Source of the DNA: an uncultured Bacilli bacterium | Lineage (GTDB): Bacteria; Bacillota_I; Bacilli_A; RF39; UBA660 | Reading direction: 5' to 3' | Assembly: GCA_944350315.1 (NCBI GenBank) | Contig: CALVON010000022.1 | Span: 9,281 to 73,280 of the forward strand | DNA length: 64,000 nt | Shown here: positions 1 through 64,000 of the stretch, one piece after another | Layout: each line of letters opens with the position of its first letter | How positions within the stretch are numbered: position 1 is the first letter of the stretch | Notes under the pieces: model-generated | Database searches by the model: none | Told to the model about the DNA's origin: nothing | Seen by the model: the letters and a program-made list of their open reading frames with translations, nothing else | Made by a program: the position numbers and the translations under genes

Positions 1-22
1 AGATAATATTTACTTTGATTTT

Positions 23-64
23 AAGACCGTATTAAAATAATATTTATTTTAAGTGGTCTTTTTT
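23..64 (+). terminator. Rho-independent terminator of an off-window upstream gene
   Basis: Long hairpin AAGACC..TTAAAATAA-TAT-TTATTTTAA..GGTCTT followed by a TTTT run. Confidence 0.55.
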
Positions 65-177
65 GTGGGTTTTATTAATTTATTACTTATTGATTGACAT
101 TCTGTTTTTTTATTGTGTTAATAAATATATATTTTTTTGTTTATATGTGTTAAAATATTATTTGAATGGAGTAATTT

Positions 178-1098
178 ATGAAAAAATGTGTTATTATATA
201 CAATCCTATTAGTGGAAAAAAGGTTAAGTATAAATTTTTACCGCAATTTCAAGATATTCTCAATGATTATGGCTATGAGTCTAAAATTATTTATACAGAA
301 TATAGAGGACATGCTACAGAAATTGTAAAAAATCTTGAGCCTGTTGATTTAGTTTTATCAATTGGTGGTGATGGAACTTTTAATGAATCAATTACAGGTA
401 ATTGTATGAGAAAAGATAGGCTTGTTTGTGCCCATATTCCTTGTGGGACAACTAATGATATTGGAACTATGATGGGATATGGAAAAAATATGATTACTAA
501 CTTAAAGAAAACTTTGGATGGAGTAGTTAAAAATGTTGATATTTGTTTAATAAATAATAGGCCTTTTATTTATGTGGCGACAATTGGAAAATTTGCGGAA
601 ATTCCTTATGAAACTCCTCGTGAATTAAAAAAGAAGATTGGTTATTTGGCATATTTGACAGAAGGGGTGAAATCTTTTTTTAATAAAACTAATCTTAATG
701 AAATTGTTTATGAAATAGATGGTGTTGAGTATAGGGGACTTTTTTCTTTTATTATTATTTCTAGTGCTAATAGGATAGCGGGAATCAATAAATTTTATAA
801 AGATGTTAAATTGGATGATGATCGTTTTGAGGTGCTTTTATGTAATATTTCCAAGAAAAAAGATATTCTTAAAAGTTTGTATTTTTTGACTATGTACGAT
901 GTTCAAAAAGTTCCTGGAATTTATTTGTATAAAACAAATAATATTAAAATTAAATTTATTAATAAACCAAAAAAACCTTGGTGCATTGATGGAGAACGAC
1001 TTGAAAATTATGTTGATGATTATGAAATTACAATTGATAGGAATATTAAAATGATGATTCCACGCAAAAATATTGATAAGCTTTTTATAAATAAATAG
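178..1098 (+). CDS. dagK: Diacylglycerol/lipid kinase family protein (DagK/YegS-like)
   Basis: 306-aa ORF with the GGDGT motif (SIGGDGTFNE) typical of the DAGK catalytic domain. GGAG RBS upstream of the ATG. Confidence 0.8.
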   Translation: MKKCVIIYNPISGKKVKYKFLPQFQDILNDYGYESKIIYTEYRGHATEIVKNLEPVDLVLSIGGDGTFNESITGNCMRKDRLVCAHIPCGTTNDIGTMMGYGKNMITNLKKTLDGVVKNVDICLINNRPFIYVATIGKFAEIPYETPRELKKKIGYLAYLTEGVKSFFNKTNLNEIVYEIDGVEYRGLFSFIIISSANRIAGINKFYKDVKLDDDRFEVLLCNISKKKDILKSLYFLTMYDVQKVPGIYLYKTNNIKIKFINKPKKPWCIDGERLENYVDDYEITIDRNIKMMIPRKNIDKLFINK

Positions 1099-1100
1099 TT

Positions 1101-1325
1101 ATGAAATATATAGCAATATGTGTAATTAAATTGTATCAAAAAATTCCTGTGGATTGGCATAGTTATTGTAAATTTAAGCCAACTTGTTCAGAATATGCAA
1201 TTGGGGTATTTAAGGAATTCGGTTTTTTTAAAGGATTTCTATTAACTATAAAGAGAATTATTAAGTGTAATTATTTTAGTAAAGGGGGATATGACCCAAT
1301 ACCTATAAAGAAAAAAAATAAATAA
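1101..1325 (+). CDS. yidD: Membrane protein insertion efficiency factor YidD
   Basis: 74-aa ORF with the YidD signature CKFKPTCSEYA...G.DPIP. It is not next to rnpA/yidC here. Confidence 0.85.
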   Translation: MKYIAICVIKLYQKIPVDWHSYCKFKPTCSEYAIGVFKEFGFFKGFLLTIKRIIKCNYFSKGGYDPIPIKKKNK

Positions 1326-1397
1326 ATTAATTATTATAAATAATTGTAACTTATATCAAAATAGTATCTGATAAAAGGGAAGAAAGATGAGGTTTGT

Positions 1398-1901
1398 ATG
1401 GAAAAAATTAATAAACAAAGAAAAAATTATTTGAGTTGGGATGAGTATTTTATGGGAATTGCTAAATTATCATCTATGAGAAGTAAAGATCCTAATACTC
1501 AAGTTGGAGCATGTATTGTGGGAAATGATAATCGTATTTTATCTATTGGATATAATGGTACTCCAAACGGATTTGATGATAGTATGTTTCCATGGGATAG
1601 GGAAGGAACTGCACTTGAGACTAAATATTTATTTGTCTGTCATGCTGAGATGAATGCTATACTTAATTATCGTGGTAGCAGAAAAGAATTAGAAAATGCA
1701 AAAATATATGTCGATTTATTTCCTTGTAATGAATGTGCTAAGATAATTATTCAATCAGGTATTAAAGAAGTAGTATATTTATGTGATAAATATGCTAATA
1801 CTGATTCGGTTATTGCTTCTAAAAAATTATTTGATTCATGCGGTGTTAAGTATAGGCAAATTGAGTTAAGTAAAAAAAAGTCAATAGTGCTAGATTTATA
1901 A
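1398..1901 (+). CDS. comEB: dCMP deaminase (ComEB family cytidine/deoxycytidylate deaminase)
   Basis: 167-aa ORF with zinc-binding motifs HAEMNA and PCNECA spaced as in dCMP deaminases. Confidence 0.85.
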   Translation: MEKINKQRKNYLSWDEYFMGIAKLSSMRSKDPNTQVGACIVGNDNRILSIGYNGTPNGFDDSMFPWDREGTALETKYLFVCHAEMNAILNYRGSRKELENAKIYVDLFPCNECAKIIIQSGIKEVVYLCDKYANTDSVIASKKLFDSCGVKYRQIELSKKKSIVLDL

Positions 1902-1954
1902 AAAACTTTACTTTTTTTAAAAATGGATATATAATATATATACATTTTTGATTT

Positions 1955-2031
1955 GCGCCCATAGCTCAATTGGATAGAGCGTTTGGCTACGGACCAAAAG
2001 GTTTGGGGTTCGAATCCCTATGGGCGCGCCA
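1955..2031 (+). tRNA. tRNA-Arg (anticodon ACG)
   Basis: Manual cloverleaf fold. Acceptor stem GCGCCCA/TGGGCGC, D arm GCTC-AATTGGATA-GAGC, anticodon stem TTTGG/CCAAA with loop CTACGGA (ACG). T arm TGGGG-TTCGAAT-CCCTA, discriminator G, encoded CCA. A34 would be the substrate of the TadA encoded at 53163. Confidence 0.9.
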
Positions 2032-2044
2032 TTTGTTGATTTTT

Positions 2045-2066
2045 AACACAATATGTGTTTTTTTTA
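2045..2066 (+). terminator. Rho-independent terminator after tRNA-Arg
   Basis: AACAC-AATAT-GTGTT hairpin followed by a T7 run. Confidence 0.5.
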
Positions 2067-2079
2067 ATTAAAAAAGTAG

Positions 2080-2108
2080 TTGAATATCCTAAATTAATGT
2101 GTTATAAT
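2080..2108 (+). promoter_or_regulatory. Sigma-A-type promoter of the rimP-nusA-infB operon
   Basis: TTGAAT (-35), 17-nt spacer, extended -10 TGTTATAAT. Confidence 0.55.
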
Positions 2109-2124
2109 TTACTTGTATCTTGAC

Positions 2125-2150
2125 AAAGAGTGGCTTAATATCCACTCTTT
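2125..2150 (+). promoter_or_regulatory. Leader hairpin (possible NusA-dependent attenuator) upstream of rimP
   Basis: Perfect 9-bp stem AAAGAGTGG/CCACTCTTT with an 8-nt loop, followed by an interrupted U-tract (TTTATTGTT). It lies between the promoter and the rimP RBS. Confidence 0.4.
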
Positions 2151-2173
2151 ATTGTTGATCTAATGGAGGTATT

Positions 2174-2428
2174 ATGGAAGAAAAAGTTAGAAGTTTAATT
2201 GAAAAAGAAGTCAATAAATTGGGTGTTTCAATTGATAAGATTTCTTATGAAAAAGAAGGGGTTAACTATTTTTTAAGGATTGTAATAGATAGTGATGATA
2301 CAATAGATTTAGATAAGTGCGTAGAAGTTACTAATGTTATTAATCCACTACTTGATAACTGTGAAATATTTGATGATAGTTATATTTTAGACGTTTCAAC
2401 AAAGGAAAAAGGTGATAGTTGTGAATAG
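2174..2428 (+). CDS. rimP: Ribosome maturation factor RimP, N-terminal domain only (84 aa)
   Basis: Sits immediately upstream of nusA. N-terminal RimP-like sequence ends near the LDVS (LEVSSPG-like) motif, with no C-terminal domain. Confidence 0.6.
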   Translation: MEEKVRSLIEKEVNKLGVSIDKISYEKEGVNYFLRIVIDSDDTIDLDKCVEVTNVINPLLDNCEIFDDSYILDVSTKEKGDSCE

Positions 2429-3503
2429 TAAGCAAGCAAAAGAATTTATTAAAGCTGTAGATGCTTTAGTAGCTGAAAAAGGGATTGATAAGGCAATTGT
2501 TATTGAGGCAATGGAATCGGGAATGGCAAATGCTTATAAAAAAAATACAGGTTTATCAAATGTCAAAGCAAAGGTTAATGAGGAGACTGGACAAATAAGA
2601 TTATTTACTTATAAGACTGTTGTTGATACAGACAATTTAGAAAATGATAATTTAGAACTTGATGATAAAACGCAAATATCATTAGCAGATGCTAGAAAAA
2701 TTGTTGATGATATAAAAGAAGGAGAAACAATTGATACAGAGGTTAAAATAGTTCCTGAAGAATTTGGAAGAGTTGCTGTATTATCAGCCAAACAAATTAT
2801 TGTTCAAAAAGTAAAAGAAGCTGAAAAGAATCTTGTTAATGAGGAGTTTAAAGACAAACAAGATGAAATTTTAATTGGTACATTATCAAGAGAAGACTCT
2901 AAAAATTATTATGTTGATTTAGGTAGAGCTCATGGTGTGTTACCAAAGGATGAAATTATTCCAGGTGAAAAGCTTCAAATGGGTTCTAGTATTAAAGTTT
3001 ATGTTTCTAAAATTGAAATTGGCACTAAAGGAATTTTTATTCTACTATCAAGAAGTCATTATGGTTTTGTTAAAAGATTATTAGAAAGCGAAATTCCTGA
3101 ACTTAGTGATGGAACTGTAATGTTATATTCTGTTGCTAGAGATGCTGGAAATAGAAGTAAAATTGCCGTGTATACTGATTATGATAAGGTTGATCCTGTT
3201 GGAGCTATTATTGGCGAAAAAGGAACGCGAATTAATAGGGTTTTAAGTCAACTTAATGGAGAAAAAATTGATGTTATTTTATATGATAAGGACCCAGTTA
3301 AATTTATTCAAAATGCTTTAAGTCCAGCTAAGGATGTTGAAGTTAAAATAATTGATGAAAAAAACAAGGAAGCTCTTGCTATCGTCAATGATGAAAATTC
3401 TTCTTTGGCAATTGGTAAAAAAGGACAAAATGTTAAATTAGCTTCTAGACTTACAAAATATAAAATATCAATTAAAAAACTAGGAGAATTAAATGAAGAA
3501 TAG
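2412..3503 (+). CDS. nusA: Transcription termination/antitermination factor NusA
   Basis: 363-aa ORF with NusA N-terminal, S1 and tandem KH regions (e.g. GAIIGEKGTRINRV, LAIGKKGQNVKLASRLT). Start is GTG at 2412 or GTG at 2421, overlapping the rimP stop. Confidence 0.9.
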   Translation: MIVVNSKQAKEFIKAVDALVAEKGIDKAIVIEAMESGMANAYKKNTGLSNVKAKVNEETGQIRLFTYKTVVDTDNLENDNLELDDKTQISLADARKIVDDIKEGETIDTEVKIVPEEFGRVAVLSAKQIIVQKVKEAEKNLVNEEFKDKQDEILIGTLSREDSKNYYVDLGRAHGVLPKDEIIPGEKLQMGSSIKVYVSKIEIGTKGIFILLSRSHYGFVKRLLESEIPELSDGTVMLYSVARDAGNRSKIAVYTDYDKVDPVGAIIGEKGTRINRVLSQLNGEKIDVILYDKDPVKFIQNALSPAKDVEVKIIDEKNKEALAIVNDENSSLAIGKKGQNVKLASRLTKYKISIKKLGELNEE

Positions 3504-3756
3504 AAAAATTCCTATGAGGAGTTGCGTTGTAACAAAAGAAAAATTACCAAAGAAAGATTTACTAAGAATTGTTAGAGGAGTAGACGGACATGTGTTAGTT
3601 GATACAACAGGAAAACTTAATGGAAGAGGTGCATATATTAAAAAAGATATTGATGTTTTAGAAAAAGCTCAAAAAACAAAGATTTTAGATAAAGTTTTAG
3701 AAACAGAGATATCTTGTGATATATATGATGAAATTAGAGAAAAAATAAATAACTAG
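3493..3756 (+). CDS. ylxR: YlxR/RnpM family RNA-binding protein (DUF448)
   Basis: 87-aa ORF with MRSCVVTKEK...GRGAYI motifs in the conserved slot between nusA and infB. Confidence 0.85.
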   Translation: MKNRKIPMRSCVVTKEKLPKKDLLRIVRGVDGHVLVDTTGKLNGRGAYIKKDIDVLEKAQKTKILDKVLETEISCDIYDEIREKINN

Positions 3757-3768
3757 GAGGTGTTTTTT

Positions 3769-5895
3769 ATGATGAGTGTTTTGGAGTATGCAAATGATGT
3801 TGACAGAAGCATAGAAACTATTTTTAGTTTATGTAAAAAATTAAATATTGATGTTAAAGATGAAAATGATCTGCTTAGTGACGATGATATTATATTGCTT
3901 GACAATGAAATTGAAAATACTGAACAAGAAGATAGTGATGATATTATTTCAGAAGATAATAATCAACTTGAAGATTTTGAAGATTCATATGAAGATGAAT
4001 TAGATGAAGTAAAAATTGTGGCAACTATTAAAAAGAAGAAAAAGAAAAATCCTAAAAAAGAAAAAAATCCGAATGATGATTTTGCAATGCAAAAGAAGGA
4101 AATGTACAAACATAAAGAAAAGTTACAATCAAATGTTAATACGGATGATGAGACAATTGTTTTGTATACTGAAGGAATGAGTGTAGCAGATTTTGCAAAT
4201 GTTTTAAATAAAAATGTTGCAGAAATTATTAAGAAACTAATGAGTTTAGGAAAAATAATGAATCTAAATGCAGTAATTGATTTTGAAACGGCAGAAATAT
4301 TGGCTCTTGAATTTGGAAAAACTTTAAAGCGTGACACTACAAGAGATGAATCTAATTTTGAGGAATTAGAAATTGTTGATGATATAAAAGATTTAGTTGA
4401 GAGACCACCTGTTATTACTATTATGGGACATGTTGATCACGGAAAAACAACTTTACTTGATACTATTAGAAAAACAAATGTTGTTTCTGGTGAAGCTGGT
4501 GGTATTACTCAACATATTGGAGCTTATCAAATTGTATATAAAGGAAAGCCAATTACTTTTATTGATACTCCCGGTCATGCTGCTTTTACTGAAATGCGTG
4601 CGCGAGGCGCAAGTATTACTGATATTGTTATTATTATTGTTGCTGCTGACGATGGCGTTATGCCTCAAACTAAAGAGGCTATTGATCACGCGAAAGCGGC
4701 ACATGTACCAATTGTCGTTGCTGTAAATAAAATTGACAAGCCTGAAGCTAATCCTGAAAGAGTTCTTACAGAAATGAGTCAAAATGGGATTACTCCTGAT
4801 ATATGGGGAGGAGATAATTTGTTTGTAAATATTTCTGCTAAAACTGGCGAAGGGATTGATGAATTATTAGATAATTTGTTATTAATTGCTGAAATGCAAG
4901 AATTAAAAGCAAATCCAAATAGATATGCATCAGGTACTGTTATTGAATCTAAACTTGACAAGGCTTTAGGAGTTGTCAGCACAGTACTTATTCAAAATGG
5001 TACATTGAGACTTGGTGATGCTATTGTTGTAGGAAATTTTGCAGGAAAAATTAGAACTTTAAAAAATGACAAAGGAGAAAATTTGGTCGAAGCCGGACCT
5101 TCAATGCCTGTTTCTATTACTGGTATTAGTGAGTCGCCAGATGCTGGCGATAAGTTTATGGCTTTTGAAAACGAAAAAAAAGCTAGAACTATTGCCGAAG
5201 AAAGAAAATTAGCGGCTAAGAAAAAAAGCAGTCAAACAACTACTTCGGTTACTCTAGATGATCTTTTTAATAGAATTGAAGCTGGCGAAAAAGAAATAAA
5301 TGTTGTTCTTAAAGCAGATGTTAAAGGAAGCGAAGAGGCTGTTAAAAATTCTTTATTAAAATTAGATGTTGAAGGAATAAAAATAAATGTTATACGTAGT
5401 GGAATTGGAGCAATTAGTGAAAGTGATATTGTTCTTGCTGCGGCTTCTAATGCTTTTATTATTGGTTTTAATATTCGTCCAAATAATAAAATTATTGAAT
5501 ACGCAAAAGATAAAAATGTAGAAATTAGACTGTATAATATAATATATAAAGTTGTTGAAGAGATGGAAGCTGCATTAAAGGGAAAATTAGAGCCAATATA
5601 TGAAGAAAAAGTTTTAGGCCAAGCTGACGTAAGAAAATTATTTAAGTTTTCTAAAGTTGGTACAATTGCTGGGTGTTATGTAACTTCTGGAATAATTAAA
5701 AGAGATGCAAAAGCAAGAATAATTCGTGATAGTGTTGTTATTTATGATGGTAATATTAACTCTATTGCTAGAGAAAAAGATCAGGTAAAGGAAGTAAAAC
5801 AAGGACTTGAATGTGGTATTACTATTGAAAATTTTAATGATATTAAAGAAAATGATATAATTGAAGCATATGAGATAGTAGAAGTTAACAGATAG
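3769..5895 (+). CDS. infB: Translation initiation factor IF-2
   Basis: GTPase motifs GHVDHGKT, DTPGH, NKID. Start set at the ATG 8 nt after AGGAGG (3755-3760) rather than the track's GTG at 3760. No ylxQ (L7Ae-like) gene lies between ylxR and infB. Confidence 0.95.
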   Translation: MMSVLEYANDVDRSIETIFSLCKKLNIDVKDENDLLSDDDIILLDNEIENTEQEDSDDIISEDNNQLEDFEDSYEDELDEVKIVATIKKKKKKNPKKEKNPNDDFAMQKKEMYKHKEKLQSNVNTDDETIVLYTEGMSVADFANVLNKNVAEIIKKLMSLGKIMNLNAVIDFETAEILALEFGKTLKRDTTRDESNFEELEIVDDIKDLVERPPVITIMGHVDHGKTTLLDTIRKTNVVSGEAGGITQHIGAYQIVYKGKPITFIDTPGHAAFTEMRARGASITDIVIIIVAADDGVMPQTKEAIDHAKAAHVPIVVAVNKIDKPEANPERVLTEMSQNGITPDIWGGDNLFVNISAKTGEGIDELLDNLLLIAEMQELKANPNRYASGTVIESKLDKALGVVSTVLIQNGTLRLGDAIVVGNFAGKIRTLKNDKGENLVEAGPSMPVSITGISESPDAGDKFMAFENEKKARTIAEERKLAAKKKSSQTTTSVTLDDLFNRIEAGEKEINVVLKADVKGSEEAVKNSLLKLDVEGIKINVIRSGIGAISESDIVLAAASNAFIIGFNIRPNNKIIEYAKDKNVEIRLYNIIYKVVEEMEAALKGKLEPIYEEKVLGQADVRKLFKFSKVGTIAGCYVTSGIIKRDAKARIIRDSVVIYDGNINSIAREKDQVKEVKQGLECGITIENFNDIKENDIIEAYEIVEVNR

Positions 5896-5938
5896 GATAA
5901 AAAAATTAATATCTTAAAGAAGGATTGGAGGTAACTTT

Positions 5939-6283
5939 ATGAGTATAAAAATGGATAGGCTCAATACGTTATTTGTTGAAAAAATTAGTGAAATATTACA
6001 TAATGATGTTAAAGATAAAAATGTAAAATTTGTGACTATTACAGATGCAAAAATTACAAATGACTTATCATATGCAAAGATATATTTTACATCTTTAGAT
6101 GATGATAAAAGAAAAATTGAAGATACTTTAAATAATGCTAGTTCTTTTATTAGAAGTACTCTATGTCAAAAAGTGCAAATTAGAAAAATGCCAGAAATTC
6201 ATTTTGTGTATGATGAGTCTTTAGAATATGGGAAAAAAATTGAAGGTATAATTGAAAGGATCAATAATGAAAAACAAAATTAA
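5939..6283 (+). CDS. rbfA: Ribosome-binding factor A
   Basis: 114-aa ORF directly after infB with an RbfA-like sequence (VTITDAKITNDLSYAKIYF). Confidence 0.85.
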   Translation: MSIKMDRLNTLFVEKISEILHNDVKDKNVKFVTITDAKITNDLSYAKIYFTSLDDDKRKIEDTLNNASSFIRSTLCQKVQIRKMPEIHFVYDESLEYGKKIEGIIERINNEKQN

Positions 6284-7211
6284 AGAAATGATTGATAAGA
6301 GTTCTTCAATTGTCCTTCTTTCTCATGAAAATCCTGATGGAGATGCAATTGGTTCACTTATTGCCTTTTATCAATTTTTAGTATCGATAAATAAATCTGT
6401 TGATATGATTTCTTCTAAAGTTCCTACTAAATTTAATTTTTTAAATGGTTACGATAAAATTTTAATAGGTAGTAAAAAAAAATATGATTTAGCAATTATA
6501 CTTGATTGTGCAACAAAAGAGCGCATTGAGTTTGGTAATAATAATATAGAATTTAATAACTCTATTGTTATTGATCATCATGAAGGTAATACTAAATATG
6601 GTAATATTAATTACATAGAAGGAAAAGTATCTTCCTGTTGCCAAATTTTATATTATTTGTTTAAGTCTTGGAATATATTATTAAATAAAAATATTGGTGA
6701 GTCTTTAATGGTTGGTGTTTTAACAGATACAAATGGTTTTAAAAATGATAATGTCGATAAAAACACATTTGTTATGGTATCGGAAATGATGGATATTGGT
6801 GTTAACATCTATAATCTAAGAAAAAAATCTTTAACAGAAATGACAATTCCCCAATATGAACTTATGAAATTAGCTCTTAATAGATTAGAATTTTTTTATA
6901 ATGGGATGATTGCTTTTTCTTTTATCACAAAAGACGATATGGAACGACTAAATGCTCAAGTGGGCGATCACGAGGGTTTAGTTGAGATTGGAAGGGATAT
7001 TGTAGGTGTCGAAGTATCAATTTTTATGAGAGAAGATGAGGGATATCGTGTTTCATTTAGATCTAATGAAACCGTCGATGTATGTAAAATTGCTAAAATT
7101 TTTGGGGGGAATGGCCACAGTAGAGCATCTGGTGCCAAATTAGAAAAGACGTTTAATGAAGCAAAAAATCTAGTAATTGAAGAAACAATAAGGGCACTAA
7201 AAAAACAATGA
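6267..7211 (+). CDS. nrnA: DHH/DHHA1 phosphoesterase (NrnA-like oligoribonuclease/pAp phosphatase)
   Basis: DHH-family motifs (HENPDGDAIGS, DHH at IDHHEGN, GGNGHSRASG). Start is probably the ATG at 6267, after AAAGGA. Confidence 0.8.
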   Translation: MKNKIKEMIDKSSSIVLLSHENPDGDAIGSLIAFYQFLVSINKSVDMISSKVPTKFNFLNGYDKILIGSKKKYDLAIILDCATKERIEFGNNNIEFNNSIVIDHHEGNTKYGNINYIEGKVSSCCQILYYLFKSWNILLNKNIGESLMVGVLTDTNGFKNDNVDKNTFVMVSEMMDIGVNIYNLRKKSLTEMTIPQYELMKLALNRLEFFYNGMIAFSFITKDDMERLNAQVGDHEGLVEIGRDIVGVEVSIFMREDEGYRVSFRSNETVDVCKIAKIFGGNGHSRASGAKLEKTFNEAKNLVIEETIRALKKQ

Positions 7212-8068
7212 ACGGTATTATAATTGTAAATAAGGAACCAGGATATACTAGTAGAGATGTCGTCAATATTATTTCTAAATTACTTAATACCAAAAAAGTT
7301 GGGCATACTGGTACATTAGATCCCAGTGCTAGTGGTGTTTTAGTTGTTTGTGTTGGCAAGGCACTAAAAATTTGTGATATGTTAATAAATCATGATAAAG
7401 AGTATATAGCAGATATAATTCTGGGAATTGAAACTGATACGTTAGATATGGATGGAAAGGTGTTATCAACAGAAAATGTTGATATTGAGCAAAAAGAAAT
7501 TATTGATTCAGTAAATTCGTTTAAAGGATATTATTTACAAGAAGTTCCTAAGTATTCAGCTGTTAGAGTTAATGGAAAAAAATTATATGAATATGCTAGA
7601 AAAAATATGGATGTTGTACTACCTAAAAAAATGGTATTAATTAAAGAAATTACTATTATGGGAAAAGTAAAAAAAAGTGACGGAAAAATTAATTTTAAAA
7701 TTAAATGTTGTGTTAGCAAAGGTACATACATTAGAAGTTTAGTTCGTGATATTGGTAGTAAATTGGGAGTTAGTGCTGTAATGAATAATTTAATTAGAAC
7801 AAAATTAGGTAATTTTTCATTAAATGAAGCATATACGATTGACGAAATTAGACAAAATAAATTTAAATTTATAAAGATTGAAGATGCTCTTTCTGATTTA
7901 AAAAGAGTAATTGTTGATGATAATTTAGCCTTTAAAATTAAAAATGGTTGTCATATTAAAAAATTTGATGATGCTGATATGAAATTAATTTTTGACAAGG
8001 ATAATAAGTTGCTTGCAATATATAAAAATGAAGGTGATTATGCTAAAGTTTACAAAATGTTTGTGTAA
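7208..8068 (+). CDS. truB: tRNA pseudouridine(55) synthase TruB
   Basis: GHTGTLDP catalytic motif. ATGA overlap with the nrnA stop. Confidence 0.9.
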   Translation: MNGIIIVNKEPGYTSRDVVNIISKLLNTKKVGHTGTLDPSASGVLVVCVGKALKICDMLINHDKEYIADIILGIETDTLDMDGKVLSTENVDIEQKEIIDSVNSFKGYYLQEVPKYSAVRVNGKKLYEYARKNMDVVLPKKMVLIKEITIMGKVKKSDGKINFKIKCCVSKGTYIRSLVRDIGSKLGVSAVMNNLIRTKLGNFSLNEAYTIDEIRQNKFKFIKIEDALSDLKRVIVDDNLAFKIKNGCHIKKFDDADMKLIFDKDNKLLAIYKNEGDYAKVYKMFV

Positions 8069-8173
8069 ACTTTTTTTTGTAAACTTTTGGAAAAATTTGT
8101 TTTTTTGATGGAAATATATACTTATTTTTATAAATTTGCTATAATTATTATGTAATTTACTTGAGGTGAACCT

Positions 8174-9478
8174 ATGAAACTAACGAAAAATATAGTCTGT
8201 GAAATATCAAAAATAAAAAATGAACCTGAATGGATGAAAAAGTTTAGATTAAATTCTTTGGATTTTTTTAATAAATCAAAAATGCCAGGCTGGGGACCAA
8301 ATATTGATATTGATTTTGATTCAATCACATATTATAAAAAAAGAGTGAATGAACTTACGAATGATTGGGATAAAATTAATTGTTCAATAAGAAATGAGTT
8401 TAGAGACTTGGGATTAATTGATGCTGAAAATAAATATTTAGATGGTATTGGTGCACAATATGATAGTGAAGTCATTTATCATAACATGATTAAAGAGTTA
8501 GAAAAAAAGAATATTATTTTTATGGATACAGACAGTGCTTTAAAAAAGTATCCGTATATTTTTAAAAAATACTTTAATATCTTGGTCAAATATGATGAAA
8601 ACAAATTTACTGCATTAAATGGAGCGGTTTGGAGTGGTGGAACTTTTATATATGTTCCAAAAAACACTAAAATTGATAGACCACTACAAAGCTATTTTAG
8701 AATCAATAGTAAAAATATGGGGCAATTTGAAAGAACTTTAATTATTGTTGACGATAATAGTGAGTTAAATTATATTGAAGGTTGTACTGCTCCCACATAT
8801 ACAGAAGATGCTCTACATGCTGCTGTCGTAGAAATTTTTGTAGGAAAGAATGCAAAGTGTAGATATACTACCATTCAAAATTGGTCAAATGATGTTTATA
8901 ATTTAGTTACTAAAAGGGCAATTGTTATGGATAATGGCCTTATGGAGTGGGTAGATGGGAATATTGGAGCAAAAACTAATATGAAATATCCGTGTTGTAT
9001 TTTAAATGGTCCTTATGCAAAGGGCAGTTGTATTACGATATCGGTTGCTAGTAAGTCACAAATTCAAGACACTGGTGCTAAAATGATACATTTAGCTCCT
9101 CATACAAGAAGTAATATTATTTCTAAATCTATATCTTCGAGTGGAGGAAACGCAACTTATCGTGGGACAGTTAATATTGCCAAAAATGCAACTTTTTCAA
9201 TTAGTAATGTTAAATGTGATACAATTATTTTAGATGACATTTCTAAAAGTGATACAATTCCTACAAATATTGTTAGCAATAATTCTTCATATTTAGAACA
9301 TGAGGCAACAGTTTCAAAAATTGAAGAAGATAAATTATTTTATTTGATGAGTAGAGGTATCAGTGAAGATAAGGCTAAAGAGTTAATTATTTTAGGTTTT
9401 ATTAATGCTTTTAGGGAAGAGTTACCAATGGAATATGCTGTTGAATTAAATAGATTACTTGCTGATAATATATATTAA
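8174..9478 (+). CDS. sufB: Fe-S cluster assembly protein SufB
   Basis: 434-aa ORF with SufB-typical stretches ([44 protein letters not shown]). No sufC/D/S/U adjacent. Confidence 0.85.
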
Positions 9479-9496
9479 ATATATTTGGAGGTTTAT

Positions 9497-10750
9497 ATGA
9501 AAAAAATGTTATTAATTTTATTGATTTTATTATTATTTTTTGGAGGATATATTATATATGATTCTAAATTTAAAGATAAAATTCCTATACTTTCTATTGA
9601 GGATGAAGTTATTAATATAGATGAAATATATATATATGGAACTCATTTAAATTTACATGGTAACATAGTTGATGGCGATGATTTACAATTAGTTTTGTAT
9701 AATGGGGACTTTATTGAATTTGATATTAATGAAATTGAAGATGGTTTTAATCTTTCTGAATATGTTAATTCTGGATTGTATTTAGAAGATATTCCACGTG
9801 GAAATTATTTTATGTTTTTAAGAGACAAATTTGTAGATGATGATGGTAACGAACAGTATAAATATTATTCATTAAAGAATATTTCGGATTATAAAGAGAC
9901 TGTTTATTATACTTTTAGTAATAAAAATAATAAAATTATAATTGATAATGAAGAATCATATCCTACTATGAAAATGAACGTTTCTGAAAATACCGATGAA
10001 AATGTCTATGACATTGTTATTGATCCTGGTCATGGTGGTATTGATGGGGGAGCCGATAGATATGGATATAAAGAATCAGATTTTACATTAGATCTTTCAT
10101 TAAAAATTAAAGATATTCTTGAGGATAAGGGATTAAAAGTTAAATTAACACATGATGTTGGACAGTTATCTCAAAATGACAGACTTGAAGAATATGGTAC
10201 CCATGGAAGAGCTGTCGTTTCATATGAAGTAAAAGCAAAATACGTATTTTCTATTCATTTTAATAGCAACGTTTCTTCTTCGGTAAATGGCTTAGAAGTT
10301 TATACTGCCGATAATATAAATTATGACTTTGCAAAAAAATTAGTTGATAATATTGTTAGTTATACAGGATTAAACTATTCTTCTAATAGAATAAATAAAG
10401 TTTTTAACGGTTTATATACAAGAACTTTTACGGAAAGTGATATTGAATCTTCTATACAAGATTATCTTGATAATAACAGACAACCATATGATATATCGAC
10501 AAAATCTAACTATTATTATATTATTAGAGAAACAGGAGGAATAGTGACTGGGGCTTATGTAGACAATAGAAATGCTGATATTATAGGAAATCCATATGTA
10601 AAAAGTAATGTAGGAGCAGAAGCTTATTTAATGGAATTAGGATATATCTCTAATAAAAATGATTTGGATAATTTAATTAATAATATGGATAAATATTCAT
10701 CTAGTATTGCTGATAGTATTCTTTTATTAAATGTTGATTATAATGTGTAA
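9497..10750 (+). CDS. N-acetylmuramoyl-L-alanine amidase (Amidase_3 family), membrane anchored
   Basis: N-terminal TM helix. The C-terminal half has DPGHGGIDGGA and the later Amidase_3-like region. Start at the ATG after GGAGG. Confidence 0.75.
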   Translation: MKKMLLILLILLLFFGGYIIYDSKFKDKIPILSIEDEVINIDEIYIYGTHLNLHGNIVDGDDLQLVLYNGDFIEFDINEIEDGFNLSEYVNSGLYLEDIPRGNYFMFLRDKFVDDDGNEQYKYYSLKNISDYKETVYYTFSNKNNKIIIDNEESYPTMKMNVSENTDENVYDIVIDPGHGGIDGGADRYGYKESDFTLDLSLKIKDILEDKGLKVKLTHDVGQLSQNDRLEEYGTHGRAVVSYEVKAKYVFSIHFNSNVSSSVNGLEVYTADNINYDFAKKLVDNIVSYTGLNYSSNRINKVFNGLYTRTFTESDIESSIQDYLDNNRQPYDISTKSNYYYIIRETGGIVTGAYVDNRNADIIGNPYVKSNVGAEAYLMELGYISNKNDLDNLINNMDKYSSSIADSILLLNVDYNV

Positions 10751-10800
10751 AATTTATGTTAAATATCTAAAAAAAATCAAATTTATTTTTGATTTTTTTA

Positions 10801-10950
10801 TTTTTAGTCTTTTTTTACTTTTTTTTAAATTTAATTATCATTTTTTTACTTTTTGCTCCTTTTTTATTTTTTTATAATTATTTTTTTTATTTTTTGTATT
10901 TTGAATAAATCTTTTTTTCATTTTTGTAATTTGATATTATTTTTTTATTA
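10801..10950 (+). other. Helically phased T-tract (intrinsically curved DNA) region upstream of ssb
   Basis: T5-T8 runs start at about 10801, 10810, 10819, 10841, 10850, 10860, 10881, 10890, 10899, 10912 and 10921, mostly 9-10 bp apart. TTTTTTTACTTTT occurs twice, 31 bp apart. Confidence 0.5.
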
Positions 10951-10982
10951 TGTTATTTTTTGTTTGGAAAGGAGGTATATTT

Positions 10983-11384
10983 ATGGTTAATCAAATTATT
11001 TTAGTTGGTAGATTAGTTAAAAATCCCACTCTAGAATTAACAGAAAATGGAAAAAAAATCAGTGTTATTACTCTTGCTGTTCCTAGATCTTATAAAAATG
11101 TTAATGGAGAATATGATACTGATTTTCTAGATTGTACATTATGGACAGGAATTGCTGAAAGTACAAGTGAATATTGCAAGACCGGAGATATTATCGGCGT
11201 AAAGGGAAGGCTTCAATCAAGATTAATTGAAAAAGATGATGGGGCAAAAGTTAAAAAGATGGAAATCGTTGCAGAAAAAGTTAGTTTTCTATCATCTGCA
11301 AAAAATGCAAAAAATAATTTAGATGAAAGTAATAATAGTGATAATAAAGAAGAAAATAATAAAAAAGAAAAAAAGAAAAATTAA
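10983..11384 (+). CDS. ssb: Single-stranded DNA-binding protein paralog without the acidic C-terminal tip
   Basis: OB-fold N-terminus (MVNQIILVGRLVKNPTL...). The C-terminus ends ...NKEENNKKEKKKN instead of D-D-D-(I/L)-P-F. Start at the ATG after GGAAAGGAGG. Not flanked by rpsF/rpsR. Confidence 0.85.
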   Translation: MVNQIILVGRLVKNPTLELTENGKKISVITLAVPRSYKNVNGEYDTDFLDCTLWTGIAESTSEYCKTGDIIGVKGRLQSRLIEKDDGAKVKKMEIVAEKVSFLSSAKNAKNNLDESNNSDNKEENNKKEKKKN

Positions 11385-11438
11385 TACTTTTGATTTTAAT
11401 TTTTTTGTAGTAAAATTATGTAGGAAGGATAAAGGAGT

Positions 11439-11795
11439 ATGTTTTTAGGTTTTAGATTAAAAGAATTAAGAAAAGAAAAAAAAATGAGTCAATCTGAGTT
11501 AGGAAAATTACTTGGGGTTTCTAAAGTTTCTGTTTCAGGGTATGAAAATGGGACAAGGGTTCCTAGTATGGAAATTCTTCTAATGATATTAGATGTTTTT
11601 AATGTTTCGGCAGACTTTTTACTTGGAAGAGAATTGACAGCTGTTTGCGAAGATGATTTGAATCTTTCTGTAGTTTTGGCATTAGCAGATATTGAAATTA
11701 TTAGAGAAATTAGGAGTAAACCGGCATTATATAACGTTGTTGCTGCAAATCCTAAAAGATTTTTTTCGACTTTTAATAAAAAGAGGCTTTATTAA
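11439..11795 (+). CDS. XRE-family helix-turn-helix transcriptional regulator
   Basis: N-terminal HTH_XRE pattern (LKELRKEKKMSQSELGKLLGVSKVSVSGYENG). Confidence 0.75.
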   Translation: MFLGFRLKELRKEKKMSQSELGKLLGVSKVSVSGYENGTRVPSMEILLMILDVFNVSADFLLGRELTAVCEDDLNLSVVLALADIEIIREIRSKPALYNVVAANPKRFFSTFNKKRLY

Positions 11796-11837
11796 TTTTA
11801 TTTTATGGTATAATATTTTTATGAAAGAGGGAATACC

Positions 11838-13208
11838 ATGATAGATGTAAATAATTTATTTAAAGATGACTATATTAATAAAGAGGTTGTTGTATGTGGT
11901 TGGATTAGAAACCATCGTAGGCAAAAAGATTTTGGTTTTATTGATTTTAATGATGGAACCTGTTTTAAAAATTTGCAGATTGTATATGATAAAAATTTAA
12001 ATGATTTTGAAAAGATTCAAAAGTTACATATCGGTAGTTCAATTAAGGTGAAGGGAAAAATTATTAAATCAGAAGGTTCTGGTCAGGAAATAGAGATGAA
12101 ACTATTAGATTATACTTTGTTAGGTGATTGTCCAGAAGATTATCCTATTCAACCTAAAAGACATACTAGAGAATTTTTAAGAGAGCAAGCTTATCTTCGA
12201 ACTAGAACTAATTTATTTGGTGCTGTTTTTAGGGTTAGAAGTATAGCGGCATATGCTATCCATAAATTTTTTCAAGATAGAGGTTATGTTTATTTTCATG
12301 CTCCTATTATAACTGCTAGTGATTGTGAAGGAGCTGGAGAGATGTTTCAAATTACTACTTTGGATATGGATAGAATTGCAAAAGATGGCAAAGTGGATTA
12401 TACAAAAGATTTTTTTGGAAAAAAAGCTTCACTTACTGTCAGCGGACAACTGCAAGCAGAGACGTTTGCACTATCATATAAAAAGGTGTATACTTTTGGA
12501 CCTACTTTTAGGGCAGAAAATTCAAATACAAAAACACATGCTTCTGAATTTTGGATGATTGAACCGGAAATTGCTTTTTGTGATTTAGATGGTGACATGG
12601 ATATTATGGAGGATATGTTAAAGTTTGTTGTAAAATATGTTTTAGATAATTGCCCTCAAGAAATGGAATTTTTTGATAAATATGTAGAGAATGGCTTATT
12701 AAAAAAGCTTAATAAGCTTATTAACAGTAAGTTTGTAAGAGTAGATCACGAGGAAGTTATTTCTATTTTGAAAAAAGCAAATGTTAACTGGGAATTTAAG
12801 CCTGAATATGGTGAAGATATTGCTAGAGAACATGAAAAGTATATTACAGAATATTTTGATGGACCAGTATTTATAAAAAATTGGCCTAAGGATATTAAAG
12901 CTTTTTATATGAAACAAAATGATGATGGAAAAACAGTAGCAGCTGTTGATTTAGAAGTTCCTGGTGCTGGCGAATTGATGGGTGGAAGTCAAAGGGAAGA
13001 AAATTATGAAAAACTTCTTACTAGAATTAACGAATTAAATATGGATCCAGCAGATTTTGATTGGTATTTAAATTTAAGAAAATTTGGAGGTTGTATTCAT
13101 TCTGGGTTTGGTATGGGTTTTGAGAGATTACTAATATATTTGACTGGTGTTGATAATATTAGAGACGTAATTCCTTATCCAAGAACACCTGGAAATTGCG
13201 ATTATTAA
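11838..13208 (+). CDS. asnS: Asparagine--tRNA ligase
   Basis: 456-aa class IIb aaRS with an N-terminal OB domain and C-terminal GGCIHSGFGMGFERL... typical of AsnS. Length fits AsnS better than AspS. Confidence 0.85.
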   Translation: MIDVNNLFKDDYINKEVVVCGWIRNHRRQKDFGFIDFNDGTCFKNLQIVYDKNLNDFEKIQKLHIGSSIKVKGKIIKSEGSGQEIEMKLLDYTLLGDCPEDYPIQPKRHTREFLREQAYLRTRTNLFGAVFRVRSIAAYAIHKFFQDRGYVYFHAPIITASDCEGAGEMFQITTLDMDRIAKDGKVDYTKDFFGKKASLTVSGQLQAETFALSYKKVYTFGPTFRAENSNTKTHASEFWMIEPEIAFCDLDGDMDIMEDMLKFVVKYVLDNCPQEMEFFDKYVENGLLKKLNKLINSKFVRVDHEEVISILKKANVNWEFKPEYGEDIAREHEKYITEYFDGPVFIKNWPKDIKAFYMKQNDDGKTVAAVDLEVPGAGELMGGSQREENYEKLLTRINELNMDPADFDWYLNLRKFGGCIHSGFGMGFERLLIYLTGVDNIRDVIPYPRTPGNCDY

Positions 13209-13239
13209 AAAAAATAGAATTTATTTTCTATTTTTTTTT
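13207..13239 (+). terminator. Rho-independent terminator of asnS
   Basis: AAAATAGAA-TTTATT-TTCTATTTT hairpin followed by a T run. Confidence 0.55.
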
Positions 13240-13300
13240 CAAAAATTACCAATTATTTTTTTATTTTTTCTGTTTATAATACTAACAAAAGGAGGTAGAA

Positions 13301-13879
13301 ATGAAAAAATTTATTATTTTATCTATAGTTAGTATTTTATTACTTACTGGTTGCGGTGAAAATATGACCGAAACAATGAGTTGTACTCATGAAAATGAGA
13401 CTGACAATCTTACAGCAAAGATAAAATATGATATCGATTATCAAGATAAAACAGTTAAAAAAGTCAGAATTACATATGATTATGTTCAAAAAAATAATGA
13501 CAATGATAGTGAGCCAAAAAATACTGATGGAATAGACACAGGAACTGATGGCACAACAGAGGATACTCAACCAGATGATGATGGAATTATTGATGGTATT
13601 GTTGGTAGTGCTATTGATCAAATTGTTGGTGATGTTACTGATACAATAATAGATATTGCTGGACTTAAGGATAGACACAGTACTGTTCAAAATAATTACA
13701 ATAATATTAATGGCTTTTCAGTTCAAAATACTACAGATACTGATAATAATTATAAAGTAACTTATGTTATTGATTATGATGTTATTAGTGATGATGATTT
13801 AAAAACATTGAACTTATCTAGAGATATTGATGTTTTAAGAGATAATTATATTTCACAAGGATTTTCTTGTAGTAAATAA
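13301..13879 (+). CDS. Putative lipoprotein (YehR/DUF1307-like) with an acidic D/T/G-rich insert
   Basis: Signal peptide with lipobox LLTGC. The family call is a weak by-eye impression only. Confidence 0.5.
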   Translation: MKKFIILSIVSILLLTGCGENMTETMSCTHENETDNLTAKIKYDIDYQDKTVKKVRITYDYVQKNNDNDSEPKNTDGIDTGTDGTTEDTQPDDDGIIDGIVGSAIDQIVGDVTDTIIDIAGLKDRHSTVQNNYNNINGFSVQNTTDTDNNYKVTYVIDYDVISDDDLKTLNLSRDIDVLRDNYISQGFSCSK

Positions 13880-13958
13880 TATCTCTTTTTTAATTAATTT
13901 TTTTATTGAGTTATCTATTTATTTGTTATATAATAAAAATGAATAGAGGTGTTTTTTA

Positions 13959-16900
13959 ATGGATAAATTTAAAACAATGGATGCTAATGAAGCTGTTAGT
14001 AGTGTCGCTTACAAATTTTCTGAGATTTGTGGAATATATCCTATTACTCCCGCTTCTCCTATGGCAGAAAAAGTAGATTTATTATCCAATTCAGGTGAAG
14101 TAAATTTTTGGAATAACAAAGTTAAAGTTATTGAAATGCAATCTGAAGCTGGTGCGGCTGCCTTAGTACATGGAACTTTACAATCTGGGGTATTAGCATC
14201 AACATTTACGGCAAGTCAAGGTCTTCTTTTGATGATTCCGACTCTTTATAAAATGGCTGGAGAAATGTTGCCTGCTGTCTTGCACGTGGCAGCAAGAAGC
14301 CTTGCTACACATGCTCTTTCTATATTTGGTGATCACCAAGATATATATGCTATTAGGTCTACTGGAGTATGTATGTTATGTTCTGCCAATCCTCAGGATG
14401 CATATAATATGGCTGCTATAGCACATTTATCAGCAATAGAATCTTCATTGCCATTTGTTAACTTTTTTGATGGTTTTAGAACTAGTCATGAAATTGATAA
14501 AATTAAATTAATGGATTTTGAAAAAATTAAAAATTTAATTAATCAAGATGCTTTAAATGACTTTAGGAATAGAGCAATGAATAACGAATCCTTTAATACC
14601 AGAGGTACAGCTCAGAATGATGATATATATTTTCAAAATACTGAAGTTAGAAATAAATATTATACTAATAGTATTGACATTGTATGTAATTATATGAATA
14701 AAATAAATAAAATTACCGGTTCTAATTTTAAACCATTTAATTACTATGGGGATAGTAATGCTGAATATGTGATTGTTGCTATGGGCAGCGTTTGTGATAC
14801 GGTTAGAGAGACTGTTGACTATTTAAATGGTACCGGCTGTAAATATGGATTAGTAGAGGTTCATTTATACAGACCATTTAGTAATAAGCATTTAATAGAT
14901 GTTGTTCCTAATAGCGTTAAAAAAATTGCTGTTTTAGATAGGACAAAAGATGCAACTGCTAGTGGAGAACCTTTATATTTAGATGTAGTATCTGCTTTTG
15001 CTAATTCTAATATTAAAATTTACGGTGGAAGGTATGGTCTTTCTTCTAAAGATACTAATCCTTCGCAAATTAAAGCAGTTTTTGATTTTTTAAAAAGCAA
15101 TCATGTTCATCATAATTTTACAATAGGGATTAATGATGATGTGACTAATTTGTCTTTAGAAGTAGATAATAATTTTTATATTCCTAATGATATGACAGAG
15201 TTTTTAATTTACGGATATGGTTCTGATGGTATGGTATCAACATCTAAAGATATGATAAAGATAATAGGAGATCATACAGAAAAATATGTTCAGGGATATT
15301 TCCAGTATGATTCTAAAAAATCTGGTGGAGTAACACGAAGTCATATAAGAATTTCTAATTGTGAAATTAGAAGTCCATATTATGTTAATAATCCTTCTTT
15401 AATTGTTGTATCTAAGGAAGAATATATTTATAAATATGACATAGTTGATAAACTTATTGATGGGGGAACTTTGCTTTTAAATACAAAATTAGAAAAAGAA
15501 AAGTTAATTAATAGTCTACCTAATAAAGTTAAGTATTTATTAGCAAAGAAAAAAATTAATTTTTATATAATAGATGCTTATAAATTAGTTAATGAATTAG
15601 GACTTAAAAATAAGATTAGCACATGTATGGAAATTTGTATTTTTGATATTATTAAAATTATGGATATTGATGTAGTTAAAAAGATAATGAAAGATTCTAA
15701 CATTAAGCGATTTGCTAGCAAAGGTGAGGATATTATTGATATTAATAATAGAATTGTTGATGAATCTTTAGCTTGGATAAATAAAATTGATATTGATGAT
15801 AGTTGGATTAATTTGAGTTATCAGGAAAAAGAAAATATAAGCTTTGACGAAATGATTGGTCTTCTTCGTGGAAATGATCTACCTGTAAGTTCATTTATTG
15901 ATAAAAAGAGTGGAATTTATCCTGGTGGAAGTACAAAGTTAGAAAAAAGAGATATTGCAGAAAATGTTCCTTGTTGGGAAAAAGATAATTGTATCCAATG
16001 TAATCAGTGTGTATTCGTATGTCCTCATGCGGTAATTAGACCTTATTTGCTTGATAAAGATGATAATTACGATAATTGTTCTCCTAGCATATTTCCTAAA
16101 GATAAGAAATATGCAATTGGAATTAGCTATGAGGATTGTACTGGTTGTGGCCTATGTGCTGATATTTGCCCTGGTAAGGCAGGAAATAAAGCTTTAAAAA
16201 TGCAAAAATATGATAGAAATATTTTTAATAATAATGATTATAATTATTTGAATAATCATAATGTTAAATATGAAAATAATATTTTAAATGTAAAAAATAT
16301 TGGTTTTAAAGAACCAAAGTTTGAATATTCTGGTGCGTGTGCTGGATGCGGAGAAACGGCATATATCAAGAATTTGACGCAGTTATTTAATGATAACTTA
16401 ATTATTGCGAATGCAACTGGTTGTTCTTCAATATACGGCGCAAGCGCTCCATCTACTCCTTATTCAGTGCCATGGGCAAATAGCTTATTTGAAGATAATG
16501 CTGAATTTGGATTAGGTATAAAACAAGGAATAAATATTAAACGTGAAAAGATTAAAAAATATATGGAAAATAATGAATGTGAGCTTTTTAGAAAATGGCT
16601 AGACAACATTAATGACTATAAAGTATGTAAAGATGTATATGAACAAATTGATTTTAAAGAGCATCCTTATTTATTAGAGCTTAAGGATTATATTATTCCA
16701 AAATCAATGTGGATTATTGGTGGGGATGGTTTTGCTTATGATATTGGTTATGGTGGATTAGATCATGTCTTATCTACCAACGAAAATATTAATATACTAA
16801 TTTTGGATACTGAAGTCTACTCTAATACTGGTGGTCAATCTTCAAAATCCAGCAATATTGGGTCAATTGCTTCATTTACTGCTGGTGGCAAAACTAATTA

Positions 16901-17327
16901 TAAAAAGGATTTAGCAAAAATTGCAATGTGTTATCCTCATGTTTATGTTGCTTGTGTAAATATTGGATATAATAAGGAACAATATTTGAAGGCATTGCAA
17001 GAAGCAAATGCACATGATGGCCCTTCTATTATCATTGCTTATGCACCATGTATTGAGCACGGTATAAAAAAAGGAATGGATCATAGTTTGGATGATAGTT
17101 ATTTAGCTTCTAAATGCGGATATTTTTTGACTTTTAGATTTAATCCAGATACAAATCAATTTTCTTTAGATTCAAAAGATGTAGATTTTGATAAATATGA
17201 TGAATTTTTAGAAAATGAAAATAGATATGCAAATTTAAAGAAAGTCAATCCAAGTGAGGCAAGTATTCTTTTAAGTAAACAAAAAGAATGGGCAAAAAAT
17301 AGATTTGACTATTATAGTAAACTTTAA
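13959..17327 (+). CDS. nifJ: Pyruvate:ferredoxin (flavodoxin) oxidoreductase
   Basis: 1122-aa single-chain PFOR. Two 4Fe-4S ferredoxin motifs (CIQCNQCVFVCPH, CTGCGLCADICP) and the TPP-binding region GGDGFAYDIG. Confidence 0.95.
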   Translation: MDKFKTMDANEAVSSVAYKFSEICGIYPITPASPMAEKVDLLSNSGEVNFWNNKVKVIEMQSEAGAAALVHGTLQSGVLASTFTASQGLLLMIPTLYKMAGEMLPAVLHVAARSLATHALSIFGDHQDIYAIRSTGVCMLCSANPQDAYNMAAIAHLSAIESSLPFVNFFDGFRTSHEIDKIKLMDFEKIKNLINQDALNDFRNRAMNNESFNTRGTAQNDDIYFQNTEVRNKYYTNSIDIVCNYMNKINKITGSNFKPFNYYGDSNAEYVIVAMGSVCDTVRETVDYLNGTGCKYGLVEVHLYRPFSNKHLIDVVPNSVKKIAVLDRTKDATASGEPLYLDVVSAFANSNIKIYGGRYGLSSKDTNPSQIKAVFDFLKSNHVHHNFTIGINDDVTNLSLEVDNNFYIPNDMTEFLIYGYGSDGMVSTSKDMIKIIGDHTEKYVQGYFQYDSKKSGGVTRSHIRISNCEIRSPYYVNNPSLIVVSKEEYIYKYDIVDKLIDGGTLLLNTKLEKEKLINSLPNKVKYLLAKKKINFYIIDAYKLVNELGLKNKISTCMEICIFDIIKIMDIDVVKKIMKDSNIKRFASKGEDIIDINNRIVDESLAWINKIDIDDSWINLSYQEKENISFDEMIGLLRGNDLPVSSFIDKKSGIYPGGSTKLEKRDIAENVPCWEKDNCIQCNQCVFVCPHAVIRPYLLDKDDNYDNCSPSIFPKDKKYAIGISYEDCTGCGLCADICPGKAGNKALKMQKYDRNIFNNNDYNYLNNHNVKYENNILNVKNIGFKEPKFEYSGACAGCGETAYIKNLTQLFNDNLIIANATGCSSIYGASAPSTPYSVPWANSLFEDNAEFGLGIKQGINIKREKIKKYMENNECELFRKWLDNINDYKVCKDVYEQIDFKEHPYLLELKDYIIPKSMWIIGGDGFAYDIGYGGLDHVLSTNENINILILDTEVYSNTGGQSSKSSNIGSIASFTAGGKTNYKKDLAKIAMCYPHVYVACVNIGYNKEQYLKALQEANAHDGPSIIIAYAPCIEHGIKKGMDHSLDDSYLASKCGYFLTFRFNPDTNQFSLDSKDVDFDKYDEFLENENRYANLKKVNPSEASILLSKQKEWAKNRFDYYSKL

Positions 17328-17394
17328 AAAAAATGTATAATTATTTTAATACAGGCAATAATAATAATGTCATACGATATGTATGGCTTTAGGT

Positions 17395-17440
17395 AAGTCA
17401 GATTAGTACTGTTTTATACTAGTTACTTTTCTGGCTTTTT
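17395..17440 (+). terminator. Probable terminator after PFOR
   Basis: Outer stem AAGTCAGA/TTCTGGCTT (one G-U pair) encloses an inner TAGTA/TACTA stem, followed by T5. A second small hairpin lies at 17369-17387. Confidence 0.45.
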
Positions 17441-17518
17441 ATTATGTAAATTAATTACCATCTGTTAAATAAATTGTAAATTTTATTTTTATATGATAGA
17501 ATTGTTTTGGAGGAAAAA

Positions 17519-17911
17519 ATGGATGTTAAAACTATAAATATCGTTTCTTTGGCGTATTTAGGAGATGCTGTTTATGAGGTGTATGTAAGAGAGTATTTAA
17601 TACGTCGTGGTGTTGCATATGTGGAAGATTTACAAAAGAATGCTGTTAAGTTTGTTTCTGCTAAAAGTCAATCTAAAATTTTAAATTTTTTAATTGATAG
17701 AAATTTCTTTAATCAAGAAGAAATTGATATTATAAAAAGAGGAAGAAATTACAAAAGAAGCAGCCATCCTAAAAACACAGATTTAATTACTTATAAGAAT
17801 TCTACAGGTTTTGAGGCTTTAATTGGTTATCTATATTTAGAGAATAATAAAAAAAGAATTATAGAAATTTTTAATTATATTTTGGAGGAGATTTATGAAA
17901 AAAATTGTTAG
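17519..17911 (+). CDS. mrnC: Mini-ribonuclease 3 (Mini-III)
   Basis: LAYLGDAVYEVYVREYL motif. Start at the ATG after GGAGG. Synteny with rlmB and sigH as in B. subtilis yazC-yacO-sigH. Confidence 0.85.
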   Translation: MDVKTINIVSLAYLGDAVYEVYVREYLIRRGVAYVEDLQKNAVKFVSAKSQSKILNFLIDRNFFNQEEIDIIKRGRNYKRSSHPKNTDLITYKNSTGFEALIGYLYLENNKKRIIEIFNYILEEIYEKNC

Positions 17912-18251
17912 TTTTTTATTTATTTGTTTATTTTTTACTGCTTGTGGGAAAAATTTTACTACTATTGACGCTAATAAAGCAGTAGAGCTTATGGAAAGTG
18001 AAAACGTTGTTGTCATCGATGTAAGGGATAAAGAAGAATATAATAGTGGACATATTGCTAATGCTATTAATATTCCTCTTGATGATATTAATAGTATTAA
18101 TTATGATAAGGAGACAATTATTATTTTATATTGTAACACTAGTATAAGAAGCTCCGAAGCAGCATCTGAACTTGTTAGCCTTGGGTATTCTAATATTTAT
18201 AATCTAGATGGGGGATTATTAAATTGGGGTTTTGAGTTGGAGGAAGAATAA
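17895..18251 (+). CDS. Rhodanese-domain lipoprotein
   Basis: Lipobox FFTAC. Rhodanese fold with active-site loop CNTSIRS. Confidence 0.75.
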   Translation: MKKIVSFLFICLFFTACGKNFTTIDANKAVELMESENVVVIDVRDKEEYNSGHIANAINIPLDDINSINYDKETIIILYCNTSIRSSEAASELVSLGYSNIYNLDGGLLNWGFELEEE

Positions 18252-18952
18252 TGTATATATATGGTAAAAATGTAGCTGTAGAAAAGCTAAAGAGCAATGA
18301 GAGAATTAATAAGATTTATTTGACAAAAAACTTTAAAGATATAGAAATTATGAACTTAATAAAAAACAAAAAGATAATATATTCTTTTGTAGATAATAAA
18401 TTTATTAATGACAGAGTTTCTGGAAATCATCAGGGAATTTTATTGGACGTAGATGACGTAGAGACTTTTGATATTAGTTACATAGATAATATTAAGTCAA
18501 AATTACCATTGTTAGTAATGCTTGATCATATAGAAGATCCTCATAACTTTGGAGCAATAATTAGGACTTCTGAAGCTTTGGGAGTAGATGCTATTATTAT
18601 TCCAAACGATAGAAGTGTCGGCATAAACTCTACTGTTGTAAAAACGAGTGCTGGGGCAATTTATAACATGCCTATAATTAGAGTAGCTAATCTAACCTCA
18701 GCAATCAATAAATTAAAAAATAATGGTTATTGGATAGTTGGCAGTGATATGGATGGAATTGAGTATACAAATGTTGATTACAAAATACCAATATGTTTGG
18801 TAATTGGAAATGAAGGACATGGTATGAGTAAAGTAGTTAGTAATAATTGTGATTATATTGTAAAAATACCGATGATAGGAAATATTAATAGCTTAAATGC
18901 ATCAGTTTCTTGTGGAATTTTATTAGCACAGATTGTGAATTCTAGAAGGTAA
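18251..18952 (+). CDS. rlmB: 23S rRNA (guanosine-2'-O)-methyltransferase RlmB/YacO (SpoU/TrmH family)
   Basis: SpoU motifs (HIEDPHNFGAIIRT, VIGNEGHGMS, SLNASVS). Syntenic with yacO. Confidence 0.85.
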   Translation: MYIYGKNVAVEKLKSNERINKIYLTKNFKDIEIMNLIKNKKIIYSFVDNKFINDRVSGNHQGILLDVDDVETFDISYIDNIKSKLPLLVMLDHIEDPHNFGAIIRTSEALGVDAIIIPNDRSVGINSTVVKTSAGAIYNMPIIRVANLTSAINKLKNNGYWIVGSDMDGIEYTNVDYKIPICLVIGNEGHGMSKVVSNNCDYIVKIPMIGNINSLNASVSCGILLAQIVNSRR

Positions 18953-18954
18953 TT

Positions 18955-19533
18955 ATGGAAAATAACGATTATGAACTTGTTTCGTTAGCCCAAGAAAATA
19001 ATGAAGAAGCAATTAAAATTCTTTATCAAAAATATAAACCAATTATTATTAAGAAAAGCGAACATGCTATTTTATATTTATCTCACCATGGAATTGAAAT
19101 TAATGATATTATGCAAGAGGGTTTTATTGCATTAGATGAAGCAATAAAGAAATTTTCACAAGATGATACGGCATCTTTTTATACTTTTGCTACTTTATGT
19201 ATCAGTAGAAAAATTTCAACATATATCAAAAGAATGCAGGGAAAAAATAAAATATTAAATGATGCTATTACAATAGACGAGGGAATAGAAAATTTGTTAA
19301 AAGACAGTTTTAATGTAGAGACTAGTGTTATTTCTAATAACGAAGAATTTTATCTTTTAAATAAAATACAGCAGACATTAACTAGTTTTGAAAAGGATGT
19401 TTTCAATTTAAAAATTAAGGGGTATTCTTTTGAAGAAATTGCTAATACTTTAAATAAAGAAACTAAAGCAATTTACAATAGTTTTCATAGAATTAAACAA
19501 AAGATTAAAAAGATTGTCGATAATGATAACTAA
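18955..19533 (+). CDS. sigH: Sigma-70 family sigma factor, SigH-like by synteny
   Basis: Region 2 (DIMQEGFIALDEAIKKF) and region 4 HTH (KGYSFEEIANTLNKETKAIYNSFHRIKQKI). Position after mrnC-rlmB matches B. subtilis sigH. The yacP homolog is absent. Confidence 0.65.
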   Translation: MENNDYELVSLAQENNEEAIKILYQKYKPIIIKKSEHAILYLSHHGIEINDIMQEGFIALDEAIKKFSQDDTASFYTFATLCISRKISTYIKRMQGKNKILNDAITIDEGIENLLKDSFNVETSVISNNEEFYLLNKIQQTLTSFEKDVFNLKIKGYSFEEIANTLNKETKAIYNSFHRIKQKIKKIVDNDN

Positions 19534-19587
19534 TTTTGGTTGTCTTTTTTTACAAATATAGTATAATATTTATTTGGATGTGATGAT

Positions 19588-22404
19588 ATGGATAAAATTA
19601 TAGTTAAGGGTGCTAGAGTTAATAATTTAAAAAATATCGATATTGAAATTCCCAAAAATAAATTAGTAGTTATGACTGGTGTATCTGGATCTGGAAAAAG
19701 TAGTTTAGCTTTTGATACGATATATGCTGAGGGACAAAGAAGATATATAGAAAGTTTAAGTGCTTATGCTAGGCAATTTTTAGGTGGAAGTGAAAAACCA
19801 GATGTTGATTCAATTGAGGGATTGTCTCCTTCAATTAGCATAGATCAAAAAAGCACAAATAAAAATCCTCGTTCAACTGTTGGTACAATTACAGAAATTT
19901 ACGATTATTTAAGATTACTATATGCACGTGTTGGCGTTCCTTATTGCCCTAAACATCATATTCCTATTGTTCAACAAAGTATTGAGGAAATGACAAACAA
20001 AGTATTAGAAATTGAACCTGGAACAAAAATCATGGTATTAGCTCCCGTGGTAAAAGGAGAGAAAGGTACTCACAAAGATATTTTAGAGCAATTAAGAATA
20101 GATGGTTATATTAGATGTAAGATTGATGGAGAAATTAGGGAACTTACAGAAAATATTGAACTTGAGAAGAATAAAAAACACGTCATTTTAGTTATTATAG
20201 ACCGTTTAATTATAAAAGATGGTATTAGAACTAGACTTTATGATTCTATTGAAAATGCTGCAAAATTAGCAAAAGGAAAAATTATTATTGACCTACCAGA
20301 AAAAAATGAAGAAATTTTAATGAGTGAAGATTTTGCCTGCCCTTATTGTGATTTTTCTTTGTTAGAACTTGAACCTAGAATTTTTTCATTTAATGCTCCT
20401 TATGGCGCTTGTCCCGATTGTAAAGGATTAGGTGTTAAATTCAATATTGATATTGATTTGGTTATTCCTGATAAAAACTTATCAATAAATGAAGGGGCTA
20501 TCAAACCATTTAATATAGACGACGATAATATTAATAGAACACAGTTGGAAACAGTAGCTAAATTTTATAATATAGATTTAAATGCAAAAATTAAAGATTT
20601 AGATAAAGAGAAATTAAATATTATTTTATATGGTTCTCCTGATATTTTAGAATTTAAATATACCTCTAAAAATGGTAACACTAGAAATGCTAAGGATTAT
20701 TTTGAAGGTGTCATTAAAAATTTGGAAAGAAGATATATCGAAACAAAAAGTTCTTGGATTAGAGATTGGATTGAACTTTACATGAGAGAGAGCGTTTGTC
20801 CTACATGTAAAGGGTCAAGGCTAGGTGAGGCAGCCTTATCTGTTCTAATAAATAATAAAAATATTTACGAGGTTTCTTCTCTATCAATAAAAGATCTCAG
20901 AAAATTTATTAATTCTTTGAAATTATCGCCAGAAAAACAAGAGATTGCTTCTTTGTTAATTAAAGAAATTGATAATAGATTAGATTTTTTAATTAATGTT
21001 GGATTAGAATATTTAACTTTGAGTAGAACTGCTGGAACTTTATCTGGCGGGGAGAGTCAAAGAATTAGATTAGCTACACAAATTGGATCAAAACTAACAG
21101 GAGTTTTATATGTTCTTGATGAGCCAAGTATAGGATTACATCAAAAAGACAATCAAAAATTAATTAATTCTTTATTGGAAATGAGAGATTTAGGAAATAC
21201 GTTAATTGTTGTAGAACACGATACTGATACAATGTTAGCGGCTGATTATTTAGTTGATATAGGGCCTTTAGCAGGGGAGCAAGGTGGATATGTTGTTGCT
21301 TGTGGTACTCCACAAGAAGTAATAAAAAATGAAAATAGTATTACGGGGCAATATCTGTCTGGAAAAAGAAAAATTGAAGTACCAAAAACAAGAAGAAAAG
21401 GAAATGGTAAATTTATTAAAGTTGTTGGAGCAAAAGAAAATAATTTAAAAAATATTAATGTATCTTTCCCATTAGGAACATTTACTTGTGTTACAGGAGT
21501 ATCTGGATCTGGAAAAAGCAGTTTAGTAAATGAAATTTTATATAAATCTCTAGCTAGCAATTTATATAATTTTAAGGAAAAGCCTGGTAAGTGCAAAGAA
21601 ATTTTAGGTATTGATGAAATTGATAAAGTAGTATTAATTACTCAAAATCCTATTGGAAGAACCCCTAGAAGTAATCCTGCTACATATGTTGGTGTTTTTG
21701 ATGATATCAGAGATATTTTTGCTGAAACAAAAGAGGCAAAGATTAAAGGATATGATAAAAGTAGGTTTAGTTTTAATGTTAAAGGTGGCAGGTGTGAAGC
21801 TTGCTGGGGAGATGGAGTAAAAAAAATAGAAATGCACTTTTTACCTGATGTATATGTTCCTTGTGATGTTTGCCATGGTACACGCTACAATAAAGAAACT
21901 CTTAGCATAAAATATAAGAATAAAAATATATATGAGGTTTTAGAAATGCGTATAGATGAACTTATTGACTTTTTTGAAAACCATCCAAAAGTTCTTCATA
22001 AACTAAAGACTTTACAAGATGTTGGATTAGGTTATATAAAAATTGGTCAGAGTGCTCCTACATTGTCTGGCGGTGAAGCAGCTAGAGTTAAGTTAGCAAA
22101 AGAGTTGCAAAAAAAACCTACTGGAAAAAGTGTTTTTATACTGGATGAACCTACTACAGGATTACATTCTTACGATATTGAAAAGCTATTATTAATTTTA
22201 AATAGAATTGTTGATAATGGTGATACTGTTATTGTCATTGAGCATAATTTAGATGTCATTAAGGTTGCTGACTATATCATTGATTTAGGTCCTGATGGTG
22301 GAAATGGTGGCGGAAAGGTTGTTGTTACTGGTACTCCAGAAGAAGTGGCAAAACATAAAACAAGTTATACTGGAATGTTTTTAAAAGAGTATTTAAAAAA
22401 GTAA
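19588..22404 (+). CDS. uvrA: Excinuclease ABC subunit UvrA
   Basis: 938 aa, two ABC ATPase modules (GVSGSGKSS twice, LSGGE signatures) and zinc-finger cysteines. No adjacent uvrB. Confidence 0.95.
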   Translation: MDKIIVKGARVNNLKNIDIEIPKNKLVVMTGVSGSGKSSLAFDTIYAEGQRRYIESLSAYARQFLGGSEKPDVDSIEGLSPSISIDQKSTNKNPRSTVGTITEIYDYLRLLYARVGVPYCPKHHIPIVQQSIEEMTNKVLEIEPGTKIMVLAPVVKGEKGTHKDILEQLRIDGYIRCKIDGEIRELTENIELEKNKKHVILVIIDRLIIKDGIRTRLYDSIENAAKLAKGKIIIDLPEKNEEILMSEDFACPYCDFSLLELEPRIFSFNAPYGACPDCKGLGVKFNIDIDLVIPDKNLSINEGAIKPFNIDDDNINRTQLETVAKFYNIDLNAKIKDLDKEKLNIILYGSPDILEFKYTSKNGNTRNAKDYFEGVIKNLERRYIETKSSWIRDWIELYMRESVCPTCKGSRLGEAALSVLINNKNIYEVSSLSIKDLRKFINSLKLSPEKQEIASLLIKEIDNRLDFLINVGLEYLTLSRTAGTLSGGESQRIRLATQIGSKLTGVLYVLDEPSIGLHQKDNQKLINSLLEMRDLGNTLIVVEHDTDTMLAADYLVDIGPLAGEQGGYVVACGTPQEVIKNENSITGQYLSGKRKIEVPKTRRKGNGKFIKVVGAKENNLKNINVSFPLGTFTCVTGVSGSGKSSLVNEILYKSLASNLYNFKEKPGKCKEILGIDEIDKVVLITQNPIGRTPRSNPATYVGVFDDIRDIFAETKEAKIKGYDKSRFSFNVKGGRCEACWGDGVKKIEMHFLPDVYVPCDVCHGTRYNKETLSIKYKNKNIYEVLEMRIDELIDFFENHPKVLHKLKTLQDVGLGYIKIGQSAPTLSGGEAARVKLAKELQKKPTGKSVFILDEPTTGLHSYDIEKLLLILNRIVDNGDTVIVIEHNLDVIKVADYIIDLGPDGGNGGGKVVVTGTPEEVAKHKTSYTGMFLKEYLKK

Positions 22405-22476
22405 AATTTTAATATTTTTTACTTTTTTTGAATATACTTTTTTTTTTTACATATCTTTTAGTGAAGAGAGGTTATT

Positions 22477-23946
22477 ATGGAAAAAATAGATGTTATTAAA
22501 AATATTGCTAAACGTACTGGTGGTGATATTTATTTAGGTGTTGTAGGTGCTGTTAGGACTGGTAAATCTACTTTTATTAGAAGATTTATGGAAAATTTAG
22601 TAGTTCCAAATATACAAGACGAATTTGAAAAAAAGCGAACATTAGATGAATTACCACAAGCTGCTAGTGGAAAAATGATTATGACTACTGAGCCAAAATT
22701 TGTACCTGCTAATGCAGCTAAAATTATGATTGATGAGTTTTCAGCTAATATTAAAATGATTGATTGTGTTGGTTATGTTATTAATAATGCAAAAGGTGTT
22801 GATGATGAAAATGGCCCTAGATATGTAATGACTCCTTGGTATAGCGAACCTATTCCATTTGTGGAAGCTGCAGAAATAGGTACTGAGAAGGTAATAAAAG
22901 ACCATTCTACAATTGGAATTGTTGTGACTACTGATGGCAGCTTTGGAGAATTTAATAGAAATGATTATGTAGAAGCTGAAGAAACAGTTATCAATGAACT
23001 TAAAGAAATTGGCAAACCATATATTGTTTTACTTAATAGTGCTAATCCTTCTAGTAATGAAACAATTAATTTGACAGAAGAGTTAAAAAGCAAATATGGG
23101 GTTCCTGTTTTACCAATAAATGTTGAATTAATGCAAGAAAGAGATATGTATAATATTTTAAAAGAAGCTTTATATGAATTTCCGGTTGTTGAAGTTAAAG
23201 TTAATATTCCTGATTGGATTGCGGTCTTGAATCCTGATCATTACATAAAAAAAACATATATTGAAAAGATTAAAGAAAGTATTGTTACAATTAATAAAAT
23301 AAGAGATGTAAACTTAATAACTAATTATTTTAATGATTGTGAATATATAAAAAATTCTTATTTATCAGATGTTGATACTTCTACTGGAGAGGTAACAATA
23401 AATTTAGTAGCTCCGGATGGTTTATATAATCAAGTACTTAAAGAAATTATTAATGTTGATATTTCATCAAAAGCCGATTTATTATATTTATTTCAAGAAT
23501 TTAATGATACTAAAACAGAATATGATCAAATTAAATCTGCTCTTAAAACTGTTAAACAGACAGGATACGGAATTGCTGCTCCTACTTTAGCGGATATGAA
23601 ATTAGAAACTCCAGAAATTATAAAACAGGGCAGTAGATATGGTGTTAAACTTAAAGCTAAAGCTCCTTCTATTCATATGATTAAAGTAGATGTCGAATCG
23701 ACTTTTGAACCTATTATTGGTAGTGAGGTGCAGAGTAAAGAATTAATTAACTATTTAACTGATTCTAATAAAAATAATGATATTTGGAAAAGTGAAATTT
23801 TTGGAAGAAGTTTAGATGTAATTGTTCAAGAGGGTATTCAAGCAAAACTAGCAATGATGCCTGAAAGTGTTAGATATAAGCTTTGCCAAACTTTAACAAA
23901 AATTATTAATAAAGGCAGTTCGACAATGATTGCTATAGTTATATAG
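22477..23946 (+). CDS. spoIVA: Stage IV sporulation protein A (spore coat morphogenetic ATPase)
   Basis: 489 aa with N-terminal Walker A GVVGAVRTGKSTFI and full-length SpoIVA-like sequence. Confidence 0.9.
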   Translation: MEKIDVIKNIAKRTGGDIYLGVVGAVRTGKSTFIRRFMENLVVPNIQDEFEKKRTLDELPQAASGKMIMTTEPKFVPANAAKIMIDEFSANIKMIDCVGYVINNAKGVDDENGPRYVMTPWYSEPIPFVEAAEIGTEKVIKDHSTIGIVVTTDGSFGEFNRNDYVEAEETVINELKEIGKPYIVLLNSANPSSNETINLTEELKSKYGVPVLPINVELMQERDMYNILKEALYEFPVVEVKVNIPDWIAVLNPDHYIKKTYIEKIKESIVTINKIRDVNLITNYFNDCEYIKNSYLSDVDTSTGEVTINLVAPDGLYNQVLKEIINVDISSKADLLYLFQEFNDTKTEYDQIKSALKTVKQTGYGIAAPTLADMKLETPEIIKQGSRYGVKLKAKAPSIHMIKVDVESTFEPIIGSEVQSKELINYLTDSNKNNDIWKSEIFGRSLDVIVQEGIQAKLAMMPESVRYKLCQTLTKIINKGSSTMIAIVI

Positions 23947-24091
23947 TAAACTTGTGTAAAGTGCTTATTAAAAAGAAGAGTTTTGCTCTTTTTTTTTATA
24001 AAAGTATTGATTTTAGGTTAATTTCATGTTATTGTATTGTTGTAAGCATAGATATATTCTTGCTTAAATATAAAGATGGAGGTAAATAAAA

Positions 24092-24364
24092 ATGACAAAA
24101 GCATGTTTAGTTGATTACATCGCTGAAAATGCAGACTTAACAAAAGCTGATGCTACTAGAGCATTAGAAGCTATGTTGGCTGGTGTAGAAAAAGGATTAA
24201 AAGAGGACGGAAAAGTTACTTTAGTAGGATTTGGTACTTTTTCTGCTAAAAAGAGAGAAGCTAGAACTGGTAGAAACCCACAAACTGGCGAAGAGGTTAA
24301 AATACCTGCTCGTGTAGTTCCTAGTTTTAAAGCTGGAAACAAATTAAAAGATGCTTTAAATTAG
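24092..24364 (+). CDS. hup: DNA-binding protein HU
   Basis: 90-aa ORF with the HU signature GFGTF...[22 protein letters not shown]. Confidence 0.95.
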
Positions 24365-24414
24365 TCTTTTATAATAGATACAACTTTAATTTATGTTGTA
24401 ATAAAAGGAAAGCT

Positions 24415-24449
24415 AAAAAAACACAAATGTAGTAGTTTGTGTTTTTTTA
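24415..24449. terminator. Bidirectional terminator between convergent hup and the XRE-S24 gene
   Basis: A6-ACACAAA-TGTAGTAG-TTTGTGT-T7: a hairpin flanked by A and T runs. Confidence 0.65.
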
Positions 24450-25115
24450 TTATTTTATTTCTCTATGAATTGCTATAACCTTTCCCAATATCATATCTGA
24501 AGATATAATATTTATATTTATACTAGGAAATTTAGGATTCATTGCTTGAAGAATTATACCTTTAGGATATTTATACAGTTTTCTTACCGATAAAATATTA
24601 GGTTTTGTAGCTATTATAATATCGTCACCATTTTTGTAATCATCTTTTTTTTCAAAGAATACTTTATCATTTTTTAAATAAAATGGTGTCATTGAATCAT
24701 CTATTATTTTAACTGATAATTCTGATTTACCAATAATAGGCTCATATGCAACATTTTTATATGTATTAATTATTTTTTCATTTTTTACGGTTAAATTTTT
24801 ATCTGTTCTTGTGCTAGATATATAGTTTTTGACAAATTTATTTTCTAAATTTTTCTTTTCTTCTTCACTAACATCTAAATTATTTAATATTGACGCGTCA
24901 ATATTAAATATATCACATATCTCAAAGAAAATATTATATGGTATGTTTAATAATCCAGTTTCATATTTATGTAGCGTTTGCCTGTTTTTTTGATGGTTTA
25001 AGGCAATTGATAAATCTTCAAGTGAATAGTTATATTTTTGTCTATTTTCTTTAATTATTCTTCCGATAAAAGGTTTTAACTCATCGCTTACTAATTCATT
25101 TTTTCTTGTTCTCAT
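24450..25115 (-). CDS. XRE-HTH / S24 (LexA/CI-like) peptidase-domain repressor
   Basis: N-terminal XRE HTH (YSLEDLSIALNHQKNRQTLHKYETG). The C-terminal S24-like domain has DDSMTP (catalytic Ser context) and a later basic Lys region. Confidence 0.65.
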   Translation of the reverse strand: MRTRKNELVSDELKPFIGRIIKENRQKYNYSLEDLSIALNHQKNRQTLHKYETGLLNIPYNIFFEICDIFNIDASILNNLDVSEEEKKNLENKFVKNYISSTRTDKNLTVKNEKIINTYKNVAYEPIIGKSELSVKIIDDSMTPFYLKNDKVFFEKKDDYKNGDDIIIATKPNILSVRKLYKYPKGIILQAMNPKFPSININIISSDMILGKVIAIHREIK

Positions 25116-25126
25116 ATAACCTCCAA

Positions 25127-25789
25127 TTAATTAACTTTTTTTAATATAGCTATTGGGATTGTTCCTATTGTACCAATGATTGTTTTAATCATATATCTTA
25201 TTACTATGCATAGTATTAAGTTAACTATTTTGTACTCAAATAAATATGCTATTAAGACAAATAGTAAATTTTCAAATAATTCAACAATTATTATTGAGAA
25301 TACATTACAAAATAATACTTGATTTTGTAATTTTTTCAATGAATAATATATTTTACTGCTTATAAAACATGAGCCAATTAGCGATACTATTAAAGCAATG
25401 TAAACTCTTAAATTATATTTAAATATATTATCAAACGATTTGTTGGCTATTTCATTATATTTGCTTACTTCTATCAATCCTGATAAATTCAAAAAGCAGC
25501 TACTAATTAACACAGTCAATAAAATTAAAATAATATATGTTTTTAATTCATCTAGCCCTCTTTTTTGAGTAATTAAGTTTCCACCAACAATAATTGATGT
25601 TGTAGTTGCAAATCCTATAGGAATATCAACATTCATAATATCAATTTTTTTAAGGCTCATTATGCAAGAAATAAAAGTAAATATTATTCCATATACATAT
25701 ATTCCATCCGTTTTGTATTTCTTATATAATATTATTAATGATATATAGCAGATAATCATTTCCGCAAAAATTAAAATTAAATTTCTCAT
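25127..25789 (-). CDS. Polytopic membrane protein, VUT/YhhQ (DUF165)-like, paralog 2
   Basis: 220 aa, about 6 TM helices. By-eye similarity to the VUT family (VLFCNVFSIIIVELFENLLFVLIAY resembles LRNNLST..SQ.IDT.LF..IAF). ATGA overlap with the upstream paralog. Confidence 0.4.
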   Translation of the reverse strand: MRNLILIFAEMIICYISLIILYKKYKTDGIYVYGIIFTFISCIMSLKKIDIMNVDIPIGFATTTSIIVGGNLITQKRGLDELKTYIILILLTVLISSCFLNLSGLIEVSKYNEIANKSFDNIFKYNLRVYIALIVSLIGSCFISSKIYYSLKKLQNQVLFCNVFSIIIVELFENLLFVLIAYLFEYKIVNLILCIVIRYMIKTIIGTIGTIPIAILKKVN

Positions 25790-26451
25790 CTTTTCACCTT
25801 CTTATTAATAATACTTTGCACAAGAATTAGATTAATTAGAGTAATTGGTATTCCGATAATGTAAGTTGAAATGCCAATGAATATTGAGTTATATAGTGTC
25901 AAAGTACTAATATAAGATAGTATACAAAAAATTAACGTGTAAATTAATCCAGTAATAATGTATGTCAATAATACACATATAAGAATATTTTTGTTAATTG
26001 ATAACAGAATTTGGGATAATTTAATAATTGAAAGCTCACTTAATAATGTAATTAATGGATAAAATATTATAATTTTATAATTGTGTTCAAAGGTTGCTTG
26101 CATATTTATTGATATTGTTTCTGTTATTGCTGGTGTAAAAAAATTTAGAACAGCTAATGAACAACTTGTTATTATGTTAGTTATTAACAATATAATAATT
26201 ATATTTTTGTTTTCTTTACTTCCATATTTAGCATTAATTATATATAGTATGATCATTATTCCAATAAGGGGAATTATATTTAAATTTATATTCATTTTGA
26301 AGACATATGCTATTTTAAATGATAAAATATATGAAAGTAGATTTATTATCACTAATGAAAAATATAATCCTCTTTTATCTAGTATTTTATAGATACAAAA
26401 AGTTGTTAGTATGGTTAGTAGTATCAATATTATGAATATAAGTTCTTCCAT
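25786..26451 (-). CDS. Polytopic membrane protein, VUT/YhhQ (DUF165)-like, paralog 1
   Basis: 221 aa, about 6 TM helices, with IPLIGIMIILYIINAKYGSKE resembling the VUT YP..F..D..sE.YG segment. Extended -10 TGTTATAAT (26476-26484, minus strand) and a short leader without riboswitch-like structure. Confidence 0.4.
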   Translation of the reverse strand: MEELIFIILILLTILTTFCIYKILDKRGLYFSLVIINLLSYILSFKIAYVFKMNINLNIIPLIGIMIILYIINAKYGSKENKNIIIILLITNIITSCSLAVLNFFTPAITETISINMQATFEHNYKIIIFYPLITLLSELSIIKLSQILLSINKNILICVLLTYIITGLIYTLIFCILSYISTLTLYNSIFIGISTYIIGIPITLINLILVQSIINKKVKR

Positions 26452-26492
26452 TTTTCCACCTTCTTATTCATGTTTATTATAACATAAAAATT

Positions 26493-26519
26493 AAAGATAC
26501 AAAATATTTTTGTATCTTT
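26493..26519 (-). terminator. Terminator after the HgdB-like gene
   Basis: AAAGATACA/TGTATCTTT 9-bp stem with a 9-nt loop. T-rich on both sides. Confidence 0.5.
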
Positions 26520-26535
26520 TTCTTAAAATAAATTT

Positions 26536-27600
26536 TTATTTGTTTTTCTTATTAAAAATCATATCATTAAAAGCTTCTATTTTTGTATCAATATTTGAAA
26601 TATTATTTTCACCATCAAAACTTAAATACAATATTGGAACATTGTAATCTTCACTTATTTGGTTTAATACGGGCATTGCATTTATTTCTGGTACGCAACT
26701 AAAACTTTTTATGTGAATGATTCCGTCTACTCCCTTTTTGGCATGTTCTAATGCATGAACAACAGATTCTGTTCCATCTGCTCCTAAAGCATATTTTAAA
26801 TATTTTCTTCCTTTAAATAATAACATTTTTTTCATAAAACGTTTTTTAATTAGTAAATACGTCAAATTAGTATACCTTATAATTTCTATTCCCTCTTGAA
26901 TTAAACTTCTTTCTAAATTGTTACTTGAATTTAAATCCATTAAAGAATATAATTCACCAATTAATAAAATTTTGATTCTTGTTTTTTCTTCTAATTCAAT
27001 ACTACGATATTCTTTATAATATTTTTTGTATATTTTTATAATCTTTATAATACCTAATTTTTCTTTGGAAAACTCTTGATGCATTTTTTCTTCTTTTATT
27101 TTAAAGGAATTTTTTTCTTTTTCGTATCCCATATTTTTTCGTAAATAATCATCTAGTTTATCCATAAAAATTATAATTAATATTCCTTGTATTAAATAAT
27201 ATGCATATAAAAATATATTTAATTTTTTATTTAATTTTTTTGATATTTTATACATTTTTATAACTGATATATGATTATTTTTAATTAAATTAATAAAATC
27301 AAATTTATATCCTAAACTTTTTAATATTCCCTCTTGTAATTCAGCAAAATATCCATATCTACAACCACCACCGCCTTGAATTAATATATCTGCTCCTGAG
27401 TTTAGTGCTTGAATATAATTTCCTAAGTTATATTTAAATGGCATACAAATATCCTCGGGACTATATCTTGAACCTAATTCTATTGTTTCTTTATTATTTT
27501 CCGGGGGAATTAAGACTTTATATTTTGTTATATTTTCTACAATATATTTTATTGGTATGTAATATTTTCCTAAATGAGGAAATGAAATTATTTTATTCAT
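26536..27600 (-). CDS. 2-hydroxyacyl-CoA dehydratase subunit-like protein (HgdB/D-component-like C-terminal module of the 'CoA enzyme activase' family)
   Basis: About 354 aa. The N-terminus (FPHLGKYYIPIKYI...GSRYSPEDICMPFKYNLGNYI) is typical of this family. Start is the ATG at 27600 after GGAGG, overlapping the upstream stop (ATGAATAA), which suggests translational coupling. Confidence 0.55.
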   Translation of the reverse strand: MNKIISFPHLGKYYIPIKYIVENITKYKVLIPPENNKETIELGSRYSPEDICMPFKYNLGNYIQALNSGADILIQGGGGCRYGYFAELQEGILKSLGYKFDFINLIKNNHISVIKMYKISKKLNKKLNIFLYAYYLIQGILIIIFMDKLDDYLRKNMGYEKEKNSFKIKEEKMHQEFSKEKLGIIKIIKIYKKYYKEYRSIELEEKTRIKILLIGELYSLMDLNSSNNLERSLIQEGIEIIRYTNLTYLLIKKRFMKKMLLFKGRKYLKYALGADGTESVVHALEHAKKGVDGIIHIKSFSCVPEINAMPVLNQISEDYNVPILYLSFDGENNISNIDTKIEAFNDMIFNKKNK

Positions 27601-28507
27601 TTTGACCTCCATTTATAATATCTATAAAACTTTCTAGTTTTGTTTCTAAACTTAAATCAGTTATGTTTTCATCGATTACCAGTGTTAGAATTGGAATTTC
27701 TGAGTTTTTTAAAATTGCTAAGTTATTTACAAGAGAGTCTATCCCACATGGATATGTTGAGATAAATATTATTCCATCTATTTGATGTTTATAATAATAT
27801 AGGCTACCTATCATTTCTTTAGAATATTTCCAATATAGGGTGTTTGAAAAGTACTCTGAAAATTCTGCTGCTAACTTTTTATTTAAATTATTTGATAGGA
27901 TAGGGGTTACATTATTTTTTTCTAAATAGTCTATAATGTAATTAGAAATAAATTTATCTTTAATATTATAAAAATGAGATAAAATTAATATTTTTTTGTT
28001 TTTCTTTAATAACTTATTATTTTCTTCTTTATGTTTATTAATATCATAATTTTTTTGCTTTTTGTTTGCATAGAAATAGCTATATATTATTTTTATGGGA
28101 TTTTTACTGAATTTTAGGCCTATTTTAAAAAATTCAAATATTTGATATTTGTGATTTGTATGATCTATGTTAAAATCAATAATCATTTCTTTAGGGATAA
28201 TATATTTTAAATTATCATATGTTCCATTTAATCTAGTACATACTTTATCTTTTTTTCCATAATCACACACGCGAGAAACCAAAATGTAGTCACATTTTTC
28301 TGACAAATAAATAGCATGTCCAATATATATTTTATAAGATAGGCAGCATTCATCAATTGTATTATTTATACCTAAATTTAAAATTTCTCTATTTGTTTCT
28401 GGGCTTAATACAACATTTAATCCTAATTTTTCAAAAAAGCTTTTCCATAACACTCCATATCTGTAATATAAAAATGCTCTGGGTATTCCTATTTTTATTT
28501 TTTTCAT
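27593..28507 (-). CDS. Acyl-CoA dehydratase activase-related protein (DUF2229-like)
   Basis: 304 aa. N-terminus KIGIPRAFLYYRYGVLWKSFFEKLG...ECCLSYKIYIGH matches the DUF2229 pattern as I know it. No BcrAD/BadFG-type ATPase gene in the window. Confidence 0.55.
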   Translation of the reverse strand: MKKIKIGIPRAFLYYRYGVLWKSFFEKLGLNVVLSPETNREILNLGINNTIDECCLSYKIYIGHAIYLSEKCDYILVSRVCDYGKKDKVCTRLNGTYDNLKYIIPKEMIIDFNIDHTNHKYQIFEFFKIGLKFSKNPIKIIYSYFYANKKQKNYDINKHKEENNKLLKKNKKILILSHFYNIKDKFISNYIIDYLEKNNVTPILSNNLNKKLAAEFSEYFSNTLYWKYSKEMIGSLYYYKHQIDGIIFISTYPCGIDSLVNNLAILKNSEIPILTLVIDENITDLSLETKLESFIDIINGGQNE

Positions 28508-28552
28508 TTTTCACCTTAATAAAATATATGTTATTATTTTTAAAATATGCTT

Positions 28553-28575
28553 ATAAAAAAAAGGCTATTCGCCTT
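28553..28575 (-). terminator. Terminator of rpoE overlapping its stop codon
   Basis: Minus strand AAGGC-GAATA-GCCTT followed by a T run. Confidence 0.45.
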
Positions 28576-29008
28576 CTTCGTCTAATTCTTCTTCATTAAG
28601 TATGGTCAAATCTGTCAAATCTTCTTCTGCATATTCTTCTTCATCATCTATTGAATTATATTCGTCTTCTTGATTGTATTCGTCATCTTCTTCAGAAGAA
28701 ATATCATCTTCGTAGTCTTCTTCTTTATCTTCATATAGTTCTTCCATATCTATTTTTACTTTGTGATTACTTCTTAAGTCCCATTTCCCATCATCTAGCA
28801 AAATAAATTCTTTTGATGTGGTTAATGATTGAAAGAAGTCTGCTATTTTTTCTTGATATTCTCTTTCTGAAAGTCCCAATAATGAGCATACTTGATGAAA
28901 TAAATCAGCAGTGGTCATTGTTTTGTTATTTTCTTCAAGATATAACTTTGCAATGCTAGTATAAGGTAATAATTCTAATTCCTCTTTTGTCATTTTACTT
29001 AATTTCAT
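28565..29008 (-). CDS. rpoE: DNA-directed RNA polymerase delta subunit
   Basis: N-terminal HARE-HTH-like domain (LPYTSIAKLYLEENNKTMTTADLF...FILLDDGKWDLR) plus a long D/E-rich C-terminal tail, the hallmark of RpoE of Bacilli/Mollicutes. Confidence 0.85.
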   Translation of the reverse strand: MKLSKMTKEELELLPYTSIAKLYLEENNKTMTTADLFHQVCSLLGLSEREYQEKIADFFQSLTTSKEFILLDDGKWDLRSNHKVKIDMEELYEDKEEDYEDDISSEEDDEYNQEDEYNSIDDEEEYAEEDLTDLTILNEEELDEEGE

Positions 29009-29017
29009 TTTTTCCTC

Positions 29018-30640
29018 CTACATTTGCTCTCTAGGTATTATACCAATTAAATTTAGTGAATTGTTAATAACTATTTTTATGGCTTTAAGTAAAGCCATTC
29101 TTTCTTCTGTATATTCTTCATTTTCTGTAATGAACTTTTCTGTTGTATAATATGAATGAAAAATAGTTGTTAATTCATAGACGTAATTACTAATAATATG
29201 AGGCTGTTGCTTTTCGGCAGCTGAAATAACTACATCTGTAAACATTAATAATTTATTCATAATAGTATATGCTAAAGGATTAGTTATGGTTTGGTAATTA
29301 TCTTTAATTTTTACTTCTTTTTTATAGTTTTTTAAGATTGAAGTTATCCTAGCATTAGCATATTCTATATAATAAACAGGATTATCATTACTATTTTTAA
29401 TTGCTAATGATAAATCAAAGTCTATTTGAGTATCTAAACTTTTTGATGCAAAAAAGTATCTTGCGGCATTTATTCCTACTTCTTCGATTAAATCATTTAA
29501 TGTTATTGTTTTTCCTGTACGTTTACTTATTTTTATTTCTTCACCATCTTTTAGTAATCTGACCATTTGTAATATCTTAATATCAAGAATATTACTATTG
29601 TATCCAAGTATTTCTAATGATCCTTTTAAACGATTTATATATCCGTGGTGGTCTGCTCCAAAAACATCAATTAGTTTTTCATATCCTCTCTCTATTTTGT
29701 CAACATGATATGCTATATCAGGTAAAAGATAGGTATAATTTCCATCATTTTTAACAATAACTCTATCTTTTTCGTCTCCATAATTGGATGTTTTTAGCCA
29801 CAATGCATTATCTTCTACATAGCATTCATTATTTTTCTTAAATGAATTTAATATTTTTTCTATTAGACCTTTATCGTATAATGATTTTTCACTAGTAAAG
29901 ACATCAAAATTGACTCTAAATTTGTCTAAATCTTGCTTTATTTGATGCATTAAAATTTTTAGTCCTTCTTCTTTAAAATAATTAATGCTTTCTTCTAATT
30001 TTTTATCATTATATTGATCATATATTTTTTTTGCTATATTTATAATTTCTTTTCCATGATAACCATCTTCGGGAATATTAAAATCAAGATGACATATTTC
30101 TTTATATCTTTCTTTAATTGATATCCCTAAGTTGTTCATTTGATTTCCAGCATCATTAATATAATATTCTCTAGTTACGTCATAGCCACATAGTGACATA
30201 ATTCTTGATAAATTATCTCCATAACAAGCTCCTCTTCCATGTCCTATATGAAGAATTCCAGTTGGATTAGCACTAACATACTCAATATTTACTTTTAATT
30301 TTTTTCCAGTATCATTTTGCCCATATTGTTTATCTTCTTGAATTATTTTATTAATTTCTTTGTATAATCTTTCTTTTTTTAAATAAAAATTTATAAACCC
30401 TGGTGGGGCTATTTCTATATCTTCAAAAATATCATTTTTAATATTTTCTTTTATTTTTTTTGCTATTTCAATTGGAGATTCTCTTAGTTTTTTGGCTAAC
30501 ATTAATGATATATTTGTTGAATAGTTTCCAAATTCTTCTTTTTTAGGTATTTCTATTACTATGTTTTCTAAACTTTCTTCTATATCAATATTTGCCAAAC
30601 CTTCTTTTATTATTTGTTGTATTTCTTTTTTTATACTCAT
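29018..30640 (-). CDS. argS: Arginine--tRNA ligase
   Basis: 540 aa. Class I HIGH motif (SANPTGILHIGHGR) and ArgS-type N- and C-terminal (DALR) domains. Confidence 0.9.
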   Translation of the reverse strand: MSIKKEIQQIIKEGLANIDIEESLENIVIEIPKKEEFGNYSTNISLMLAKKLRESPIEIAKKIKENIKNDIFEDIEIAPPGFINFYLKKERLYKEINKIIQEDKQYGQNDTGKKLKVNIEYVSANPTGILHIGHGRGACYGDNLSRIMSLCGYDVTREYYINDAGNQMNNLGISIKERYKEICHLDFNIPEDGYHGKEIINIAKKIYDQYNDKKLEESINYFKEEGLKILMHQIKQDLDKFRVNFDVFTSEKSLYDKGLIEKILNSFKKNNECYVEDNALWLKTSNYGDEKDRVIVKNDGNYTYLLPDIAYHVDKIERGYEKLIDVFGADHHGYINRLKGSLEILGYNSNILDIKILQMVRLLKDGEEIKISKRTGKTITLNDLIEEVGINAARYFFASKSLDTQIDFDLSLAIKNSNDNPVYYIEYANARITSILKNYKKEVKIKDNYQTITNPLAYTIMNKLLMFTDVVISAAEKQQPHIISNYVYELTTIFHSYYTTEKFITENEEYTEERMALLKAIKIVINNSLNLIGIIPREQM

Positions 30641-31029
30641 TACTTATCACTCATTTCTAAAAGATATATATAGGTGTTTTCTGATCCTTCTATTTTATAT
30701 GTTATTTTTATGTAGTTATCTTTTATAATCATTTCTGTTGTTTTTATATCTATATAGATGCTATATTTAAAATTTTTTAAATAATATTCTGTTTTATTTA
30801 CTTTATTTAATTGATACTTTATAACATGCTTTATTTCTTCGTTTTCTCTTATCATATTTATTGTTTCTTGTTTTATTTCTATATTTATTTTGTCATTGTC
30901 AACAATATAACTAATTTTGTTATTTTTTTGCAAACCATAAGTATCAATATTAATTTTCGTTTTATCAGTTAAATTCTTTAAATATCCTGTTAGTTTTACT
31001 TTAATAAAAACACCTTCATAAGAATTCAT
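30640..31029 (-). CDS. DUF1934 (YwiB-like) protein
   Basis: 129-aa ORF directly upstream of argS with overlapping stop/start, as for ywiB-argS in Bacilli. Assignment rests mainly on synteny. Confidence 0.5.
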   Translation of the reverse strand: MNSYEGVFIKVKLTGYLKNLTDKTKINIDTYGLQKNNKISYIVDNDKINIEIKQETINMIRENEEIKHVIKYQLNKVNKTEYYLKNFKYSIYIDIKTTEMIIKDNYIKITYKIEGSENTYIYLLEMSDK

Positions 31030-31158
31030 TAGACATTATATCATAAGTTATATAAAAATAGAACTCATATTTTTATTTTTTTTAGAAATAATAAATATAG
31101 ATGTTATATGTATTAATAAATTATGCTTTTTCCTTTTATTGAAAGGTTGGTTAAATCT

Positions 31159-33123
31159 ATGAAAATATTAAAAAAAATAGGAAAGATTAGTATTATTTTA
31201 CTAGGAATATTTTTATTTGGAAATGTTTGTTTATATATTTATTGTCTAATAACTCCAAAAATTCAAATATCAAAAAATCAGTCTTATTATTTATATGATA
31301 ATAAAAATAATGAAATTTTTAATAATTATAGTTGGGTTTCTCTAGAAGAGATTAGTCCTTATTTGATTGATGCTACTTTATCTACTGAAGATAAACACTT
31401 TTATAATCATATTGGATTTGATTATTTAAGAATAGCTAAGGCTATTTTAAAAAATATTGCTTCTGGTAGTTTGTCAGAGGGCGCTTCTACCATAACGCAA
31501 CAATATGCTAAAAATTTATATTTAACTTATGATAAAACATGGAAAAGAAAAATTGAGGAAGCAATACTTGCCTTTGAGCTTGAAACACATTATACAAAAG
31601 ATGAAATTTTAGAAGGATATTTAAATACTATAAATTATGGTGGTGTTTTTGGTATTGAAAATGCTTCACAATATTATTTTAATAAATCTGCTAAGGATTT
31701 AAATTTGGCAGAAGCTTCAATGCTTGCGGGAATTCCTCAATCACCATCAAATTATTCACCTTTATATAATGAAGAATTAGCAAAAAAAAGGCAAAAAACA
31801 GTTTTAACTTTAATGTATAATAATGATAAAATAGATGAAGATGAACTTAATCAAGCTTATAATGAAAAATTAACTTATTCTGGAAATAAAAATTCAGAAA
31901 TTACTTCTGGGTTAATGTACTTTAAAGATGCTGTTTTAAATGAACTATTACAAATACCTAACATTCCTGATTCACTATTAACTACTGGTGGTATTAAAAT
32001 ATACACTACTTTAGATAGTACAGCTCAAGCTGTGTTGGAAAAGTCTATTGATGATAAGGATATGGGAGAGTTACAAATTGCAGCAATAATGATGAATCCA
32101 AATAATGGCGATGTCTTAGCTTTAGTTGGTGGGACTGATTACAATGCTAGTCAATTTAATCGGGCTATATCTGCTAAAAGACAAGTTGGCTCTACAATGA
32201 AACCTTTTTTATATTATGCTGCTTTAGAAAGTGGATTTACTTCAGCTTCTTCTTTTATTAGTGAAAAAACTACTTTTTCTTTTTCAAACAATAGTACTTA
32301 TACTCCGAAAAATTATAATGATAAATATGCCAATGGACCTTTATCTATGGGTGCTGCTATAGCTTATTCCGATAATATATATGCTATAAAAACACATTTA
32401 TTTTTGGGTGAAGAAAAATTAGTTTCAATTTCTAATAGACTAGGTATCGATAATAATCTTTCTGCTGTTCCTTCTTTGGCTCTTGGTACTGAGGAAATAA
32501 GCTTAATGAATATGGTTTCTGGATATTCTTCATTTGCTAACATGGGTAATAAAATCAATGGTCATTTAATCAAAAAAATTGAGGATAGTAAAGGAAATAT
32601 ATTATATGAATTTGAAGAAAAAAAGGTTAATATTTTGGATGAAAGTTTAGTTTATATTCTTAATGAGATGTTAACTTATACGTATGATCAAAGTTTTATT
32701 GACTATAATTATCCTACTTTAATCAGTTTAGCTCCAAGAATGAGTAATAAATATTCTGTTAAATCGGGAACGACTAATACTGATATGTGGATAATAGGTT
32801 ATAATAAAAATGCTGTACTTGGTGTATGGACTGGATATGATGATAACAGAAATTTTTCTAGTGAAGTATCAAATTTTCATAAAGATATTTGGATTGAAAC
32901 GATGGAAAATTATTTAAAAGACAAAGATAATACTTGGTATGATGCTCCAGATAATATAGTAGGGGTATTGGTAAATCCAATTACTGGGGAATTAATTGAT
33001 AATGAAGAAGAGAAGGGAAAAATATTTTATTTTTTAAGAGGTACTGAGCCTTATGTTGGAGATAAATATAACTTTGATTCTGTCTTTAATCAAAATGATA
33101 CCGATAACATAATTGAAAATTAA
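31159..33123 (+). CDS. Class A penicillin-binding protein (glycosyltransferase + transpeptidase)
   Basis: GT51 motifs (EDKHFYNHIGFD, GASTITQQYAKN). Transpeptidase motifs STMKP, SDN and KSGTT. N-terminal TM anchor. Start is the ATG at 31159 or upstream at 31123. Confidence 0.9.
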   Translation: MKILKKIGKISIILLGIFLFGNVCLYIYCLITPKIQISKNQSYYLYDNKNNEIFNNYSWVSLEEISPYLIDATLSTEDKHFYNHIGFDYLRIAKAILKNIASGSLSEGASTITQQYAKNLYLTYDKTWKRKIEEAILAFELETHYTKDEILEGYLNTINYGGVFGIENASQYYFNKSAKDLNLAEASMLAGIPQSPSNYSPLYNEELAKKRQKTVLTLMYNNDKIDEDELNQAYNEKLTYSGNKNSEITSGLMYFKDAVLNELLQIPNIPDSLLTTGGIKIYTTLDSTAQAVLEKSIDDKDMGELQIAAIMMNPNNGDVLALVGGTDYNASQFNRAISAKRQVGSTMKPFLYYAALESGFTSASSFISEKTTFSFSNNSTYTPKNYNDKYANGPLSMGAAIAYSDNIYAIKTHLFLGEEKLVSISNRLGIDNNLSAVPSLALGTEEISLMNMVSGYSSFANMGNKINGHLIKKIEDSKGNILYEFEEKKVNILDESLVYILNEMLTYTYDQSFIDYNYPTLISLAPRMSNKYSVKSGTTNTDMWIIGYNKNAVLGVWTGYDDNRNFSSEVSNFHKDIWIETMENYLKDKDNTWYDAPDNIVGVLVNPITGELIDNEEEKGKIFYFLRGTEPYVGDKYNFDSVFNQNDTDNIIEN

Positions 33124-33127
33124 TAAA

Positions 33128-33156
33128 AAAATATGTAATTATTAGTTACATATTTT
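33128..33156. terminator. Bidirectional terminator between convergent PBP and parB/noc-like genes
   Basis: AAATATGTAA-TTATTAG-TTACATATTT hairpin flanked by A and T runs. Confidence 0.55.
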
Positions 33157-34597
33157 ATAATTCTATTATAATACAGTGACCTGTATCATTATTATAAAGT
33201 TTATATTGAATTTGATTTTGATTTAAAAATTCTGTTACTTTAGTTAAATTATTTGTTGGTTCTTGTGTATTAGTTGTTACAGGAACTTCATAATTTGTTA
33301 AATCTGAAACTTGAGTCTGTGGTTCATTTTGATTTGGCTGTGTTTGAGTTTCAGATATAGAAAATAGTGGTGTATCTTGAACTATATTTTCTTGTATTGG
33401 TTGTTCTATGTTTGGCACATTTACAACTTCTTGGTTGAATAGCGGTGTATCTTGTGTACTTTGTTGTGAAGTATTTAAATTTTGATTAGCACTAACTTGT
33501 GAATTAATATCTTGATTTGACTGTTCTATATTTTGTTTTGGCATTTGATCCGCTTGATTTAAAGATGGTTCTTGTGGTGGTATAGTCTGTTGTGGTTCTT
33601 GTACTGAATTATTTACACCAATATTAAAATCTGGAATTGGATTTGTTGTAGAAAAATCAAATAATGGTTGTGTTTGTTCAATATTTTGCATAGATTGATT
33701 ATCTTGATTTTGTATGCCTGGTTGTGAAGACGGTTGCATAGGAGTTACATTTTGTGTCAATGATTCTCCTACTGGATTAGCCGTAGGCATTACTGTTTCA
33801 TTTATTGGTTGAGAATTAATACTTTGCATATTTAAAGTATTTAATGAGGCACTATTTGTTGGGTTCATTTGAGCATTATAGTTTGGAAAAAAGTTTCCAT
33901 TATTCATATTATCACTTTCCTTTTCTTCTTTTTTTGTTTCTTTACTACCAATTGAATTCATTATGTTACTAATAGTGGTTTCAATTGGAATTTTTTCATT
34001 ATTTTGTTTTTTAATAATTTCATTTAGTTCTTTAACAGATAATTTTTCATTAATTATTCTTTCTAACAATAATAATTTTTTTTCATTATCCAAAACACAT
34101 AATAGACTTCTAGCATGCCTTTCACTAATTTGTTGATTATTAAGCGCTTCTTTGATTTCTTTTGGTAATGTTAACAATCTTAATTTATTTGCTATTGTTG
34201 ATTGAGATTTTCCAATTTTATCTCCTAAATCTTTTTGTGTAACATTCGTAAGCTCTATTATTTGTTTAATAGATTCGGCTTCTTCAAGTGGGGTTAAATT
34301 TTCTCTTTGTAAATTTTCTATTAATGCCATTTCTGCCATTTTTATATCTTCAATATTCTTTATAATTGCCGGAACTTTTTTTAGGCCAATTTTTCTAGCA
34401 GCACGCCATCTTCTTTCTCCTGCTATTATTTCATATTTATCATTTGTTTTTCTTACTAATATTGGATTTATTATTCCATATTCTTTAATTGATTTAGCAA
34501 GACTATCTAATGATTCTTCATTAAATTCCTTCCTAGGTTGGTATTTATTTGGCATTAACTTATCTACATCGATTTCTATTATTTTTTCCTCTTGCAA
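33155..34597 (-). CDS. ParB/Noc-family CTP-switch DNA-binding protein with a Noc-type recognition helix and a long Q/N/P-rich C-terminal extension
   Basis: ParB N-domain boxes (YQPRK, GERRWRAA). HTH GKSQSTIANKLRLLTLP...ISERHARSLL. TTG start after AGAGGTGG, with an in-frame TAA 15 nt upstream. Residues ~215-450 are low complexity. The gene sits downstream of rsmG, the noc position in B. subtilis. Confidence 0.85.
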   Translation of the reverse strand: MQEEKIIEIDVDKLMPNKYQPRKEFNEESLDSLAKSIKEYGIINPILVRKTNDKYEIIAGERRWRAARKIGLKKVPAIIKNIEDIKMAEMALIENLQRENLTPLEEAESIKQIIELTNVTQKDLGDKIGKSQSTIANKLRLLTLPKEIKEALNNQQISERHARSLLCVLDNEKKLLLLERIINEKLSVKELNEIIKKQNNEKIPIETTISNIMNSIGSKETKKEEKESDNMNNGNFFPNYNAQMNPTNSASLNTLNMQSINSQPINETVMPTANPVGESLTQNVTPMQPSSQPGIQNQDNQSMQNIEQTQPLFDFSTTNPIPDFNIGVNNSVQEPQQTIPPQEPSLNQADQMPKQNIEQSNQDINSQVSANQNLNTSQQSTQDTPLFNQEVVNVPNIEQPIQENIVQDTPLFSISETQTQPNQNEPQTQVSDLTNYEVPVTTNTQEPTNNLTKVTEFLNQNQIQYKLYNNDTGHCIIIEL

Positions 34598-34691
34598 TAT
34601 ACCACCTCTTTATTCTATATATATAATACATTATATTTTTTTTTTTTTCAATGTTTTTTATATATTATTTTTTTATTGAACTATTTTTTGT

Positions 34692-35396
34692 CTACATTAT
34701 ATCATTTTTTTTGATTTGAGAATACTGTCTTGGGTACTTCTTTGCAGTAACATTATATTTTTCGACTTTGTATATTGTTCTTAAACTATTTTCAGATGGT
34801 AATTGAAATTGAATTATTGTTTCATTTTTTAATGATAATTTTTTGTAGTATTTATCAATATTCTTCATTTCATCAGTAATATTTGACTTTAAGGCAATAA
34901 ATGTGCCATTTACTTTTAACATAGGAATAGAGTATTCTAAAAGATGTTTTAATGGTGCTACTGCTCTTGATGTAACAATATCATATTTTTCACGATTTTC
35001 TTTAGAATAAACTTCTGCTCGTTTATTAATTATTTTTACTTTTTCTAATTGTAATTCTTCTACTATTTTTGTTAAAAATATACATTTTTTTGTTGTTGAA
35101 TCTAGTAAAGTAACATCTAATTTTGGAAAAAATATTTTTAAAACAATCCCTGGAAATCCAGCACCTGTTCCTACATCTATTAGTGATTGGTTATCTAAAT
35201 CAACTATTTTTGTTATAGTTAATGAATCAAAAAAATGTTTTAAAAAGACTTCTTTTTTATCTGTTATAGCTGTTAAGTTATATTTTTTATTCTCTGTATA
35301 TAGAATTTCATAGTATTTTTCTAATTTTTGAAGCATTTCTTCTGTGTATTTAATATTTAATTTTTTTATTTCATTAATAAATTGTTCTTTATTCAT
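34692..35396 (-). CDS. rsmG: 16S rRNA (guanine527-N7)-methyltransferase RsmG (GidB)
   Basis: SAM-binding motif DVGTGAGFPG. Synteny mnmE-mnmG-rsmG. Confidence 0.9.
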   Translation of the reverse strand: MNKEQFINEIKKLNIKYTEEMLQKLEKYYEILYTENKKYNLTAITDKKEVFLKHFFDSLTITKIVDLDNQSLIDVGTGAGFPGIVLKIFFPKLDVTLLDSTTKKCIFLTKIVEELQLEKVKIINKRAEVYSKENREKYDIVTSRAVAPLKHLLEYSIPMLKVNGTFIALKSNITDEMKNIDKYYKKLSLKNETIIQFQLPSENSLRTIYKVEKYNVTAKKYPRQYSQIKKNDIM

Positions 35397-37260
35397 TGTA
35401 TTTCTTCCTTAAATATACTAATAATATTGAAATATCCGATGGATTGACACCACTTATTCTTAGTGCTTGGCCAATTGTTGTTGGATTTATTTTTGATAAT
35501 TTTTGTCTCGCTTCACTTGCTAAATTGGGAATTAATTCATAGTTAATATCTTTTGGTATTTTCTTTTCTTCTTGTTTTAGCATTTTTTCGGCTTCTTTAT
35601 TTATTTTATTTATATAACCTGAATATTTTATTTCTATCTCTACTTGTTCCATTACATCATCTAGATATATTTCTTTAATAATATTTAATTTTTTTAAAAT
35701 GTTTATATCTATTTCTGTTCTTTTTAGTAAATCATATAACGTAATTGAATCTTTAATTGGAGCACTTTTTATTGCTTTTAACATACTATTAACATTTGTT
35801 GTAGGATTTAATTTATTTTCTTTTAAATACTTTGAAAATAAATCAATCTCTTTTAGTTTATGCTGAAATTTTTGATAACGTGGTTCTTTTATTAATCCTA
35901 CATCATAACCATATTTTGTTAATCTAATATCTGCATTATCATGTCTTAAAAGTAAACGATATTCTGCTCTTGAAGTTAACATTCTGTATGGTTCTGTTGT
36001 TCCTTTTGTTACTAAATCATCAATTAATACACCAATATAGGCTTCATTTCTTTTTAAAATCAATGGTTCTTTATTGTCGATTGCTAAGGCTGCGTTTATT
36101 CCCGCAATAATTCCTTGGCCAGCGGCTTCTTCATAACCACTTGTTCCATTTATTTGACCTGCTGTATATAAATTTTTTAGAATTTTAGTTTCTAGTGATC
36201 TAGTAACTTGAGTAGGGGAAATAGCATCGTATTCTATCGCATAAGCATATTTTGTAATAATTGCATTTTTCATTCCTGGTAATGAATGAACCATTTTTTC
36301 TTGAACATCTCTTGGCATGGATGTTGAAAATCCTTGGAGATACATATCGTCATAATAAATACTTTCTGGTTCAATAAATAATTGGTGTCTTTCTTTATCA
36401 GAAAATCTTACTATTTTATCTTCAATAGATGGACAATATCTTGGACCTACCGTTCCTTCTGTTACATAACCGCCGTACATAGCAGATTTATTTAAATTTT
36501 CTAAAATTATTTTCTTAGTTAAATCAGTAGTATAAATTAAATGACATGGTATCTGTTTATTCGTATCATAAGTCATTTGTTCTTCAGTATTAAAACAATA
36601 ACATTCTTTATCTCCTAATTCTTCTTTTGTTTCTAAGAAATTAATTGTTGATTTTTTAATTCTTTGAGGAGTTCCTGTTTTTAATCTTAAAATATTAAAA
36701 CCATATTGTTTTAATTTATCAGATAAATATAGAGATGGTTTTTCATCGTGGGGACCACTTCTTTTTCTTTCATCTCCAATTAATATATCTGATTTTAAAT
36801 ATGTTCCAGTAGTTAAAATTACTTTTTTACTTAATATTTTTGTATTGTCAAATAAAATAACACCCCGTACTTCTTTATTTTCAACAATTAAATCTTCTAC
36901 CATCGATTCTAATAATGTTAAATTTTCTTGATTTTCTAGTGTTTTTAACATTTCTTTGGGATATGTTACTTTATCGACTTGTGCTCTTAGTGATCTAACA
37001 GCAGGACCTTTGGATGAATTTAACATTTTCATTTGAAGAAACGTTTTATCTGCTATTTTTCCCATTTCGCCACCTAAAGCATCTATTTCACGAACGATAA
37101 TTCCTTTGGCAGATCCTCCAATAGATGGATTACATGGTAGACTTGCGACATTTTTTAAATTTGCAGTTATCAATAAAGTTTTTTTACCTATTCTTGCTGA
37201 TGCTAAAGCTGCTTCACATCCAGCATGACCAGCTCCTACTACAATTATATCATAATTCAT
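35389..37260 (-). CDS. mnmG: tRNA uridine 5-carboxymethylaminomethyl modification enzyme MnmG (GidA)
   Basis: FAD motif YDIIVVGAGHAGCEAA at the N-terminus. Start set at MNYDII (37260). Confidence 0.95.
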   Translation of the reverse strand: MNYDIIVVGAGHAGCEAALASARIGKKTLLITANLKNVASLPCNPSIGGSAKGIIVREIDALGGEMGKIADKTFLQMKMLNSSKGPAVRSLRAQVDKVTYPKEMLKTLENQENLTLLESMVEDLIVENKEVRGVILFDNTKILSKKVILTTGTYLKSDILIGDERKRSGPHDEKPSLYLSDKLKQYGFNILRLKTGTPQRIKKSTINFLETKEELGDKECYCFNTEEQMTYDTNKQIPCHLIYTTDLTKKIILENLNKSAMYGGYVTEGTVGPRYCPSIEDKIVRFSDKERHQLFIEPESIYYDDMYLQGFSTSMPRDVQEKMVHSLPGMKNAIITKYAYAIEYDAISPTQVTRSLETKILKNLYTAGQINGTSGYEEAAGQGIIAGINAALAIDNKEPLILKRNEAYIGVLIDDLVTKGTTEPYRMLTSRAEYRLLLRHDNADIRLTKYGYDVGLIKEPRYQKFQHKLKEIDLFSKYLKENKLNPTTNVNSMLKAIKSAPIKDSITLYDLLKRTEIDINILKKLNIIKEIYLDDVMEQVEIEIKYSGYINKINKEAEKMLKQEEKKIPKDINYELIPNLASEARQKLSKINPTTIGQALRISGVNPSDISILLVYLRKKYNE

Positions 37261-37268
37261 TTTATCAC

Positions 37269-38609
37269 TTACTTTCCTAAACAAAATCTAGAAAATATTT
37301 CATCTATTAATTCTTCTTTATAGGTTTTTCCAATTATTTCTCCTAAAATATTCCAACATTCTTTTAAATCTAATTCAATCATATCAATTGGATATTTTTT
37401 AATGTTATTAAGACTTTTTTCTATGCTTTCTTTAGATTTTTTTAATAATGAAATACTTCTAGCACTACTTAAATATGTTAAATCGTTTGTTTCTATTTGT
37501 TCTAAATTAAATATCTCTATTATTTTTTGTTTCAAACTTTCTAGTCCAATATTTTCTTTTATACTAATTTTGATAACTTCGTTTTCTGATATTTCTAGAT
37601 TATTTTTTAAATCTATTTTGTTTATTACAACTATATGTTTTTTATTTTTTATTTGATTTAAAATTTCTATGTCTTCTTTAGTTAATTTTTCATTATTATT
37701 TAATAAATATATTATTAAATCTGATTTCTTTATTATTTCATAACTTTTGTCTACTCCTATTTGTTCAACAATATTATCTGTTTTTCTTATTCCAGCTGTA
37801 TCAATTATATTACAGACTATTCCATTTAATATAAATTTTCCTTCGACAATATCTCTTGTTGTTCCTTCAATATCGGTAACAATTGCCTTATCTTCTTCAA
37901 TCAAATAATTTAAAAGGCTACTTTTTCCAACGTTTGGGCGTCCAATTATTCCTATATTTATACCTTCTTTAATAATTTTTCCTGATTCTGATTTTTTTAT
38001 TATTTCATCGATATTTTCTTGTATTTCTTTTAATTTTGGATATATTTTTTTATTTGTTAATACTTCAATATCTTCGTATTCAGGATAATCGATATTTACT
38101 TCGATGTTACTGATTATTTCTAATAATTTTTGGCGAAGGTTTTCAATAAGATTTGAAACATTTCCTGTTAATTGATTAATTGATAATTTTCTTCCTACCT
38201 CTGTTTTGGCTTCAATTAAATTCATTATTCCTTCTGCTTGTGTTAGATCAATGCGTCCATTTAAGAAGGCTCTTTTGGTAAATTCTCCTGGTTCTGCTAA
38301 TCTAGCACCATTTAATAATAATAGTTCTAAGACTTTATTTGTAGTAATTATCCCTCCATGACAATTTATTTCTACAACATTTTCTTTTGTGAATGTTTTT
38401 GGAGCTAACATTATACTTATTAAAACTTCATCAATTATTTGATTTTTATCAATTATATGACCGTAATGAATTGTATGAGTTTTAGCATCTTTTATATTTT
38501 TATCAAATATTTTATTAACTATTTTTATTGCTTCTGGACCACTTACTCTAATTATTGAAATAGCTCCTACACCTAAAGTTGTCGAAATGGCTGCAATTGT
38601 ATCTTCCAT
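37269..38609 (-). CDS. mnmE: tRNA modification GTPase MnmE (TrmE)
   Basis: G-domain motifs GRPNVGKSS and DTAG. C-terminal CLGK (CxGK) motif. Confidence 0.95.
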   Translation of the reverse strand: MEDTIAAISTTLGVGAISIIRVSGPEAIKIVNKIFDKNIKDAKTHTIHYGHIIDKNQIIDEVLISIMLAPKTFTKENVVEINCHGGIITTNKVLELLLLNGARLAEPGEFTKRAFLNGRIDLTQAEGIMNLIEAKTEVGRKLSINQLTGNVSNLIENLRQKLLEIISNIEVNIDYPEYEDIEVLTNKKIYPKLKEIQENIDEIIKKSESGKIIKEGINIGIIGRPNVGKSSLLNYLIEEDKAIVTDIEGTTRDIVEGKFILNGIVCNIIDTAGIRKTDNIVEQIGVDKSYEIIKKSDLIIYLLNNNEKLTKEDIEILNQIKNKKHIVVINKIDLKNNLEISENEVIKISIKENIGLESLKQKIIEIFNLEQIETNDLTYLSSARSISLLKKSKESIEKSLNNIKKYPIDMIELDLKECWNILGEIIGKTYKEELIDEIFSRFCLGK

Positions 38610-38674
38610 ATTTATTTACTCCTTTTAAATAATTTTTTAAATTTTATATAAAAAAGATATAATTTTTTATATCT

Positions 38675-39283
38675 TTATATTTCTTTTGGCTTGATAACGA
38701 CACATCTATTTGGTTCTTCGCCAGTAGATTCAGTATATACATATTTATTATCTGCTAAGACACTATGAACAATTCTTCTTTCATAAGAATTCATACTATC
38801 AAGTTTTGTTTCAAATTTTGTTCTAGCAACTTCTTTTGCAACTTTTTTTGCTAAGTATTCTATGTTATGAATTTTTTTATCTTTATAATTTTCTACATCA
38901 AGAACGATACTAACATAATGATTTATTTTATTATTAATGATTTGTCTAATAATTGTTTGAATTGCTTCTAATGTTTTACCATTTTTTCCAATTAATAGAG
39001 CATTGTGATCTGAAAATATTTTTATAGTAATATTTTCTTCTCTTCTTCTTATTTCTAAATTAGCGGTTAATCCCATAAGTTTAATTATTTCATTAACATT
39101 TTCTTTTATTTCATCAATTAAATCATTATAATCAATTACCTCTATTTTAACATTTTTTTTAATAATACTATTTTTTTCCTCTAATATATTGATTATCATA
39201 TTATTTTCTGATATTTTTAATTCTTTGGTTGCTTGTTCGATTGCTTCTTCTTTAGTCTTGCCATTATAAATATATTTTTTCAT
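38675..39283 (-). CDS. jag: Jag/KhpB RNA-binding protein (Jag_N, KH, R3H domains)
   Basis: Synteny downstream of yidC. KH-like IGKNGKTLEAIQ and R3H-like ERRIVHSVL motifs. Start at MKKYIY overlaps the yidC stop by 1 nt (TAATG). Confidence 0.85.
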   Translation of the reverse strand: MKKYIYNGKTKEEAIEQATKELKISENNMIINILEEKNSIIKKNVKIEVIDYNDLIDEIKENVNEIIKLMGLTANLEIRRREENITIKIFSDHNALLIGKNGKTLEAIQTIIRQIINNKINHYVSIVLDVENYKDKKIHNIEYLAKKVAKEVARTKFETKLDSMNSYERRIVHSVLADNKYVYTESTGEEPNRCVVIKPKEI

Positions 39284-40200
39284 TATTTTACCTTCTTTCT
39301 CTCTACTAAAATATTTTGAATTATGGTAAATATATTTGATGTTATCCAATAAATTCCAACAGCGGATGATATAGTGAATGAGCTGTATGTAATTATTGCT
39401 ATCATAAAATATAGCATATATTTCATATTAATTCCTTGATTAGGATTTATTGTCTGATCTTTTAATGTTTTTTTGAAAGAAACTAAAGTTGCTAAAAAGA
39501 TTAATAAAACTAAAAGTATATATACATATTCTCCATTCATAATTCCAACCCATGGAGTTTTTCCTAAATTGAAGAAAAAGAGATTATCTTCAAATATGGC
39601 AGGAGTTCTATTTATTGCTTCATAAAATGCTATTAATAAAGGAATTTGAATAAATGCTAGAAGGCAACCTGAAATAGGGTTTATTTTATATTTTTGATAT
39701 ATTAACAACATTTCTTGTGCTTTTCTATTTTGATCTTCTGGTGTTGTTTTATTTGCATATTTTTTTTCTAATTTAGCTAATTCTGGTTGAGCTTTTTTTA
39801 TAAGCTCTGATTGCATGGCTGTTTTTTTAGTAAATGGGTATAGTAATAATCTTATTATTAAACATGTTACTACTATTGATAGGCCATAATTATTTAAAAT
39901 ATTTCCTATTTTTATTATTACCCATGCTAATGGTTTTACAAATAAACTTGTCCACAATCCTTCATAATTTGAAAGAGGAGTGAATTCATTACAAGTTGGT
40001 AATTTATCAATATCTATATTATATTTTTCATATAATTCTATTGTTGAAGATTCTGTTGGTTGACAGATAATATTTTCTGTTAATACTTGTCCTGTTTCTT
40101 CATTATGAACTATTTTTTTACCATCTTTTAGAGTTTTGGTACATCCGGTTAAAAGAAATAAAATAAGGATAACTAAAATTATTTTTTTGTTTTTTTTCAT
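39283..40200 (-). CDS. yidC: Membrane protein insertase YidC/SpoIIIJ (lipoprotein type)
   Basis: Lipobox LLTGC. Conserved YidC core (PLAWVI..., KYKINPISGCLLAFIQIPLLIAFY). Confidence 0.9.
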   Translation of the reverse strand: MKKNKKIILVILILFLLTGCTKTLKDGKKIVHNEETGQVLTENIICQPTESSTIELYEKYNIDIDKLPTCNEFTPLSNYEGLWTSLFVKPLAWVIIKIGNILNNYGLSIVVTCLIIRLLLYPFTKKTAMQSELIKKAQPELAKLEKKYANKTTPEDQNRKAQEMLLIYQKYKINPISGCLLAFIQIPLLIAFYEAINRTPAIFEDNLFFFNLGKTPWVGIMNGEYVYILLVLLIFLATLVSFKKTLKDQTINPNQGINMKYMLYFMIAIITYSSFTISSAVGIYWITSNIFTIIQNILVERKKVK

Positions 40201-40524
40201 TTAATTTCTCACTTTCTTAATTAATTGTAGTAATTCTTCTTTTAATGAATTATATTCTAGATTTTTTGCAGCTTCTTTTATTATTATAACATAACTATTG
40301 CCTTTTTGTATATTAAATTTATTGGTCATAATAATATTTTTTAGTTGGCGTTTTATTTTATTTCTTTGATATGCTTTTCCTATTTTTTTTGGTACTGTTA
40401 TACCAAATAAAGTTTTTTCCGTCTTTTGATAATATATAGAAAAATAGATGTTTTTAACACTTTTCTTTTTACTTATAATTTCACTGAATGTTTTACTATC
40501 TTTTATTATGTTTTCTTTATTCAT
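40201..40524 (-). CDS. rnpA: Ribonuclease P protein component
   Basis: 107-aa basic protein with an RNR-like motif (AYQRNKIKRQLK) between rpmH and yidC. Confidence 0.9.
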   Translation of the reverse strand: MNKENIIKDSKTFSEIISKKKSVKNIYFSIYYQKTEKTLFGITVPKKIGKAYQRNKIKRQLKNIIMTNKFNIQKGNSYVIIIKEAAKNLEYNSLKEELLQLIKKVRN

Positions 40525-40573
40525 ATATTTATCATCCTTTATTCATAATAAACAAAAAACCACTTGTAGTGGC

Positions 40574-40696
40574 TTATGCGCAAAGTTTTTTTCTTTTTTT
40601 TGCTCTTCTTTTATTTAATACATTTCCTTTTATTCTAGCAAAAAATCCGTGTTTTTTTGCTTTTTTTCTTTTATTTGGTTGATAAGTTCTTTTCAT
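40574..40696 (-). CDS. rpmH: 50S ribosomal protein L34
   Basis: Not in the ORF track (40 aa). Manual translation gives MKRTYQPNKRKKAKKHGFFARIKGNVLNKRRAKKRKKLCA. RBS GGAGGTG upstream. The track ORF 40488-40682(+) is its antisense artefact. Confidence 0.9.
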   Translation of the reverse strand: MKRTYQPNKRKKAKKHGFFARIKGNVLNKRRAKKRKKLCA

Positions 40697-40838
40697 ATAT
40701 AACACCTCCAAGTTAAAATCTTCTTTATTATATAGAACTTAATAAATTATGTCAACAACTTTTTTATTTTTTTTCTTTTTTTCTTTTATTTTACATTTTT
40801 TTTTGTTATAATCTTTATAAGAGAATAGAGGGATAATT

Positions 40839-42599
40839 ATGTTTGAGAAAATTTTATCAATTACAAAAAATTATGCTATTGTTAAAATTATAAATAATAT
40901 TAATGATGACATATTAAATTATAATGTTATTCTTGAAGATAATTATAAAAAAATTTTAGGTGAAATTGATGAGATTATTAACGATGAAGTAAAAATTTCA
41001 TTTTTAGGTGAATTTATTAATGATAGATTTTATAGTGGAATAATTAGAAGACCTTCTTTATCTTCTACAGTTAGAATTATTAACAAACAAGAATTAGGAG
41101 AATTAGTTGGTGATAATGATAGTAGAACTATGATTCTTGGTCTTAGTCCTTTGTATAATAATTATCCAATAAAGATAAATATTAATGAAATGTTTAGTAA
41201 TCATATCGCTATTTTTGGAAATACAGGTTCAGGTAAGACTTGCGGTGTAGCAAGAATTATTCAAAATTTATTTAATATGAAAGATAAAGTTCCTTTTAAT
41301 GGAAATATATTTATATTTAATAATACTTCTGAATATGATTCCGCTTTTAGAGAAATTAATAAAATTAATAGTAATTTTAATTATAAATTGTATACAACCG
41401 ATAAAAGTAATTCTGATGGTGAAGAGATAAAGATTCCTTTATGGATTATGAGTGCTGATGATTATGCTAATTTATTAGATGTTACTGAATTTTTTCAAAT
41501 TAACATAATTGAAAAAATGTTAAGTATTGTTTCTATTTTTGCTAGAAATGATGAATATGCTAATAAATATAAAAATCATTTAATTGCTAAGGCAATAATT
41601 TCCGTTTTATATTCCAATCAGGTTCCTGCAAAAATAAGGGATCAAATTTTTAACATTTTACAAGACTGTTATACGAATGAAATTAATTTAGATGCTGAGG
41701 TTCCAGGAATAGGATATACTAGAGAATTTAGAAAATGTTTTGACATAGATAATAATGGTGATTTTGTAGAGAGAATATTAGTTACTAAATATATTCAAAG
41801 TTTTATTGTTAAAAATGAAAATTGGAATGAAGATTATGTTCCTATTTATTTTAATTTAGATCAATTAGAAAGTGCTTTGAATTTTACTCTAATCAGTGAA
41901 GGATTATTATTAAACGAAAAGTCTTATAGTGAAGCAATCGCTTTAAAAGTTAAATTACACTCTATAAACAATAGTTCAAATAAAAGATTTTTTGAAGTTA
42001 ATAATTTTATTTCGACTGAACAATTTATTAATTCTTTATTAACTACTAAAAATAATGGTAGGGCTCAAATTATAAATTTTGTTTTAGAGGATATTGATGA
42101 TCGTTTTGCAAAATCTTTGGTAAAAATATTATCAAGAATATTATTCAATTTTGTAAAAAAAATACAACCTAGAGGTGCTTTTCCAATTAATATTATGCTA
42201 GAAGAAGCACACAGATATGTTCAAAAAGATAGAGATACAGATATTTTAGGATATAATATTTTTGATAGAATTGCTAAAGAAGGAAGAAAATTTGGGGTAA
42301 TTATGAGTCTGATTTCTCAAAGACCTACAGAATTATCAGAAGTTGTTTTATCTCAATGTTCTAATTTTATTATTTTTAAATTAAATCATCCTAGTGATTT
42401 AGAATATATAAAGAAGATGGTACCAAATATTAGTTCTGATGTTATTGAAAAACAAAAATCCTTACAATCTGGAACTTGCGTTGTTTTTGGTAGAATAATG
42501 AGAATACCAATGATTGTTAAAATGCAAATGCCTAATCCAGAACCTCAAAGTTCAAATGCTTCTATATATGATAAATGGATGGTAGAACAAAAATATTAA
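40839..42599 (+). CDS. HerA/DUF87-like P-loop ATPase (HAS-barrel + FtsK/HerA-type ATPase), orphan
   Basis: 586 aa. Walker A FGNTGSGKT, Walker B-like INIMLEEAHRYV, and SLISQRPTELSEVVLSQCSNFIIFKL typical of DUF87/HerA. Extended -10 TGTTATAAT lies about 30 nt upstream. No NurA, SIR2 or nuclease partner adjacent. Confidence 0.7.
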   Translation: MFEKILSITKNYAIVKIINNINDDILNYNVILEDNYKKILGEIDEIINDEVKISFLGEFINDRFYSGIIRRPSLSSTVRIINKQELGELVGDNDSRTMILGLSPLYNNYPIKININEMFSNHIAIFGNTGSGKTCGVARIIQNLFNMKDKVPFNGNIFIFNNTSEYDSAFREINKINSNFNYKLYTTDKSNSDGEEIKIPLWIMSADDYANLLDVTEFFQINIIEKMLSIVSIFARNDEYANKYKNHLIAKAIISVLYSNQVPAKIRDQIFNILQDCYTNEINLDAEVPGIGYTREFRKCFDIDNNGDFVERILVTKYIQSFIVKNENWNEDYVPIYFNLDQLESALNFTLISEGLLLNEKSYSEAIALKVKLHSINNSSNKRFFEVNNFISTEQFINSLLTTKNNGRAQIINFVLEDIDDRFAKSLVKILSRILFNFVKKIQPRGAFPINIMLEEAHRYVQKDRDTDILGYNIFDRIAKEGRKFGVIMSLISQRPTELSEVVLSQCSNFIIFKLNHPSDLEYIKKMVPNISSDVIEKQKSLQSGTCVVFGRIMRIPMIVKMQMPNPEPQSSNASIYDKWMVEQKY

Positions 42600-42610
42600 T
42601 AACTTTTAAA

Positions 42611-42626
42611 TATTTCCCGGGAAATA
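42611..42626. promoter_or_regulatory. Perfect Noc-binding-site (NBS)-type palindrome TATTTCCCGGGAAATA
   Basis: 16-bp perfect palindrome identical to the published NBS consensus (ATTTCCCGGGAAAT core). The only CCCGGG in the 64 kb that I could find. Followed by a GGGAAAT half-site repeat and T6, so it may also act as the terminator of the herA-like gene. Confidence 0.6.
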
Positions 42627-42646
42627 ATTTGGGAAATATTTTTTAT

Positions 42647-42875
42647 TTATCAACAAAACTTGTTTGTTTTTTTTACTTATCAACAAGCACTGTTGATTTT
42701 TTTTATTCTATCAACAGGCATTGTTTATAACTTTTAATTACTTTTTCAACAAATTCTTATTTATCAACATGTTATGACACTTGTTGATAATTTTTTCAAC
42801 AAAAATAAAATTATATATAAATTTGTTGAAAACTCTTTTAATTACTTTATTTATATGGTATTATATTGTTGAAAA
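42647..42875. promoter_or_regulatory. oriC part 1: DnaA-box cluster upstream of dnaA
   Basis: Perfect TTATCAACA at 42647, 42677 and 42761 (+) and 42782 (-, TGTTGATAA). One-mismatch boxes at 42708, 42743 and 42793 (+) and 42824 and 42867 (-). Confidence 0.85.
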
Positions 42876-42979
42876 CTTGTTCATAACATGTTAATAACCT
42901 GTTTAAATAAAAAAAAATAATAGACAAATAAATTTTATATGTTAAAATAAAGTTGATGCTTGTAAGTGAGGTACTGTTT

Positions 42980-44341
42980 ATGAGTAATAAAGAACTGTGG
43001 GAAAAATTTTTAGAAAATATAAAAAATGAAATAACAAATGTTTCTTTTGATACATGGTTTAATGAAGAAGATACTAGGTTATATTCTTATGAAAATGATA
43101 TTGTAACAATTGTAGTTAGTCAGGAACTAATAAAGAAACATTTAGAAAATCATTATTTAGATATTATGACTGATGGAATGTCAAAAGTAACTAATTCTAA
43201 TGTCACTTTTAATATTATATTGGAAAGTGATATTGATAATTTTAAAAAAAAGCAAATAGATATTTCTTCTAATGATAAATTAGAGAAGCAATCTTCAATG
43301 AATGCTAATCTTAATCCTAATTATACTTTTGAATCTTTTATTGTTGGTAATAGCAATAAATTTGCTTATAAGGCTTCTAGAGTTATTGCTGAAGAACCAG
43401 GATCATATAATCCATTATTTTTATATGGTGAAAGTGGTGTTGGAAAAACACATTTAATGCATGCTATTGGAAATTATTTAATTGAAAATACCGATAAAAA
43501 AGTTCTTTATATTACTAGTGATAAGTTTGTTGATGAATATACAAGAATATTTAGATATAGTGATAAAAATAGTTTTGATAAAATAGATGCTTTTAAAGAC
43601 AAATATAGAAATATTGATGTTTTAATTATTGATGATATTCAATTTTTAAGTAATGCTCCAAAAGGTCAAGAAGAATTTTTCCATACTTTTAATGAACTTT
43701 ATAATTCTAATAAGCAAATCATTATTGCATCTGACAGATCTGTTGATGATTTAAATTCATTAGAAAATAGACTTTTAACAAGATTTAATTGGGGTCTTAC
43801 TGCAAACATTACAACTCCTGATTACGATTTAAGAGTTAGTATTATAAAAAATAAATTAGCTTTTAAAGAAGCTGTTAGTGATATACCTGATGATGTAATT
43901 GAATATATTGCTAATAATTTTGATTCTGACATTAGAAAACTTGAAGGAGCAATTACTAGAGTGTTAGCTTATTCTTCAATGTTTAGTAAAGGAAAAATTA
44001 CTTTAGATATTGCTGTTGAAGCACTAAAAGATCAATTAAAAGATCGAAGCTTTTATAAAAATGATGTTCAAAGAATTCAGAGAGTTGTTTGTGATTATTA
44101 TAAAATTAGTATTGAACAAATGAAAGGAAAAAATAGAAACAATTCTGTTAATTTTCCTAGACAAATAGCAATTTATTTATGTAGAGAATTGACAGATGAG
44201 TCTTTTCCTAAAATTGGATCTTATTTTGGTGGAAGAAATCATTCTACTATTATTAGTGCTGATCAAAAAATTAGAAAAGAACTAATTAATAATAATGATT
44301 TAAAAGAAGTTATTAAAGATTTAAAAAGGAGTTTGTCGTAA
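42980..44341 (+). CDS. dnaA: Chromosomal replication initiator protein DnaA
   Basis: AAA+ Walker A GESGVGKTHL, Walker B LIIDDIQF, and C-terminal DnaA-box-binding domain (FPRQIAIYLCRELT...GGRNHSTI). Start at the ATG after GTGAGG. Confidence 0.95.
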   Translation: MSNKELWEKFLENIKNEITNVSFDTWFNEEDTRLYSYENDIVTIVVSQELIKKHLENHYLDIMTDGMSKVTNSNVTFNIILESDIDNFKKKQIDISSNDKLEKQSSMNANLNPNYTFESFIVGNSNKFAYKASRVIAEEPGSYNPLFLYGESGVGKTHLMHAIGNYLIENTDKKVLYITSDKFVDEYTRIFRYSDKNSFDKIDAFKDKYRNIDVLIIDDIQFLSNAPKGQEEFFHTFNELYNSNKQIIIASDRSVDDLNSLENRLLTRFNWGLTANITTPDYDLRVSIIKNKLAFKEAVSDIPDDVIEYIANNFDSDIRKLEGAITRVLAYSSMFSKGKITLDIAVEALKDQLKDRSFYKNDVQRIQRVVCDYYKISIEQMKGKNRNNSVNFPRQIAIYLCRELTDESFPKIGSYFGGRNHSTIISADQKIRKELINNNDLKEVIKDLKRSLS

Positions 44342-44370
44342 AATGTCGATACTTGTCTATTATTTATAGT

Positions 44371-44462
44371 TTATCAACAGAGAATGTTGATATTTAAGAC
44401 CTTTATATATATGTATTTATATAAGTTATCAACAGTTTCAACAACTATAATAATAGTAATAA
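44371..44462. promoter_or_regulatory. oriC part 2: DnaA boxes plus DnaA-trio-like repeats in the dnaA-dnaN spacer
   Basis: TTATCAACA at 44371 and 44426, TGTTGATAT at 44385 (-), GTTTCAACA at 44435. These are followed by TAA-TAA-TAG-TAA-TAA (44448-44462) and AT-rich DNA. Confidence 0.7.
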
Positions 44463-44488
44463 TTTATTAAAAGAAAGAAGGAAAAAAT

Positions 44489-45604
44489 ATGAAATTTATA
44501 ATTAAAAAAAATGTATTATTAGAAAATTTGTTAAATACATCAAAAGCAATCTCTAGTAAAAATTTAATTCCTATATTAACGGGAATTAAATTTGACTTAA
44601 ATGAAAATGGATTATATTTATCTGCAAGTGATTCTGATATATCAATTAGAACTTTTATTGATAAAAGTAAAATTTCTGAAATTATTCAAATTGGAAGTGT
44701 TGTTATTAGTGGAAAATATATTGTTGAAATTATTAGAAAACTACCTGATACTGATATTACAATAGAAGTAGTAGATGGATATAATATGATAATTCAGACT
44801 GAAGGTTCAGAATTTAATTTAAATGGAATTGATCCTAACGAATTTCCAAATTTAGATTTAGAAGAAACGAAAAATCCTATTATTTTAAATCCTATTACTT
44901 TTAAAAATATTATAAATCAAACTTTTTTTGCGACATCTTTATCAGAAACAAGACCTTTATTAACAGGAATTAATTTTAAACTTGTAAATAATTTACTTGA
45001 AGTAATTGCTACTGATAGTTATAGATTAGCTAAAAAATGTATTAATTTAAAAGAAAGTTATGAAAATGATTTTAATTTAGTAATTCCTGGAAAAAATTTA
45101 TTAGAATTATCTAGAATTTTAGATGATGATGAGGAAAATATATATTTGCATATTTTTAATAATAAAGTTTTATTTAAATACAAGAATATAATATTTTTAT
45201 CTAGATTAATTAGTGGTACTTATCCTGTTTCTTCAAATATAATACCTGATAATTTTAAAATTGATATGGAATGTAGTTATGCTGATTTATATGATATGAT
45301 TGATAGAGCATCTTTATTAACTTCTGATAAAGATAAAAATACAATAAAATTAGTATTAAAAAATGGAGAATTAATTATTTCTTCAAATTCTCCAGAAATA
45401 GGAAAAGTAGAAGAAAAAATTAAAATTAATAATGATTCAGAAATATCAATATCTTTTAGTTCTAAATATATGTTAGAGGCAATTAAAAGTTTTAATACTG
45501 AAAAAATTCATCTTTTGATGAATAATGATAGTTCTCCTATTATTGTAAAAAGTGATAAAGAAACTTCATTAGTTCAATTGGTATTGCCAATTAAAACTTA
45601 TTAA
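44489..45604 (+). CDS. dnaN: DNA polymerase III beta sliding clamp
   Basis: 371-aa ORF after dnaA with DnaN-like sequence throughout (e.g. ATDSYRLA, LVLPIKTY end). Confidence 0.95.
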   Translation: MKFIIKKNVLLENLLNTSKAISSKNLIPILTGIKFDLNENGLYLSASDSDISIRTFIDKSKISEIIQIGSVVISGKYIVEIIRKLPDTDITIEVVDGYNMIIQTEGSEFNLNGIDPNEFPNLDLEETKNPIILNPITFKNIINQTFFATSLSETRPLLTGINFKLVNNLLEVIATDSYRLAKKCINLKESYENDFNLVIPGKNLLELSRILDDDEENIYLHIFNNKVLFKYKNIIFLSRLISGTYPVSSNIIPDNFKIDMECSYADLYDMIDRASLLTSDKDKNTIKLVLKNGELIISSNSPEIGKVEEKIKINNDSEISISFSSKYMLEAIKSFNTEKIHLLMNNDSSPIIVKSDKETSLVQLVLPIKTY

Positions 45605-45621
45605 TAATAAAAAAATTATTT

Positions 45622-45656
45622 AAATCCTAATTGAGTCTTATACTTGATTAGGATTT
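45622..45656 (+). terminator. Terminator after dnaN
   Basis: 10-bp stem AAATCCTAAT/ATTAGGATTT with a 15-nt loop, followed by TTTATA. Confidence 0.55.
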
Positions 45657-45778
45657 TATAATTTTGTTTTATATAATTTTAAAATTTTATTAATTATAAT
45701 TTAATATATATTTTTTTGACAAAATTCGTCAAAATTCGATTTTTTATTATGTTTTAATAAAAGGTTAAGGAGGGGGAT

Positions 45779-46228
45779 ATGTGCGAAATTGATTTATCAA
45801 CAGTTATGTTGATAGGAATTGATGATTATAATACTAAAATTATTAGTTATGAAAAAGAAGAAGTAATTAATAAAAATTCAAAAGAATTAATTAATTTATC
45901 ATGTAAATTTTTTGGTAGTAGTTTAAATGATAAGATTAGTGTAACAAAAAGATTAATAAATATTTCTTCAAAATCGCCAATTATTATAGAGGAATCTAGA
46001 AATATTATTTTTTTTCCATTAAAATCAACTAGAGAAAAAAATAATATATGGATATCTTTTAATAATTTAGAAAAGTATGAGAAAAATAATGATAATACAA
46101 TTTTATATTTTAAATGTGGAAAAATAGTTAAATTAAATTTTTCTTACTACATAATAGATAACCAAGTAACTAGAAGCTTAATTTTAGATTATGAATTGAA
46201 TAAAAGAAAAAAAAGTTTAGAAAAATAG
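45779..46228 (+). CDS. comK: ComK-family competence transcription factor (short form, 149 aa)
   Basis: By-eye alignment to B. subtilis ComK: SCKFFGSS vs SCRFFGSS, SKSPIIIEESRNIIFFPLKS vs SHKPPIMVDPSNQIFLFPTLS, NIWISF vs GWISH, IIDNQVTRS vs FENQVYRT. RBS AAGGAGGGGG. Confidence 0.75.
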   Translation: MCEIDLSTVMLIGIDDYNTKIISYEKEEVINKNSKELINLSCKFFGSSLNDKISVTKRLINISSKSPIIIEESRNIIFFPLKSTREKNNIWISFNNLEKYEKNNDNTILYFKCGKIVKLNFSYYIIDNQVTRSLILDYELNKRKKSLEK

Positions 46229-46329
46229 ACTTTTTTCTTTTATTTAATAAGGTTTTATGATATAATTTATATGTAATTATAAAATGATAATGTATATTTG
46301 TGAGCGTGATTTTAAATGATAAAAATATT

Positions 46330-47472
46330 ATGAAAATTAATTCCATTTTATTAAAAAATTTTAGAAATTATAATAATTTAAATATAAAGTTTAATAATAA
46401 TTTAAATATAATTATTGGTAATAACGCTCAAGGTAAAACAAATATTATTGAAGCAATTTATTTTTTATCAATTACAAAACCAATTATTTTATCTAATGAA
46501 AAAAATATTATTATGAAAAATAAAAATGTAGCATTTTTAAAAGCTAATATTTCTTATTTAAATTATGATAATAGCTTGGCGATTAATTTATCTACTAATA
46601 ATAAAAAATTATATATAAATAATAGAGAGATAAAGAAACATAGCGAATATATAGGAAAATTAAAAGTAGTTTTATTTACACCAGATAGTTTAAATATTAT
46701 TAAAGATTCTCCTAATATAAGAAGGAGATTTTTAAATATCGATATTAGTCAATTAAATGAGAAATATATTAATATTCTTAATGAGTTTAATGTTGTATTA
46801 AGGCAAAGAAATGAATATTTAAAGCATATTAAAAATGAAAAAGTTAGTTGTAATTTTGCTTATTTAGATGTGTTAAATGAAAAATTTATTAATTTATCAT
46901 TGACTATCTATGATTATCGAAAAAATTTTATACGCAACTTAAATTATTATATTAATAATATATTTTATGATATTTCTGGTTATAATAATTTAGTTTTAGA
47001 ATATAAAACAAATATTTCTTTTGCTGAGAATGAGGACAGGTATAATATATTTTTAGAAAAATTAGAAAAAAATTATCAAAGAGAAGTTTTTTATGGTACT
47101 ACTTTATATGGTCCTCATCGTGATGATTTTGATTTTGTTCTTTCAGATAATAATTTATTATTATATGGTTCACAAGGACAGAAAAAAATGGCGATATTAG
47201 CTTTAAAATTAGCAGAATTAAATGTTTTTAAAGATAATTGTGGAGAGTATCCAATTTTGTTATTGGATGATTTATTTAGTGAATTAGATATTGAAAAAAG
47301 AAATAAAATTATTAGTTATTTAAATCAAGACATTCAAACTATAATTACAATAACTGATTTAAATAATATTGATAAAAGTTTTATAGAAAATGCTAATTTA
47401 TATGAGATAAAAAATGGAACAATTGTTGGTTGTATTACAAATTATGGAAGGATTAGTGAGATAAATGAATAA
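46330..47472 (+). CDS. recF: DNA replication and repair protein RecF
   Basis: N-terminus LKNFRNY...[16 protein letters not shown] (Walker A), signature GSQGQKK, Walker B LLLDD. Start at the ATG at 46330. Confidence 0.9.
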
Positions 47473-49393
47473 TAATGAACAACATTATGATGCTTCTGAT
47501 ATCCAGGTTTTAGAAGGATTAGAGGCAGTAAGAAAAAGACCTGGTATGTATATTGGTACTACTGATGTTAAGGGATTACATCACTTAGTATGGGAAATTG
47601 TTGATAATTCAATAGATGAAGCACTAGCTGGTTTTTGTCAAAATATTGAAGTTATTATTAATAAAGATAATTCAATTACGATAAAAGATGATGGAAGAGG
47701 TATTCCTGTTGATATTCATCCAAAAACTAAAAAGTCAACTGTTGAAACTGTTTATACTGTATTGCATGCTGGTGGTAAATTTGGTGGTGGAGGATATAAG
47801 GTATCTGGTGGTTTGCATGGTGTTGGTGCTTCTGTTGTTAATGCACTTAGTAAGTGGCTTGAAGTAAAAGTTTATAAAGGTGGAAATGTTTATTTTATTA
47901 GATTTGAAAATGGTGGAAAACCGGTTGCACCATTGCATATTATTGATAAATGTAATGAAAATAGAACAGGTACAACAGTTACGTTTAAACCAGATGCTAA
48001 TATATTTGATAGTGAAATATATGATTATGAAACATTAAAAGTAAGAATTAGAGAATTAGCTTTTTTGAATAGAGGTTTATCAATTACTTTAAGAGATGAT
48101 AGAGACGAAGAAGATACAACTGGCGATAAATTTTTGTATGAAGGTGGAATTAGTGAGTATGTAAAATTTATTAATCAAAATAAGACACCTATTCATGATG
48201 AAATTATTCATTTTCAAGGAGAGGAAGACGGTGTATTTTTTGAAGTTGCTATGCAGTATAATTCCGGTTATAATGATAACATTTATTCTTTTGTAAATAA
48301 TATTAATACTCATGATGGTGGTACTCATGAAGAGGGCGTTAGAAGAGCTTTAACTAGAATAATTAATAATTATGCTAGAAAAAATAATATTTTAAAAGAA
48401 AAAGATGATTCTTTAACAGGTGATGATGTTAAAGAAGGATTGACAATGATTATTTCTTGTAAACACCCTAATCCACAATTTGAGGGTCAAACAAAGGGAA
48501 GATTAGGAAATTCTGAAGTTAGAAAATTAGCTGATAGTGTATTTTCTAAAGGATTTGAGAGATATCTTTTAGAAAATCCTGATCAAGCAAAAGCTATAGT
48601 AAATAAAGCAATGCTTGCGTGTAGAGCTAGAAATGCGGCAAAAAAAGCTAGGGAAATTACAAGAAAATCCGATTTATCTGTAACTAATTTCTTTGGAAAA
48701 TTATCTGATTGTAAAAGTAAAGATCCAAATATTTCAGAAATTTTTATTGTCGAGGGAGATAGTGCAGGTGGTTCTGCTAAAAAAGGTAGAGATTCTATGA
48801 CGCAGGCAATTCTTCCTTTAAAGGGAAAAATTTTAAATGTCGAAAAGTCAAGACTTGATAAGGCTTTGTCAAATGAAGAAATAAGAACAATTATTACTGC
48901 GTTTGGTACAGGAATTGGTGAAGAGTTTGATTTATCAAAATTAAGATATAATAAGATAATTATAATGACCGATGCTGATGTTGATGGATCACATATTAGA
49001 GTATTATTATTAACTTTATTTTATAGATTTTTTAAACCTATTGTTGAAGCAGGGCATGTTTATGCTGCTCAACCACCATTATTTAGAATTATGCATGGAA
49101 AAACAAGAAAATATGTTTTAACTGAGCAGGAGAAAGATGATTATTTATCAAGTTTGCCTGAAAACGTTAGAGCTCGTGCTGAAATTGCTCGTATGAAAGG
49201 TCTTGGCGAGATGGATCCTGAAGAATTAAATGAAACAACTATGGATATAGAAAAAAGAGTTCTTAGAAAAATTACTGTAGACGATTGTGTTGCAGCGGAT
49301 CATGTATTTGAAAAGTTAATGGGTGATGATGTTGAACCAAGGAGAGATTTTATTGAAAAGAATGCTGTTTATGTTAAAAATCTTGATATTTAG
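47465..49393 (+). CDS. gyrB: DNA gyrase subunit B
   Basis: GHKL ATPase N-terminus ([24 protein letters not shown]), Toprim [17 protein letters not shown]. Confidence 0.97.
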
Positions 49394-49408
49394 GAGGTAT
49401 GAAGTAGT

Positions 49409-51913
49409 ATGAATGAAAATAATAACGGACAAATGTTTGATAAAAACAATAATGATAATAATTTAAATAATATTTATAATGGAACTTATCATGAAAGGGA
49501 TAGTTTAACAGAAAATGATATTGTATCAGAGGTTGAAAATTCTTTTTTAGATTATTCTATGAGTGTTATTACTTCTCGTGCCATTCCTGATTTAAGAGAT
49601 GGATTAAAGCCTGTTCATAGGCGTATTTTATGGTCAATGTATGAAGAAGGAAATACGCCTGATAAGCCACATAAAAAATCTGCTACTACAGTAGGATATG
49701 TTATGGGTCATTATCATCCACATGGTGATAGTTCTATTTATGATGCTATGGTAAGATTAGCTCAAAATTTTAATCAAAGATATATGCTTGTTGATGGACA
49801 CGGTAATTTTGGTAATATTGAAGGTGATGGAGCTGCCGCATATCGTTATACAGAGGCAAGATTATCTAAAATTTCTTTGGAATTGCTTAGAGATATTAAC
49901 AAAAATACTGTTGATATGGATGATAATTTTGATGAGACTAGTAAAGAACCTAAAGTTTTACCTAGTAGATTTCCTAACGTTTTAGTAAATGGCTCAATGG
50001 GGATTGCTGTTGGTATGGCTACAAATATACCACCACATAATTTAGGTGAGGTTATTGATGGTTGTGTTGCTTATATCGATAATCCTGATATTGATACTTT
50101 AGGTTTAATGAATTATATTAAAGGTCCTGATTTTCCTACTGGTGGTATTATTTTGGGTAATTCTGGTATTAGAAAAGCTTATGAAACTGGTAGAGGATCA
50201 ATTACTATTAGGAGTAGAGCGGAAATTGAAGAACATAACAGTCATAATACTATTGTTATTACTGAGGTTCCATATGGCGTGAATACAATGGAATTAAAGA
50301 ACAAGGTTGCAGAATTAGTTAGAGATAAGGTTATAGATGGAATTTCTGATTATCATACTGATTTAAAAGATGGTGTTAAAATAACTATAACTTTAAAAAG
50401 AGATGCTAATCCTCAGGTTGTTTTAAATAATTTATATAAGCATACTAACTTTCAAATTCAATATGGTATTATATTTTTGATGATTGATGGTATGACTCCA
50501 AGAACTTTACCTCTTAAGGATATTATTGTTAAGTATATTGATTATCAAAAAGAAGTAATTATAAGAAGAACAAAATTTGATTTAGATAAAGATGAAAAAA
50601 GAGTTCATATATTAGAAGGTTATAAGATAGCTCAAGATAATATTGATGAGGTTATAAAAATAATTAAAGAGGCAAAAACAGATACAATTGCAAAGGAAAA
50701 TTTAATTAGCAGGTTTAATTTATCTGAAGTTCAAACCGATGCTATTTTGGAGTTAAAGTTGCGTCGTTTAACTGGTTTAGAGAGAGATAAAATAGAGGCT
50801 GAATTAAATAATTTACTATTAGAAATTGATGAATTAAAATCTATTTTAGCTTCTGAGGAAAAGGTTTTAAATATTATTAAATCCGAATTAACTGAAATTA
50901 AGAATAAGTATTCTGACGAAAGAAGAACGCACATTGATATGACAGCTGTTGATTATATAGATGATGAGAATTTGATTCCAAGGGAAAATATTGTTATAAC
51001 TTTAACTAAAAAGGGGTATATTAAGAGAATACCTGTTGATACATATAAAATTCAGCACCGTGGTGGTGTTGGTATTAAAGGTATGTCAATTAATGAGGAA
51101 GATTTTGTAGAGCAAATTATTAATTGTTGTACACATGATTATATTTTATTTTTTACAAATAAAGGAAAGGTTTATCGAGTTAAGGGTTATGAAATTCCTG
51201 AATATAGTAGGCAATCTAAAGGATTACCAATTATTAATTTATTAAATTTAGAGTCTGGTGAATATGTTGCTTCAATATTGAATGGTTCTAGTAATGATGG
51301 TTATAAGTTCTTAGTTTTTGCTACTAAAAATGGTTTGATTAAGCGTACTGATATTTCTGAATTTCATAGTATTAGGGCTAATGGTAAGAAATTTATTACT
51401 TTGCGCGTTGATGATGAGCTTATTTCTGTAAAAAATACTGATGGTGAAAGTGATATTTTGATGGCTTCTTCTAATGGTAGGATGGTAAGATTTTCCGAGA
51501 AATTGATTAGATCTATGGGTCGTGGTGCTTCTGGTATAAGAGGTATTAATTTGGATGGTAGTATTCTTGTTGGTATGGAAATTGCTAAAGATAATTTAGA
51601 TGTATTAGTTGTTACCGAGAATGGCTATGGAAAAAGAACTCCTATTAGTGAGTATCGTGTTACTAATAGAGGTGGTAAGGGAGTTAAAACTTTAAATATT
51701 ACTGAAAAGAATGGCTCTATTACTGCTTTTAAGACTGTTGATAATAAAAAAGATATTATTATTGTCACTAACGAGGGAATTATTATAAGATTAGCTGTTG
51801 ATAAAATTTCTTCGATGAGCAGGGTTACTCAAGGTGTAAAACTTATAAATTTGCGTGAGGGTCAAAAGGTTAGTTCAATTTCAATAGTAGATTCTGATAT
51901 TATTGAAAGTTAA
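49409..51913 (+). CDS. gyrA: DNA gyrase subunit A
   Basis: Active-site region AAAYRYTEARL and QRDR-like HPHGDSSIYDAMVR. About 40 aa of Asn-rich N-terminal extension. Confidence 0.97.
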   Translation: MNENNNGQMFDKNNNDNNLNNIYNGTYHERDSLTENDIVSEVENSFLDYSMSVITSRAIPDLRDGLKPVHRRILWSMYEEGNTPDKPHKKSATTVGYVMGHYHPHGDSSIYDAMVRLAQNFNQRYMLVDGHGNFGNIEGDGAAAYRYTEARLSKISLELLRDINKNTVDMDDNFDETSKEPKVLPSRFPNVLVNGSMGIAVGMATNIPPHNLGEVIDGCVAYIDNPDIDTLGLMNYIKGPDFPTGGIILGNSGIRKAYETGRGSITIRSRAEIEEHNSHNTIVITEVPYGVNTMELKNKVAELVRDKVIDGISDYHTDLKDGVKITITLKRDANPQVVLNNLYKHTNFQIQYGIIFLMIDGMTPRTLPLKDIIVKYIDYQKEVIIRRTKFDLDKDEKRVHILEGYKIAQDNIDEVIKIIKEAKTDTIAKENLISRFNLSEVQTDAILELKLRRLTGLERDKIEAELNNLLLEIDELKSILASEEKVLNIIKSELTEIKNKYSDERRTHIDMTAVDYIDDENLIPRENIVITLTKKGYIKRIPVDTYKIQHRGGVGIKGMSINEEDFVEQIINCCTHDYILFFTNKGKVYRVKGYEIPEYSRQSKGLPIINLLNLESGEYVASILNGSSNDGYKFLVFATKNGLIKRTDISEFHSIRANGKKFITLRVDDELISVKNTDGESDILMASSNGRMVRFSEKLIRSMGRGASGIRGINLDGSILVGMEIAKDNLDVLVVTENGYGKRTPISEYRVTNRGGKGVKTLNITEKNGSITAFKTVDNKKDIIIVTNEGIIIRLAVDKISSMSRVTQGVKLINLREGQKVSSISIVDSDIIES

Positions 51914-51933
51914 AAAGATTTATTTATTATTTG

Positions 51934-51975
51934 AACTCAATTATAATGTTCCACGTGGAACATTATAATTGAGTT
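51934..51975. promoter_or_regulatory. parS-1 (core 51947-51962) in a perfect 42-bp palindrome; also the gyrA terminator
   Basis: AACTCAATTATAATGTTCCAC|GTGGAACATTATAATTGAGTT followed by TTTTTTATTTTTTTTT. Confidence 0.85.
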
Positions 51976-52180
51976 TTTTATTTTTTTTTATAAAGAAATT
52001 TAAAGAATATTTATGTTAATAATTTATTATATTTATGTTTTTATATGTTGTAATATTTAATTTTTATATTTAATATTGTTTATATTATTATAATATTAGT
52101 TTATTTATATTCTGTTAGATATTATTATAGTTAATTTATTATCTTTATTTAATTTATTATAATGTGAAAATATATTATTC

Positions 52181-52340
52181 AAAAAAATTATTTTAGTTGT
52201 CAATTGTTAAATAATTATTTATGTGAATTACAATGTTCCACGTGGAACATTGTAATTTAAATTTTATTATTACAAATTTTGTTTATAAAATGTTTATATA
52301 TAAAGATTGTAATATTAAATTCATAATAAAATAATTATTT
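52181..52340 (+). repeat. Direct repeat unit A (~150 bp) containing parS-2
   Basis: Aligns by eye with 52826-52980. The central ~75 bp is near-identical (TGAATTACAATGTTCCACGTG[G/A]AACATTGTAATTTAAATTTTATTATTA...). Shared AAAAAAATTATTTTA start and ATTAAATT(C/T)ATAATAAAATAAT end. Confidence 0.7.
52226..52257. promoter_or_regulatory. parS-2 (core 52234-52249) in a perfect 32-bp palindrome
   Basis: AATTACAATGTTCCAC|GTGGAACATTGTAATT. Confidence 0.85.
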
Positions 52341-52359
52341 TATTTATATATATTTTCTT

Positions 52360-52379
52360 AATGTTCCACGTGGAACATT
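52360..52379. promoter_or_regulatory. parS-3 (core 52362-52377) in a perfect 20-bp palindrome
   Basis: AATGTTCCAC|GTGGAACATT. Confidence 0.85.
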
Positions 52380-52540
52380 CCAGTTGAAATTTTTTTCTCT
52401 AAAGAGTAAAAAAAATATTATATTATTTACAGTTGATTAAGTATTATTTTAGTTGTTTTATTATATATATTTAGTAAATAGTATATATTTTATACTATAT
52501 TTATTTAAATGCCGTGTTTTTACAATTCATGTAATATTAG

Positions 52541-52568
52541 TTATAATGTTCCACGTGGAACATTATAA
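52541..52568. promoter_or_regulatory. parS-4 (core 52547-52562) in a perfect 28-bp palindrome
   Basis: TTATAATGTTCCAC|GTGGAACATTATAA. Confidence 0.85.
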
Positions 52569-52610
52569 AATGCAGATAAAAATTTTTAATAAGTTATATT
52601 GAATTTATTA

Positions 52611-52639
52611 TTGCGTTTTTTGATATTTTAGTATATAAT
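52611..52639 (+). promoter_or_regulatory. Sigma-A-type promoter of ffs
   Basis: TTGCGT (-35), 17-nt spacer, TATAAT (-10). The predicted start at about 52646 coincides with the 5' end of the SRP RNA helix. Confidence 0.5.
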
Positions 52640-52645
52640 TATGTT

Positions 52646-52716
52646 GTGCAACAATAATATAGAAATCAAGTCAGGATCGGAAGATAGCAGCTTTAACTAT
52701 TAATTATTGTGTGCAC
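52646..52716 (+). ncRNA. ffs: Small (4.5S-like, ~71 nt) signal recognition particle RNA
   Basis: Domain IV motif AAGUCAGGAUCGGAAGAUAGCAGCUU (compare GUCAGGUCCGGAAGGAAGCAGC) with a GGAA tetraloop closed by AUC/GAU. Closing helix GUGCAACAAUAAU / AUUAUUGUGUGCAC, followed by T5. Position upstream of tadA-dnaX approximates the B. subtilis tadA-scr-dnaX region, although scr lies between tadA and dnaX there. Confidence 0.75.
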
Positions 52717-52748
52717 TTTTTATATGTTCCACGTGGAACATATAAAAA
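52717..52748. promoter_or_regulatory. parS-5 (core 52725-52740) in a perfect 32-bp palindrome abutting the ffs 3' end
   Basis: TTTTTATATGTTCCAC|GTGGAACATATAAAAA. Confidence 0.85.
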
Positions 52749-52825
52749 TAAACGTCAATTAATATTTTTTAATTAATTTATTTAAAATTATTATTATGTG
52801 TATTTAAATTGTTATAATATAAAAT

Positions 52826-52980
52826 AAAAAAATTATTTTAATTATTAAATTGATATTTATATGAATTACAATGTTCCACGTGAAACATTGTAATTTAAAT
52901 TTTATTATTATAATTCTTGTTTATTACAGGTTGATGTATAGAAAATATAGTATTAAATTTATAATAAAATAATATATAAT
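52826..52980 (+). repeat. Direct repeat unit B (~150 bp) containing parS-6
   Basis: Partner of 52181-52340. Confidence 0.7.
52864..52895. promoter_or_regulatory. parS-6 (core 52872-52887, TGTTCCACGTGAAACA)
   Basis: AATTACAATGTTCCAC|GTGAAACATTGTAATT. One arm mismatch yields the asymmetric B. subtilis-type parS. Confidence 0.85.
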
Positions 52981-53048
52981 ATTTGTAAAATATGTATAAC
53001 ATTTTTTTTGTTGTGTTAAATTTGTGCTTTTAGATTTTATAAATATAT

Positions 53049-53080
53049 TTATTTAATGTTCCACGTGAAACATTAAATAA
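53049..53080. promoter_or_regulatory. parS-7 (core 53057-53072, TGTTCCACGTGAAACA)
   Basis: TTATTTAATGTTCCAC|GTGAAACATTAAATAA. One arm mismatch. Confidence 0.85.
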
Positions 53081-53162
53081 TAAATGTAATTTTTATAAAT
53101 TGTTAAAAATAACTTTATTTATAATTAAATGTTGATATAATATTACTTAGGGTGTTGTAAAT

Positions 53163-53591
53163 ATGAATTATGAATTTATTAATAAAATAATTTCTTTGGC
53201 TGAAGAGGCTTATAAATTAGATGAAATTCCTGTTGGTGCAGTAGTTGTGTTAAATAATCAAATAATAGGTTTTGGTATAAATAATAGAAATAAAAATTCT
53301 AGTGTTATTGGCCATGCAGAAATATCTGCTATTGAGATGGCATGTAGGAAGATTGGTGATTGGCGTTTAGAAAATTGTGAGATGTATGTTACTTTGTCAC
53401 CTTGTATGATGTGCACTGGAGCAATTGTTGATAGTAGAATTAAAAAAGTATATTATTTATGTGATAGAACAAATGTTTGTTTTAATGCAAGCAATTATAT
53501 TAATTTACATAAGATTAATGATATGGAATTATTAAGTAGATATATGAAATTATTAAAATTATTTTTTGAAAATAAAAGAAATAAGGGATAA
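53163..53591 (+). CDS. tadA: tRNA adenosine(34) deaminase TadA
   Basis: CDA motifs GHAEISAIE and SPCMMCTGAI. Synteny with dnaX. Confidence 0.85.
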   Translation: MNYEFINKIISLAEEAYKLDEIPVGAVVVLNNQIIGFGINNRNKNSSVIGHAEISAIEMACRKIGDWRLENCEMYVTLSPCMMCTGAIVDSRIKKVYYLCDRTNVCFNASNYINLHKINDMELLSRYMKLLKLFFENKRNKG

Positions 53592-53634
53592 AATATGATA
53601 TAATTATTTTAGGGTTGTTGAAAAGAGGTGAATA

Positions 53635-55344
53635 ATGAATTATTTAGCTTTATATAGAAAATATAGACCAAATGCATTTTCTTCTTTAGTTGGACAAAAT
53701 GAAATAAAAAAAATCTTATCTTCTGCTGTTGAAAATAATATGATTTCACATGCTTATTTATTTTCGGGCCCTAGGGGTACTGGAAAAACTTCTACAGCAA
53801 AGATATTTGCTAAAATGGTTAATTGTTGTCATTTAATAAATGGTGAACCTTGTAATAAGTGTGATAGTTGTTTAAATTTATTTAATAGTAATGATATTAT
53901 AGAAATTGATGCTGCTTCTAATAATGGTGTTGATGAAATCAGAGATTTACGTGAAAAGGCTAATTTAGTTCCTAGTATTTGTAAATATAAGGTATATATT
54001 ATTGATGAAGTACATATGTTAACAACTCAAGCGTTCAATGCATTACTTAAAATTTTAGAGGAGCCACCAAAGCATGTTATTTTTATATTAGCGACGACTG
54101 AATATCATAAGATTCCTTTGACAATAACTTCAAGATGCCAAAAGTTTCAATTTAATAAATTAGATATTGAAGAAATTGTTTCAAAGTTGAAAGAGATTTC
54201 ATTATTAGAAAATATTTCTATTAGTGATGATGCTTTATACGAAATAGCTAGAATATCTGATGGTGGAATGCGTGATTCAATTAATTTTTTAGATCAAATT
54301 CGATCATTTTCTAATAAGGAAATTACGGTAGATGATGTTTATAGCGTATATGGAAGCGTTTCTTTTAATGATTTTTTAAATTTATTTGTTGATATTAAAA
54401 GTAATAATATTGAAAAAGTCGTTGCTTTTTTTGAACAAATGAATATTGAGGGTAAAAGCTTTAGTAAATTTTTTGATGATATGTTAAATTTTTTAAAAGA
54501 TGTTATATTATATAAAAAAAATGTATCATTAACTATTATTAAATCGAGAGTTGAATATATTAAAAAAATAGAAAATTTATATTCTCTTAAGGAAATATAT
54601 ATGTTAATTGAGTTAATCAATAGTTTACTTGATAAGTTACGATATGTCTCTCAACAAACAATATTTGTTATTACTAATTTTTTACTTTTTATGGACAAAA
54701 TTAGTAATGTAAATATTGATAATAATGTAAATTCAGTTAACAATAATGTAATAAAAGATGTTAATGAAGAATATGATTTAGCTTTTAATTTTGCAAAAAA
54801 AGATGATGATAAGGCTTATAATGATGACATAGATATAAATGTTAGTAAAGAAAGTGTTAATAAAAAGTATGATGAAGATGTTGATAAAAATATTATTATT
54901 AATAATACTTTTGCTACCGCCTCTAAAAAGAATAAGCTTGATTTACAACAAAAATTTTCCACAATAGGGGATTATTTAACTGATAGACGATATGCTAAAA
55001 TTGTTTCTTTGCTTGTTGATACTTCATTAGAGGTTGTTGGTGATGGGTATCTTATTTTAGCTGGTAAGTACGATGGAGTTGTCAATAATATAAAATATAA
55101 TTATAATTTGTGTAAAGAATTTTTAGATATGTATTTTCAAAAGAATTTTAGGTTCGTTGTCCTTACGTTAAATGAATGGGATGATTGTAGAGATAATTAT
55201 ATTAAAAATATTAATATGGGGAAAAAATATAATTTAATAGAGCTTCAGGAATCAATTGTAAATACTGATGTTAATGAAAAAGAAATTACTGTCGTTGATA
55301 AATTGTTTGACTTAGTGGGAAATGATGTTATAGAATTTAAATAG
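53635..55344 (+). CDS. dnaX: DNA polymerase III subunit gamma/tau
   Basis: AAA+ clamp-loader motifs GPRGTGKTS, zinc module CNKCDSC, DEVHML, SRC (TSRCQKF). Confidence 0.95.
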   Translation: MNYLALYRKYRPNAFSSLVGQNEIKKILSSAVENNMISHAYLFSGPRGTGKTSTAKIFAKMVNCCHLINGEPCNKCDSCLNLFNSNDIIEIDAASNNGVDEIRDLREKANLVPSICKYKVYIIDEVHMLTTQAFNALLKILEEPPKHVIFILATTEYHKIPLTITSRCQKFQFNKLDIEEIVSKLKEISLLENISISDDALYEIARISDGGMRDSINFLDQIRSFSNKEITVDDVYSVYGSVSFNDFLNLFVDIKSNNIEKVVAFFEQMNIEGKSFSKFFDDMLNFLKDVILYKKNVSLTIIKSRVEYIKKIENLYSLKEIYMLIELINSLLDKLRYVSQQTIFVITNFLLFMDKISNVNIDNNVNSVNNNVIKDVNEEYDLAFNFAKKDDDKAYNDDIDINVSKESVNKKYDEDVDKNIIINNTFATASKKNKLDLQQKFSTIGDYLTDRRYAKIVSLLVDTSLEVVGDGYLILAGKYDGVVNNIKYNYNLCKEFLDMYFQKNFRFVVLTLNEWDDCRDNYIKNINMGKKYNLIELQESIVNTDVNEKEITVVDKLFDLVGNDVIEFK

Positions 55345-55356
55345 GAAGGTGATAAT

Positions 55357-55656
55357 ATGAATATGCAAAAATTATTGCAAGAAGCAAAAAAAATGCAAGC
55401 ACAGTTACAAAAGGATCAACAAGTGCTTGATAATACTATTTACGAGGGAACTTCTTCAGTTGTTAATATTAAAATGAATGGAAAATATGAGGTGACTTCT
55501 GTTAATTTAAATGTTACAGAAGATATAACGGTGGATGATAAAGAAATGCTTGAGGATATGATAATGGTTGCTGTAAATGAGGCTGTAAAAAAAGTTGATG
55601 CTGATAAAGAGAAAAAAATGAGTAAATATGGTAATGGAATTGCGGGGCTTATTTAG
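55357..55656 (+). CDS. ybaB: Nucleoid-associated protein YbaB/EbfC
   Basis: 99-aa ORF between dnaX and recR with YbaB-like sequence (MQKLLQEAKKMQAQLQK...). Confidence 0.9.
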   Translation: MNMQKLLQEAKKMQAQLQKDQQVLDNTIYEGTSSVVNIKMNGKYEVTSVNLNVTEDITVDDKEMLEDMIMVAVNEAVKKVDADKEKKMSKYGNGIAGLI

Positions 55657-56252
55657 TGATGTATCCATCTGGGTTAAAAAATTTAATTGAGTGTTTAAAA
55701 GATTTGCCTGGTATTGGTGAAAAATCTGCTGAAAGATTAGCTTTTTCAATTTTAAATTTTGATGGTGAAAAGCTTGATATGTTTGCACAGGCTATAAGTG
55801 GTATTAAATCAATAAAGAGATGTCCTATTTGCAACAATATTACTGATAGTGATCTTTGTTCTATTTGTAGTGATAAAGACAGAGTAGATGATATGATTTT
55901 TGTTGTGGAGAAGCCTAAGGATATTGTATTATTTGAAAAAATGGGAAATTATAATGGAAAATATCATGTGTTGGATGGGTTAATTTCTCCTTTAGATGGA
56001 ATTAATCCTGAAGATATTAATATTGATAATTTAATAAATAGGGTAAAAAATAATAATGTTTCTGAGGTTATTTTGGTTTTTAAGCCTAGTATTGAAGGTG
56101 AAACAACAATGCAATATATAAAAAAGGTTTTATCAAAATATCCTGTTAAGATTTCTAAGATTCCTATTGGTATTCCATTGGGTACGGAAATAGATTATAT
56201 TGATTCTATGACTTTAGAAATGGCATTTGAAGATCGTAAAAATATATCATAA
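55656..56252 (+). CDS. recR: Recombination protein RecR
   Basis: HhH N-terminus (LPGIGEKSAERLAF), C4 zinc finger (CPICNN...CSIC), Toprim domain. Confidence 0.95.
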   Translation: MMYPSGLKNLIECLKDLPGIGEKSAERLAFSILNFDGEKLDMFAQAISGIKSIKRCPICNNITDSDLCSICSDKDRVDDMIFVVEKPKDIVLFEKMGNYNGKYHVLDGLISPLDGINPEDINIDNLINRVKNNNVSEVILVFKPSIEGETTMQYIKKVLSKYPVKISKIPIGIPLGTEIDYIDSMTLEMAFEDRKNIS

Positions 56253-56277
56253 TTTAATTTTATTTGCATAATTTTTA

Positions 56278-56478
56278 GTGGGTGATATTGTGTTAAAAAA
56301 AATATTTTTAATTATGAAAAAAGTGATATTATCTGTATTAGTTATTTATGCATATAATAAGTTATCTTTACCTCTTGATATTTTTATTCCAATGAATGTT
56401 ATTACAATTTTTCTTGTTTCAATATTTGGTATTCCTTCAATGTTAATGTTAATATTATTTTCTTTAATTTTTGTTTAG
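56278..56478 (+). CDS. bofA: Small membrane protein, BofA-like (pro-sigma-K processing inhibitor family)
   Basis: Two TM helices with NVITIFLVSIFGIPSMLMLILF resembling the BofA core. The position after recR matches B. subtilis recR-yaaL-bofA. The start is uncertain (GTG at 56278 or ATG at 56314). Confidence 0.5.
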   Translation: MGDIVLKKIFLIMKKVILSVLVIYAYNKLSLPLDIFIPMNVITIFLVSIFGIPSMLMLILFSLIFV

Positions 56479-56488
56479 GGGGTATTTT

Positions 56489-57358
56489 ATGAATAGTACC
56501 ATAGAAAAACGTAATGTTACTTTTGATATTTTATTCAATGAGATTGCTAATGGTAGGGTTTCGCATGCTTACTTGATTGATGAAAATAATAATTCTGACG
56601 CATATAAATTGGTAATTAAATTTATAAAAGAAATTTTATGTAATAATAGAGAAAAAAAATGTACTAATTGTTCTATATGTCAGCGAATTGATGATAATAA
56701 CTATCCGGAGTTTAGAATTATTGAACCTGATGGTATGTATATCAAAAAGCAACAACTTGTAGAGTTACAGCAATATTTTTCTCGTTTTGCAGTTGAAGGA
56801 AAAAAAAGGGTTTATCTTATTAAAGATTGTGATATGATGCGTCCTGAGGCAGCAAATTCTTTATTGAAGTTTTTAGAGGAACCGGAGAATGATATTGTAG
56901 CAATATTGATGACTAATAATTTTAATAATGTTTTACCTACTATAGTATCTAGATGTCAATATGTTAAATTTAATGGTGAATTTAATTTAGATGACAACAA
57001 TAAAAATAATGAATACTATGAAATGATGTTGAGTTTTATATATGACTTAGCTATTGATAAAAGAATGGTGATTTTAAATAAAAAAAATTATTTTGGGAAT
57101 AATGATATTTTAAAAAATAGGGATTTATTACTTAATTTAATGGATCTTTTGATTGGAATTTTTTATGATATATTGAAAATAAAAAATAATATAAATAGTA
57201 ATTCTTTAATAATTAATGATAAATTATTAAAAATCTCTGATATTTTTGAAAATAATAGAATTCTTAATGATATTAACTATTTAATTTTATTGAAGGATTC
57301 AATAAAATTTAATGTAAATGTGGCATTGTTTTTTGATGATTTAATTTTAAATATTTAA
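56489..57358 (+). CDS. holB: DNA polymerase III delta' subunit
   Basis: AAA+-like clamp-loader fold: HAYLI, zinc-module cysteines (CTNCSICQRI), SRCQ motif (VSRCQYVKF). Start at the ATG after AGGGGG. Confidence 0.7.
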   Translation: MNSTIEKRNVTFDILFNEIANGRVSHAYLIDENNNSDAYKLVIKFIKEILCNNREKKCTNCSICQRIDDNNYPEFRIIEPDGMYIKKQQLVELQQYFSRFAVEGKKRVYLIKDCDMMRPEAANSLLKFLEEPENDIVAILMTNNFNNVLPTIVSRCQYVKFNGEFNLDDNNKNNEYYEMMLSFIYDLAIDKRMVILNKKNYFGNNDILKNRDLLLNLMDLLIGIFYDILKIKNNINSNSLIINDKLLKISDIFENNRILNDINYLILLKDSIKFNVNVALFFDDLILNI

Positions 57359-57482
57359 TTTTGTTTTTTAAAAAATATGTAATTTAATTATTTAGTTTAA
57401 CTATTTTTTTGTTATTTATAAAAAGTTATTTTTATTTGTGTTTGAGTTGATAATCTTGTCTAAGTGAAAGGGTGAAGTTAAG

Positions 57483-58271
57483 ATGAAATTAGTTGGAGTT
57501 AGATTAAATGATAATGGAAAAATTTATTATTTTGATGATAATGAATTAGATCTTGTTATTTCTGATAAAGTAATTGTAGAGACCGAAAAAGGGCTTCAGT
57601 ATGGAATTGTTATTTGTTTTGTTTCTGATGATAATATGGACAAGCATTTAGAATATAAGAAAGTTATTAGGATTGTTACAAAAGCAGATGAGAAAAAGCA
57701 TTTATCAAATTTAAAAGATGCTAGTAAGGCTTTAGTTAAATGTAATAATTTAGTTAAAAGATATGGTTTAAATATGAAGATAATAGATGCTAGTTATACT
57801 CATGACAGAGAACAATTAATTTTTAGGTTTATTTCTGATGAAAGAGTAGATTTTAGGCAATTAGCTAAGGATTTAGGAGCAATTTATAAAACAAGGATTG
57901 AACTTAGGCAAGTTGGTATTAGAGATAAGGCAAAAGAAATTGGTGGCATTGGGCCATGTGGACGAAAACTTTGTTGTAATAGTTTTTTATCCGAGTTTGA
58001 TAGTGTATCTATTAATATGGCAAAAAATCAAAATTTGTCGTTAAATCCTAGTAAAATTAATGGCGTATGTGGTAGACTTTTATGTTGTTTGACATATGAA
58101 AATGATAATTATTTTGAGTATAAAAAAGGTATTCCAAATGTTGGCGCAAAAGTAAGTGGTGACTTTGGTGAGGGGAAAGTTATGTCAATTGATATTTTTA
58201 AAAAAAATTATAAAGTGTTATTAGACACAGGAGAGGTTATAACAATAGATTTAAATGATAGTAAAAAATAG
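57483..58271 (+). CDS. ricT: PSP1-domain protein YaaT/RicT
   Basis: PSP1 domain with the C-terminal cysteine cluster (CGRKLCC...CGRLLCCLTYE). Synteny after holB. Confidence 0.85.
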   Translation: MKLVGVRLNDNGKIYYFDDNELDLVISDKVIVETEKGLQYGIVICFVSDDNMDKHLEYKKVIRIVTKADEKKHLSNLKDASKALVKCNNLVKRYGLNMKIIDASYTHDREQLIFRFISDERVDFRQLAKDLGAIYKTRIELRQVGIRDKAKEIGGIGPCGRKLCCNSFLSEFDSVSINMAKNQNLSLNPSKINGVCGRLLCCLTYENDNYFEYKKGIPNVGAKVSGDFGEGKVMSIDIFKKNYKVLLDTGEVITIDLNDSKK

Positions 58272-58980
58272 ATTATTAAATTTTAAAGATAAGGTAATAT
58301 ATCAAGATAGTGAATCTTTTTTGTTTTCCCTTGATTGTGTTTTGCTAGCTAATTTTATTACTTTAAGATTATCAGATAAAAAGATTATTGATTTGTGTTG
58401 TGGAAATGCTCCAATTCCAATGCTTTTAACTTTTAGAACAGATGCAAAAATTTTTGGTGTAGAAATTCAAAAAGATATATATTGTATGGGTATTCAATCA
58501 ATTAAAGAGAATCTTATGGATAAACAAGTTTGTTTAATTAATGATGATGTGAAAAATTTGTATAATTATGAGTTATGTGAATCTTTTGATATTGTAACTT
58601 GTAATCCACCATATTTTAAATATAAATCAAATAGTTTAATAAATGATAATTATAAAAAGTCAATTGCTAGGCATGAAATTCTTATTAATTTAGAAGAGGT
58701 AATTAAAATTGGAAATTATTTACTTAGAAGTGGTGGAAGATTTGCGCTTGTTCATAGACCGGAAAGATTAGTTGATATTTTATTATTGTTTAAAAAATAT
58801 AATATTGAACCAAAAAAAATAAGATTTGTATATCCTAAAAGAAACAAGGAAGCTAATATGATTTTAATTGAAGGATTAAAAAATGGTAAATCAGGATTAA
58901 AATTATTACCGCCATTAATTGTTCATAATAGTAATGGTATTTATTGTGATGAGATAAAAGAAATGTTTGGAGATGATTAA
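58255..58980 (+). CDS. trmN6: tRNA1(Val) (adenine37-N6)-methyltransferase-like (YabB/TrmN6)
   Basis: SAM methyltransferase with the NPPY motif (CNPPYFKY). Syntenic with B. subtilis yabB. Confidence 0.7.
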   Translation: MIVKNRLLNFKDKVIYQDSESFLFSLDCVLLANFITLRLSDKKIIDLCCGNAPIPMLLTFRTDAKIFGVEIQKDIYCMGIQSIKENLMDKQVCLINDDVKNLYNYELCESFDIVTCNPPYFKYKSNSLINDNYKKSIARHEILINLEEVIKIGNYLLRSGGRFALVHRPERLVDILLLFKKYNIEPKKIRFVYPKRNKEANMILIEGLKNGKSGLKLLPPLIVHNSNGIYCDEIKEMFGDD

Positions 58981-59824
58981 GATGTGGCAATATAGTTATG
59001 ATGGTAGTCCTAGTGTGTATATTGTTCCAACTCCAATAGGAAATTTGGATGATATTACTAATAGGGCAATTGAGACGTTAAAAAGGGTTTCTGTAATTTT
59101 TTCAGAAGATACAAGGGTAACACTACAATTATTAAATCATTTAAATATTAAAAATAAATTAGTTCATTTAGATGATCACAATGAAGATAACGTTAAAAAT
59201 CAAGTATTGTCTTTTTTGAATGATGGTAAAGACGTAGCAATTGTTACAGATAGGGGGACGCCAATTATTAGTGATCCTGGATACAAGACAGTTAAATTTT
59301 TGAAAGAAAATGGGTTTAATGTAATTGCTTTGCCAGGAGCTTGTGCTTTTGTTCCTGCATTAGTAGCTTCTTCTTTACCTTCAGAACATTTTATTTTTTA
59401 TGGTTTTTTGTCTAATAAAGAAAAAAAAATGAGAGATGAATTAGAAAGTTTAAAGGATAGTGAGTGGTCAATTGTTTTTTATGAATCACCTCATAGAATA
59501 CATAAAACATTGTTGTGTATGAAGAATATTTTTGGTGATAGAATTATTAGTATTTCAAAAGAAATTTCAAAGCTTCATGAAAGTGTTTATGTAGGAAAAA
59601 TTAGTGATGTAATTGATTCAGAATTATTATTAAAAGGTGAATTTGTTATTATTGTTTCTCCGAAAAAAAAGATTATTAATAATGATATGTCTATTTTAGA
59701 TAATGTGAATATGTATATTAGAAGTGGTTTAAGTAGCATGGAAGCAATTAAAAGGGTGGCAAAAGAGAGAAAAATTTCTAAAAACGACGTTTATATGGAG
59801 TTTCATAGGGGTGATAAGTTGTGA
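58967..59824 (+). CDS. rsmI: 16S rRNA (cytidine1402-2'-O)-methyltransferase RsmI
   Basis: N-terminus VYIVPTPIGNLDDIT and ESPHR motifs. The start is ambiguous (58967, 58973 or 58982). Confidence 0.9.
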   Translation: MEMIKMWQYSYDGSPSVYIVPTPIGNLDDITNRAIETLKRVSVIFSEDTRVTLQLLNHLNIKNKLVHLDDHNEDNVKNQVLSFLNDGKDVAIVTDRGTPIISDPGYKTVKFLKENGFNVIALPGACAFVPALVASSLPSEHFIFYGFLSNKEKKMRDELESLKDSEWSIVFYESPHRIHKTLLCMKNIFGDRIISISKEISKLHESVYVGKISDVIDSELLLKGEFVIIVSPKKKIINNDMSILDNVNMYIRSGLSSMEAIKRVAKERKISKNDVYMEFHRGDKL

Positions 59825-60381
59825 AATTAATAGTAGGTTTAGGTAATCCTGGAAAAGAATATTTAAATACAAGACATAATGTTGGTTTTATGTATTTGGA
59901 TTATATTTTTGATAATAAATTTGTCTTTAATAAAAGATTTAATGCTATGGAATACATTTTTTCAAAAAATGGTGAAAAAATAATTGTTATAAAGCCATAT
60001 ACTTTTATGAATTTTTCTGGAGATGCGGTTATTAAATATGTTAATTATTATAAAATAGATATTTCTTCTGTTTTGGTTATTCAAGATGATTTAGATATGC
60101 CAGTGGGAAAAATAAAATTATTGTATAATCATGGAGATGGTGGCCATAATGGAATTAAAAGCATAGTTAATAGTTTGAATGGAAAGGCTTTTTTAAGACT
60201 TAAAATCGGTATATCAAAGTCATCTGATATAGATACTAAAGATTTTGTATTAGGAATTTTTAATAATGATGAGTTAGAGAAAGTAAAAAATAGTTTTAAA
60301 AAATTAAGTTCATTTATTGACGATTTTATTGATTTTAAAAATAGAGATTTGTTAATTTCTAAATATAATAGCAAATTGTGA
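59821..60381 (+). CDS. pth: Peptidyl-tRNA hydrolase
   Basis: GTG start. MKLIVGLGNPG...TRHNVGF signature. Confidence 0.95.
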   Translation: MKLIVGLGNPGKEYLNTRHNVGFMYLDYIFDNKFVFNKRFNAMEYIFSKNGEKIIVIKPYTFMNFSGDAVIKYVNYYKIDISSVLVIQDDLDMPVGKIKLLYNHGDGGHNGIKSIVNSLNGKAFLRLKIGISKSSDIDTKDFVLGIFNNDELEKVKNSFKKLSSFIDDFIDFKNRDLLISKYNSKL

Positions 60382-60387
60382 GGGGTA

Positions 60388-63300
60388 ATGATGAAATTTT
60401 TTGATGATTTATTTATAACGAATGAGAGTAGTAATTACTCTGTTTCAGGATTAAATAAGGAACTTACTTGTATTAATATATATGATACTTTTATTAGAAA
60501 TAATAAAGGTATTTTAGTCGTTGCTAGTAGTACATATATAGCAAATTTGTTATATCAGACTTTACTAAATTATACTGATAAAGTTTTATTTTTTCCTATG
60601 GATGATTTTTTAACTTCTGAAGCAGTGGCAGAAAGTCCGGAGTTTAAGGTTGAAAGAATTAATACATTGAATGTTTTGTCTCATGATAACAAGTACATAG
60701 TGATTACAACACTTATGGGCGCTTTGAGATATTTACCAAGGAAAGAAGTGTGGGATAATTCTAAAATTGTTCTTAGGAAAGGAATGGATATAGATAGAGA
60801 TTCCTTAATTAAAAATTTATTAAATATTGGTTATGAGAAAGAAATCTTAGTAAATGGTACTGGAAAAATAGGAATTAGAGGATATATTATTGACTTGTTT
60901 CCCGTATCTTATGACGACGCAATAAGAATTGAATTATGGGGAGATACAATAGATTCAATTAAATTTTTTGATATTGATAGTCAATTATCACTAAATGAGA
61001 TTAATGAGGTAACAATTTATCCTTTTTCAGAATTTATATTAGATAATAATAAAGAAGATGTTATTAGCAAACAGAAATATTTAAAATATTATAGTGATAA
61101 AATTTCTATTTTAAGTGATTATTTAGATAACGGAATTATTTGTTATTATGATTATAATACATTAATAAGTAGTTATTCATTGCTATTAAATTCAATTAAA
61201 GAATATGATGATAATTATGTTAGTGAGATAAAAACAGATTACATGCATTCTTTTGATGATATAAAGGGTGCTTTTTCAATTAAGTTTTTTCATTTTGATG
61301 ATGGAGTTAACGAAGATAAAAATTATTTATTTAAGTATCAATCTGTAAATAAATATAATAGTGATTTTAATAAATTAAAAGAAGATTTATTAAAGTATAT
61401 TAATATAGGTAATACTGTTATTTTATGTATTGATAATAAAGATATGATAAAAAGAGTAGTAAAATATTTGGAAATTGAAGATTTAATTTTTACTACAGCA
61501 GATAATATTATTTTAAATAAAATTAATGTTGTAACGAAAAAAATATTTGAGGGATTTATTTTTAATGATGTAGTTGTTTTGGGAAAAAACGATTTATTTG
61601 GTGAAGATGAAGAGGGCACTAAATATAAGAGTAAATATCGTGTTGGTACGAAAATTCAAACAATTACTAATATTGATATAGGTGATTATGTTGTTCATGA
61701 AACTTTTGGTATAGGTATTTATCAGGGGCTTATTTCAATTGAAAAACAAGGATTAAATAAAGATTATATTAAGGTTATGTATGATGGGGGCGATTCTTTA
61801 TATATTCCTGTTGAAAATATTGATAGAATTACAAAATTTTCTGGAAAAGAAGGTTGTTGTGTAAAACTAAATAGTTTATCAAATGATAATTGGAAGAAAA
61901 AAAAGAACAGGGTTCGTGAGAAGTTGGAAAGCATTGCTAATGATTTATTATTGGTATCTGCTAAAAGAAGTATGAATAAAGGGTTTGCTTTTTCAAAAGA
62001 TGATGAATCTCAGATATTATTTGATAGTCAATTTCAATACTCTGAAACAGTAGATCAGAAAAGAGCAATATCTTTAATTAAGGCAGAAATGGAAAAGGAT
62101 ACTCCGATGGATATGCTTTTGTGTGGCGATGTTGGTTATGGAAAAACTGAAGTAGCTTTTAGGGCTATGTTTAAAGCAGTTAATAGTGGTAAACAGGTTG
62201 CGTATTTATGTCCTACGACAATTCTTTCGAATCAACAGTATAATTCAGCAAAAGAAAGATTTAAGCCATTCCCTGTTAATATAGCACTTGTTAACAGATT
62301 TGTTGATAGTGAAAAGCAAAAAAAAATAATGGAAGATCTGAAAAAGGGAAAAATAGACATAATTTTTGGAACGCATCGTTTGTTAAATGATAGCTTTCAA
62401 TATAAAGATTTAGGACTTTTAGTAGTTGATGAAGAACAACGTTTTGGAGTTACCCATAAGGAAAAAATAAAAAAATATAAAGCAAATGTTGATATCTTAA
62501 CGCTTTCTGCAACACCAATTCCGAGAACTTTACAAATGTCTTTGACAGGAATTAGATCATTGGCTTTAATAGAAACTCCACCAAAAGAGCGATATCCCAT
62601 ACAAACTTATGTTATGGAAGAATCAAATTTAGTTATTAAAGATGCAATATATAAAGAATTATCAAGAAAAGGACAAGTCTTTATTTTATATAATAGTGTT
62701 GAAAAGATAAGAGATAAAGTTACTGAAATAAAGAATTTAGTTCCTGAAGCTAAGGTAGAGTATGCTCATGGAAAAATGACTAAAGATCAATTAGAAATAA
62801 GAATGAATGATTTTATTAATAAAAAATTTGATGTTTTAATTTGTACAACAATTATTGAGACAGGTATAGATATTCCTAATGTTAATACTTTGATTATACT
62901 TGATGCTGATAGGTTTGGTCTTTCTCAACTATATCAAATAAGAGGGCGAATTGGAAGAAGTAATAGGATAGGGTATGCTTATTTGATGTATGGAAAATAT
63001 AAATTTTTAAATGATATTGCAATAAAAAGATTAGATGCAATTAAGGAATTTACTGAGCTTGGTAGTGGTTTTAAGATAGCCATGCGTGATTTGTCGATAA
63101 GAGGTGCTGGTGATATTTTAGGAAGAGAACAATCTGGTTTTATTGATACAGTTGGTATTGATCTTTATTTAAAAATGCTAAATGATGCTATAAAAAGAGC
63201 AAAAGGCGAGGAAGTTCCTGATGATAAAGAGAGTGGATATAACGAGAAACCGCTTATTAATGTATCTACACATATCAATGATGATTACGTAACAGATACA

Positions 63301-63696
63301 GAATTAAAAATAATAATTCATAAGAAGATTAATGAGGTATATGATTACGATAGCTTTTGTAGTATAAAAAATGAATTAAATGATCGCTTTGGAAAATTAT
63401 CTAATGATATGATTATTTATATGTATGAAGAATGGTTTGAAAAATTAGCTAAAACGTTAGATATTAGTAATATTATAGATAATAAAAATTTTATTGATGT
63501 TGAGTTATCAGAAAATATTTCGAGAAAAATAAATGGTGAAGAATTATTTATTAAGTCATATAATATTAGTAAAAATTTTAAATTAAGTTATAAAAATGAA
63601 AAAATTCATATTATTTTAAATAAAGATAAGTTAGATGATCATTATATTATATATTTAATAAAATTATTAATTATAATTAAAGAAATGATTAAATAA
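60388..63696 (+). CDS. mfd: Transcription-repair coupling factor Mfd
   Basis: 1102 aa. CarD/TRCF RID region, SF2 helicase motifs (GDVGYGKTEVA, DEEQRFG, LSATPIPRT), TRG motif region. Confidence 0.95.
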   Translation: MMKFFDDLFITNESSNYSVSGLNKELTCINIYDTFIRNNKGILVVASSTYIANLLYQTLLNYTDKVLFFPMDDFLTSEAVAESPEFKVERINTLNVLSHDNKYIVITTLMGALRYLPRKEVWDNSKIVLRKGMDIDRDSLIKNLLNIGYEKEILVNGTGKIGIRGYIIDLFPVSYDDAIRIELWGDTIDSIKFFDIDSQLSLNEINEVTIYPFSEFILDNNKEDVISKQKYLKYYSDKISILSDYLDNGIICYYDYNTLISSYSLLLNSIKEYDDNYVSEIKTDYMHSFDDIKGAFSIKFFHFDDGVNEDKNYLFKYQSVNKYNSDFNKLKEDLLKYINIGNTVILCIDNKDMIKRVVKYLEIEDLIFTTADNIILNKINVVTKKIFEGFIFNDVVVLGKNDLFGEDEEGTKYKSKYRVGTKIQTITNIDIGDYVVHETFGIGIYQGLISIEKQGLNKDYIKVMYDGGDSLYIPVENIDRITKFSGKEGCCVKLNSLSNDNWKKKKNRVREKLESIANDLLLVSAKRSMNKGFAFSKDDESQILFDSQFQYSETVDQKRAISLIKAEMEKDTPMDMLLCGDVGYGKTEVAFRAMFKAVNSGKQVAYLCPTTILSNQQYNSAKERFKPFPVNIALVNRFVDSEKQKKIMEDLKKGKIDIIFGTHRLLNDSFQYKDLGLLVVDEEQRFGVTHKEKIKKYKANVDILTLSATPIPRTLQMSLTGIRSLALIETPPKERYPIQTYVMEESNLVIKDAIYKELSRKGQVFILYNSVEKIRDKVTEIKNLVPEAKVEYAHGKMTKDQLEIRMNDFINKKFDVLICTTIIETGIDIPNVNTLIILDADRFGLSQLYQIRGRIGRSNRIGYAYLMYGKYKFLNDIAIKRLDAIKEFTELGSGFKIAMRDLSIRGAGDILGREQSGFIDTVGIDLYLKMLNDAIKRAKGEEVPDDKESGYNEKPLINVSTHINDDYVTDTELKIIIHKKINEVYDYDSFCSIKNELNDRFGKLSNDMIIYMYEEWFEKLAKTLDISNIIDNKNFIDVELSENISRKINGEELFIKSYNISKNFKLSYKNEKIHIILNKDKLDDHYIIYLIKLLIIIKEMIK

Positions 63697-63774
63697 ATAT
63701 TATAAAATCTTTTTGTTTTTTAGTATATATAAGTCACATTTTATCCAAAATAATTTATGAACGGAGGAAGAAAT

Positions 63775-64000
63775 GTGTCAACAGGAATAATTAGAAGAAT
63801 AGATGAATTGGGGCGAATTGTAATTCCTAAGGAAATTAGAAAAAGTTTGCGAATAAAGAATGGCGACAATCTTGAGATATTAATTGATGGAGAAAATATT
63901 ATTTTAAAAAAATATTCACAAATTGAGAATGCTATTGATATGGCACAATTATATGCGGAATCATTTTATAATGTTTTAAAATATAATGTTATTATAACTG
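63775..64000 (+). CDS. spoVT: Stage V sporulation protein T (AbrB-family regulator), 5' part only (runs off the window)
   Basis: GTG start after GGAGGAAG. Manual translation gives MSTGIIRRIDELGRIVIPKEIRKSLRIKNGDNLEILIDGENIILKKYSQ, matching the SpoVT/AbrB swapped-hairpin N-domain. Position after mfd as in B. subtilis. Confidence 0.8.
   Translation, partial: MSTGIIRRIDELGRIVIPKEIRKSLRIKNGDNLEILIDGENIILKKYSQIENAIDMAQLYAESFYNVLKYNVIIT

Follow-up and report, generated by a model that had tools for sequence, protein, structure and literature searches.

Genomic context and translation start

The locus raises the question of what kind of clamp is encoded by a ParB-family gene that occupies the place of noc, lacks the membrane-targeting helix of Noc and is not accompanied by soj-spo0J. 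The gene lies at 33155..34597 on the minus strand of the window (the whole 64-kb stretch of DNA that was analysed) and encodes a Noc-type ParB-family protein of 480 aa with a TTG start, as assigned from the ORF, Pfam domains and a tree. A sequence-only reading had described it as the sole ParB-family gene, a Noc/ParB hybrid and a new functional variant.

Upstream of the gene, on the same strand, an operon (34692..38609) comprises mnmE (37269-38609), mnmG (35389-37284) and rsmG (34692-35396), the products of which were recognised as MnmE, MnmG/GidA and RsmG/GidB by the Pfam models TrmE_N/MnmE_helical, GIDA and GidB. The gene was thus correctly assigned to the classical noc slot, since noc follows mnmE-mnmG-rsmG in the described ORI cluster (PMC8136486). 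A soj-spo0J pair is indeed missing beside it, and a convergent class A PBP gene (31123..33123, plus strand; Pfam Transgly and Transpeptidase) takes the usual place of this pair after noc. The same arrangement of noc and a convergent PBP gene was found in L001, L004, L005 and L167 (L numbers denote related loci and genomes). The closest matches to the window protein in the protein database show at most 64% identity, and the best metagenome match of GyrA was at 85%.

The coding strand 5′ of the ORF reads TAA AGA GGT GGT ATA TTG. By direct reading, the translation start region (34598..34612, minus strand) contains the Shine-Dalgarno sequence AGAGGTGG at 34602-34609 and, at 34610-34612, the in-frame TAA which had been reported 15 nt 5′ of the TTG. 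Because of this stop codon there is no space for an N-terminal membrane-targeting helix. The orthologues likewise lack such space, with merely 0-25 codons from the upstream stop to the start of the domain, so that the claim of a missing N-terminal amphipathic helix was confirmed.

Domain architecture

Pfam assigned ParB_N (PF02195, 125.9 bits) to aa 5-97 and HTH_ParB (PF17762, 106.7 bits) to aa 99-199, and most of residues 30-200 were modelled by AlphaFold2 with a pLDDT above 90. As stated before, the protein begins directly at the ParB N-domain, 5 residues before the Pfam match. Its N-terminus, MQEEKIIEIDV, is devoid of an LG(K/R)GL-type ParA-interaction motif; the canonical Spo0J sequences compared start with ..LGKGL. 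Two ParB boxes for CTP binding, GERRWR (aa 60-65) and ENLQR (aa 94-98), are located at 34304..34420 (minus strand). In an alignment to 7OL9, R63 and N95 match R89 and N121 of B. subtilis Noc, which are required for CTP binding and spreading (PMC8429893). Judged from this alignment, the CTP-binding residues (the GERRxR arginine and the ENLQR asparagine) are kept in the window protein. Across the clade 70 positions within the N-terminal 200 aa are invariant, including CTP- and DNA-contact residues.

Behind the DNA-binding domain an additional amphipathic helix is predicted at aa 205-216 (..TTISNIMNSI; 33950..33985, minus strand; AlphaFold2, pLDDT ~65). Its hydrophobic moment of 0.52 is the maximum within residues 201-480; the membrane helix of one Bacillaceae Noc reaches 0.43 for comparison. 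The helix is kept across the clade as AISDIMKSL. It is followed by a linker (aa 217-449, about 233 aa; 33251..33949, minus strand) which is rich in N/Q/P/T/S and predicted to be disordered, with a pLDDT under 50 over most of aa 221-449. Several motifs of this linker, all on the minus strand, are conserved in orthologues: NMNNGNFFPNY (33878-33910), three copies of xxPLFxx (33653-33673, 33431-33451 and 33356-33376), NPIPDF (33626-33643) and YEVPVT (33275-33292). These motifs recur in L006, L007, L010 and L012 and also in L001, where the gene is split and its C-terminal half carries them. Apart from the aa 205-216 helix, NMNNGNFFPNY and the xPLFx motifs the linkers of the orthologues are unalignable. 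The protein ends in a small beta domain (aa 450-480, ..LTKVTEFLNQNQIQYKLYNNDTGHCIIIEL; 33158..33250, minus strand), which according to the AlphaFold2 model (strands 451-479, pLDDT 65-80) is the putative counterpart of the Noc/ParB dimerisation domain. It aligns by eye with the ends ..YQIIIEIDK and ..YIQLTIKIPK of family members and Bacillaceae Noc and gave no significant HMM match; the alignment to TIGR04285 runs to model position 244 of 255 without raising the score.

DNA-specificity residues and family placement

The recognition region (QSTIANKLRLLTL...ISERHAR) maps to 34109..34204 on the minus strand, and the form quoted in the sequence-only reading, GKSQSTIANKLRLLTLP...ISERHARSLL, is present in the ORF translation. 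The sequences given there for Noc and Spo0J of B. subtilis agree with PDB 7OL9 and 6SDK residue by residue, and the four specificity positions, R-T-A-G in ParB versus Q-K-K-R in Noc, are those of PMC7383237. By alignment, positions 173, 179, 184 and 201 correspond to Q132, K138, T143 and R160 of the window protein. The residues are therefore Q-K-T-R, with both switching positions (Q and R) of the Noc type as claimed. R173 and G201 of canonical ParB/Spo0J, which are reported to be invariant among ParB orthologues (PMC7383237), are replaced by Q132 and R160. The threonine at 184 had been taken for a ParB-like mark, but this position is occupied by H, K, N or Q in bona fide Noc proteins that bear the helix. 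A single lysine at 179 or 184 is enough for NBS-specific reading by Q173 and R201, and in dual-specific variants position 201 is mostly T or S instead of R (PMC7383237). The window protein conforms to the resulting specificity rule for Noc, that is Q173, R201 and a permissive K at 179 and/or 184. The same Q-K-T-R helix was found in L002 and L166, both of which carry canonical soj-spo0J. Therefore, these residues are no sign of re-tuning where the adjacent pair is missing.

A ParB/Noc phylogeny (NJ/BLOSUM62 on 200 aa, a distance method only) split the Noc-type proteins, comprising all Q..R proteins, from Spo0J with 100/100 bootstraps and grouped the window protein with Noc. Within the tree set its identity is 0.52 to Bacillaceae Noc and 0.41 to Spo0J. 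Structure-sequence comparison gave 205 bits for Noc 7NFU, 181 bits for Noc 7OL9 and 168 bits for Spo0J 6SDK. TIGR04285 (nucleoid_noc) was the best NCBIfam model with 269.4 bits, which is under its cutoff of 315, and the score was still under this cutoff (269.0) after in silico deletion of the linker. Helix-less relatives scored 293-296 bits and the true Noc P0096 380.8 bits. With a position inside the Noc clade (100/100) and 205 bits for Noc versus 168 bits for Spo0J, the term hybrid does not apply; by its residues and branching, the window protein is a predicted Noc-type DNA clamp and not a ParB/Noc hybrid. A hybrid or dual-specificity identity was rejected on the grounds of the phylogeny, the variability of position 184 in true Noc and the published specificity rules (PMC7383237).

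The window protein shares with Bacillales Noc (B. subtilis YyaA, Geobacillus; TIGR04285; 7NFU, 7NG0, 7OL9, 6Y93) the succession of a ParB_N CTPase domain, an HTH and, putatively, a small C-terminal domain, the residues Q173, K179 and R201, the CTP-binding R and N, the slot after mnmE-mnmG-rsmG and the presence of a perfect TATTTCCCGGGAAATA in the genome. The sequences are 49-53% identical over 200 aa and fall into the same clade of the tree. It differs from them by lacking alpha1, alpha2 and the connecting loop, by T in place of K at 184, by 233 disordered aa inserted ahead of the C-terminal domain, by its lower score (269 bits; cutoff 315, true Noc 381) and by the lack of an adjacent soj-spo0J. 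Chromosomal ParB/Spo0J proteins (6SDK; H. pylori 4UMK; Caulobacter 6T1F) have the two-domain CTPase-clamp architecture in common with it at 38-47% identity, and canonical parS is present in the window. In contrast to them, the window protein has Q and R for the invariant R173 and G201, has neither an LGKGL-type N-terminus nor an adjacent parA, and branches apart (100/100).

A Noc-type subfamily without the membrane helix

The N-terminal amphipathic helix alpha1, together with alpha2 and the loop, has been treated as universal and Noc-specific, found in all Noc homologues that were examined and essential for nucleoid occlusion (PMC4331003, PMC8429893). Bacillaceae Noc in our alignment indeed carry MKHPFSRLFGFG and a spacer at the N-terminus. 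Nevertheless, 86 of the 117 nearest homologues of the window protein that could be classed are helix-less. Five loci in Clostridia contain Noc-type paralogues with QK[KR]R which also lack the helix and are about 261 aa long. Four of these five loci have a visible soj and an RxxG spo0J adjacent; for the Alkalithermobacter locus the RxxG spo0J alone is listed and no soj. In L002 and L166, which are low-GC gut Bacilli, the helix-less Noc-type gene adjoins canonical soj-spo0J. A new functional variant particular to this gene, as had been proposed, is not what these numbers describe, because most of the classed homologues are helix-less and this form occurs in Clostridia, L002 and L166 as well. As far as the compared sequences tell, absence of the helix is a trait of a large uncharacterised Noc-type subfamily.

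The helix-less paralogues (Terrisporobacter, Tepidibacter, Alkalithermobacter and Alkaliphilus; L002 and L166) start at the ParB N-domain like the window protein, e.g. with MEEKIVIEIPVDKII or MNLEKEIFDISL, and have the Q..K..R residues and the slot after rsmG in common with it. They are mostly followed by soj and an RxxG spo0J, whereas a convergent PBP gene follows in the window. The Clostridial members, at about 261 aa, are too short for a linker of the window type, and the linker motifs are the window clade's own.

NBS and parS sites

Two classes of sites, seven parS and one NBS, had been overlooked in the sequence-only reading. A perfect 16-bp Noc-binding site, TATTTCCCGGGAAATA, at 42611..42626 is the only match with up to 3 mismatches in the 64 kb. 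It is located 12 bp past a HerA-like (DUF87) gene and approximately 330 bp upstream of dnaA, at the border of a TTATCAACA cluster that is DnaA-box-like by eye. From base composition, about 1e-5 perfect NBS are expected by chance. The 16-mer is perfect in the same slot of L001, L004, L006, L007, L008, L010 and L011, and has one mismatch in L005 and L014. In L099, L101 and L115 it recurs upstream of gyrA at a corresponding distance; by blastn, L115 agrees with L006, and L099 with L001/L007, to at least 99%. The site is conserved in its dnaA-proximal slot in ten relatives, the proteins of which are just 41-64% identical. The earlier forecast of NBS-type binding thus gains support from a perfect NBS next to oriC which is conserved among relatives, and the protein would be expected to bind such sites.

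A sequence scan revealed seven perfect parS (51947..53072) in a non-coding stretch of 1.25 kb that separates gyrA from tadA. Five of them (TGTTCCACGTGGAACA) start at 51947, 52234, 52362, 52547 and 52725, two (TGTTCCACGTGAAACA) at 52872 and 53057. Six of the seven are placed inside longer AT-rich palindromes with 6-11 bp per arm, and the site at 52362 is extended by only 2 bp. The chance expectation for a perfect parS, again estimated from base composition, is about 1e-4. Arrays of 2-9 parS were observed at the same place in about 70 of 80 related contigs. In total, the 80 related gyrA contigs contain 295 pure parS, 87 pure NBS (ATTTCCCGGGAAAT), 3 half-site hybrids and no parS/NBS chimeras. Both classes are interleaved in the same non-coding region, 21-30 bp apart in several lineages, and both occur in species with a helix-less noc without adjacent soj-spo0J. 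If the reading of the protein as an NBS clamp is confirmed, the conserved location of NBS next to both the DnaA-box cluster and the parS arrays would suggest a role centred on the origin.

All NBS sites seen cluster at the origin, origin-proximal DNA being the part covered.

Search for a second ParB

Within the 64-kb window the designation as sole ParB-family gene holds: a six-frame motif scan detected no other ParB-family ORF and no ParA, Soj or MinD ORF, and phmmer with Soj and Spo0J queries gave no further match among all window ORFs of at least 40 aa. For the genome as a whole the designation is unlikely, since the conserved arrays consist of pure parS and pure NBS sites. In the clade, 12 loci around noc and 80 loci around gyrA, each examined to a distance of about 10 kb, contained no canonical ParB. 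The Spo0J of L002, used as query, returned only close relatives of L002. The 50%-identity representatives, covered exhaustively, yielded 150 clusters of the Spo0J type. These were ranked by AT-rich amino-acid composition; 20 were followed up and none was assignable to the clade. A profile of eight AT-rich candidates led to six contexts, of which one held a phage-like ParB, four an unlinked soj-spo0J operon and one a classical noc-soj-spo0J locus; a connection to the clade could be established for none of them. The tetranucleotide signature did not discriminate for clade assignment, as known non-members outscored members. Related low-GC gut Bacilli (L169-L173) carry soj-spo0J at a place that is not linked to noc.

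Since no Spo0J-type protein could be assigned to the clade in any of these searches, the second reader is inferred from the sites. These are cleanly either parS or NBS with almost no hybrids, which argues for two readers. Binding of both NBS and parS by one protein, the other possibility put forward earlier, is unlikely, since the arrays are pure with 3 hybrids among 385 sites. A canonical ParB that reads the seven parS probably lies outside the window. If so, the gene described here is probably neither the only ParB-family gene nor a dual-specificity hybrid.

Proposed mode of action and alternatives

We consider it likely that the gene encodes an NBS clamp of the helix-less Noc-type subfamily and that the parS array is read by a separate ParB encoded outside the window. 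The subfamily has Q173, K179, R201 and the ParB CTPase fold, and does without alpha1/alpha2 of Bacillales Noc. A dimer may nucleate on the 16-bp NBS palindrome, as suggested by the cognate residues and the conserved perfect NBS beside oriC. With CTP bound via the GERRxR and ENLQR boxes the clamp would close and slide onto neighbouring origin DNA, in analogy to known Noc and ParB proteins and in line with the conserved residues. Any link to the membrane, the divisome or the replication machinery would presumably have to be provided by the clade-specific 233-aa linker with its motifs and by the helix at aa 205-216. The seven parS, 17 kb away, would most likely be read by the separate canonical ParB. 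Lacking an intrinsic N-terminal membrane anchor, the protein cannot act exactly like B. subtilis Noc.

Alternatively, the clade might be devoid of canonical ParB and ParA, and the protein, as its sole ParB-family member, could be a natural dual-specificity intermediate that reads the gyrA-side parS as a centromere or SMC loader and the oriC-side NBS, without a ParA partner. The lack of any other ParB or ParA in the 64 kb around oriC and in origin-proximal loci of about 90 relatives is in agreement with this, as are the interleaved parS and NBS, 21-30 bp apart in several lineages, and the fact that the canonical ParB of the clade was not located in the searches made. We nevertheless regard a dual reader as improbable: Q173/K179/R201 is the NBS-specific set and dual-specific variants mostly have T/S at 201 (PMC7383237), the same Q-K-T-R is present in L002 and L166 with their canonical soj-spo0J, the sites are bimodal (3 hybrids among 385), related lineages keep soj-spo0J at other loci, and the protein lacks the ParA-stimulating LGKGL-type N-terminus. 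Even less credible, and very improbable in our opinion, is a decaying, functionless remnant of noc left after break-up of the ORI cluster. Such decay could be read from orthologues split in the linker in L001 (204+269 aa), L004 (286+152) and L005 (231+263). However, the window copy is intact, tblastn gave matches over the full length in 9 of 9 GTDB genomes (L006-L014), an intact ORF was read in L006, L007, L010 and L012, the N-terminal 200 aa retain their 70 invariant positions across the clade, and the cognate NBS is conserved. L007, which belongs to the same species as the split L001, has an unbroken ORF, which suggests that the splits are frameshifts introduced by assembly of repeats. A pseudogene reading of the split orthologues was discarded because of this intact copy in the same species.

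The protein might still be a nucleoid-occlusion factor whose link to the membrane or divisome has moved to the aa 205-216 helix or to the D-x-P-L-F motifs of the linker, a reading that we hold to be unlikely, though less so than a dual reader. The modelled helix has a higher hydrophobic moment than the membrane helix of one Bacillaceae Noc (0.52 vs 0.43), and together with NMNNGNFFPNY and xPLFx it is kept although the linkers are otherwise unalignable. Through the D-x-P-L-F repeats, which may be similar to the C-terminal peptide of FtsZ, the linker could contact FtsA or SepF. Furthermore, the host has a cell wall and sporulates (PBP, SpoIVA), so that control of the division site is relevant to it. 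On the other hand, the helix is modelled with modest confidence, the putative likeness to the FtsZ peptide comprises three residues, and the NBS seen so far cluster at the origin, in the origin-proximal DNA covered. The helix-less Clostridial forms of about 261 aa leave scant space for a long linker, yet they are conserved, and the ancestral helix-less function was therefore probably independent of a long linker.

A tentative extension of the helix-less Noc-type clamp reading is that helix-less Noc represents an ancestral origin-proximal CTP clamp which works beside ParB, for instance in replication initiation or origin control. The switch in DNA specificity would then precede the gain of the membrane helix in Bacillales. 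NBS that abut DnaA boxes and lie 21-30 bp from parS fit this idea. Although it is itself uncertain and has the lesser chance of being right, this milder version appears more probable than the dual reader.

Implications

The low-GC gut Bacilli and Clostridia thus contain a set of Noc-type proteins with NBS-reading residues and without a membrane helix, and in the window clade NBS is conserved. If confirmed, this would order the evolution of Noc as duplication, then the switch in DNA specificity, and later the membrane tether in Bacillales, and it would pose the question of which role an NBS-loaded CTP clamp has without a membrane anchor. A dual reader, if true, would be a living case of the dual-specificity state that evolution avoided according to what deep mutational scanning suggested.

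As they score under the NCBI threshold for Noc, helix-less proteins probably carry a generic ParB annotation, by which conclusions on partition systems in genomes from gut metagenomes could be misled. The paralogues in Clostridia, L002 and L166 are uncharacterised and are usually annotated as generic ParB/Spo0J family.

The noc-like gene and its neighbourhood

The noc-like gene (33155-34597, minus strand of the window) is an ORF of 480 aa with a TTG start. The coding strand reads TAA-AGA-GGT-GGT-ATA-TTG at this position, with an in-frame stop 15 nt upstream of the TTG and a good Shine-Dalgarno sequence in between. Pfam places ParB_N at aa 5-97 and HTH_ParB at aa 99-199 of the product, termed the window protein here. 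The MnmE, MnmG and RsmG genes lie upstream and a convergent class A PBP gene is next, a junction also present in the related locus L167. On ORF, start, upstream stop and neighbours the sequence-only reading was correct.

The window covers the oriC region of a spore-former with 25.7% GC. Its order is nusA ... spoIVA ... argS and PBP, then the noc-like gene, rsmG, mnmG, mnmE, jag, yidC, rnpA and rpmH, then a HerA-like DUF87 gene, dnaA, dnaN, comK, recF, gyrB and gyrA, followed by SRP RNA, tadA, dnaX, recR ... mfd. The ORI cluster is dislocated. No second ParB and no ParA/MinD were found in the 64 kb by a six-frame motif scan or by phmmer with Soj and Spo0J queries against all window ORFs of at least 40 aa. 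The claim of a sole ParB-family gene can be made for the window only.

The HerA-like ATPase gene (586 aa, 40839-42599) keeps its place between rpmH and dnaA in L001, L004 and L005, with a conserved Noc-binding site (NBS) directly 3′ of its stop. A ComK-family gene (45779-46228) lies between dnaN and recF, also in L167, which is unusual for the dnaA-dnaN-recF cluster. An SSB gene (10950-11384) has an amidase gene and an HTH regulator gene as its neighbours instead of rpsF/rpsR, and is possibly a second copy.

Family identity and specificity residues

The N-terminal 217 aa matched Geobacillus Noc (7NFU, 7NG0) with 205 bits, B. subtilis Noc (7OL9) with 181 bits and Spo0J (6SDK) with 168 bits; the B. 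subtilis Noc and Spo0J strings quoted in the sequence-only reading were verified in the 7OL9/6SDK alignments. Four specificity positions (173, 179, 184, 201) are known from Jalal et al. 2020 (PMC7383237). The structure alignments place Q132, K138, T143 and R160 there, which confirms the Noc-type residues Q-K-T-R. R63 and N95 correspond to the CTP-binding R89 and N121 of Noc.

In a neighbour-joining tree (41 sequences, conserved 200 aa) all the Q..R proteins, the window protein among them, stood apart from Spo0J with a bootstrap of 100/100. The window protein shares a mean identity of 0.61 with its own clade, 0.53 with the remaining helix-less proteins, 0.52 with Noc of Bacillaceae and 0.41 with Spo0J. 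Position 184 is H, K, N or Q in those of the 120 nearest homologues that are helix-bearing Bacillaceae Noc proteins, so T is ordinary variation here and no ParB relic. We assign the window protein as a Noc orthologue; the proposed Noc/ParB hybrid was not borne out, given its place in the tree and the variability of residue 184 in Noc. Dual binding is mostly unsupported as well: one lysine, at 179 or 184, is all that Q173 and R201 need to read NBS specifically, most dual-specificity variants have T or S at 201, and ParB has R173 and G201 without exception (PMC7383237). The single lysine at 179 suffices for NBS-specific reading.

A subfamily without the N-terminal helix

The lack of the N-terminal amphipathic membrane-targeting helix is real. 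All orthologues of the clade start a few residues from the ParB domain and have an in-frame stop upstream or no start codon further up. A class could be given to 117 of the 120 nearest homologues; 86 of these lack the helix and have QK[T/A/N/S]R as specificity residues, and about 27 carry the MKxxFSRLFG helix. In L002 and L166 a helix-less Noc-type gene directly precedes canonical soj-spo0J. A QK[KR]R paralogue of 261 aa, again without the helix, precedes an RxxG spo0J in Terrisporobacter, Tepidibacter, Alkalithermobacter and Alkaliphilus, with soj listed at all these loci except that of Alkalithermobacter. Every Noc homologue examined in PMC4331003 had the amphipathic helix; it is described as Noc-specific, and NocN-delta-10 was unable to support nucleoid occlusion (PMC8429893). 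For the Firmicutes ancestor noc was inferred in the ORI cluster (Garcia et al. 2021, PMC8136486). Taken as a whole, these findings suggest a widespread and perhaps ancestral helix-less state, with the membrane helix as a feature of Bacillales.

Helix-less proteins reach 269-296 bits with TIGR04285 (cutoff 315 bits; true Noc 381) and are therefore likely annotated as generic ParB. Removal of the linker gave no gain in score. The window protein is a member of this widespread, uncharacterised subfamily with an unusual disordered linker. An AlphaFold2 model (89 sequences) was confident for residues 1-200, followed by an extra helix at aa 205-216 (pLDDT ~65), a mostly disordered stretch (aa 217-449) and a small beta domain (aa 451-479). 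The helix has a hydrophobic moment of 0.52, the highest in the C-terminal half (Noc membrane helix, 0.43). The linker has a high content of N, Q, P, T and S. Conserved among clade orthologues are ISNIMNSI/AISDIMKSL, EEKExDNMNNGNFFPN[YF], NPIP[DT]F, [DQE]xP[LV]F in two or three copies and [SY][YF]E[VI]P[VI]T, while the rest is unalignable. The D-x-P-x-F motif presumably resembles the FtsZ C-terminal peptide.

The orthologues in L001 (10001-11432), L004 (10001-11350) and L005 (10001-11484) were each predicted as two ORFs in the metagenome assemblies, with the break inside the low-complexity linker. The ORF is uninterrupted in L007, conspecific with L001, and the splits look like assembly frameshifts.

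NBS and parS sites

One perfect NBS, TATTTCCCGGGAAATA (42611-42626), lies 12 bp past the HerA-like gene at the edge of a cluster of TTATCAACA-type repeats upstream of dnaA, which by eye are DnaA-box-like. The identical 16-mer occupies the matching slot in L001, L004, L006, L007, L008, L010 and L011, and a copy with one mismatch in L005 and L014. Since the site is kept although the noc-like proteins of these relatives are merely 41-64% identical to the window protein, the comparison argues for NBS reading by this protein and supports the earlier prediction of NBS binding. TATTCCACGTGGAAAT (9790-9805, inside an Amidase_3 gene), an imperfect palindrome with parS-like core and NBS-like outer bases, is probably due to chance.

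Seven perfect parS (51947-53072) fill the 1.25-kb gap after gyrA, six of them within longer palindromes. The first lies centrally in a perfect palindrome of 42 bp (51934-51975) immediately past the gyrA stop codon, with a T-run to ~51990, and thus doubles as the intrinsic terminator hairpin of gyrA; another parS hairpin (52224-52259) is likewise terminator-like. Mid-array there is a small bacterial SRP RNA gene (52637-52740; Rfam RF00169, 58.6 bits), its 3′ end overlapped by the parS at 52725-52740. A parS-bearing segment of 134 nt occurs twice (52202-52335 and 52840-52973; 85% identity, 638 nt apart), and at least part of the array's growth was by segmental duplication.

In 80 related contigs chosen by GyrA similarity (68-85% identity), about 70 have parS just after gyrA (1-9 sites each, mostly two or more), and many also have a perfect NBS there. 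The totals were 295 pure parS, 87 pure NBS and 3 half-site hybrids, with no parS/NBS chimeras. About one quarter of the NBS have a parS no more than 60 bp away, frequently at 21-30 bp. Composite modules of NBS and parS, 21-30 bp start to start (e.g. TATTTCCCGGGAAATAATTTTCCACAATGTTTCACGTGAAACA), occur in several related lineages (L125, L127, L128, L129 and L133 at ~12604-13976; L130-L132 at ~12625-12647; L107:11291; L165:13180; L154:9348) and suggest two different ParB-family clamps loading side by side. By blastn (at least 99% identity) L006 matches L115 and L001/L007 match L099. Thus the same species holds a helix-less noc without adjacent soj-spo0J, NBS by dnaA and parS after gyrA.

Candidate readers of parS

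Two readers are the simplest explanation for two conserved site classes that are cleanly separated. No ParA/ParB lies within ~10 kb of gyrA in any of the 80 contigs, and no Spo0J candidate from our searches could be tied to the window clade. If the window protein were the only ParB it would have to read both site types, which we consider very improbable: its Q-K-T-R recognition helix also occurs in relatives with canonical Spo0J, and related low-GC gut Bacilli have soj-spo0J far from noc, in L172 and L173 beside dut and a PGA_cap gene. From the two site classes, the unchanged recognition helix and the unlinked soj-spo0J of relatives we infer a canonical ParB outside the window.

In the proposed mechanism the window protein nucleates on NBS, as its residues and the conserved site indicate; a CTP-dependent clamp, expected from conserved residues and family knowledge, would then close and slide over the origin region. 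A direct N-terminal membrane tether is absent, and any downstream function might, speculatively, run via the linker or helix 205-216. The conserved NBS position, against oriC and beside parS, suggests a role centred on the origin. Noc reportedly controls replication initiation in S. aureus, according to the title of PMC5540599.

A ParB annotated from Massilimicrobiota timonensis (L168:10001-10897) is surrounded by numerous small unknown ORFs and also has RtcB, an endonuclease, a DNA ligase and a Toprim protein nearby; this context is phage- or mobile-element-like and no chromosomal partition locus. In three related low-GC, Bacilli/Erysipelotrichales-like lineages pssA-psd is directly followed by canonical soj-spo0J (L169:7704-10885, L170:7714-10894, L171:7763-10873), a conserved site for partition genes outside the origin cluster.

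Follow-up and report, generated by a model that had tools for sequence, protein, structure and literature searches.

A stand-alone HerA-type ATPase beside oriC in small-genome gut Bacilli, with a likely origin among SIR2-linked defence HerAs

The 586-residue protein encoded between rpmH and the DnaA boxes of the window (the whole stretch of 64,000 nucleotides analysed) is a HerA-type ATPase, here called HerA_A, belonging to a clade that is apparently undescribed. Our preferred explanation, to which we assign a probability of about 0.5, is that HerA_A is a stand-alone ring motor which came from SIR2-linked defence HerAs and was fixed as a near-core, duplicated housekeeping gene. Sequence comparison leads us to propose its classification and its descent from SIR2-associated defence HerAs with high confidence; a housekeeping function as a DNA motor is suggested with moderate confidence.

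Bacterial HerA ATPases are at present seen as working in two-component machines, the partner being NurA in DNA repair and SIR2 or DUF4297 in phage defence. Here a whole HerA clade is found without NurA, SIR2 or DUF4297, and two copies are kept in genomes of around 1 Mb. If the protein is a recruited defence motor, immune hardware would have been turned into housekeeping hardware, hinting at a novel DNA transaction in very common uncultured human gut bacteria; the lineage would then offer a clear instance of core chromosome biology drawing on an immune ATPase.

The gene and its immediate surroundings

The coordinates of HerA_A and of the features around it are given in Table 1. The open reading frame is uninterrupted and intact over its 586 residues, and ORF, Pfam and PADLOC analyses alike confirm the original prediction of a HerA/DUF87 gene in this position. 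The neighbourhood is that of a classical origin, with mnmG-mnmE-jag-yidC-rnpA-rpmH on the minus strand and dnaA-dnaN-(comK-like)-recF-gyrB-gyrA on the plus strand. The gene does have an extended -10 promoter element of its own, as had been claimed; it has no good -35 element, and it was missing from a consensus promoter scan because of this poor hexamer. Its 3' end lies, again as described originally, beside a palindrome and the DnaA boxes. Four of the 12 DnaA-box-like sites are exact, the window background being about 0.5 per 250 bp, while the palindrome occurs as a single copy in the whole genome. The GC content of HerA_A is that of the flanking DNA, and no integrase, repeats or tRNA were found at the site. 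The source genome is a 95%-complete metagenome-assembled genome (MAG) in 46 contigs, and every absence call made here is to be read with that limit in mind.

Table 1. Features of HerA_A, its surroundings and its paralog. Nucleotide positions are those of the window; residues are those of HerA_A.
Feature	Position	Strand	Remarks
HerA_A	40839..42599	+	586-aa HerA/DUF87 ATPase, partner-less clade
HerA_A N-terminal β-barrel	about residues 1-80		AlphaFold2 model strands at 2-80
HerA_A RecA-like core	Walker A 127-134, Walker B 451-460
HerA_A helical-bundle insertion	about residues 206-401		AlphaFold2 model helices
HerA_A C-terminal PNPEP...W segment			aligns to HerA of HerA-DUF4297
rpmH (ribosomal protein L34)	40574-40711	-	divergent from HerA_A, 127 bp upstream
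rpmH promoter TTGACA-17-TATAAT	40755-40727	-	perfect consensus
Extended -10 element TGTTATAAT	40804-40812	+	27 bp before HerA_A start codon; direct reading
Shine-Dalgarno-like GAGGG	40828-40832	+	6 nt ahead of HerA_A ATG; direct reading
Terminator-like hairpin, then T-run	42608..42641	+	directly 3' of HerA_A stop codon
14-bp palindrome ATTTCCCGGGAAAT (NBS-type)	42612-42625		inside terminator-like hairpin
DnaA-box cluster	42647-42897	.	12 TTATCAACA-like sites; dnaA-upstream part of oriC
dnaA	42953..44341	+
dnaN	44489-45604		downstream of dnaA
HerA_B	contig C13, between pyrH and sufC		second copy, same genome; 39% identity to HerA_A

Protein class and fold

HerA_A is a HerA-type ATPase, and not an FtsK, VirB4 or YjgR protein. 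It matches the Pfam DUF87/HerA central domain (PF01935) with an E-value of 1.2e-19 (71.7 bits, cut-off 23.2) and, over nearly its full length, the PADLOC HerA model PDLC04102 at 5.7e-106. The latter figure carries a warning for annotation, since a match at 1e-106 is obtained though no defence system is present. With the HerA equivalogs of NCBIfam, both the anti-phage and the archaeal ones, E-values range from 1e-31 to 1e-46, but the scores are far under the cut-offs: HerA_antiphage scores are 158.9 bits against a cut-off of 850 and 150.5 against 800. FtsK/SpoIIIE proteins belong to the same superfamily and are likewise ring ATPases acting on double-stranded DNA, but the match to PF01580 (FtsK_SpoIIIE) is one of 25 bits, confined to 55 residues round the P-loop (profile positions 13-67 of 221), and the Pfam scan shows no gamma domain. 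Sequence matches in the PDB are to HerA proteins throughout, the best of them being 9c1m, the HerA of a HerA-DUF4297 system, at 4.5e-46.

The structure was modelled as a monomer using AlphaFold2, from an alignment of 26 family sequences, and the resulting model is confident (pLDDT 87, pTM 0.85). It contains the barrel, core and helical bundle listed in Table 1, so that the HAS-barrel-like N-terminus proposed originally is recovered as strands. The best 50 Foldseek matches are all HerA structures, headed by the S. aureus SIR2-HerA structure 8yhx with TM-scores of 0.75-0.78; FtsK, VirB4 and YjgR structures do not occur among these 50, and matches over the full length are with HerA alone. The motifs proposed along with the barrel are invariant in 26 members spanning both paralogs: Walker A at G127-K133 (GNTGSGKT) and Walker B at E455-Y460 (LEEAHRY). 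Across both paralogs KEGRK and QRP (Q494-R495-P496; 26 sequences) are likewise invariant, the latter presumably at the arginine-finger position of HerA. In DUF87 domain score, in its combination of barrel, core and helical bundle, and in its intact motifs, the protein thus falls within the HerA clade. By analogy with solved relatives, HerA_A may be expected to form a ring, and would be powered by ATP in travelling along double-stranded DNA or unwinding it, with no effector attached.

Search for a partner

The original prediction had stated that no partner gene lies adjacent to HerA_A; this is correct, and the observation extends to the whole genome for the NurA, SIR2_2 and Cap4/DUF4297 families. 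In searches of 26 genomes, comprising this one and its relatives, NurA (PF09376) was absent from all 26, control genomes being positive. SIR2_2 (PF13289) gave no match in this genome and was absent from 24 of the 26, again with positive controls, and Cap4/DUF4297 (PF14130) was absent from this genome and from 25 of the 26 searched. A tblastn search of this genome with the SIR2 neighbours of the closest outgroup HerAs returned nothing below an E-value of 0.39. A true SIR2-HerA pair was present in a single relative of the 26, designated G015. There, a SIR2_2 gene is immediately followed by a third HerA, 25% identical to HerA_A; the system is a sporadic one and exists alongside the two core copies.

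A hidden partner in the form of a conserved neighbour was considered and rejected: when the flanking ORFs of 22 loci were clustered, only housekeeping genes emerged and no constant neighbour of HerA was seen. Rosetta-stone fusions were rejected likewise, the extra 100-360 residues of longer family members being low-complexity tails, S/N/T-rich or acidic, in which no domains were detected. In the literature, we found no paper linking HerA to RF39 or describing a partner-less core bacterial HerA.

Distribution, paralogs and selection

The partner-less HerA family is a vertically inherited near-core gene of its order, with two old paralogs, A and B. Of 201 high-quality genomes from the order (that of these small-genome gut Bacilli, which we take to be RF39), 190 contain it, mostly as two copies, and 94 of 98 genera are represented. 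Genomes lacking it number 11 of the 201, including both sampled genomes of one genus, and the family is therefore not strictly essential. Beyond the order it is scarce: among 300 genomes spread over the Bacilli, one only carries the family outside its home family, and close family clusters (E-value below 1e-100), at 50% identity, number only about 12 among 1.8 billion representatives. The relatives include Clostridium sp. CAG:914 and CAG:762, Firmicutes bacterium CAG:884, Candidatus Faecisoma and uncultured Tenericutes/Bacilli. Purifying selection is evident from dN/dS values of 0.07-0.24 for HerA_A within the genus, and its amino-acid identity of 72-85% matches or surpasses the 62-82% of DnaA at the same loci.

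Genomic position

Orthologs of the A type fall into groups by position. Those with at least 65% identity, from this genus and several neighbouring genera, have the order yidC-rnpA-rpmH, HerA, dnaA-dnaN, as in the window. Those with 51-55% identity are found inside the SRP operon, 14-28 bp past ylxM, in the order ftsY-ylxM-HerA, often then followed by ffh; most A-type orthologs are there or elsewhere. The position is thus conserved among close relatives, at 65% identity or more, but not beyond one sub-branch of the family. The interrupted junction is otherwise canonical, as originally supposed: in 9 of 10 other genera no gene comes between rpmH and dnaA, the distance being 300-500 bp. The SRP operon of this genome has come apart: ftsY-ylxM is on contig C1, with unrelated genes after it, and ffh is alone at C22:2968. 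The split operon and the empty junctions together indicate that HerA_A was moved, or left behind, by rearrangements in one sub-branch. The oriC position of HerA_A is accordingly derived, and its older home was likely the SRP operon.

B-type copies adjoin yqeG-yqeH, sepF-divIVA, prsA or pyrH/sufC, and never oriC. The common theme of the HerA contexts is therefore not oriC: it is one of housekeeping, growth-linked neighbourhoods. The NBS-type palindrome is present 3' of HerA in 4 of 13 syntenic relatives and absent in the other 9; with its single copy in the genome and its overlap with the terminator-like hairpin, it was rejected as a site linked to HerA.

Probable descent from SIR2-linked HerAs

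A maximum-likelihood tree of HerA proteins, obtained by quick search, with SH-aLRT support only and rooted on more distant HerAs, unites all the partner-less copies in a single clade (100% SH-aLRT; the stem has a length of 0.68). The earliest branch of this clade is a copy from another Bacilli family; then come clade A (support 99) and clade B (85). With this rooting on more distant HerAs, on which the result depends, the clade is nested among SIR2-linked HerAs, the node joining it to the lineage P0136 having 87% support. In each of the sister lineages P0136, P0134 and P0144, HerA forms a SIR2_2-HerA pair inside a defence island that carries R-M, GmrSD, Mrr or PLD-helicase genes. Identity to the closest sequences outside the clade is 31-37%. 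Among plasmids the best relatives, at 32% identity, belong to SIR2+DUF87 pairs of Listeria, and phages yielded nothing of relevance.

The alignment shows all partner-less sequences to be without three segments that are present in the SIR2-linked HerAs: two within the N-terminal barrel, of about 10 and about 16-24 residues, and one of about 15-20 residues just after it. In the S. aureus SIR2-HerA, a protruding β3-β4 hairpin of the barrel and the β6-β7 loop hold SIR2, and removal of the HerA N-terminus abolishes SIR2 binding (PMC11514289). From their positions in the alignment, the barrel deletions would appear to correspond to these two docking elements.

A history can be proposed along these lines. 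The SIR2-linked anti-phage HerA motor would have lost its effector and the three loop segments in or beside the N-terminal barrel. The A copy would originally have resided in the SRP operon (ftsY-ylxM-HerA-ffh); this operon would then have broken up in a sub-branch, HerA_A landing between rpmH and the DnaA boxes with a promoter and terminator of its own. What began as a defence motor would now serve chromosome metabolism in a constitutive, growth-linked task. We tentatively entertain, at somewhat worse than even odds, a more detailed version: a SIR2-HerA motor that lost its NADase had its barrel trimmed, was duplicated and became a lineage-defining housekeeping motor of RF39, the move to oriC taking place in the CAG:914/CAG:762 sub-branch, where an origin-proximal task might have been gained.

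Segregation genes and other motors

Part of the case originally made for a role at the origin was that ParA/Soj is missing. This was mistaken: a canonical soj-spo0J pair is present at C29:7413-9090, adjoining secE-nusG-rplK. The genome also encodes its own FtsK (745 aa, at G000:C13:21286-23523), AddB-AddA, RuvB, RecG and SMC, as well as VirB4-, VirD4- and VirB11-like genes. With soj-spo0J, FtsK and SMC in place, the argument from a missing ParA fails and there is no segregation gap to fill. Replacement of a lost motor by HerA was rejected on similar grounds, FtsK, AddAB, RuvB, RecG, SMC and Soj-Spo0J all being present: as every motor checked is there, HerA is an addition to the usual set and not an obvious replacement.

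Some further observations may be recorded. Candidates for PriA, PcrA, RecD2 and Mfd were recognised by motif and length. A 480-aa ParB-family protein encoded in the window, adjoining rsmG, is an extra paralog, and seven parS-like sites are clustered in the window.

Alternative explanations

Outside the clade, the closest relatives belong without exception to SIR2-HerA defence pairs, the top family-model matches are anti-phage HerA models and the best solved-structure matches are defence HerAs, all of which would suit a protein that is still an anti-phage ATPase although now a core gene, its effector being encoded elsewhere or unrecognisable, or its action being directly on invading DNA. We nevertheless consider this unlikely. 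The family is near-universal in the order, with two old paralogs, against the one relative in 26 with a true SIR2-HerA; it is never found in a defence island, its contexts being rpmH/dnaA, the SRP operon, pyrH/sufC, sepF-divIVA and yqeG-yqeH; and its conservation at the level of DnaA, with low dN/dS, shows no sign of an arms race. To this may be added the NCBIfam equivalog score of 159 bits against 850, and the loss of barrel loops from what seems to be the region of SIR2 docking in the S. aureus protein. Chance arrival at the origin of a recently inserted mobile-element or defence-island cargo would account for the interruption of a compact junction by a gene with its own promoter and terminator, but it is exceedingly improbable, and indeed refuted by conservation at the site across genera and by the core distribution in the order. 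The GC content is that of the flanks, integrase, repeats and tRNA are lacking at the site, and plasmids and phages have no close relatives. In the terms of the original prediction, HerA_A is kept in close relatives, bears no mobile-element hallmarks, and no NurA, SIR2_2 or Cap4/DUF4297 gene was found elsewhere in the genome.

Two further readings retain a motor but give it a different task. That it might be a translocase dedicated to the origin, acting with a Noc/ParB-like protein and DnaA in segregation, remodelling or protection, was the function originally favoured. The order rpmH-HerA-DnaA-box-dnaA is indeed kept in the genus and several neighbouring genera, down to 65% identity; the palindrome follows HerA in this genome and in 4 of 13 relatives; and the ParB-family paralog and seven parS-like sites share the window. 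However, an origin-specific role is weakened because the position is secondary, being derived in one sub-branch while in 9 of 10 other genera the junction is empty and HerA_A lies elsewhere, and because the segregation genes are present. Moreover, the B paralog is never at oriC, and the palindrome, absent from 9 of 13 syntenic loci, is part of a terminator-like hairpin. With A mostly in the SRP operon or elsewhere and B in unrelated housekeeping contexts, an origin-linked function is unsupported, and we hold it to be very improbable. Alternatively, the motor might act on a substrate other than chromosomal DNA, as a secretion, membrane-targeting or nucleic-acid-transfer ATPase comparable to VirB4 or TdtA, given that the A copy lies 14-28 bp past ylxM inside the SRP operon of many genera and that ATPases for secretion and DNA donation, such as TdtA of Thermus (PMC5365140), belong to the FtsK-HerA superfamily. 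This is improbable too: neither a transmembrane segment nor a membrane partner was seen, the structural neighbours are all DNA-translocating HerAs, the B paralog and those A copies that have relocated are still conserved outside the SRP context, and the genome has VirB4-, VirD4- and VirB11-like genes of its own. Under the preferred reading of a recruited housekeeping motor, the location beside oriC probably confers on HerA_A strong expression coupled to growth, rather than a role specific to the origin.

Comparison with known systems

The closest comparison is with the SIR2-HerA (Nezha) systems, of which structures are available from S. aureus (SaHerA, 8yho/8yhx), Paenibacillus (8wiv, 8wld) and E. 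coli (8j4u, 8sub). HerA_A shares with their HerA the barrel, the RecA-like core and the extended helical bundle, together with Walker A, Walker B (EEAH), KEGRK and QRP. It differs in having no SIR2 gene adjacent or found in the genome, and in the three clade-wide deletions in or beside the barrel that docks SIR2. Furthermore, HerA_A is core, vertically inherited, duplicated and set in housekeeping contexts, whereas the HerA of Nezha is patchy in distribution and located in defence islands.

For a HerA outside defence, the functional analogy is with HerA-NurA end resection (Sulfolobus HerA, 4d2i; Deinococcus NurA-HerA, PMC9960219), where a hexameric translocase of the HerA fold serves housekeeping DNA metabolism. 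Unlike that system, HerA_A has no NurA in any of the 26 genomes and the similarity is more distant (8e-32); for end resection, this genome has AddAB. The HerA of HerA-DUF4297 (9c1m, 8xau, 8ziq; bioRxiv 10.1101/2024.10.24.620088) provides the best PDB sequence match. HerA_A has no adjacent DUF4297/Cap4 nuclease and the tree places its clade with the SIR2-linked HerAs, but there is good alignment between the two proteins in the PNPEP...W segment and in the ATPase core.

Sequence features of the partner-less HerA proteins

HerA_A, the partner-less HerA/DUF87 ATPase encoded between rpmH and dnaA, carries in its helical-bundle domain a clade-specific motif, G-x2-R-x4-C-x3-D-x2-G (GYTREFRKCFDIDNNG), that is invariant or nearly so in the partner-less clade and unconserved in the SIR2-linked relative P0136. 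Many A-type orthologs of other genera, including P0122, P0123, P0129, P0125 and many others with reading frames of 650-900 aa, bear disordered tails of 100-360 residues that are S/N/T-rich or acidic, with short repeated motifs (NPALDFG, LVxF) and acidic-hydrophobic C-termini. The Walker A and Walker B motifs of P0129 are degenerate. HerA_A itself is without a tail.

Additional HerA copies in relatives and T4SS-like genes

Two relatives have two A-type HerA genes each, in tandem, and a third (G015) contains both core HerA copies alongside a true SIR2_2 + HerA defence pair, the HerA of which shares just 25% identity with HerA_A. The T4SS-like set of the present genome includes a 604-aa ATPase of the VirB4/TraG type and a 794-aa coupling protein of the VirD4 type, both apparently kept genus-wide; its remaining member is a VirB11-like T2SSE ATPase.

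Locations of features in the window, elsewhere in the genome (G000) and in relatives
Feature	Location	Strand	Remark
Clade-specific motif	HerA_A residues 292-307; window about 41712-41759
Palindrome	window 42612-42625		single copy in genome
Seven parS-like 16-mers	window 51947-53072 = G000:C22:61227-62352		past gyrA
480-aa ParB-family gene	window 33155-34597	-	adjoins rsmG
Canonical soj-spo0J (parA-parB) pair	G000:C29:7413-9090		outside window, adjoining secE-nusG-rplK
T4SS-like set	G000:C19:24428-31129 and C5:18600-20081
SIR2_2 + HerA pair	G015:C6:48147-50634
Tandem A-type HerA genes	G176:C7:10152-13671; G159:C6:9638-13158

Palindrome, parS-like sites and other features of the origin region

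The palindrome ATTTCCCGGGAAAT lies within a terminator-like hairpin 3' of HerA, a placement found again in 4 of 13 syntenic relatives, and fits the Noc-binding consensus of B. subtilis. The parS-like 16-mers share the sequence TGTTCCACGTG[G/A]AACA and are clustered in a very AT-rich gap (GC 0.15); a scan of the 1.18-Mb genome at up to 2 mismatches yielded only these seven. The soj-spo0J pair lies apart from the origin region, and the ParB-family gene of the window is a second paralog, longer than spo0J.

The sign of the GC skew tracks gene orientation: skew is negative at 25-41 kb of the window and positive on either side, at 1-24 kb and from 41 kb onward; oriC coincides with only one of these switches, that near 41 kb. 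A ComK-family ORF (PF06338, 1.2e-30) is present between dnaN and recF (window 45779-46228).

What the first reader, a model, noticed from the sequence alone, without database searches (positions are those of the whole stretch)
42611..42626. A perfect 16-bp Noc-binding-site palindrome sits at the edge of oriC
TATTTCCCGGGAAATA is identical to the B. subtilis NBS consensus. It differs from parS only at the two symmetric positions that discriminate Noc from ParB. It is the only CCCGGG I found in this roughly 70+% AT window. It lies 11 nt after the herA-like stop and about 20 bp before the first DnaA box. It matches the Noc-type helix of the protein at 33155-34597. A GGGAAAT half-site repeat and T6 follow, so the element may double as a terminator hairpin. 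An NBS placed right at the origin, alongside a parS array 9 kb away, raises the question of which sites this organism's single ParB/Noc protein actually loads on.
Basis: partly seen in the sequence, partly recalled or inferred. Interest (0 to 1): 0.6.

Follow-up and report, generated by a model that had tools for sequence, protein, structure and literature searches.

The report
Noc-binding site beside the replication origin
The 16-bp palindrome is a genuine, conserved docking site for a Noc-type (ParB-family) DNA clamp, placed at the border of the DnaA-box cluster next to dnaA in an uncultured AT-rich gut bacterium whose Noc-like protein lacks the usual membrane anchor and whose relatives keep such sites around the origin rather than across the chromosome.

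Summary
TATTTCCCGGGAAATA lies at 42611-42626 and is the only CCCGGG in the window. It starts 11 nt after the herA-like stop and ends 20 nt before the first of 12 DnaA boxes. About 1e-5 exact copies are expected by chance.

It is a real Noc-binding site (NBS), not only a terminator. Seven of 10 congeneric genomes keep it at this spot (two of the seven with one mismatch). Most of those also carry a separate terminator upstream of it.

The cognate protein (33155-34597, minus strand) is closest to solved Noc structures. Its specificity residues are Q, K, T, R, which published mutational data predict to be NBS-specific. It lacks Noc's N-terminal membrane helix and has a roughly 230-aa low-complexity insert.

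In this AT-rich clade about 80% of sampled NBS blocks lie next to origin genes or parS arrays, against about 10% in mid-GC contigs. NBS and parS arrays are often interleaved. NBS are absent where the Noc-like gene has decayed, yet parS arrays persist there. A separate ParB is therefore likely, so the "single ParB/Noc" premise is unproven.

In this species the left NBS half pairs with a downstream GGGAAAT copy plus a T-run to form the herA terminator.

One caveat: GC skew does not flip at this presumed oriC.

Verdict: a new variant of a known kind.

The parts
42611..42626 (.). Perfect 16-bp NBS palindrome TATTTCCCGGGAAATA
   Evidence: Expected count by chance is 1.2e-5. Conserved at the same place in L003, L005, L006, L007, L072, and with one mismatch in L002 and L008.
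42631..42644 (+). Third arm (second GGGAAAT, 42631-42637) followed by T6 (42639-42644)
   Evidence: The same NBS-plus-third-arm composite recurs at other loci in relatives: 15 of 105 NBS in the dnaA-centred loci have one.
42608..42646 (+). Predicted intrinsic terminator of the herA-like gene. The 5' arm is the left NBS half, the right NBS half sits in the loop, the 3' arm is the third arm, and a U-run follows.
   Evidence: It is one of only 2 terminator-like sites in 5 kb, against 0.5 expected. The RNA minimum-energy fold is -13.2 kcal/mol, z = -3.07. No transcript 3' end data could be obtained.
40839..42599 (+). herA-like (DUF87/FtsK-type) ATPase gene transcribed toward the DnaA-box cluster
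   Evidence: Pfam DUF87. NCBIfam HerA models score far below their cut-offs. The gene sits directly upstream of dnaA in all 10 closest relatives, in conspecific contigs and in a more distant relative, L248.
42647..42897 (.). Cluster of 12 DnaA-box-like 9-mers (TTATCAACA, at most 1 mismatch) upstream of dnaA
42980..44341 (+). dnaA
   Evidence: Pfam Bac_DnaA, DnaA_N and Bac_DnaA_C. The same start was called in public assemblies.
44371..44462 (.). dnaA-dnaN spacer: 3 DnaA boxes (44371-44434), then an AT-rich TAA/TAG trinucleotide run (44448-44462) that may be the unwinding region
   Evidence: Boxes. Sequence. The resemblance to DnaA trios is my reading of the sequence and was not tested.
33155..34597 (-). 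Noc-type ParB-family protein (480 aa), encoded directly downstream of rsmG. It has a CTPase N-domain (GERRWRA, ENLQRE) and an HTH with Q/K/T/R at the four specificity positions. It has no Noc N-terminal helices. It carries a roughly 230-aa Q/N/P-rich insert and a C-terminal dimerisation-like end.
   Evidence: with PMC7383237 and PMC8429893.
51947..53072 (.). Array of 7 parS sites (TGTTCCACGTGGAACA/...GAAACA) between gyrA and tadA, each inside a longer palindrome
   Evidence: This is context for the finding, since a different ParB-type protein is predicted to bind it.

Best explanation
The palindrome is a functional Noc-binding site, that is, the loading site for the Noc-type, CTP-dependent ParB-family clamp encoded 8 kb away at 33155-34597.

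Proposed mechanism:
- A dimer recognises the two half-sites. Q at position 173 reads the A and R at position 201 reads the C that distinguish NBS from parS. K179 supplies the permissive backbone contact.
- The dimer then binds CTP, closes into a clamp and slides onto flanking DNA.
- Because the site lies 20 bp from the first DnaA box, the clamps are delivered straight onto the dnaA-upstream DnaA-box cluster and the dnaA promoter.

In this clade NBS sites are concentrated around the origin, often interleaved with parS arrays, and the protein lacks Noc's membrane-targeting helix. The system therefore most likely organises or regulates the origin region rather than acting as a chromosome-wide membrane tether.

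In this species the site has a second, RNA-level role. Its left half pairs with a downstream GGGAAAT copy and is followed by a U-run, which gives the herA-like gene its only terminator and shields the DnaA boxes from read-through.

Shown: sequence identity, positional conservation, the protein's family and residues, and the origin-focused distribution in relatives. Inferred: binding itself, spreading, and the effect on initiation or origin organisation.
For: 1. Exact 16/16 match, with 1.2e-5 copies expected by chance.
2. In 7 of the 10 closest relatives (DnaA 79-83% identical; one of these contigs covers only part of dnaA and none of this spacer) the site sits 330-418 bp upstream of dnaA. It lies 10-40 nt before the first DnaA box (78 nt in L008). 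Anchored on the site, the core shows a majority-base fraction of 0.98 against 0.57 in the flanks.
3. Most of these relatives carry a separate canonical terminator between herA and the NBS, so termination does not explain the palindrome.
4. The protein scores best against Noc: NCBIfam nucleoid_noc 269 bits against parB_part 198, and PDB Noc 7NFU/7NG0/7OL9 181-205 bits against ParB about 169.
5. Q173, K179 and R201 are present. Published mutational scanning says Q173 reads A1, R201 reads C6, one K at 179 or 184 is enough, and R173 is invariant in parS binders.
6. 105 perfect 14-mers occur in 1.45 Mb of dnaA-centred loci from relatives, 86 of them outside any ORF of 110 aa or more.
7. NBS occur in 12 of 18 loci with an intact Noc-type gene and in 0 of 10 with a degenerate one (Fisher p = 9e-4).
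8. Origin focus: 98 of 120 genome blocks holding the 22-bp extended form carry origin genes or parS. In a flank-unbiased 16-mer scan of metagenome contigs, 33 of 40 AT-rich blocks of 4 kb or more were origin-linked against 2 of 18 mid-GC blocks (p = 3e-7).
9. Precedent: S. aureus Noc has a minor peak at the dnaA promoter, restrains initiation and spreads 8-10 kb.
10. Terminator.
Against: - No binding, spreading or 3' end data exist for this organism. The only metatranscriptome hit was sparse, and one contig runs through the hairpin.
- Only one NBS lies in the 64-kb window. Three of 10 close relatives (L001, L004, L009) lack it, so it is not indispensable.
- The protein falls below the NCBIfam Noc cut-off (269 < 315) and lacks the Noc-specific N-terminal helices. 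What it does after loading cannot be inferred from Bacillus Noc.
- The co-occurrence statistic in point 7 ignores phylogenetic non-independence.
- The 'oriC' label is weakened because GC skew does not switch here.
Confidence: 0.7

Rival explanations
1. It is only a GC-clamped intrinsic terminator of the herA-like gene, and the identity with the NBS consensus is a coincidence.
For: The hairpin-plus-T-run scan and the RNA fold both call a terminator here. GC-containing palindromes are natural stem seeds in 25% GC DNA.
Against: - The predicted terminator stem uses the third arm, not the right NBS half, so the perfect palindrome is surplus to termination.
- Relatives keep the exact 16-mer behind their own separate terminators.
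- The chance expectation is 1.2e-5.
- The same 14-16-mer recurs hundreds of times in the clade in unrelated contexts, including arrays.
Confidence: 0.03
2. It is a real NBS but positionally incidental. Noc-type sites are tolerated only in the scarce intergenic DNA of this compact genome, and this one merely happens to lie beside the DnaA boxes, with no effect on the origin.
For: - Three of 10 congeners lack it.
- More distant relatives place NBS at other junctions instead: recF-gyrB, jag-mnmE, rsmG-noc, after gyrA and after dnaX.
- Nearly all NBS are intergenic.
Against: - About 80% of sampled NBS blocks in AT-rich contigs are origin-linked, against about 10% in mid-GC contigs. This is far more than a preference for intergenic DNA can explain.
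- Clamps loaded 20 bp from the boxes would cover them if spreading resembles the 8-10 kb seen for Noc.
Confidence: 0.17
3. The organism has only this one ParB-family protein, and it loads on both the NBS and the parS array (dual specificity), having taken over ParB's role after soj-spo0J were lost.
For: - No second ParB-like gene and no ParA lie in the window or within +/-10 kb of dnaA in 80 relatives.
- Sister clades still have noc-like, soj and spo0J in a row, so the canonical pair was lost from this locus.
- A search seeded with those Spo0J proteins returned no contig from the relatives' MAGs.
- NBS and parS are interleaved in tandem units in some genomes without soj-spo0J at the noc locus, for example L060.
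Against: - Q173 plus R201 is the NBS-specific combination. R173 is invariant among parS binders, and dual binders mostly carry T or S at 201.
- parS arrays persist in lineages whose Noc-like gene has lost GERR and the HTH.
- The Spo0J search was cut at 600 candidates and 80 loci, so absence is not shown.
- S. aureus shows that a Firmicute without ParA can keep both ParB and Noc.
Confidence: 0.1

Closest known systems
Noc-NBS nucleoid occlusion system of Bacillus subtilis and Staphylococcus aureus
   Same: - The 16-bp site is identical.
- The protein is closest to solved Noc structures and has the ParB-type CTPase motifs.
- Q173, K179 and R201 are present.
- The gene lies directly downstream of rsmG (gidB), as noc does.
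   Different: - The N-terminal amphipathic membrane helix, helix alpha2 and the loop that are specific to Noc are absent: query residue 3 aligns to Noc residue 25.
- A roughly 230-aa Q/N/P-rich insert is present.
- Position 184 is T rather than K.
- Sites in this clade cluster at the origin instead of being scattered over the origin-proximal half to two-thirds of the chromosome.
Minor Noc site in the dnaA promoter region of S. aureus, and Noc's restraint of replication initiation (Pang et al. 2017, PMC5540599)
   Same: A Noc-type site lies directly beside dnaA and the DnaA boxes, so there is a precedent for Noc influencing initiation.
   Different: - The S. aureus site is a weak peak among 41 chromosome-wide sites. 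Here it is a perfect consensus site and the only one in 64 kb.
- The mechanism in S. aureus is post-translational and unresolved.
- Nothing has been measured in this organism.
ParB-parS centromere arrays near oriC
   Same: - Origin-proximal palindromes load a CTP-dependent sliding clamp.
- In relatives, NBS form tandem arrays in the same gyrA-tadA spacer as parS, sometimes alternating with them within a repeat unit of about 80-125 bp.
   Different: - The bases at positions 2 and 7 of each half-site are A and C, not G and A.
- The protein has Q173 and R201, not R173 and G201.
- It lacks the N-terminal ParA-interaction peptide seen in sister-clade Spo0J.
Intrinsic (Rho-independent) terminators
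   Same: An A-run, a 13-14-bp stem with 3 G-C pairs, and a U-run, placed directly after a stop codon.
   Different: The stem is built from a protein-binding half-site and an extra copy of its partner. The true palindrome partner is looped out. Relatives separate the two functions.

Membership tests
NBS (Noc-binding site) | 16-bp palindrome TATTTCCCGGGAAATA (core ATTTCCCGGGAAAT) | tested here: met
   16/16 match at 42611-42626. The consensus is taken from PMC7383237.
NBS (Noc-binding site) | A protein with the Noc-type recognition residues is encoded in the same genome | tested here: met
   Q173, K179, T184 and R201 in the protein at 33155-34597. One K at 179 or 184 is sufficient according to PMC7383237.
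NBS (Noc-binding site) | Many sites scattered over the origin-proximal part of the chromosome and absent near the terminus | tested here: inconclusive
   Only 64 kb of this genome is visible, and it holds one site. In relatives and in AT-rich metagenome contigs the sites are recurrent but tightly origin-linked. This departs from the Bacillus and Staphylococcus pattern.
NBS (Noc-binding site) | Bound by Noc in vivo or in vitro, with CTP-dependent spreading | not testable with these tools
   Needs ChIP-seq or biolayer interferometry with purified protein.
Noc protein family (NCBIfam TIGR04285) | ParB N-terminal CTPase domain with GERRxRA and ENLQRE, plus the ParB HTH | tested here: met
   Pfam ParB_N 126 bits and HTH_ParB 107 bits. 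The motifs GERRWRA and IENLQRE are present.
Noc protein family (NCBIfam TIGR04285) | Scores above the curated family cut-off | tested here: not met
   269.4 bits against a cut-off of 315. Only profile positions 1-200 of 255 match.
Noc protein family (NCBIfam TIGR04285) | N-terminal amphipathic membrane-targeting helix alpha1, with alpha2 and the linker loop | tested here: not met
   The ORF cannot start further upstream. Residue 3 aligns to residue 25 of Noc 7NFU. Bacillus-type Noc fetched in the same scan have the MK..FSRFFGLG start, whereas all low-GC MAG orthologues have only about 20 residues before the QPR motif. PMC8429893 names these elements as Noc-specific.
Noc protein family (NCBIfam TIGR04285) | Gene lies directly downstream of rsmG (gidB) in the rnpA-yidC-jag-mnmE-mnmG-rsmG block | tested here: met
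parS (ParB centromere site) | TGTTNCACGTGAAACA, with G at position 2 and A at position 7 of each half-site | tested here: not met
   The site has A and C at these positions. The real parS sites are the 7 at 51947-53072.
Intrinsic terminator | Stable stem-loop followed at once by a U-run, at the 3' end of a gene | tested here: met
   (stem 42608-42641, T6 at 42639-42644, -13.2 kcal/mol, z = -3.07).
Intrinsic terminator | Transcript 3' ends map to the U-run | tested here: inconclusive
   Only sparse metatranscriptome contigs were found, and one spans 42539-42694.
Bipartite Firmicute oriC | DnaA-box clusters on both sides of dnaA, in the rpmH...dnaA-dnaN context | tested here: met
   12 boxes at 42647-42897 and 3 at 44371-44434. 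Gene order is given.
Bipartite Firmicute oriC | GC-skew polarity switch at the origin | tested here: not met
   The dnaA-sense strand is G-rich at third codon positions on both sides of dnaA, in the window and in 49 relatives. Bacillaceae and Clostridia controls behave normally.

The most novel reading that the evidence does not exclude
In this uncultured AT-rich gut Bacilli clade, Noc may have been repurposed. It has lost its membrane helix and gained a long disordered insert, and its binding sites have collapsed onto the origin region. There they sit in arrays interleaved with parS or, in this genus, directly on the border of the DnaA-box cluster. On this reading the protein acts as a second origin-specific clamp system that organises or gates the origin, for example by restraining initiation or biasing fork direction, rather than as a nucleoid occlusion factor. 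The missing GC-skew switch at dnaA in the same clade would then hint at unusual origin behaviour linked to this system.
Probability: 0.3. Interest if true: 0.75.

Novelty: new variant of a known kind. Interest (0 to 1): 0.55.

Why it matters
Noc is understood as a membrane-tethering nucleoid occlusion factor whose sites are scattered over much of the chromosome. This locus gives a natural variant with the same DNA code but no membrane helix, and with sites focused on the origin and mixed with parS arrays.

If confirmed, it would show a second function for the Noc branch of CTP-dependent ParB clamps. It would give a clean natural system for asking how two paralogous clamps share one stretch of DNA. 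It would also bear on the unresolved link between Noc and replication initiation seen in S. aureus.

It matters for annotation too. These proteins fall below the Noc family cut-off and would be named generic ParB, which suggests a parS binder that the residues do not support.

Tried and rejected
- **Chance.** Rejected by the expectation of 1.2e-5 copies and by the recurrence of the motif.
- **Terminator only.** Rejected because relatives have separate terminators and the fold loops out the right half-site.
- **Within-species conservation.** Six conspecific metagenome contigs are 98.7-100% identical to the window. The NBS is invariant, but there is too little divergence to be informative.
- **Transcript 3' ends.** One metatranscriptome run held 5% of the sampled words, as contigs only, so no ends could be mapped.
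- **Second ParB or ParA.**
  - tblastn with remembered B. subtilis Spo0J and Soj sequences found only the one ParB-like gene and no ParA.
  - A GTDB scan seeded with sister-clade Spo0J proteins returned only other clades. It was cut at 600 candidates and 80 loci, so it is inconclusive.
  - Looking up the protein at the left end of the window showed 3.8 kb of flanking DNA with a serine recombinase and a NERD protein, and no ParB. The protein at the right end is not on record.
- **Terminus near the convergent point at about 24 kb.** No dif-like site was found.
- **Other palindromic operators.** I compared the site from memory with operators such as the CodY box AATTTTCWGAAAATT. The half-sites do not fit, and I ran no test.
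- **Third arm as a general feature of NBS.** It is enriched (15 of 105 sites) but comes mainly from a few orthologous positions.

Full report
**1. Observation**

The window reads TATTTCCCGGGAAATA at 42611-42626. Allowing up to 3 mismatches finds no other copy in 64 kb. CCCGGG occurs once, against 0.24-0.28 copies expected. From base composition the exact 16-mer is expected 1.2e-5 times.

The herA-like ORF ends at 42599, so the gap before the site is 11 nt. The first TTATCAACA box starts at 42647, so the gap after it is 20 nt. A second GGGAAAT lies at 42631-42637 and a T6 run at 42639-42644.

Seven parS sites (TGTTCCACGTGGAACA, or ...GAAACA in two of them) lie at 51947-53072. The 16-mer equals the published NBS. 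It differs from canonical parS at two positions per half-site (PMC7383237), and from this organism's own parS at three.

**2. Locus**

The gene order is that of a Firmicute origin region:
- On the minus strand: rpmH, rnpA, yidC, jag, mnmE, mnmG, rsmG, then a ParB-family gene (33155-34597).
- On the plus strand: herA-like (40839-42599), dnaA (42980-44341), dnaN, a comK-like gene, recF, gyrB, gyrA, the parS array, tadA and dnaX.

Twelve DnaA-box-like 9-mers fill 42647-42897, and three more lie in the dnaA-dnaN spacer. An AT-rich TAA/TAG trinucleotide run follows them (this is my reading). The NBS is therefore the leftmost element of the dnaA-upstream box cluster.

The organism is an uncultured gut bacterium with 25% GC. 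Its nearest genomes are MAGs labelled uncultured Bacilli, Tenericutes or Erysipelotrichaceae, with DnaA at most 83% identical. From memory of the names CAG:302, CAG:321 and CAG:914, I believe this is the RF39 group. That assignment was not tested.

**3. Terminator or binding site?**

The scan calls a terminator at 42608-42641 plus a T-run, one of two such sites in 5 kb against 0.5 expected. The RNA minimum-energy fold (-13.2 kcal/mol, z = -3.07) pairs AAAUAUUUCCCGG with UUGGGAAAUAUUU. That is the left NBS half paired with the second GGGAAAT copy. The right NBS half is left in the loop.

Termination therefore does not need the perfect palindrome. The relatives settle the question. All 10 closest genomes that cover this spacer have herA-like directly upstream of dnaA. 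Seven of them carry the NBS: L003, L005, L006, L007 and L072 perfectly, and L002 and L008 with one mismatch each. In these the site lies 330-418 bp before the dnaA ATG and 10-40 nt before the first DnaA box (78 nt in L008).

Most of them have their own separate hairpin-plus-T-run between the herA stop and the NBS. Anchored on the site, the 16-bp core has a majority-base fraction of 0.98 and the flanks 0.57. L001, L004 and L009 have only a terminator and no NBS.

The NBS is thus an independent, selected element. In the window's species it has also been recruited, through a third arm, as the only herA terminator.

**4. The protein**

The 480-aa product has ParB_N and HTH_ParB domains. It scores 269 bits on NCBIfam nucleoid_noc, below the cut-off of 315 and matching profile positions 1-200 only. 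It scores 198 bits on parB_part. Its best solved relatives are Noc structures (7NFU and 7NG0 at 205 bits, 7OL9 at 181). ParB and Spo0J follow at about 169 bits.

The four specificity positions read Q173, K179, T184 and R201, in GKSQSTIANKLRLLTLP...SERHAR. Jalal et al. report the following:
- Q173 reads the A and R201 reads the C that distinguish NBS from parS.
- One lysine at 179 or 184 is sufficient.
- R173 is invariant in parS binders.
- Dual binders mostly carry T or S at 201.

The prediction is therefore NBS-specific binding.

The protein nevertheless fails a defining Noc feature. Its residue 3 aligns with Noc residue 25, so the amphipathic membrane helix alpha1, helix alpha2 and the loop are missing. 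The ORF cannot be extended upstream, and public gene calls agree on 480 aa.

A Q/N/P-rich segment of about 230 aa separates the DNA-binding part from a C-terminal end that resembles the ParB/Noc dimerisation domain (my reading). All low-GC MAG orthologues share the short N-terminus and a long tail. Bacillus-type Noc fetched in the same scan begin with MK..FSRFFGLG and are about 280-300 aa long.

**5. The clade**

*Density and placement.* In 80 dnaA-centred loci (1.45 Mb) there are 105 perfect ATTTCCCGGGAAAT copies. Of these, 86 lie outside any ORF of 110 aa or more.

*Conserved positions.* Relatives at about 60% DnaA identity lack the oriC-edge site but keep NBS elsewhere:
- at the recF-gyrB junction;
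- directly after gyrA, beside the parS array;
- at two spots 6-8.5 kb upstream of dnaA.

Further scans add the jag-mnmE and rsmG-noc junctions and a position after dnaX.

*Arrays.* Several genomes have NBS arrays next to or alternating with parS, for example 13 NBS with 12 parS at an 80-bp period in L060 (one of the 13 with a single mismatch), and also L013, L036, L243, L293 and L352.

*Co-occurrence with the protein.* NBS occur in 12 of 18 loci whose Noc-type gene is intact. They occur in 0 of 10 whose orthologue has lost GERR, ENLQRE or the HTH (p = 9e-4, not corrected for phylogeny). Nearly all of these loci that reach past gyrA, including all 10 with a degenerate gene, keep parS arrays.

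Of these, 98 carry origin-region genes or parS. That pattern could favour array copies, so I ran the bare 16-mer over metagenome contigs. Among blocks of 4 kb or more, 33 of 40 with GC below 0.30 are origin-linked. Only 2 of 18 with GC 0.36-0.50 are, which is the scattered pattern expected for Bacillus-like genomes (p = 3e-7).

In this clade, then, Noc-type sites are origin-focused.

**6. One ParB-family protein or two?**

The window and all 80 dnaA-centred loci hold a single ParB-like gene and no ParA. Sister MAG clades have noc-like, soj and spo0J in a row, and their Spo0J carries R173, G201 and the N-terminal ParA-interaction peptide. The window's lineage has noc-like alone.

A scan seeded with those Spo0J proteins returned no contig from the window's relatives. 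It was truncated, however, so it proves nothing.

Three points favour a separate parS binder outside the window:
- the residue logic in section 4;
- the survival of parS arrays where the Noc-like gene has decayed;
- the S. aureus precedent of a Firmicute without ParA that keeps both ParB and Noc.

I put this at about 70%. The dual-specificity reading stays open at about 10%.

**7. Mechanism**

Most likely the Noc-type dimer nucleates on the NBS, binds CTP, closes and slides. This is shown for B. subtilis Noc, where it is strictly NBS-dependent. Noc signal spans 8-10 kb around sites in S. aureus.

Loading 20 bp from the first DnaA box would put clamps on the box cluster and the dnaA promoter. 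Without the membrane helix, classical nucleoid occlusion is unlikely, since a Noc variant lacking the helix is impaired in it. An origin-organising or initiation-modulating role fits better with the origin-focused sites and with the S. aureus observations of a minor Noc peak at the dnaA promoter and over-initiation without Noc. These functional steps are inference.

**8. Caveat on 'oriC'**

GC skew does not change sign here.

| Gene set | Third-position, coding-strand GC skew |
|---|---|
| Window, genes right of dnaA | +0.56 |
| Window, plus-strand genes at 1-24 kb | +0.30 |
| Window, minus-strand genes at 24-42 kb | -0.075 |
| Window, the two plus-strand genes among them (PBP, herA-like) | +0.37 |
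| 49 relatives, upstream minus-strand genes | -0.12 |
| 49 relatives, upstream plus-strand genes | +0.40 |
| 49 relatives, downstream plus-strand genes | +0.53 |
| Bacillaceae / Clostridia controls, noc-sense genes | +0.21 / +0.35 |
| Bacillaceae / Clostridia controls, opposite-strand genes | -0.09 |

The controls show the normal pattern for the same gene block. In the MAG clades the dnaA-sense strand is G-rich on both sides of dnaA.

Three readings remain open: the skew switch lies more than 43 kb to the left, replication is effectively one-directional, or another mutational bias dominates. No dif-like site is in the window. This is unexplained and deserves a closed genome.

**9. Verdict**

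The finding is real and correctly identified as an NBS. Its terminator role is plausible but secondary. Its placement at the DnaA-box border is conserved within the genus.

The wider result is that this clade has a Noc-type system that departs from the known one in two defining respects: there is no membrane helix, and the sites are origin-focused and intermixed with parS. I file it as a new variant of a known kind. The 'single ParB/Noc' puzzle is probably an artefact of seeing only 64 kb.

Noticed in passing
window 1-64000; relatives L001-L080 and L082-L160: GC skew does not switch polarity at the dnaA-flanking DnaA-box clusters. The dnaA-sense strand is G-rich at third codon positions on both sides of dnaA, in the window and in 49 relatives. 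Bacillaceae and Clostridia controls show the normal flip. Fifteen plus-strand genes at 1-24 kb converge on the minus-strand block at about 24 kb, and no dif-like site was found.
   Followed up: partly
window 51947-53072: Each of the 7 parS sites sits inside a longer perfect palindrome of roughly 26-46 bp. The first follows the gyrA stop directly and is followed by a T-run, so it looks like the gyrA terminator. A small SRP RNA gene (52637-52732, Rfam 58.6 bits) lies inside the array, and its 3' end overlaps the parS palindrome at 52725-52740.
   Followed up: partly
L060 19102-20066; also L013, L036, L242, L243, L293, L352, L392, L434: Tandem arrays in which NBS and parS alternate within one repeat unit of about 80-125 bp, or lie in adjacent blocks, always between gyrA and tadA/dnaX. 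L243 comes from a closed 1.52-Mb MAG that also encodes Soj and Spo0J.
   Followed up: partly
window 33878-33937 (aa 221-240 of the Noc-like protein) and about aa 215-450: A short motif, EEKESDNMNNGNFFPN[YF]N, is nearly invariant in the genus and recognisable in L064 and L069. It lies at the start of the long Q/N/P-rich insert. It may be a docking motif that replaces the lost membrane helix.
   Followed up: partly
L010, L025, L029, L032, L041, L046, L047, L056, L069, L080 (gene downstream of rsmG): In sister lineages the Noc-like orthologue has decayed. GERR has become GN(K/R)R, ENLQRE is lost, and the HTH is altered or missing. These loci have no NBS but keep 2-11 parS sites.
   Followed up: yes
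window 40839-42599; L001-L009, L072, L248: A stand-alone HerA/FtsK-like P-loop ATPase gene, with no NurA or defence partner seen, is fixed between rpmH and dnaA and is transcribed toward the DnaA boxes. The arrangement holds across the genus and in at least one more distant relative. It scores far below the NCBIfam HerA cut-offs.
   Followed up: partly
L012 14448, L014 14614, L018 14615 and many others; L299 7651, L332 5511, L336 1459: There are other conserved NBS positions in relatives. One overlaps the last codons of recF, just before the gyrB ribosome-binding site. Another lies in the rsmG-noc spacer directly upstream of the Noc-like gene, which suggests autoregulation.
   Followed up: partly
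window 45779-46228: A ComK-family gene (Pfam 107 bits) sits between dnaN and recF, inside the core replication operon region.
   Followed up: no
L487 1121-3507 (DNA just left of the window in a conspecific contig): A large serine recombinase and a NERD/zinc-ribbon protein lie immediately left of the window's first gene. This may be the edge of a mobile element.
   Followed up: no

Follow-up and report, generated by a model that had tools for sequence, protein, structure and literature searches.

In a stretch of 64,000 nucleotides from an uncultured Bacilli bacterium (the window), the tract between gyrA and tadA carries seven exact parS sites, and we consider it likely that this tract is the origin-proximal centromere of the chromosome, situated some 9 kb rightward of oriC and served by a canonical ParB that would be encoded outside the window. 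The same cluster is kept at the same spot in about 80 related gut Bacilli, which argues that it is a real and essentially ordinary chromosomal centromere.

parS sites in the window and in related genomes

Scanning the window with the parS consensus TGTTNCACGTGNAACA returned seven exact matches in 1.1 kb just 3' of gyrA and none elsewhere; relaxing the scan to three mismatches or fewer added one unrelated match only, at position 9790. All seven are exact instances of TGTTNCACGTGAAACA, the 16-bp palindrome by which chromosomal parS is recognized. Five of them read TGTTCCACGTGGAACA (sites 1 to 5: 51947–51962, 52234–52249, 52362–52377, 52547–52562 and 52725–52740), which is the parS of Pseudomonas (PMC7022226), and two read TGTTCCACGTGAAACA (sites 6 and 7: 52872–52887 and 53057–53072), which, as a sequence-only reading of this DNA had stated, is the parS within the B. 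subtilis parB/spo0J gene (PMC4333373); both variants are thus experimentally established parS sequences. The consecutive spacings are 287, 128, 185, 178, 147 and 185 bp, at a density of 6 sites per kb, and the positions and spacings given in that reading were all exact. Its judgement that the array is not due to chance also stands: 100 shuffles that kept the window's dinucleotide composition yielded no parS match at all, and a hand calculation from the base composition (25.7% G+C) gives an expectation of about 1e-4 chance matches per 64 kb.

The array is bordered on the left by gyrA (49409–51913, + strand), a conserved border whose stop codon lies 34 nt before site 1, and on the right by the tRNA adenosine deaminase gene tadA (53163–53591, + strand), which begins 91 nt after site 7 and is followed by dnaX, ybaB and recR. 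The longest open reading frame between gyrA and tadA is 49 aa, so the earlier statement that no frame reaches 60 aa holds, but the tract is not wholly non-coding, since an SRP RNA gene lies inside it. We rejected the small frames of 33–49 aa as genes: two start within parS sites, and we found no support for any. The best promoter-like match of the tract (52519–52547) lies at site 4, which adjoins its -10 hexamer, and is weak evidence. The parS sites are not DnaA boxes, with which they agree at only 6 of 9 positions, nor is the tract oriC, because the DnaA-box clusters flank dnaA instead: four box variants (TTATCAACA) lie upstream of dnaA at 42647–42790 and two further boxes at 44371–44434. The origin marked by these clusters is about 9.2 kb from site 1, in agreement with the proposal of a centromere-like cluster near oriC. 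The description of the array as plasmid-style, on the other hand, does not hold for this genome. Tandem Repeats Finder reported no parS-bearing tandem repeat in the window, the spacing is irregular (128–287 bp), and the sole larger duplication in the array is a 134-nt unit (52840–52973), containing site 6, which duplicates 52202–52335 with 85% identity.

For comparison we assembled 80 relatives from gut 'uncultured Bacilli/Tenericutes' assemblies, with GyrA proteins 69–86% identical, and examined the 10-kb flanks of gyrA in each; together with the window these loci comprise 1.58 Mb. Complete genomes among the relatives are reduced, at 1.3–1.5 Mb. Exact parS sites are present in 77 of the 80, in 1–12 copies, and 67 have three or more. 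Every one of the 379 sites in the relatives falls 12–2116 bp downstream of gyrA, and none was found outside the gyrA-dnaX zone in the other ~1.4 Mb of their sequence. This comparison of the gyrA-tadA spacer had been proposed in the sequence-only reading, together with the possibility that the palindrome is a dispersed, REP-like repeat; the absence of any copy from the remaining 62.9 kb of the window, as from those ~1.4 Mb, speaks against the latter. Because the sites are confined to one locus in the sequence examined, we take them to mark a lineage-wide origin-proximal centromere rather than a dispersed repeat. The 16-bp core is invariant across all 379 copies and the flanks are variable; A precedes the core (position -1) in 99% of copies, and T follows it (position +16) in 98%.

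The arrangement of the sites differs among the relatives. Many of their arrays are built of tandem repeats whose periods run from 39 to 126 bp, examples being 39 bp repeated at least 7.7 times (locus L013), 53 bp repeated 11 times (L064) and 126 bp repeated 9 times (L071); in L035 a 38-bp unit is repeated 7 times. A tandem architecture like that of sopC is therefore seen in relatives only, and not in the window.

ParB-family proteins and Noc-binding sites

The window contains a single ParB-family gene, which encodes a Noc-like protein of 480 aa (33155–34597, - strand) beside rsmG. Its recognition residues are Q-K-T-R, including Q173, K179 and R201, and are those of proteins that bind the Noc-binding site (NBS), in which Q173 and R201 are combined with K at 179 or 184. 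Q173 reads A1 of the NBS and R201 reads C6, and deep mutational scanning found R173 to be invariant among parS binders (PMC7383237). Q-K-x-R is present in all 120 close homologues that we aligned and in nearly all of 145 further aligned cluster representatives (of 150 listed). Judged by these residues, the protein is probably not a parS binder. It departs from known Noc proteins in several respects. The reading frame begins 8 residues ahead of the conserved domain and leaves out the membrane-targeting helix at the N-terminal end, whereas the N-terminus of Bacillaceae Noc consists of MKQSFSKLFGL plus a linker; in Noc, this 10-aa amphipathic membrane-targeting sequence is essential for nucleoid occlusion (PMC8429893). 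The protein contains a linker, about 250 aa long, that is rich in N, Q and P, and its score against the NCBIfam Noc model TIGR04285, 269.4 bits, is below the curated cut-off of 315. The gene order rsmG, noc-like gene, PBP gene is kept around the orthologues in relatives L081 and L082.

The 64-kb window encodes no ParB whose recognition helix is of the parS type (R173/G201), and Pfam scans of its non-nested reading frames of at least 90 aa found no ParA domain; these scans set aside gyrA and gyrB, recognized by homology, and frames of 446 and 107 aa, taken as mnmE and rnpA by synteny with L081. A deviant Walker A motif typical of ParA is absent from every reading frame of the window. On both proteins, then, we reach the same result as the sequence-only reading. 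A tblastn search of the window and the 80 loci with the Noc-like protein found only the protein itself. Nor did we find a canonical ParB in the 10-kb flanks of gyrA in the 80 relatives, soj or spo0J in the corresponding flanks (10 kb each) of the noc-like gene in L081 and L082, or a ParB on one short contig reached by an exact-protein match at one end of the window. An exhaustive search of cluster representatives listed 150, all of them Noc-like. In a scan of metagenomes with a back-translated, A+T-biased form of GKSR..[IV][AS]N.[LMI]RLL, the matches listed were mostly marine contigs, none of them recognisably of the clade. One match (L106) was rejected as the clade's ParB, being the ParB of Thomasclavelia/Coprobacillaceae; its best 120 homologues share 69% identity or more with it and do not reach the clade. 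Chromosomal parB genes are usually origin-proximal, and the absence of one from ~45 kb around oriC is therefore unusual.

The window also contains an exact NBS (tATTTCCCGGGAAATa) at 42612–42625, separated by 22 bp from the group of DnaA boxes that precedes dnaA, and an NBS occupies the equivalent oriC-side position in L081 and L082. Exact NBS number 97 in the combined 1.58 Mb of the window and the 80 loci, where 0.003 would be expected. In four relatives (L025, L034, L056 and L078) parS and NBS alternate inside single tandem-repeat units. The two motif classes are nevertheless discrete, comprising 379 pure parS, 96 pure NBS, 3 half-hybrids and no full hybrids, which fits two separate, strictly specific binders. 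From these discrete classes we infer that a separate canonical ParB is encoded elsewhere in the genome.

The composite parS/NBS arrays and the anchor-less Noc paralogue are interesting side products of the analysis. Taken together, an anchor-less Noc subfamily and an NBS on the oriC side suggest that Noc has some function besides tethering to the membrane. It is conceivable, if rather doubtful, that the clade's centromere is a composite element of two ParB paralogues, in which Noc would have been re-purposed from nucleoid occlusion to act as an origin and centromere CTP clamp beside ParB or, at the extreme, in its place. We base this suggestion on the alternation of parS and NBS, the NBS at the oriC DnaA boxes, and the fact that the sole ParB-family gene near the origin encodes a Noc-type protein which has gained a long disordered linker and lost its membrane anchor.

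A related and decidedly unlikely reading is that the Noc-like paralogue is the organism's only ParB-family protein and binds both parS and NBS, the canonical ParB having been lost. Its gene is indeed the sole one of the family in the window and in all loci fetched, the protein resembles a plain ParB clamp in having no membrane anchor (PMC8429893), and the alternating repeat units could be served by one protein of dual specificity. However, residues 173 and 201 are NBS-specific and conserved as such in the homologues described above, and a protein that read positions 1 and 6 loosely would not give discrete motif classes without full hybrids. A canonical ParB encoded outside the window remains our preferred reader of the parS sites.

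Hairpins and the SRP RNA gene

The RNA gene inside the array is that of the bacterial small SRP RNA (ffs/scr; 52637–52732, + strand), which matches Rfam RF00169 at 58.6 bits (gathering score, 40). A permissive Rfam scan of the tract for other known RNAs returned, besides this gene, only two meaningless hairpin matches on site 1. Site 5 overlaps the 3' end of the SRP RNA and is the core of a hairpin with a 14-bp stem (52717–52748) that would form directly 3' of the closing helix of the RNA. About 60 relatives likewise have a homologue of this gene in the gyrA-tadA interval, and of the 60 in which an SRP RNA gene was detected, 23 have a parS between -7 and +24 nt relative to the 3' end of that gene. 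Site 1 is the core of a hairpin with a 20-bp stem (51933–51976) followed by a T run, a terminator-like match, and site 2 lies within an extended palindrome (52224–52259), while the extra flanking palindrome of site 3 is just 2 bp. Our scan for intrinsic terminators picked out sites 1 and 2 but not sites 3–5 and 7; site 6 was not called by the scan, and separate inspection found a T run after its palindrome. In this genome, then, site 1 may also serve as a transcription terminator hairpin for gyrA, and site 2 perhaps as another.

These features could be read to mean that the palindromes are mainly structural hairpins, whether intrinsic terminators, 3' stems of RNAs or REP-like elements, and that the match to parS is incidental. 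We consider this very improbable. In its favour, an extra flanking palindrome of at least 4 bp is present at 32% of the clade's parS sites, compared with about 1% expected, and the first parS lies a median of 35 nt past the gyrA stop codon in the relatives; the hairpins at sites 1, 2 and 5 of the window point the same way. A T run is present, however, at only 8 of 55 gyrA-proximal first sites in the relatives, and we therefore reject a terminator role across the whole clade. A hairpin would drift by compensatory changes, whereas the core is the same in 379 copies from about 80 species. At the two free positions of the core, 5 and 12, C/A and T/G are both common combinations, and C/A would be mismatched in a hairpin; the C-A combinations therefore point to selection on double-stranded half-sites, as in a ParB operator, and not on RNA or DNA pairing. 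Tandem arrays of 7–11 copies at 38–53-bp spacing (L013, L035 and L064) would make no sense as terminators, and no copy lies outside the gyrA-dnaX locus in the sequence examined. That the sites are relics, persisting by inertia or tandem-repeat dynamics after the loss of ParB from the lineage, is the least probable reading of all: neither ParB nor ParA was found near the origin and the genomes are reduced, but 14 specified bases kept exactly in 379 copies, in genomes of 25% G+C with GyrA only 69–86% identical, require purifying selection.

Proposed function and comparison with known systems

In the centromere reading that we favour, a canonical Spo0J-type ParB (R173/G201), encoded outside the window, would nucleate on palindromes of 16–18 bp (A-TGTTNCACGTGNAACA-T), close into CTP-bound sliding clamps and spread across the gyrA-ffs-tadA-dnaX region. 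The seven parS would be high-affinity loading sites, and their close setting would be expected to increase both the loading rate and the local concentration of ParB. Since no ParA is encoded near the origin, as in the ParA-less systems of S. pneumoniae and S. aureus, the main output is probably SMC-ScpAB loading and origin organisation rather than ParA-driven transport; ParA-less ParB-parS-SMC systems are documented (PMC7333895). The array would turn over fast by local and tandem duplication, yet stay anchored between gyrA and ffs/tadA throughout the clade.

The analysis places a predicted chromosome segregation and SMC-loading site in the RF39-like Bacilli, an uncultured gut lineage that is both large and very abundant, and indicates that the spacer from gyrA through ffs to tadA is functional and not junk. 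With one fixed locus compared across ~80 species, the parS arrays form a natural series: they have 1–12 sites, grade from irregular into perfectly tandem, and include or lack interleaved NBS. Why the number of parS sites varies, and what drives their clustering, is an open question in reviews (PMC7333895), on which this series bears.

Among the closest known systems is Spo0J(ParB)-parS of B. subtilis, with which the window shares an identical 16-bp consensus and, in sites 6 and 7, the spo0J-internal parS itself (PMC4333373). Both organisms belong to the Bacilli, have origin-proximal parS and the gene order ffs, tadA, dnaX, ybaB, recR, and carry a Noc paralogue adjoining rsmG. In B. subtilis, however, the parS sites are single, mostly intragenic and spread across hundreds of kb, whereas the window has seven between genes in 1.1 kb. 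Here soj and spo0J do not follow noc, there is no ParA in the origin region, and the array occupies the position after gyrA where Bacillus presumably carries the rRNA operon rrnO.

In S. pneumoniae and S. aureus the parS sites are few and dispersed, not packed in one spacer. These ParA-less systems (PMC7333895) resemble the window in belonging to Bacilli, in combining parS close to oriC with an origin region that has no ParA gene and, for S. aureus, in having Noc as well, but their ParB gene is identified. The Noc-NBS systems of B. subtilis and S. aureus share with our sequences exact NBS palindromes and a Q173/K179/R201 paralogue adjoining rsmG; they differ in that the window's protein has no membrane-targeting sequence (PMC8429893), a long N/Q/P-rich linker and a Noc score below the cut-off, and in that NBS in the relatives are co-arrayed with parS instead of being scattered.

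The sopC centromere of the F plasmid is made up of 12 direct repeats of 43 bp, every one of which contains an inverted repeat of 16 bp (PMC3177203). Like the window it has iterated binding palindromes, and the tandem arrays of the relatives are closely similar to it; the window's own array, by contrast, is irregular, is built on the chromosomal parS and not on the SopB site, has no adjacent sopAB or parAB operon, and lies on a chromosome.

A chromosomal parallel of similar density is M. xanthus, in which 22 parS lie in ~3 kb, ~4 kb upstream of parAB (PMC3899335). This too is a dense, origin-proximal array of near-identical sites, at ~7 per kb compared with 6 in the window, and its consensus, TGTTCCACGTGGAACG, is one base off the window's major variant. 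It belongs to another phylum, and the genome of the window is extremely A+T-rich; the M. xanthus cluster lies beside parAB and its ParB binding was established by gel-shift, whereas the window's array is known from sequence and has no parAB nearby. C. glutamicum has 10 parS in 35 kb, 9 of them intergenic (PMC7083940). Given these two precedents, the contrast with most studied bacteria that the sequence-only reading had drawn was overstated: dense, mostly intergenic clusters of chromosomal parS are already known.

The parS cluster and its place in the origin region

Scanning the window with the pattern TGTTNCACGTGNAACA gave seven matches, five of them exact copies of TGTTCCACGTGGAACA (starting at 51947, 52234, 52362, 52547 and 52725) and two of TGTTCCACGTGAAACA (52872 and 53057), which confirms the positions and the spacings (287, 128, 185, 178, 147 and 185 bp) reported by the sequence-only reading. 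Its argument that the sites are not there by chance also holds: 100 dinucleotide-preserving shuffles of the window contained no match, and a hand calculation at 25.7% G+C, with eight A/T and six G/C positions specified, gives an expectation of about 1e-4 per 64 kb. Permitting up to three mismatches added a single, unrelated match in the window, at 9790. The sites lie between the end of gyrA (51913) and the start of tadA (53163), where the longest ORF is 49 aa. To call this tract non-coding was an overstatement, as it holds the gene for the bacterial small SRP RNA (ffs/scr, 52637-52732, plus strand; Rfam score 58.6 bits, above the gathering threshold of 40). The 3' end of this gene leads straight into parS site 5, which on folding is the core of a hairpin with a 14-bp stem directly 3' of the SRP RNA closing helix; an SRP RNA gene was detected in 60 relatives, and 23 of these have a parS within -7 to +24 nt of its 3' end.

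In gene content the window is a typical Bacilli origin region, with rsmG, mnmG, mnmE, jag, yidC and rnpA on the minus strand; a DUF87/HerA-like ATPase gene, dnaA, dnaN, comK, recF, gyrB and gyrA on the plus strand before the array; and tadA, dnaX, ybaB, recR, holB and more genes as far as mfd after it. Variants of the DnaA box (TTATCAACA) cluster at 42647-42790 and 44371-44434, on either side of dnaA, which places parS site 1 about 9.2 kb from oriC. The earlier interpretation was right in its core, a putative parS centromere cluster by oriC whose cognate ParB is not in view, and at fault in the non-coding label, the plasmid-style comparison and the claim of rarity. Pfam scans of the window's non-nested ORFs of at least 90 aa, leaving aside gyrA and gyrB (recognised by homology) and mnmE and rnpA (assigned via synteny with L081, one of two relatives' loci around the noc-like gene), found no ParA domain, and the deviant Walker A motif that ParA proteins typically carry is absent from all reading frames of the window.

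Several other features of the region were observed. The ATPase (DUF87/HerA-FtsK-like, 586 aa, 40839-42599, plus strand) is encoded between rpmH-rnpA and dnaA, right beside oriC, an unusual position that is kept in two relatives (L081, 1566-3329; L082, 1043-2803). Between dnaN and recF lies a ComK-family gene (PF06338, E = 1e-30; 45779-46228, plus strand), where B. subtilis has the small S4-like gene yaaA (rlbA). GC skew and gene orientation flip at the origin (about 40-43 kb) and also at about 24 kb (1-24364 versus 24450-40524); the leftmost 24 kb is plus-strand with positive skew and would be head-on to a fork leaving oriC, and this second switch points to an inversion or rearrangement close to the origin, or else to a join made in the assembly. 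This reduced genome of 26% G+C has a complete SpoIVA gene (22477-23946, plus strand; its ATPase domain scores 360 bits), which fits the reported mixture of spore-forming species and species that do not form spores in RF39-like orders (PMC10868615).

Conservation, site anatomy and turnover in relatives

Scanning the species representatives of GTDB with GyrA gave 80 loci, each comprising gyrA and up to 10 kb on either side, from uncultured gut 'Bacilli/Tenericutes' assemblies (GyrA identity 69-86%; Clostridium sp. CAG:302, CAG:1193, CAG:594 and CAG:417 among them). Exact parS sites occur in 77 of these loci (1-12 each, median 4; at least three in 67); one of the other three has seven tandem one-mismatch copies, and another breaks off about 130 bp past gyrA. 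Gene order is kept across the comparison: gyrA is followed by the array, which has the SRP RNA gene in it or next to it, and then by tadA and dnaX. Window and loci together contain 379 exact sites, every one of them 12-2116 bp downstream of the end of gyrA, and none was found in the other ~1.4 Mb of this sequence or in the two 20-kb loci around the noc-like gene. A dispersed, REP-like element, which the sequence-only reading had named as one observation that would overturn it, is thus ruled out as far as the available sequence extends. In Clostridium sp. CAG:594 (L036, 14349-14460), three parS lie inside the dnaX coding sequence, where they form a 48-bp coding repeat translated as NVPRET/NVSRET; L047, L050 and L054 are further cases. 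VPRET is also the peptide encoded by the parS inside B. subtilis spo0J.

The 14 specified bases of parS are invariant throughout the clade, and an A at position -1 (99% of sites) together with a T at +16 (98%) extends the element to an effective length of 18 bp. The free positions 5/12 appear as T/A, C/G, C/A or T/G. The C/A pair, which is common and is used by entire arrays in L013, L035 and L045, would mismatch in a hairpin, so the target of selection is the double-stranded half-site and not a folded strand. In 32% of the clade's sites the palindrome reaches 4 bp or more further into the flanks, against about 1% expected. Sites 1 and 2 of the window score as intrinsic terminators; site 1, which lies 34 nt past the gyrA stop codon, has a stem of 20 bp and a T run, and the first parS of the relatives has a median distance of 35 nt from that codon. 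As a T run accompanies only 8 of the 55 relatives' first sites that lie within 100 nt of the gyrA stop, termination is not supported as a general property of parS, although for particular sites in the window a predicted terminator function is plausible.

In the window the array is irregularly spaced. No parS-bearing tandem repeat was reported there by Tandem Repeats Finder, and the sole larger duplication in the array involves 134 nt (52202-52335 and 52840-52973, 85% identical), with sites 2 and 6 in the two copies. Genuine tandem arrays are present in relatives, so the picture of an iterated, plasmid-style centromere suits them and not the window. The array of L013 has a period of 39 bp (7.7 copies, reaching the contig end) and one parS per unit. 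In L025 (12476-13077; 117 bp, range 117-118; 5.2 copies), L034 (12711-13179; 117-118 bp) and L056 (12713-13536; 117-118 bp) each unit carries one parS and one Noc-binding site (NBS), and in L078 (2694-2937; 62 bp; 3.9 copies) one parS and one near-NBS with a single mismatch; these four arrays thus set predicted sites of two ParB paralogues in regular alternation. Spacings of 38, 44, 53, 74 and 126 bp are found in further relatives. The varied periods, and the mixture of 5/12 variants inside single arrays, indicate that the array turns over rapidly by local duplication at a fixed locus.

A Noc-like protein and a second predicted binder

The sole ParB-family gene in the window (33155-34597, minus strand; 480 aa, ParB_N and HTH_ParB) adjoins rsmG. 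Among solved structures its product matches Noc best (203 bits), then Spo0J/ParB (166 bits), and its best NCBIfam family is nucleoid_noc (269 bits, under the cut-off of 315). The helix-turn-helix, GKSQSTIANKLRLLTLP...SERHARS, contains Q173, K179, T184 and R201 (Caulobacter numbering), recognition residues of the NBS type: Q173 reads A1 and R201 reads C6, a single lysine at 179 or 184 is enough, R173 is invariant in parS binders and natural ParBs have G201 (PMC7383237). The sequence-only reading was therefore correct that the window encodes no ParB with a parS-type helix. Q-K-x-R is found in all of the 120 closest homologues. Of 150 listed cluster representatives at 50% identity, 145 further ones were aligned, and nearly all of these have it too.

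The protein has no membrane-targeting helix at its N-terminus, an element required for nucleoid occlusion (PMC8429893); its low-complexity linker, rich in N, Q and P, spans about 250 aa, and its C-terminal domain (...YKLYNNDTGHCIIIEL) is short and conserved. Its subfamily is large and diverse, with at least 150 clusters at 50% identity; the best 150 representatives are 242-798 aa long (median 482), with short N-termini in nearly all. Linkers in the subfamily are N/Q/P-rich and reach about 250 aa or more, and the C-terminal end has a conserved ...HCIIIEL.

The NBS pattern tATTTCCCGGGAAATa has one exact match in the window (ATTTCCCGGGAAAT, 42612-42625; about 1e-4 expected); the 80 loci and the window, 1.58 Mb in all, contain 97 (0.003 expected). 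The window's site falls in the spacer that separates the ATPase gene from dnaA, with the first of four DnaA-box variants 22 bp away. L081 (1499-1512) and L082 (1001-1014) also have an exact NBS in this spacer, an arrangement that recalls, by analogy, the reported control of replication initiation by Noc in S. aureus (PMC5540599). Sorted by positions 1 and 6, the sites comprise 379 pure parS, 96 pure NBS, three half-hybrids and no full hybrids. From two motif classes this distinct, which point to two separate, strictly specific proteins, we infer that a canonical ParB is probably encoded elsewhere in the genome. None was found in the window, within 10 kb of gyrA in either direction in the 80 relatives or, in two relatives, within 10 kb of the noc-like gene on each side; directed searches were negative too, and here the argument has its main gap. 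A centromere that combines ParB with a re-purposed Noc lacking the anchor seems to us a rather unlikely, if conceivable, arrangement.

Proposed function and comparison with known centromeres

Following established ParB biology, ParB dimers would nucleate on the seven parS sites, take up CTP, shut into clamps and slide outward, and several loading sites inside about 1 kb would increase the clamp flux and raise the local concentration. Given that no ParA is encoded near the origin, the array would probably serve to load SMC-ScpAB and to individualise the origin, as is the case in S. pneumoniae and S. aureus, which have no ParA (PMC7333895).

In the literature searched we found no description of an array that stays strictly anchored in the gyrA-ffs-tadA spacer throughout an entire uncultured lineage, of tandem units with both parS and NBS, of a large Noc-like subfamily without the membrane-targeting helix, or of an exact NBS abutting the DnaA boxes of oriC and conserved in three genomes. 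Dense chromosomal parS clusters are themselves well established, so that the window's array has known precedents and its rarity had been overstated. In C. glutamicum 10 parS, of which nine are intergenic, lie within 35 kb (PMC7083940), and up to 20-23 near-origin sites are reviewed for Streptomyces coelicolor and Listeria innocua (PMC7333895). M. xanthus has 22 in about 3 kb (consensus TGTTCCACGTGGAACG), with ParB binding seen by gel shift (PMC3899335), and the window, at 6.2 sites per kb, has about the same density. The iterated sopC centromere of F, 12 copies of 43 bp (PMC3177203), is matched by the tandem arrays of the relatives and not by that of the window.
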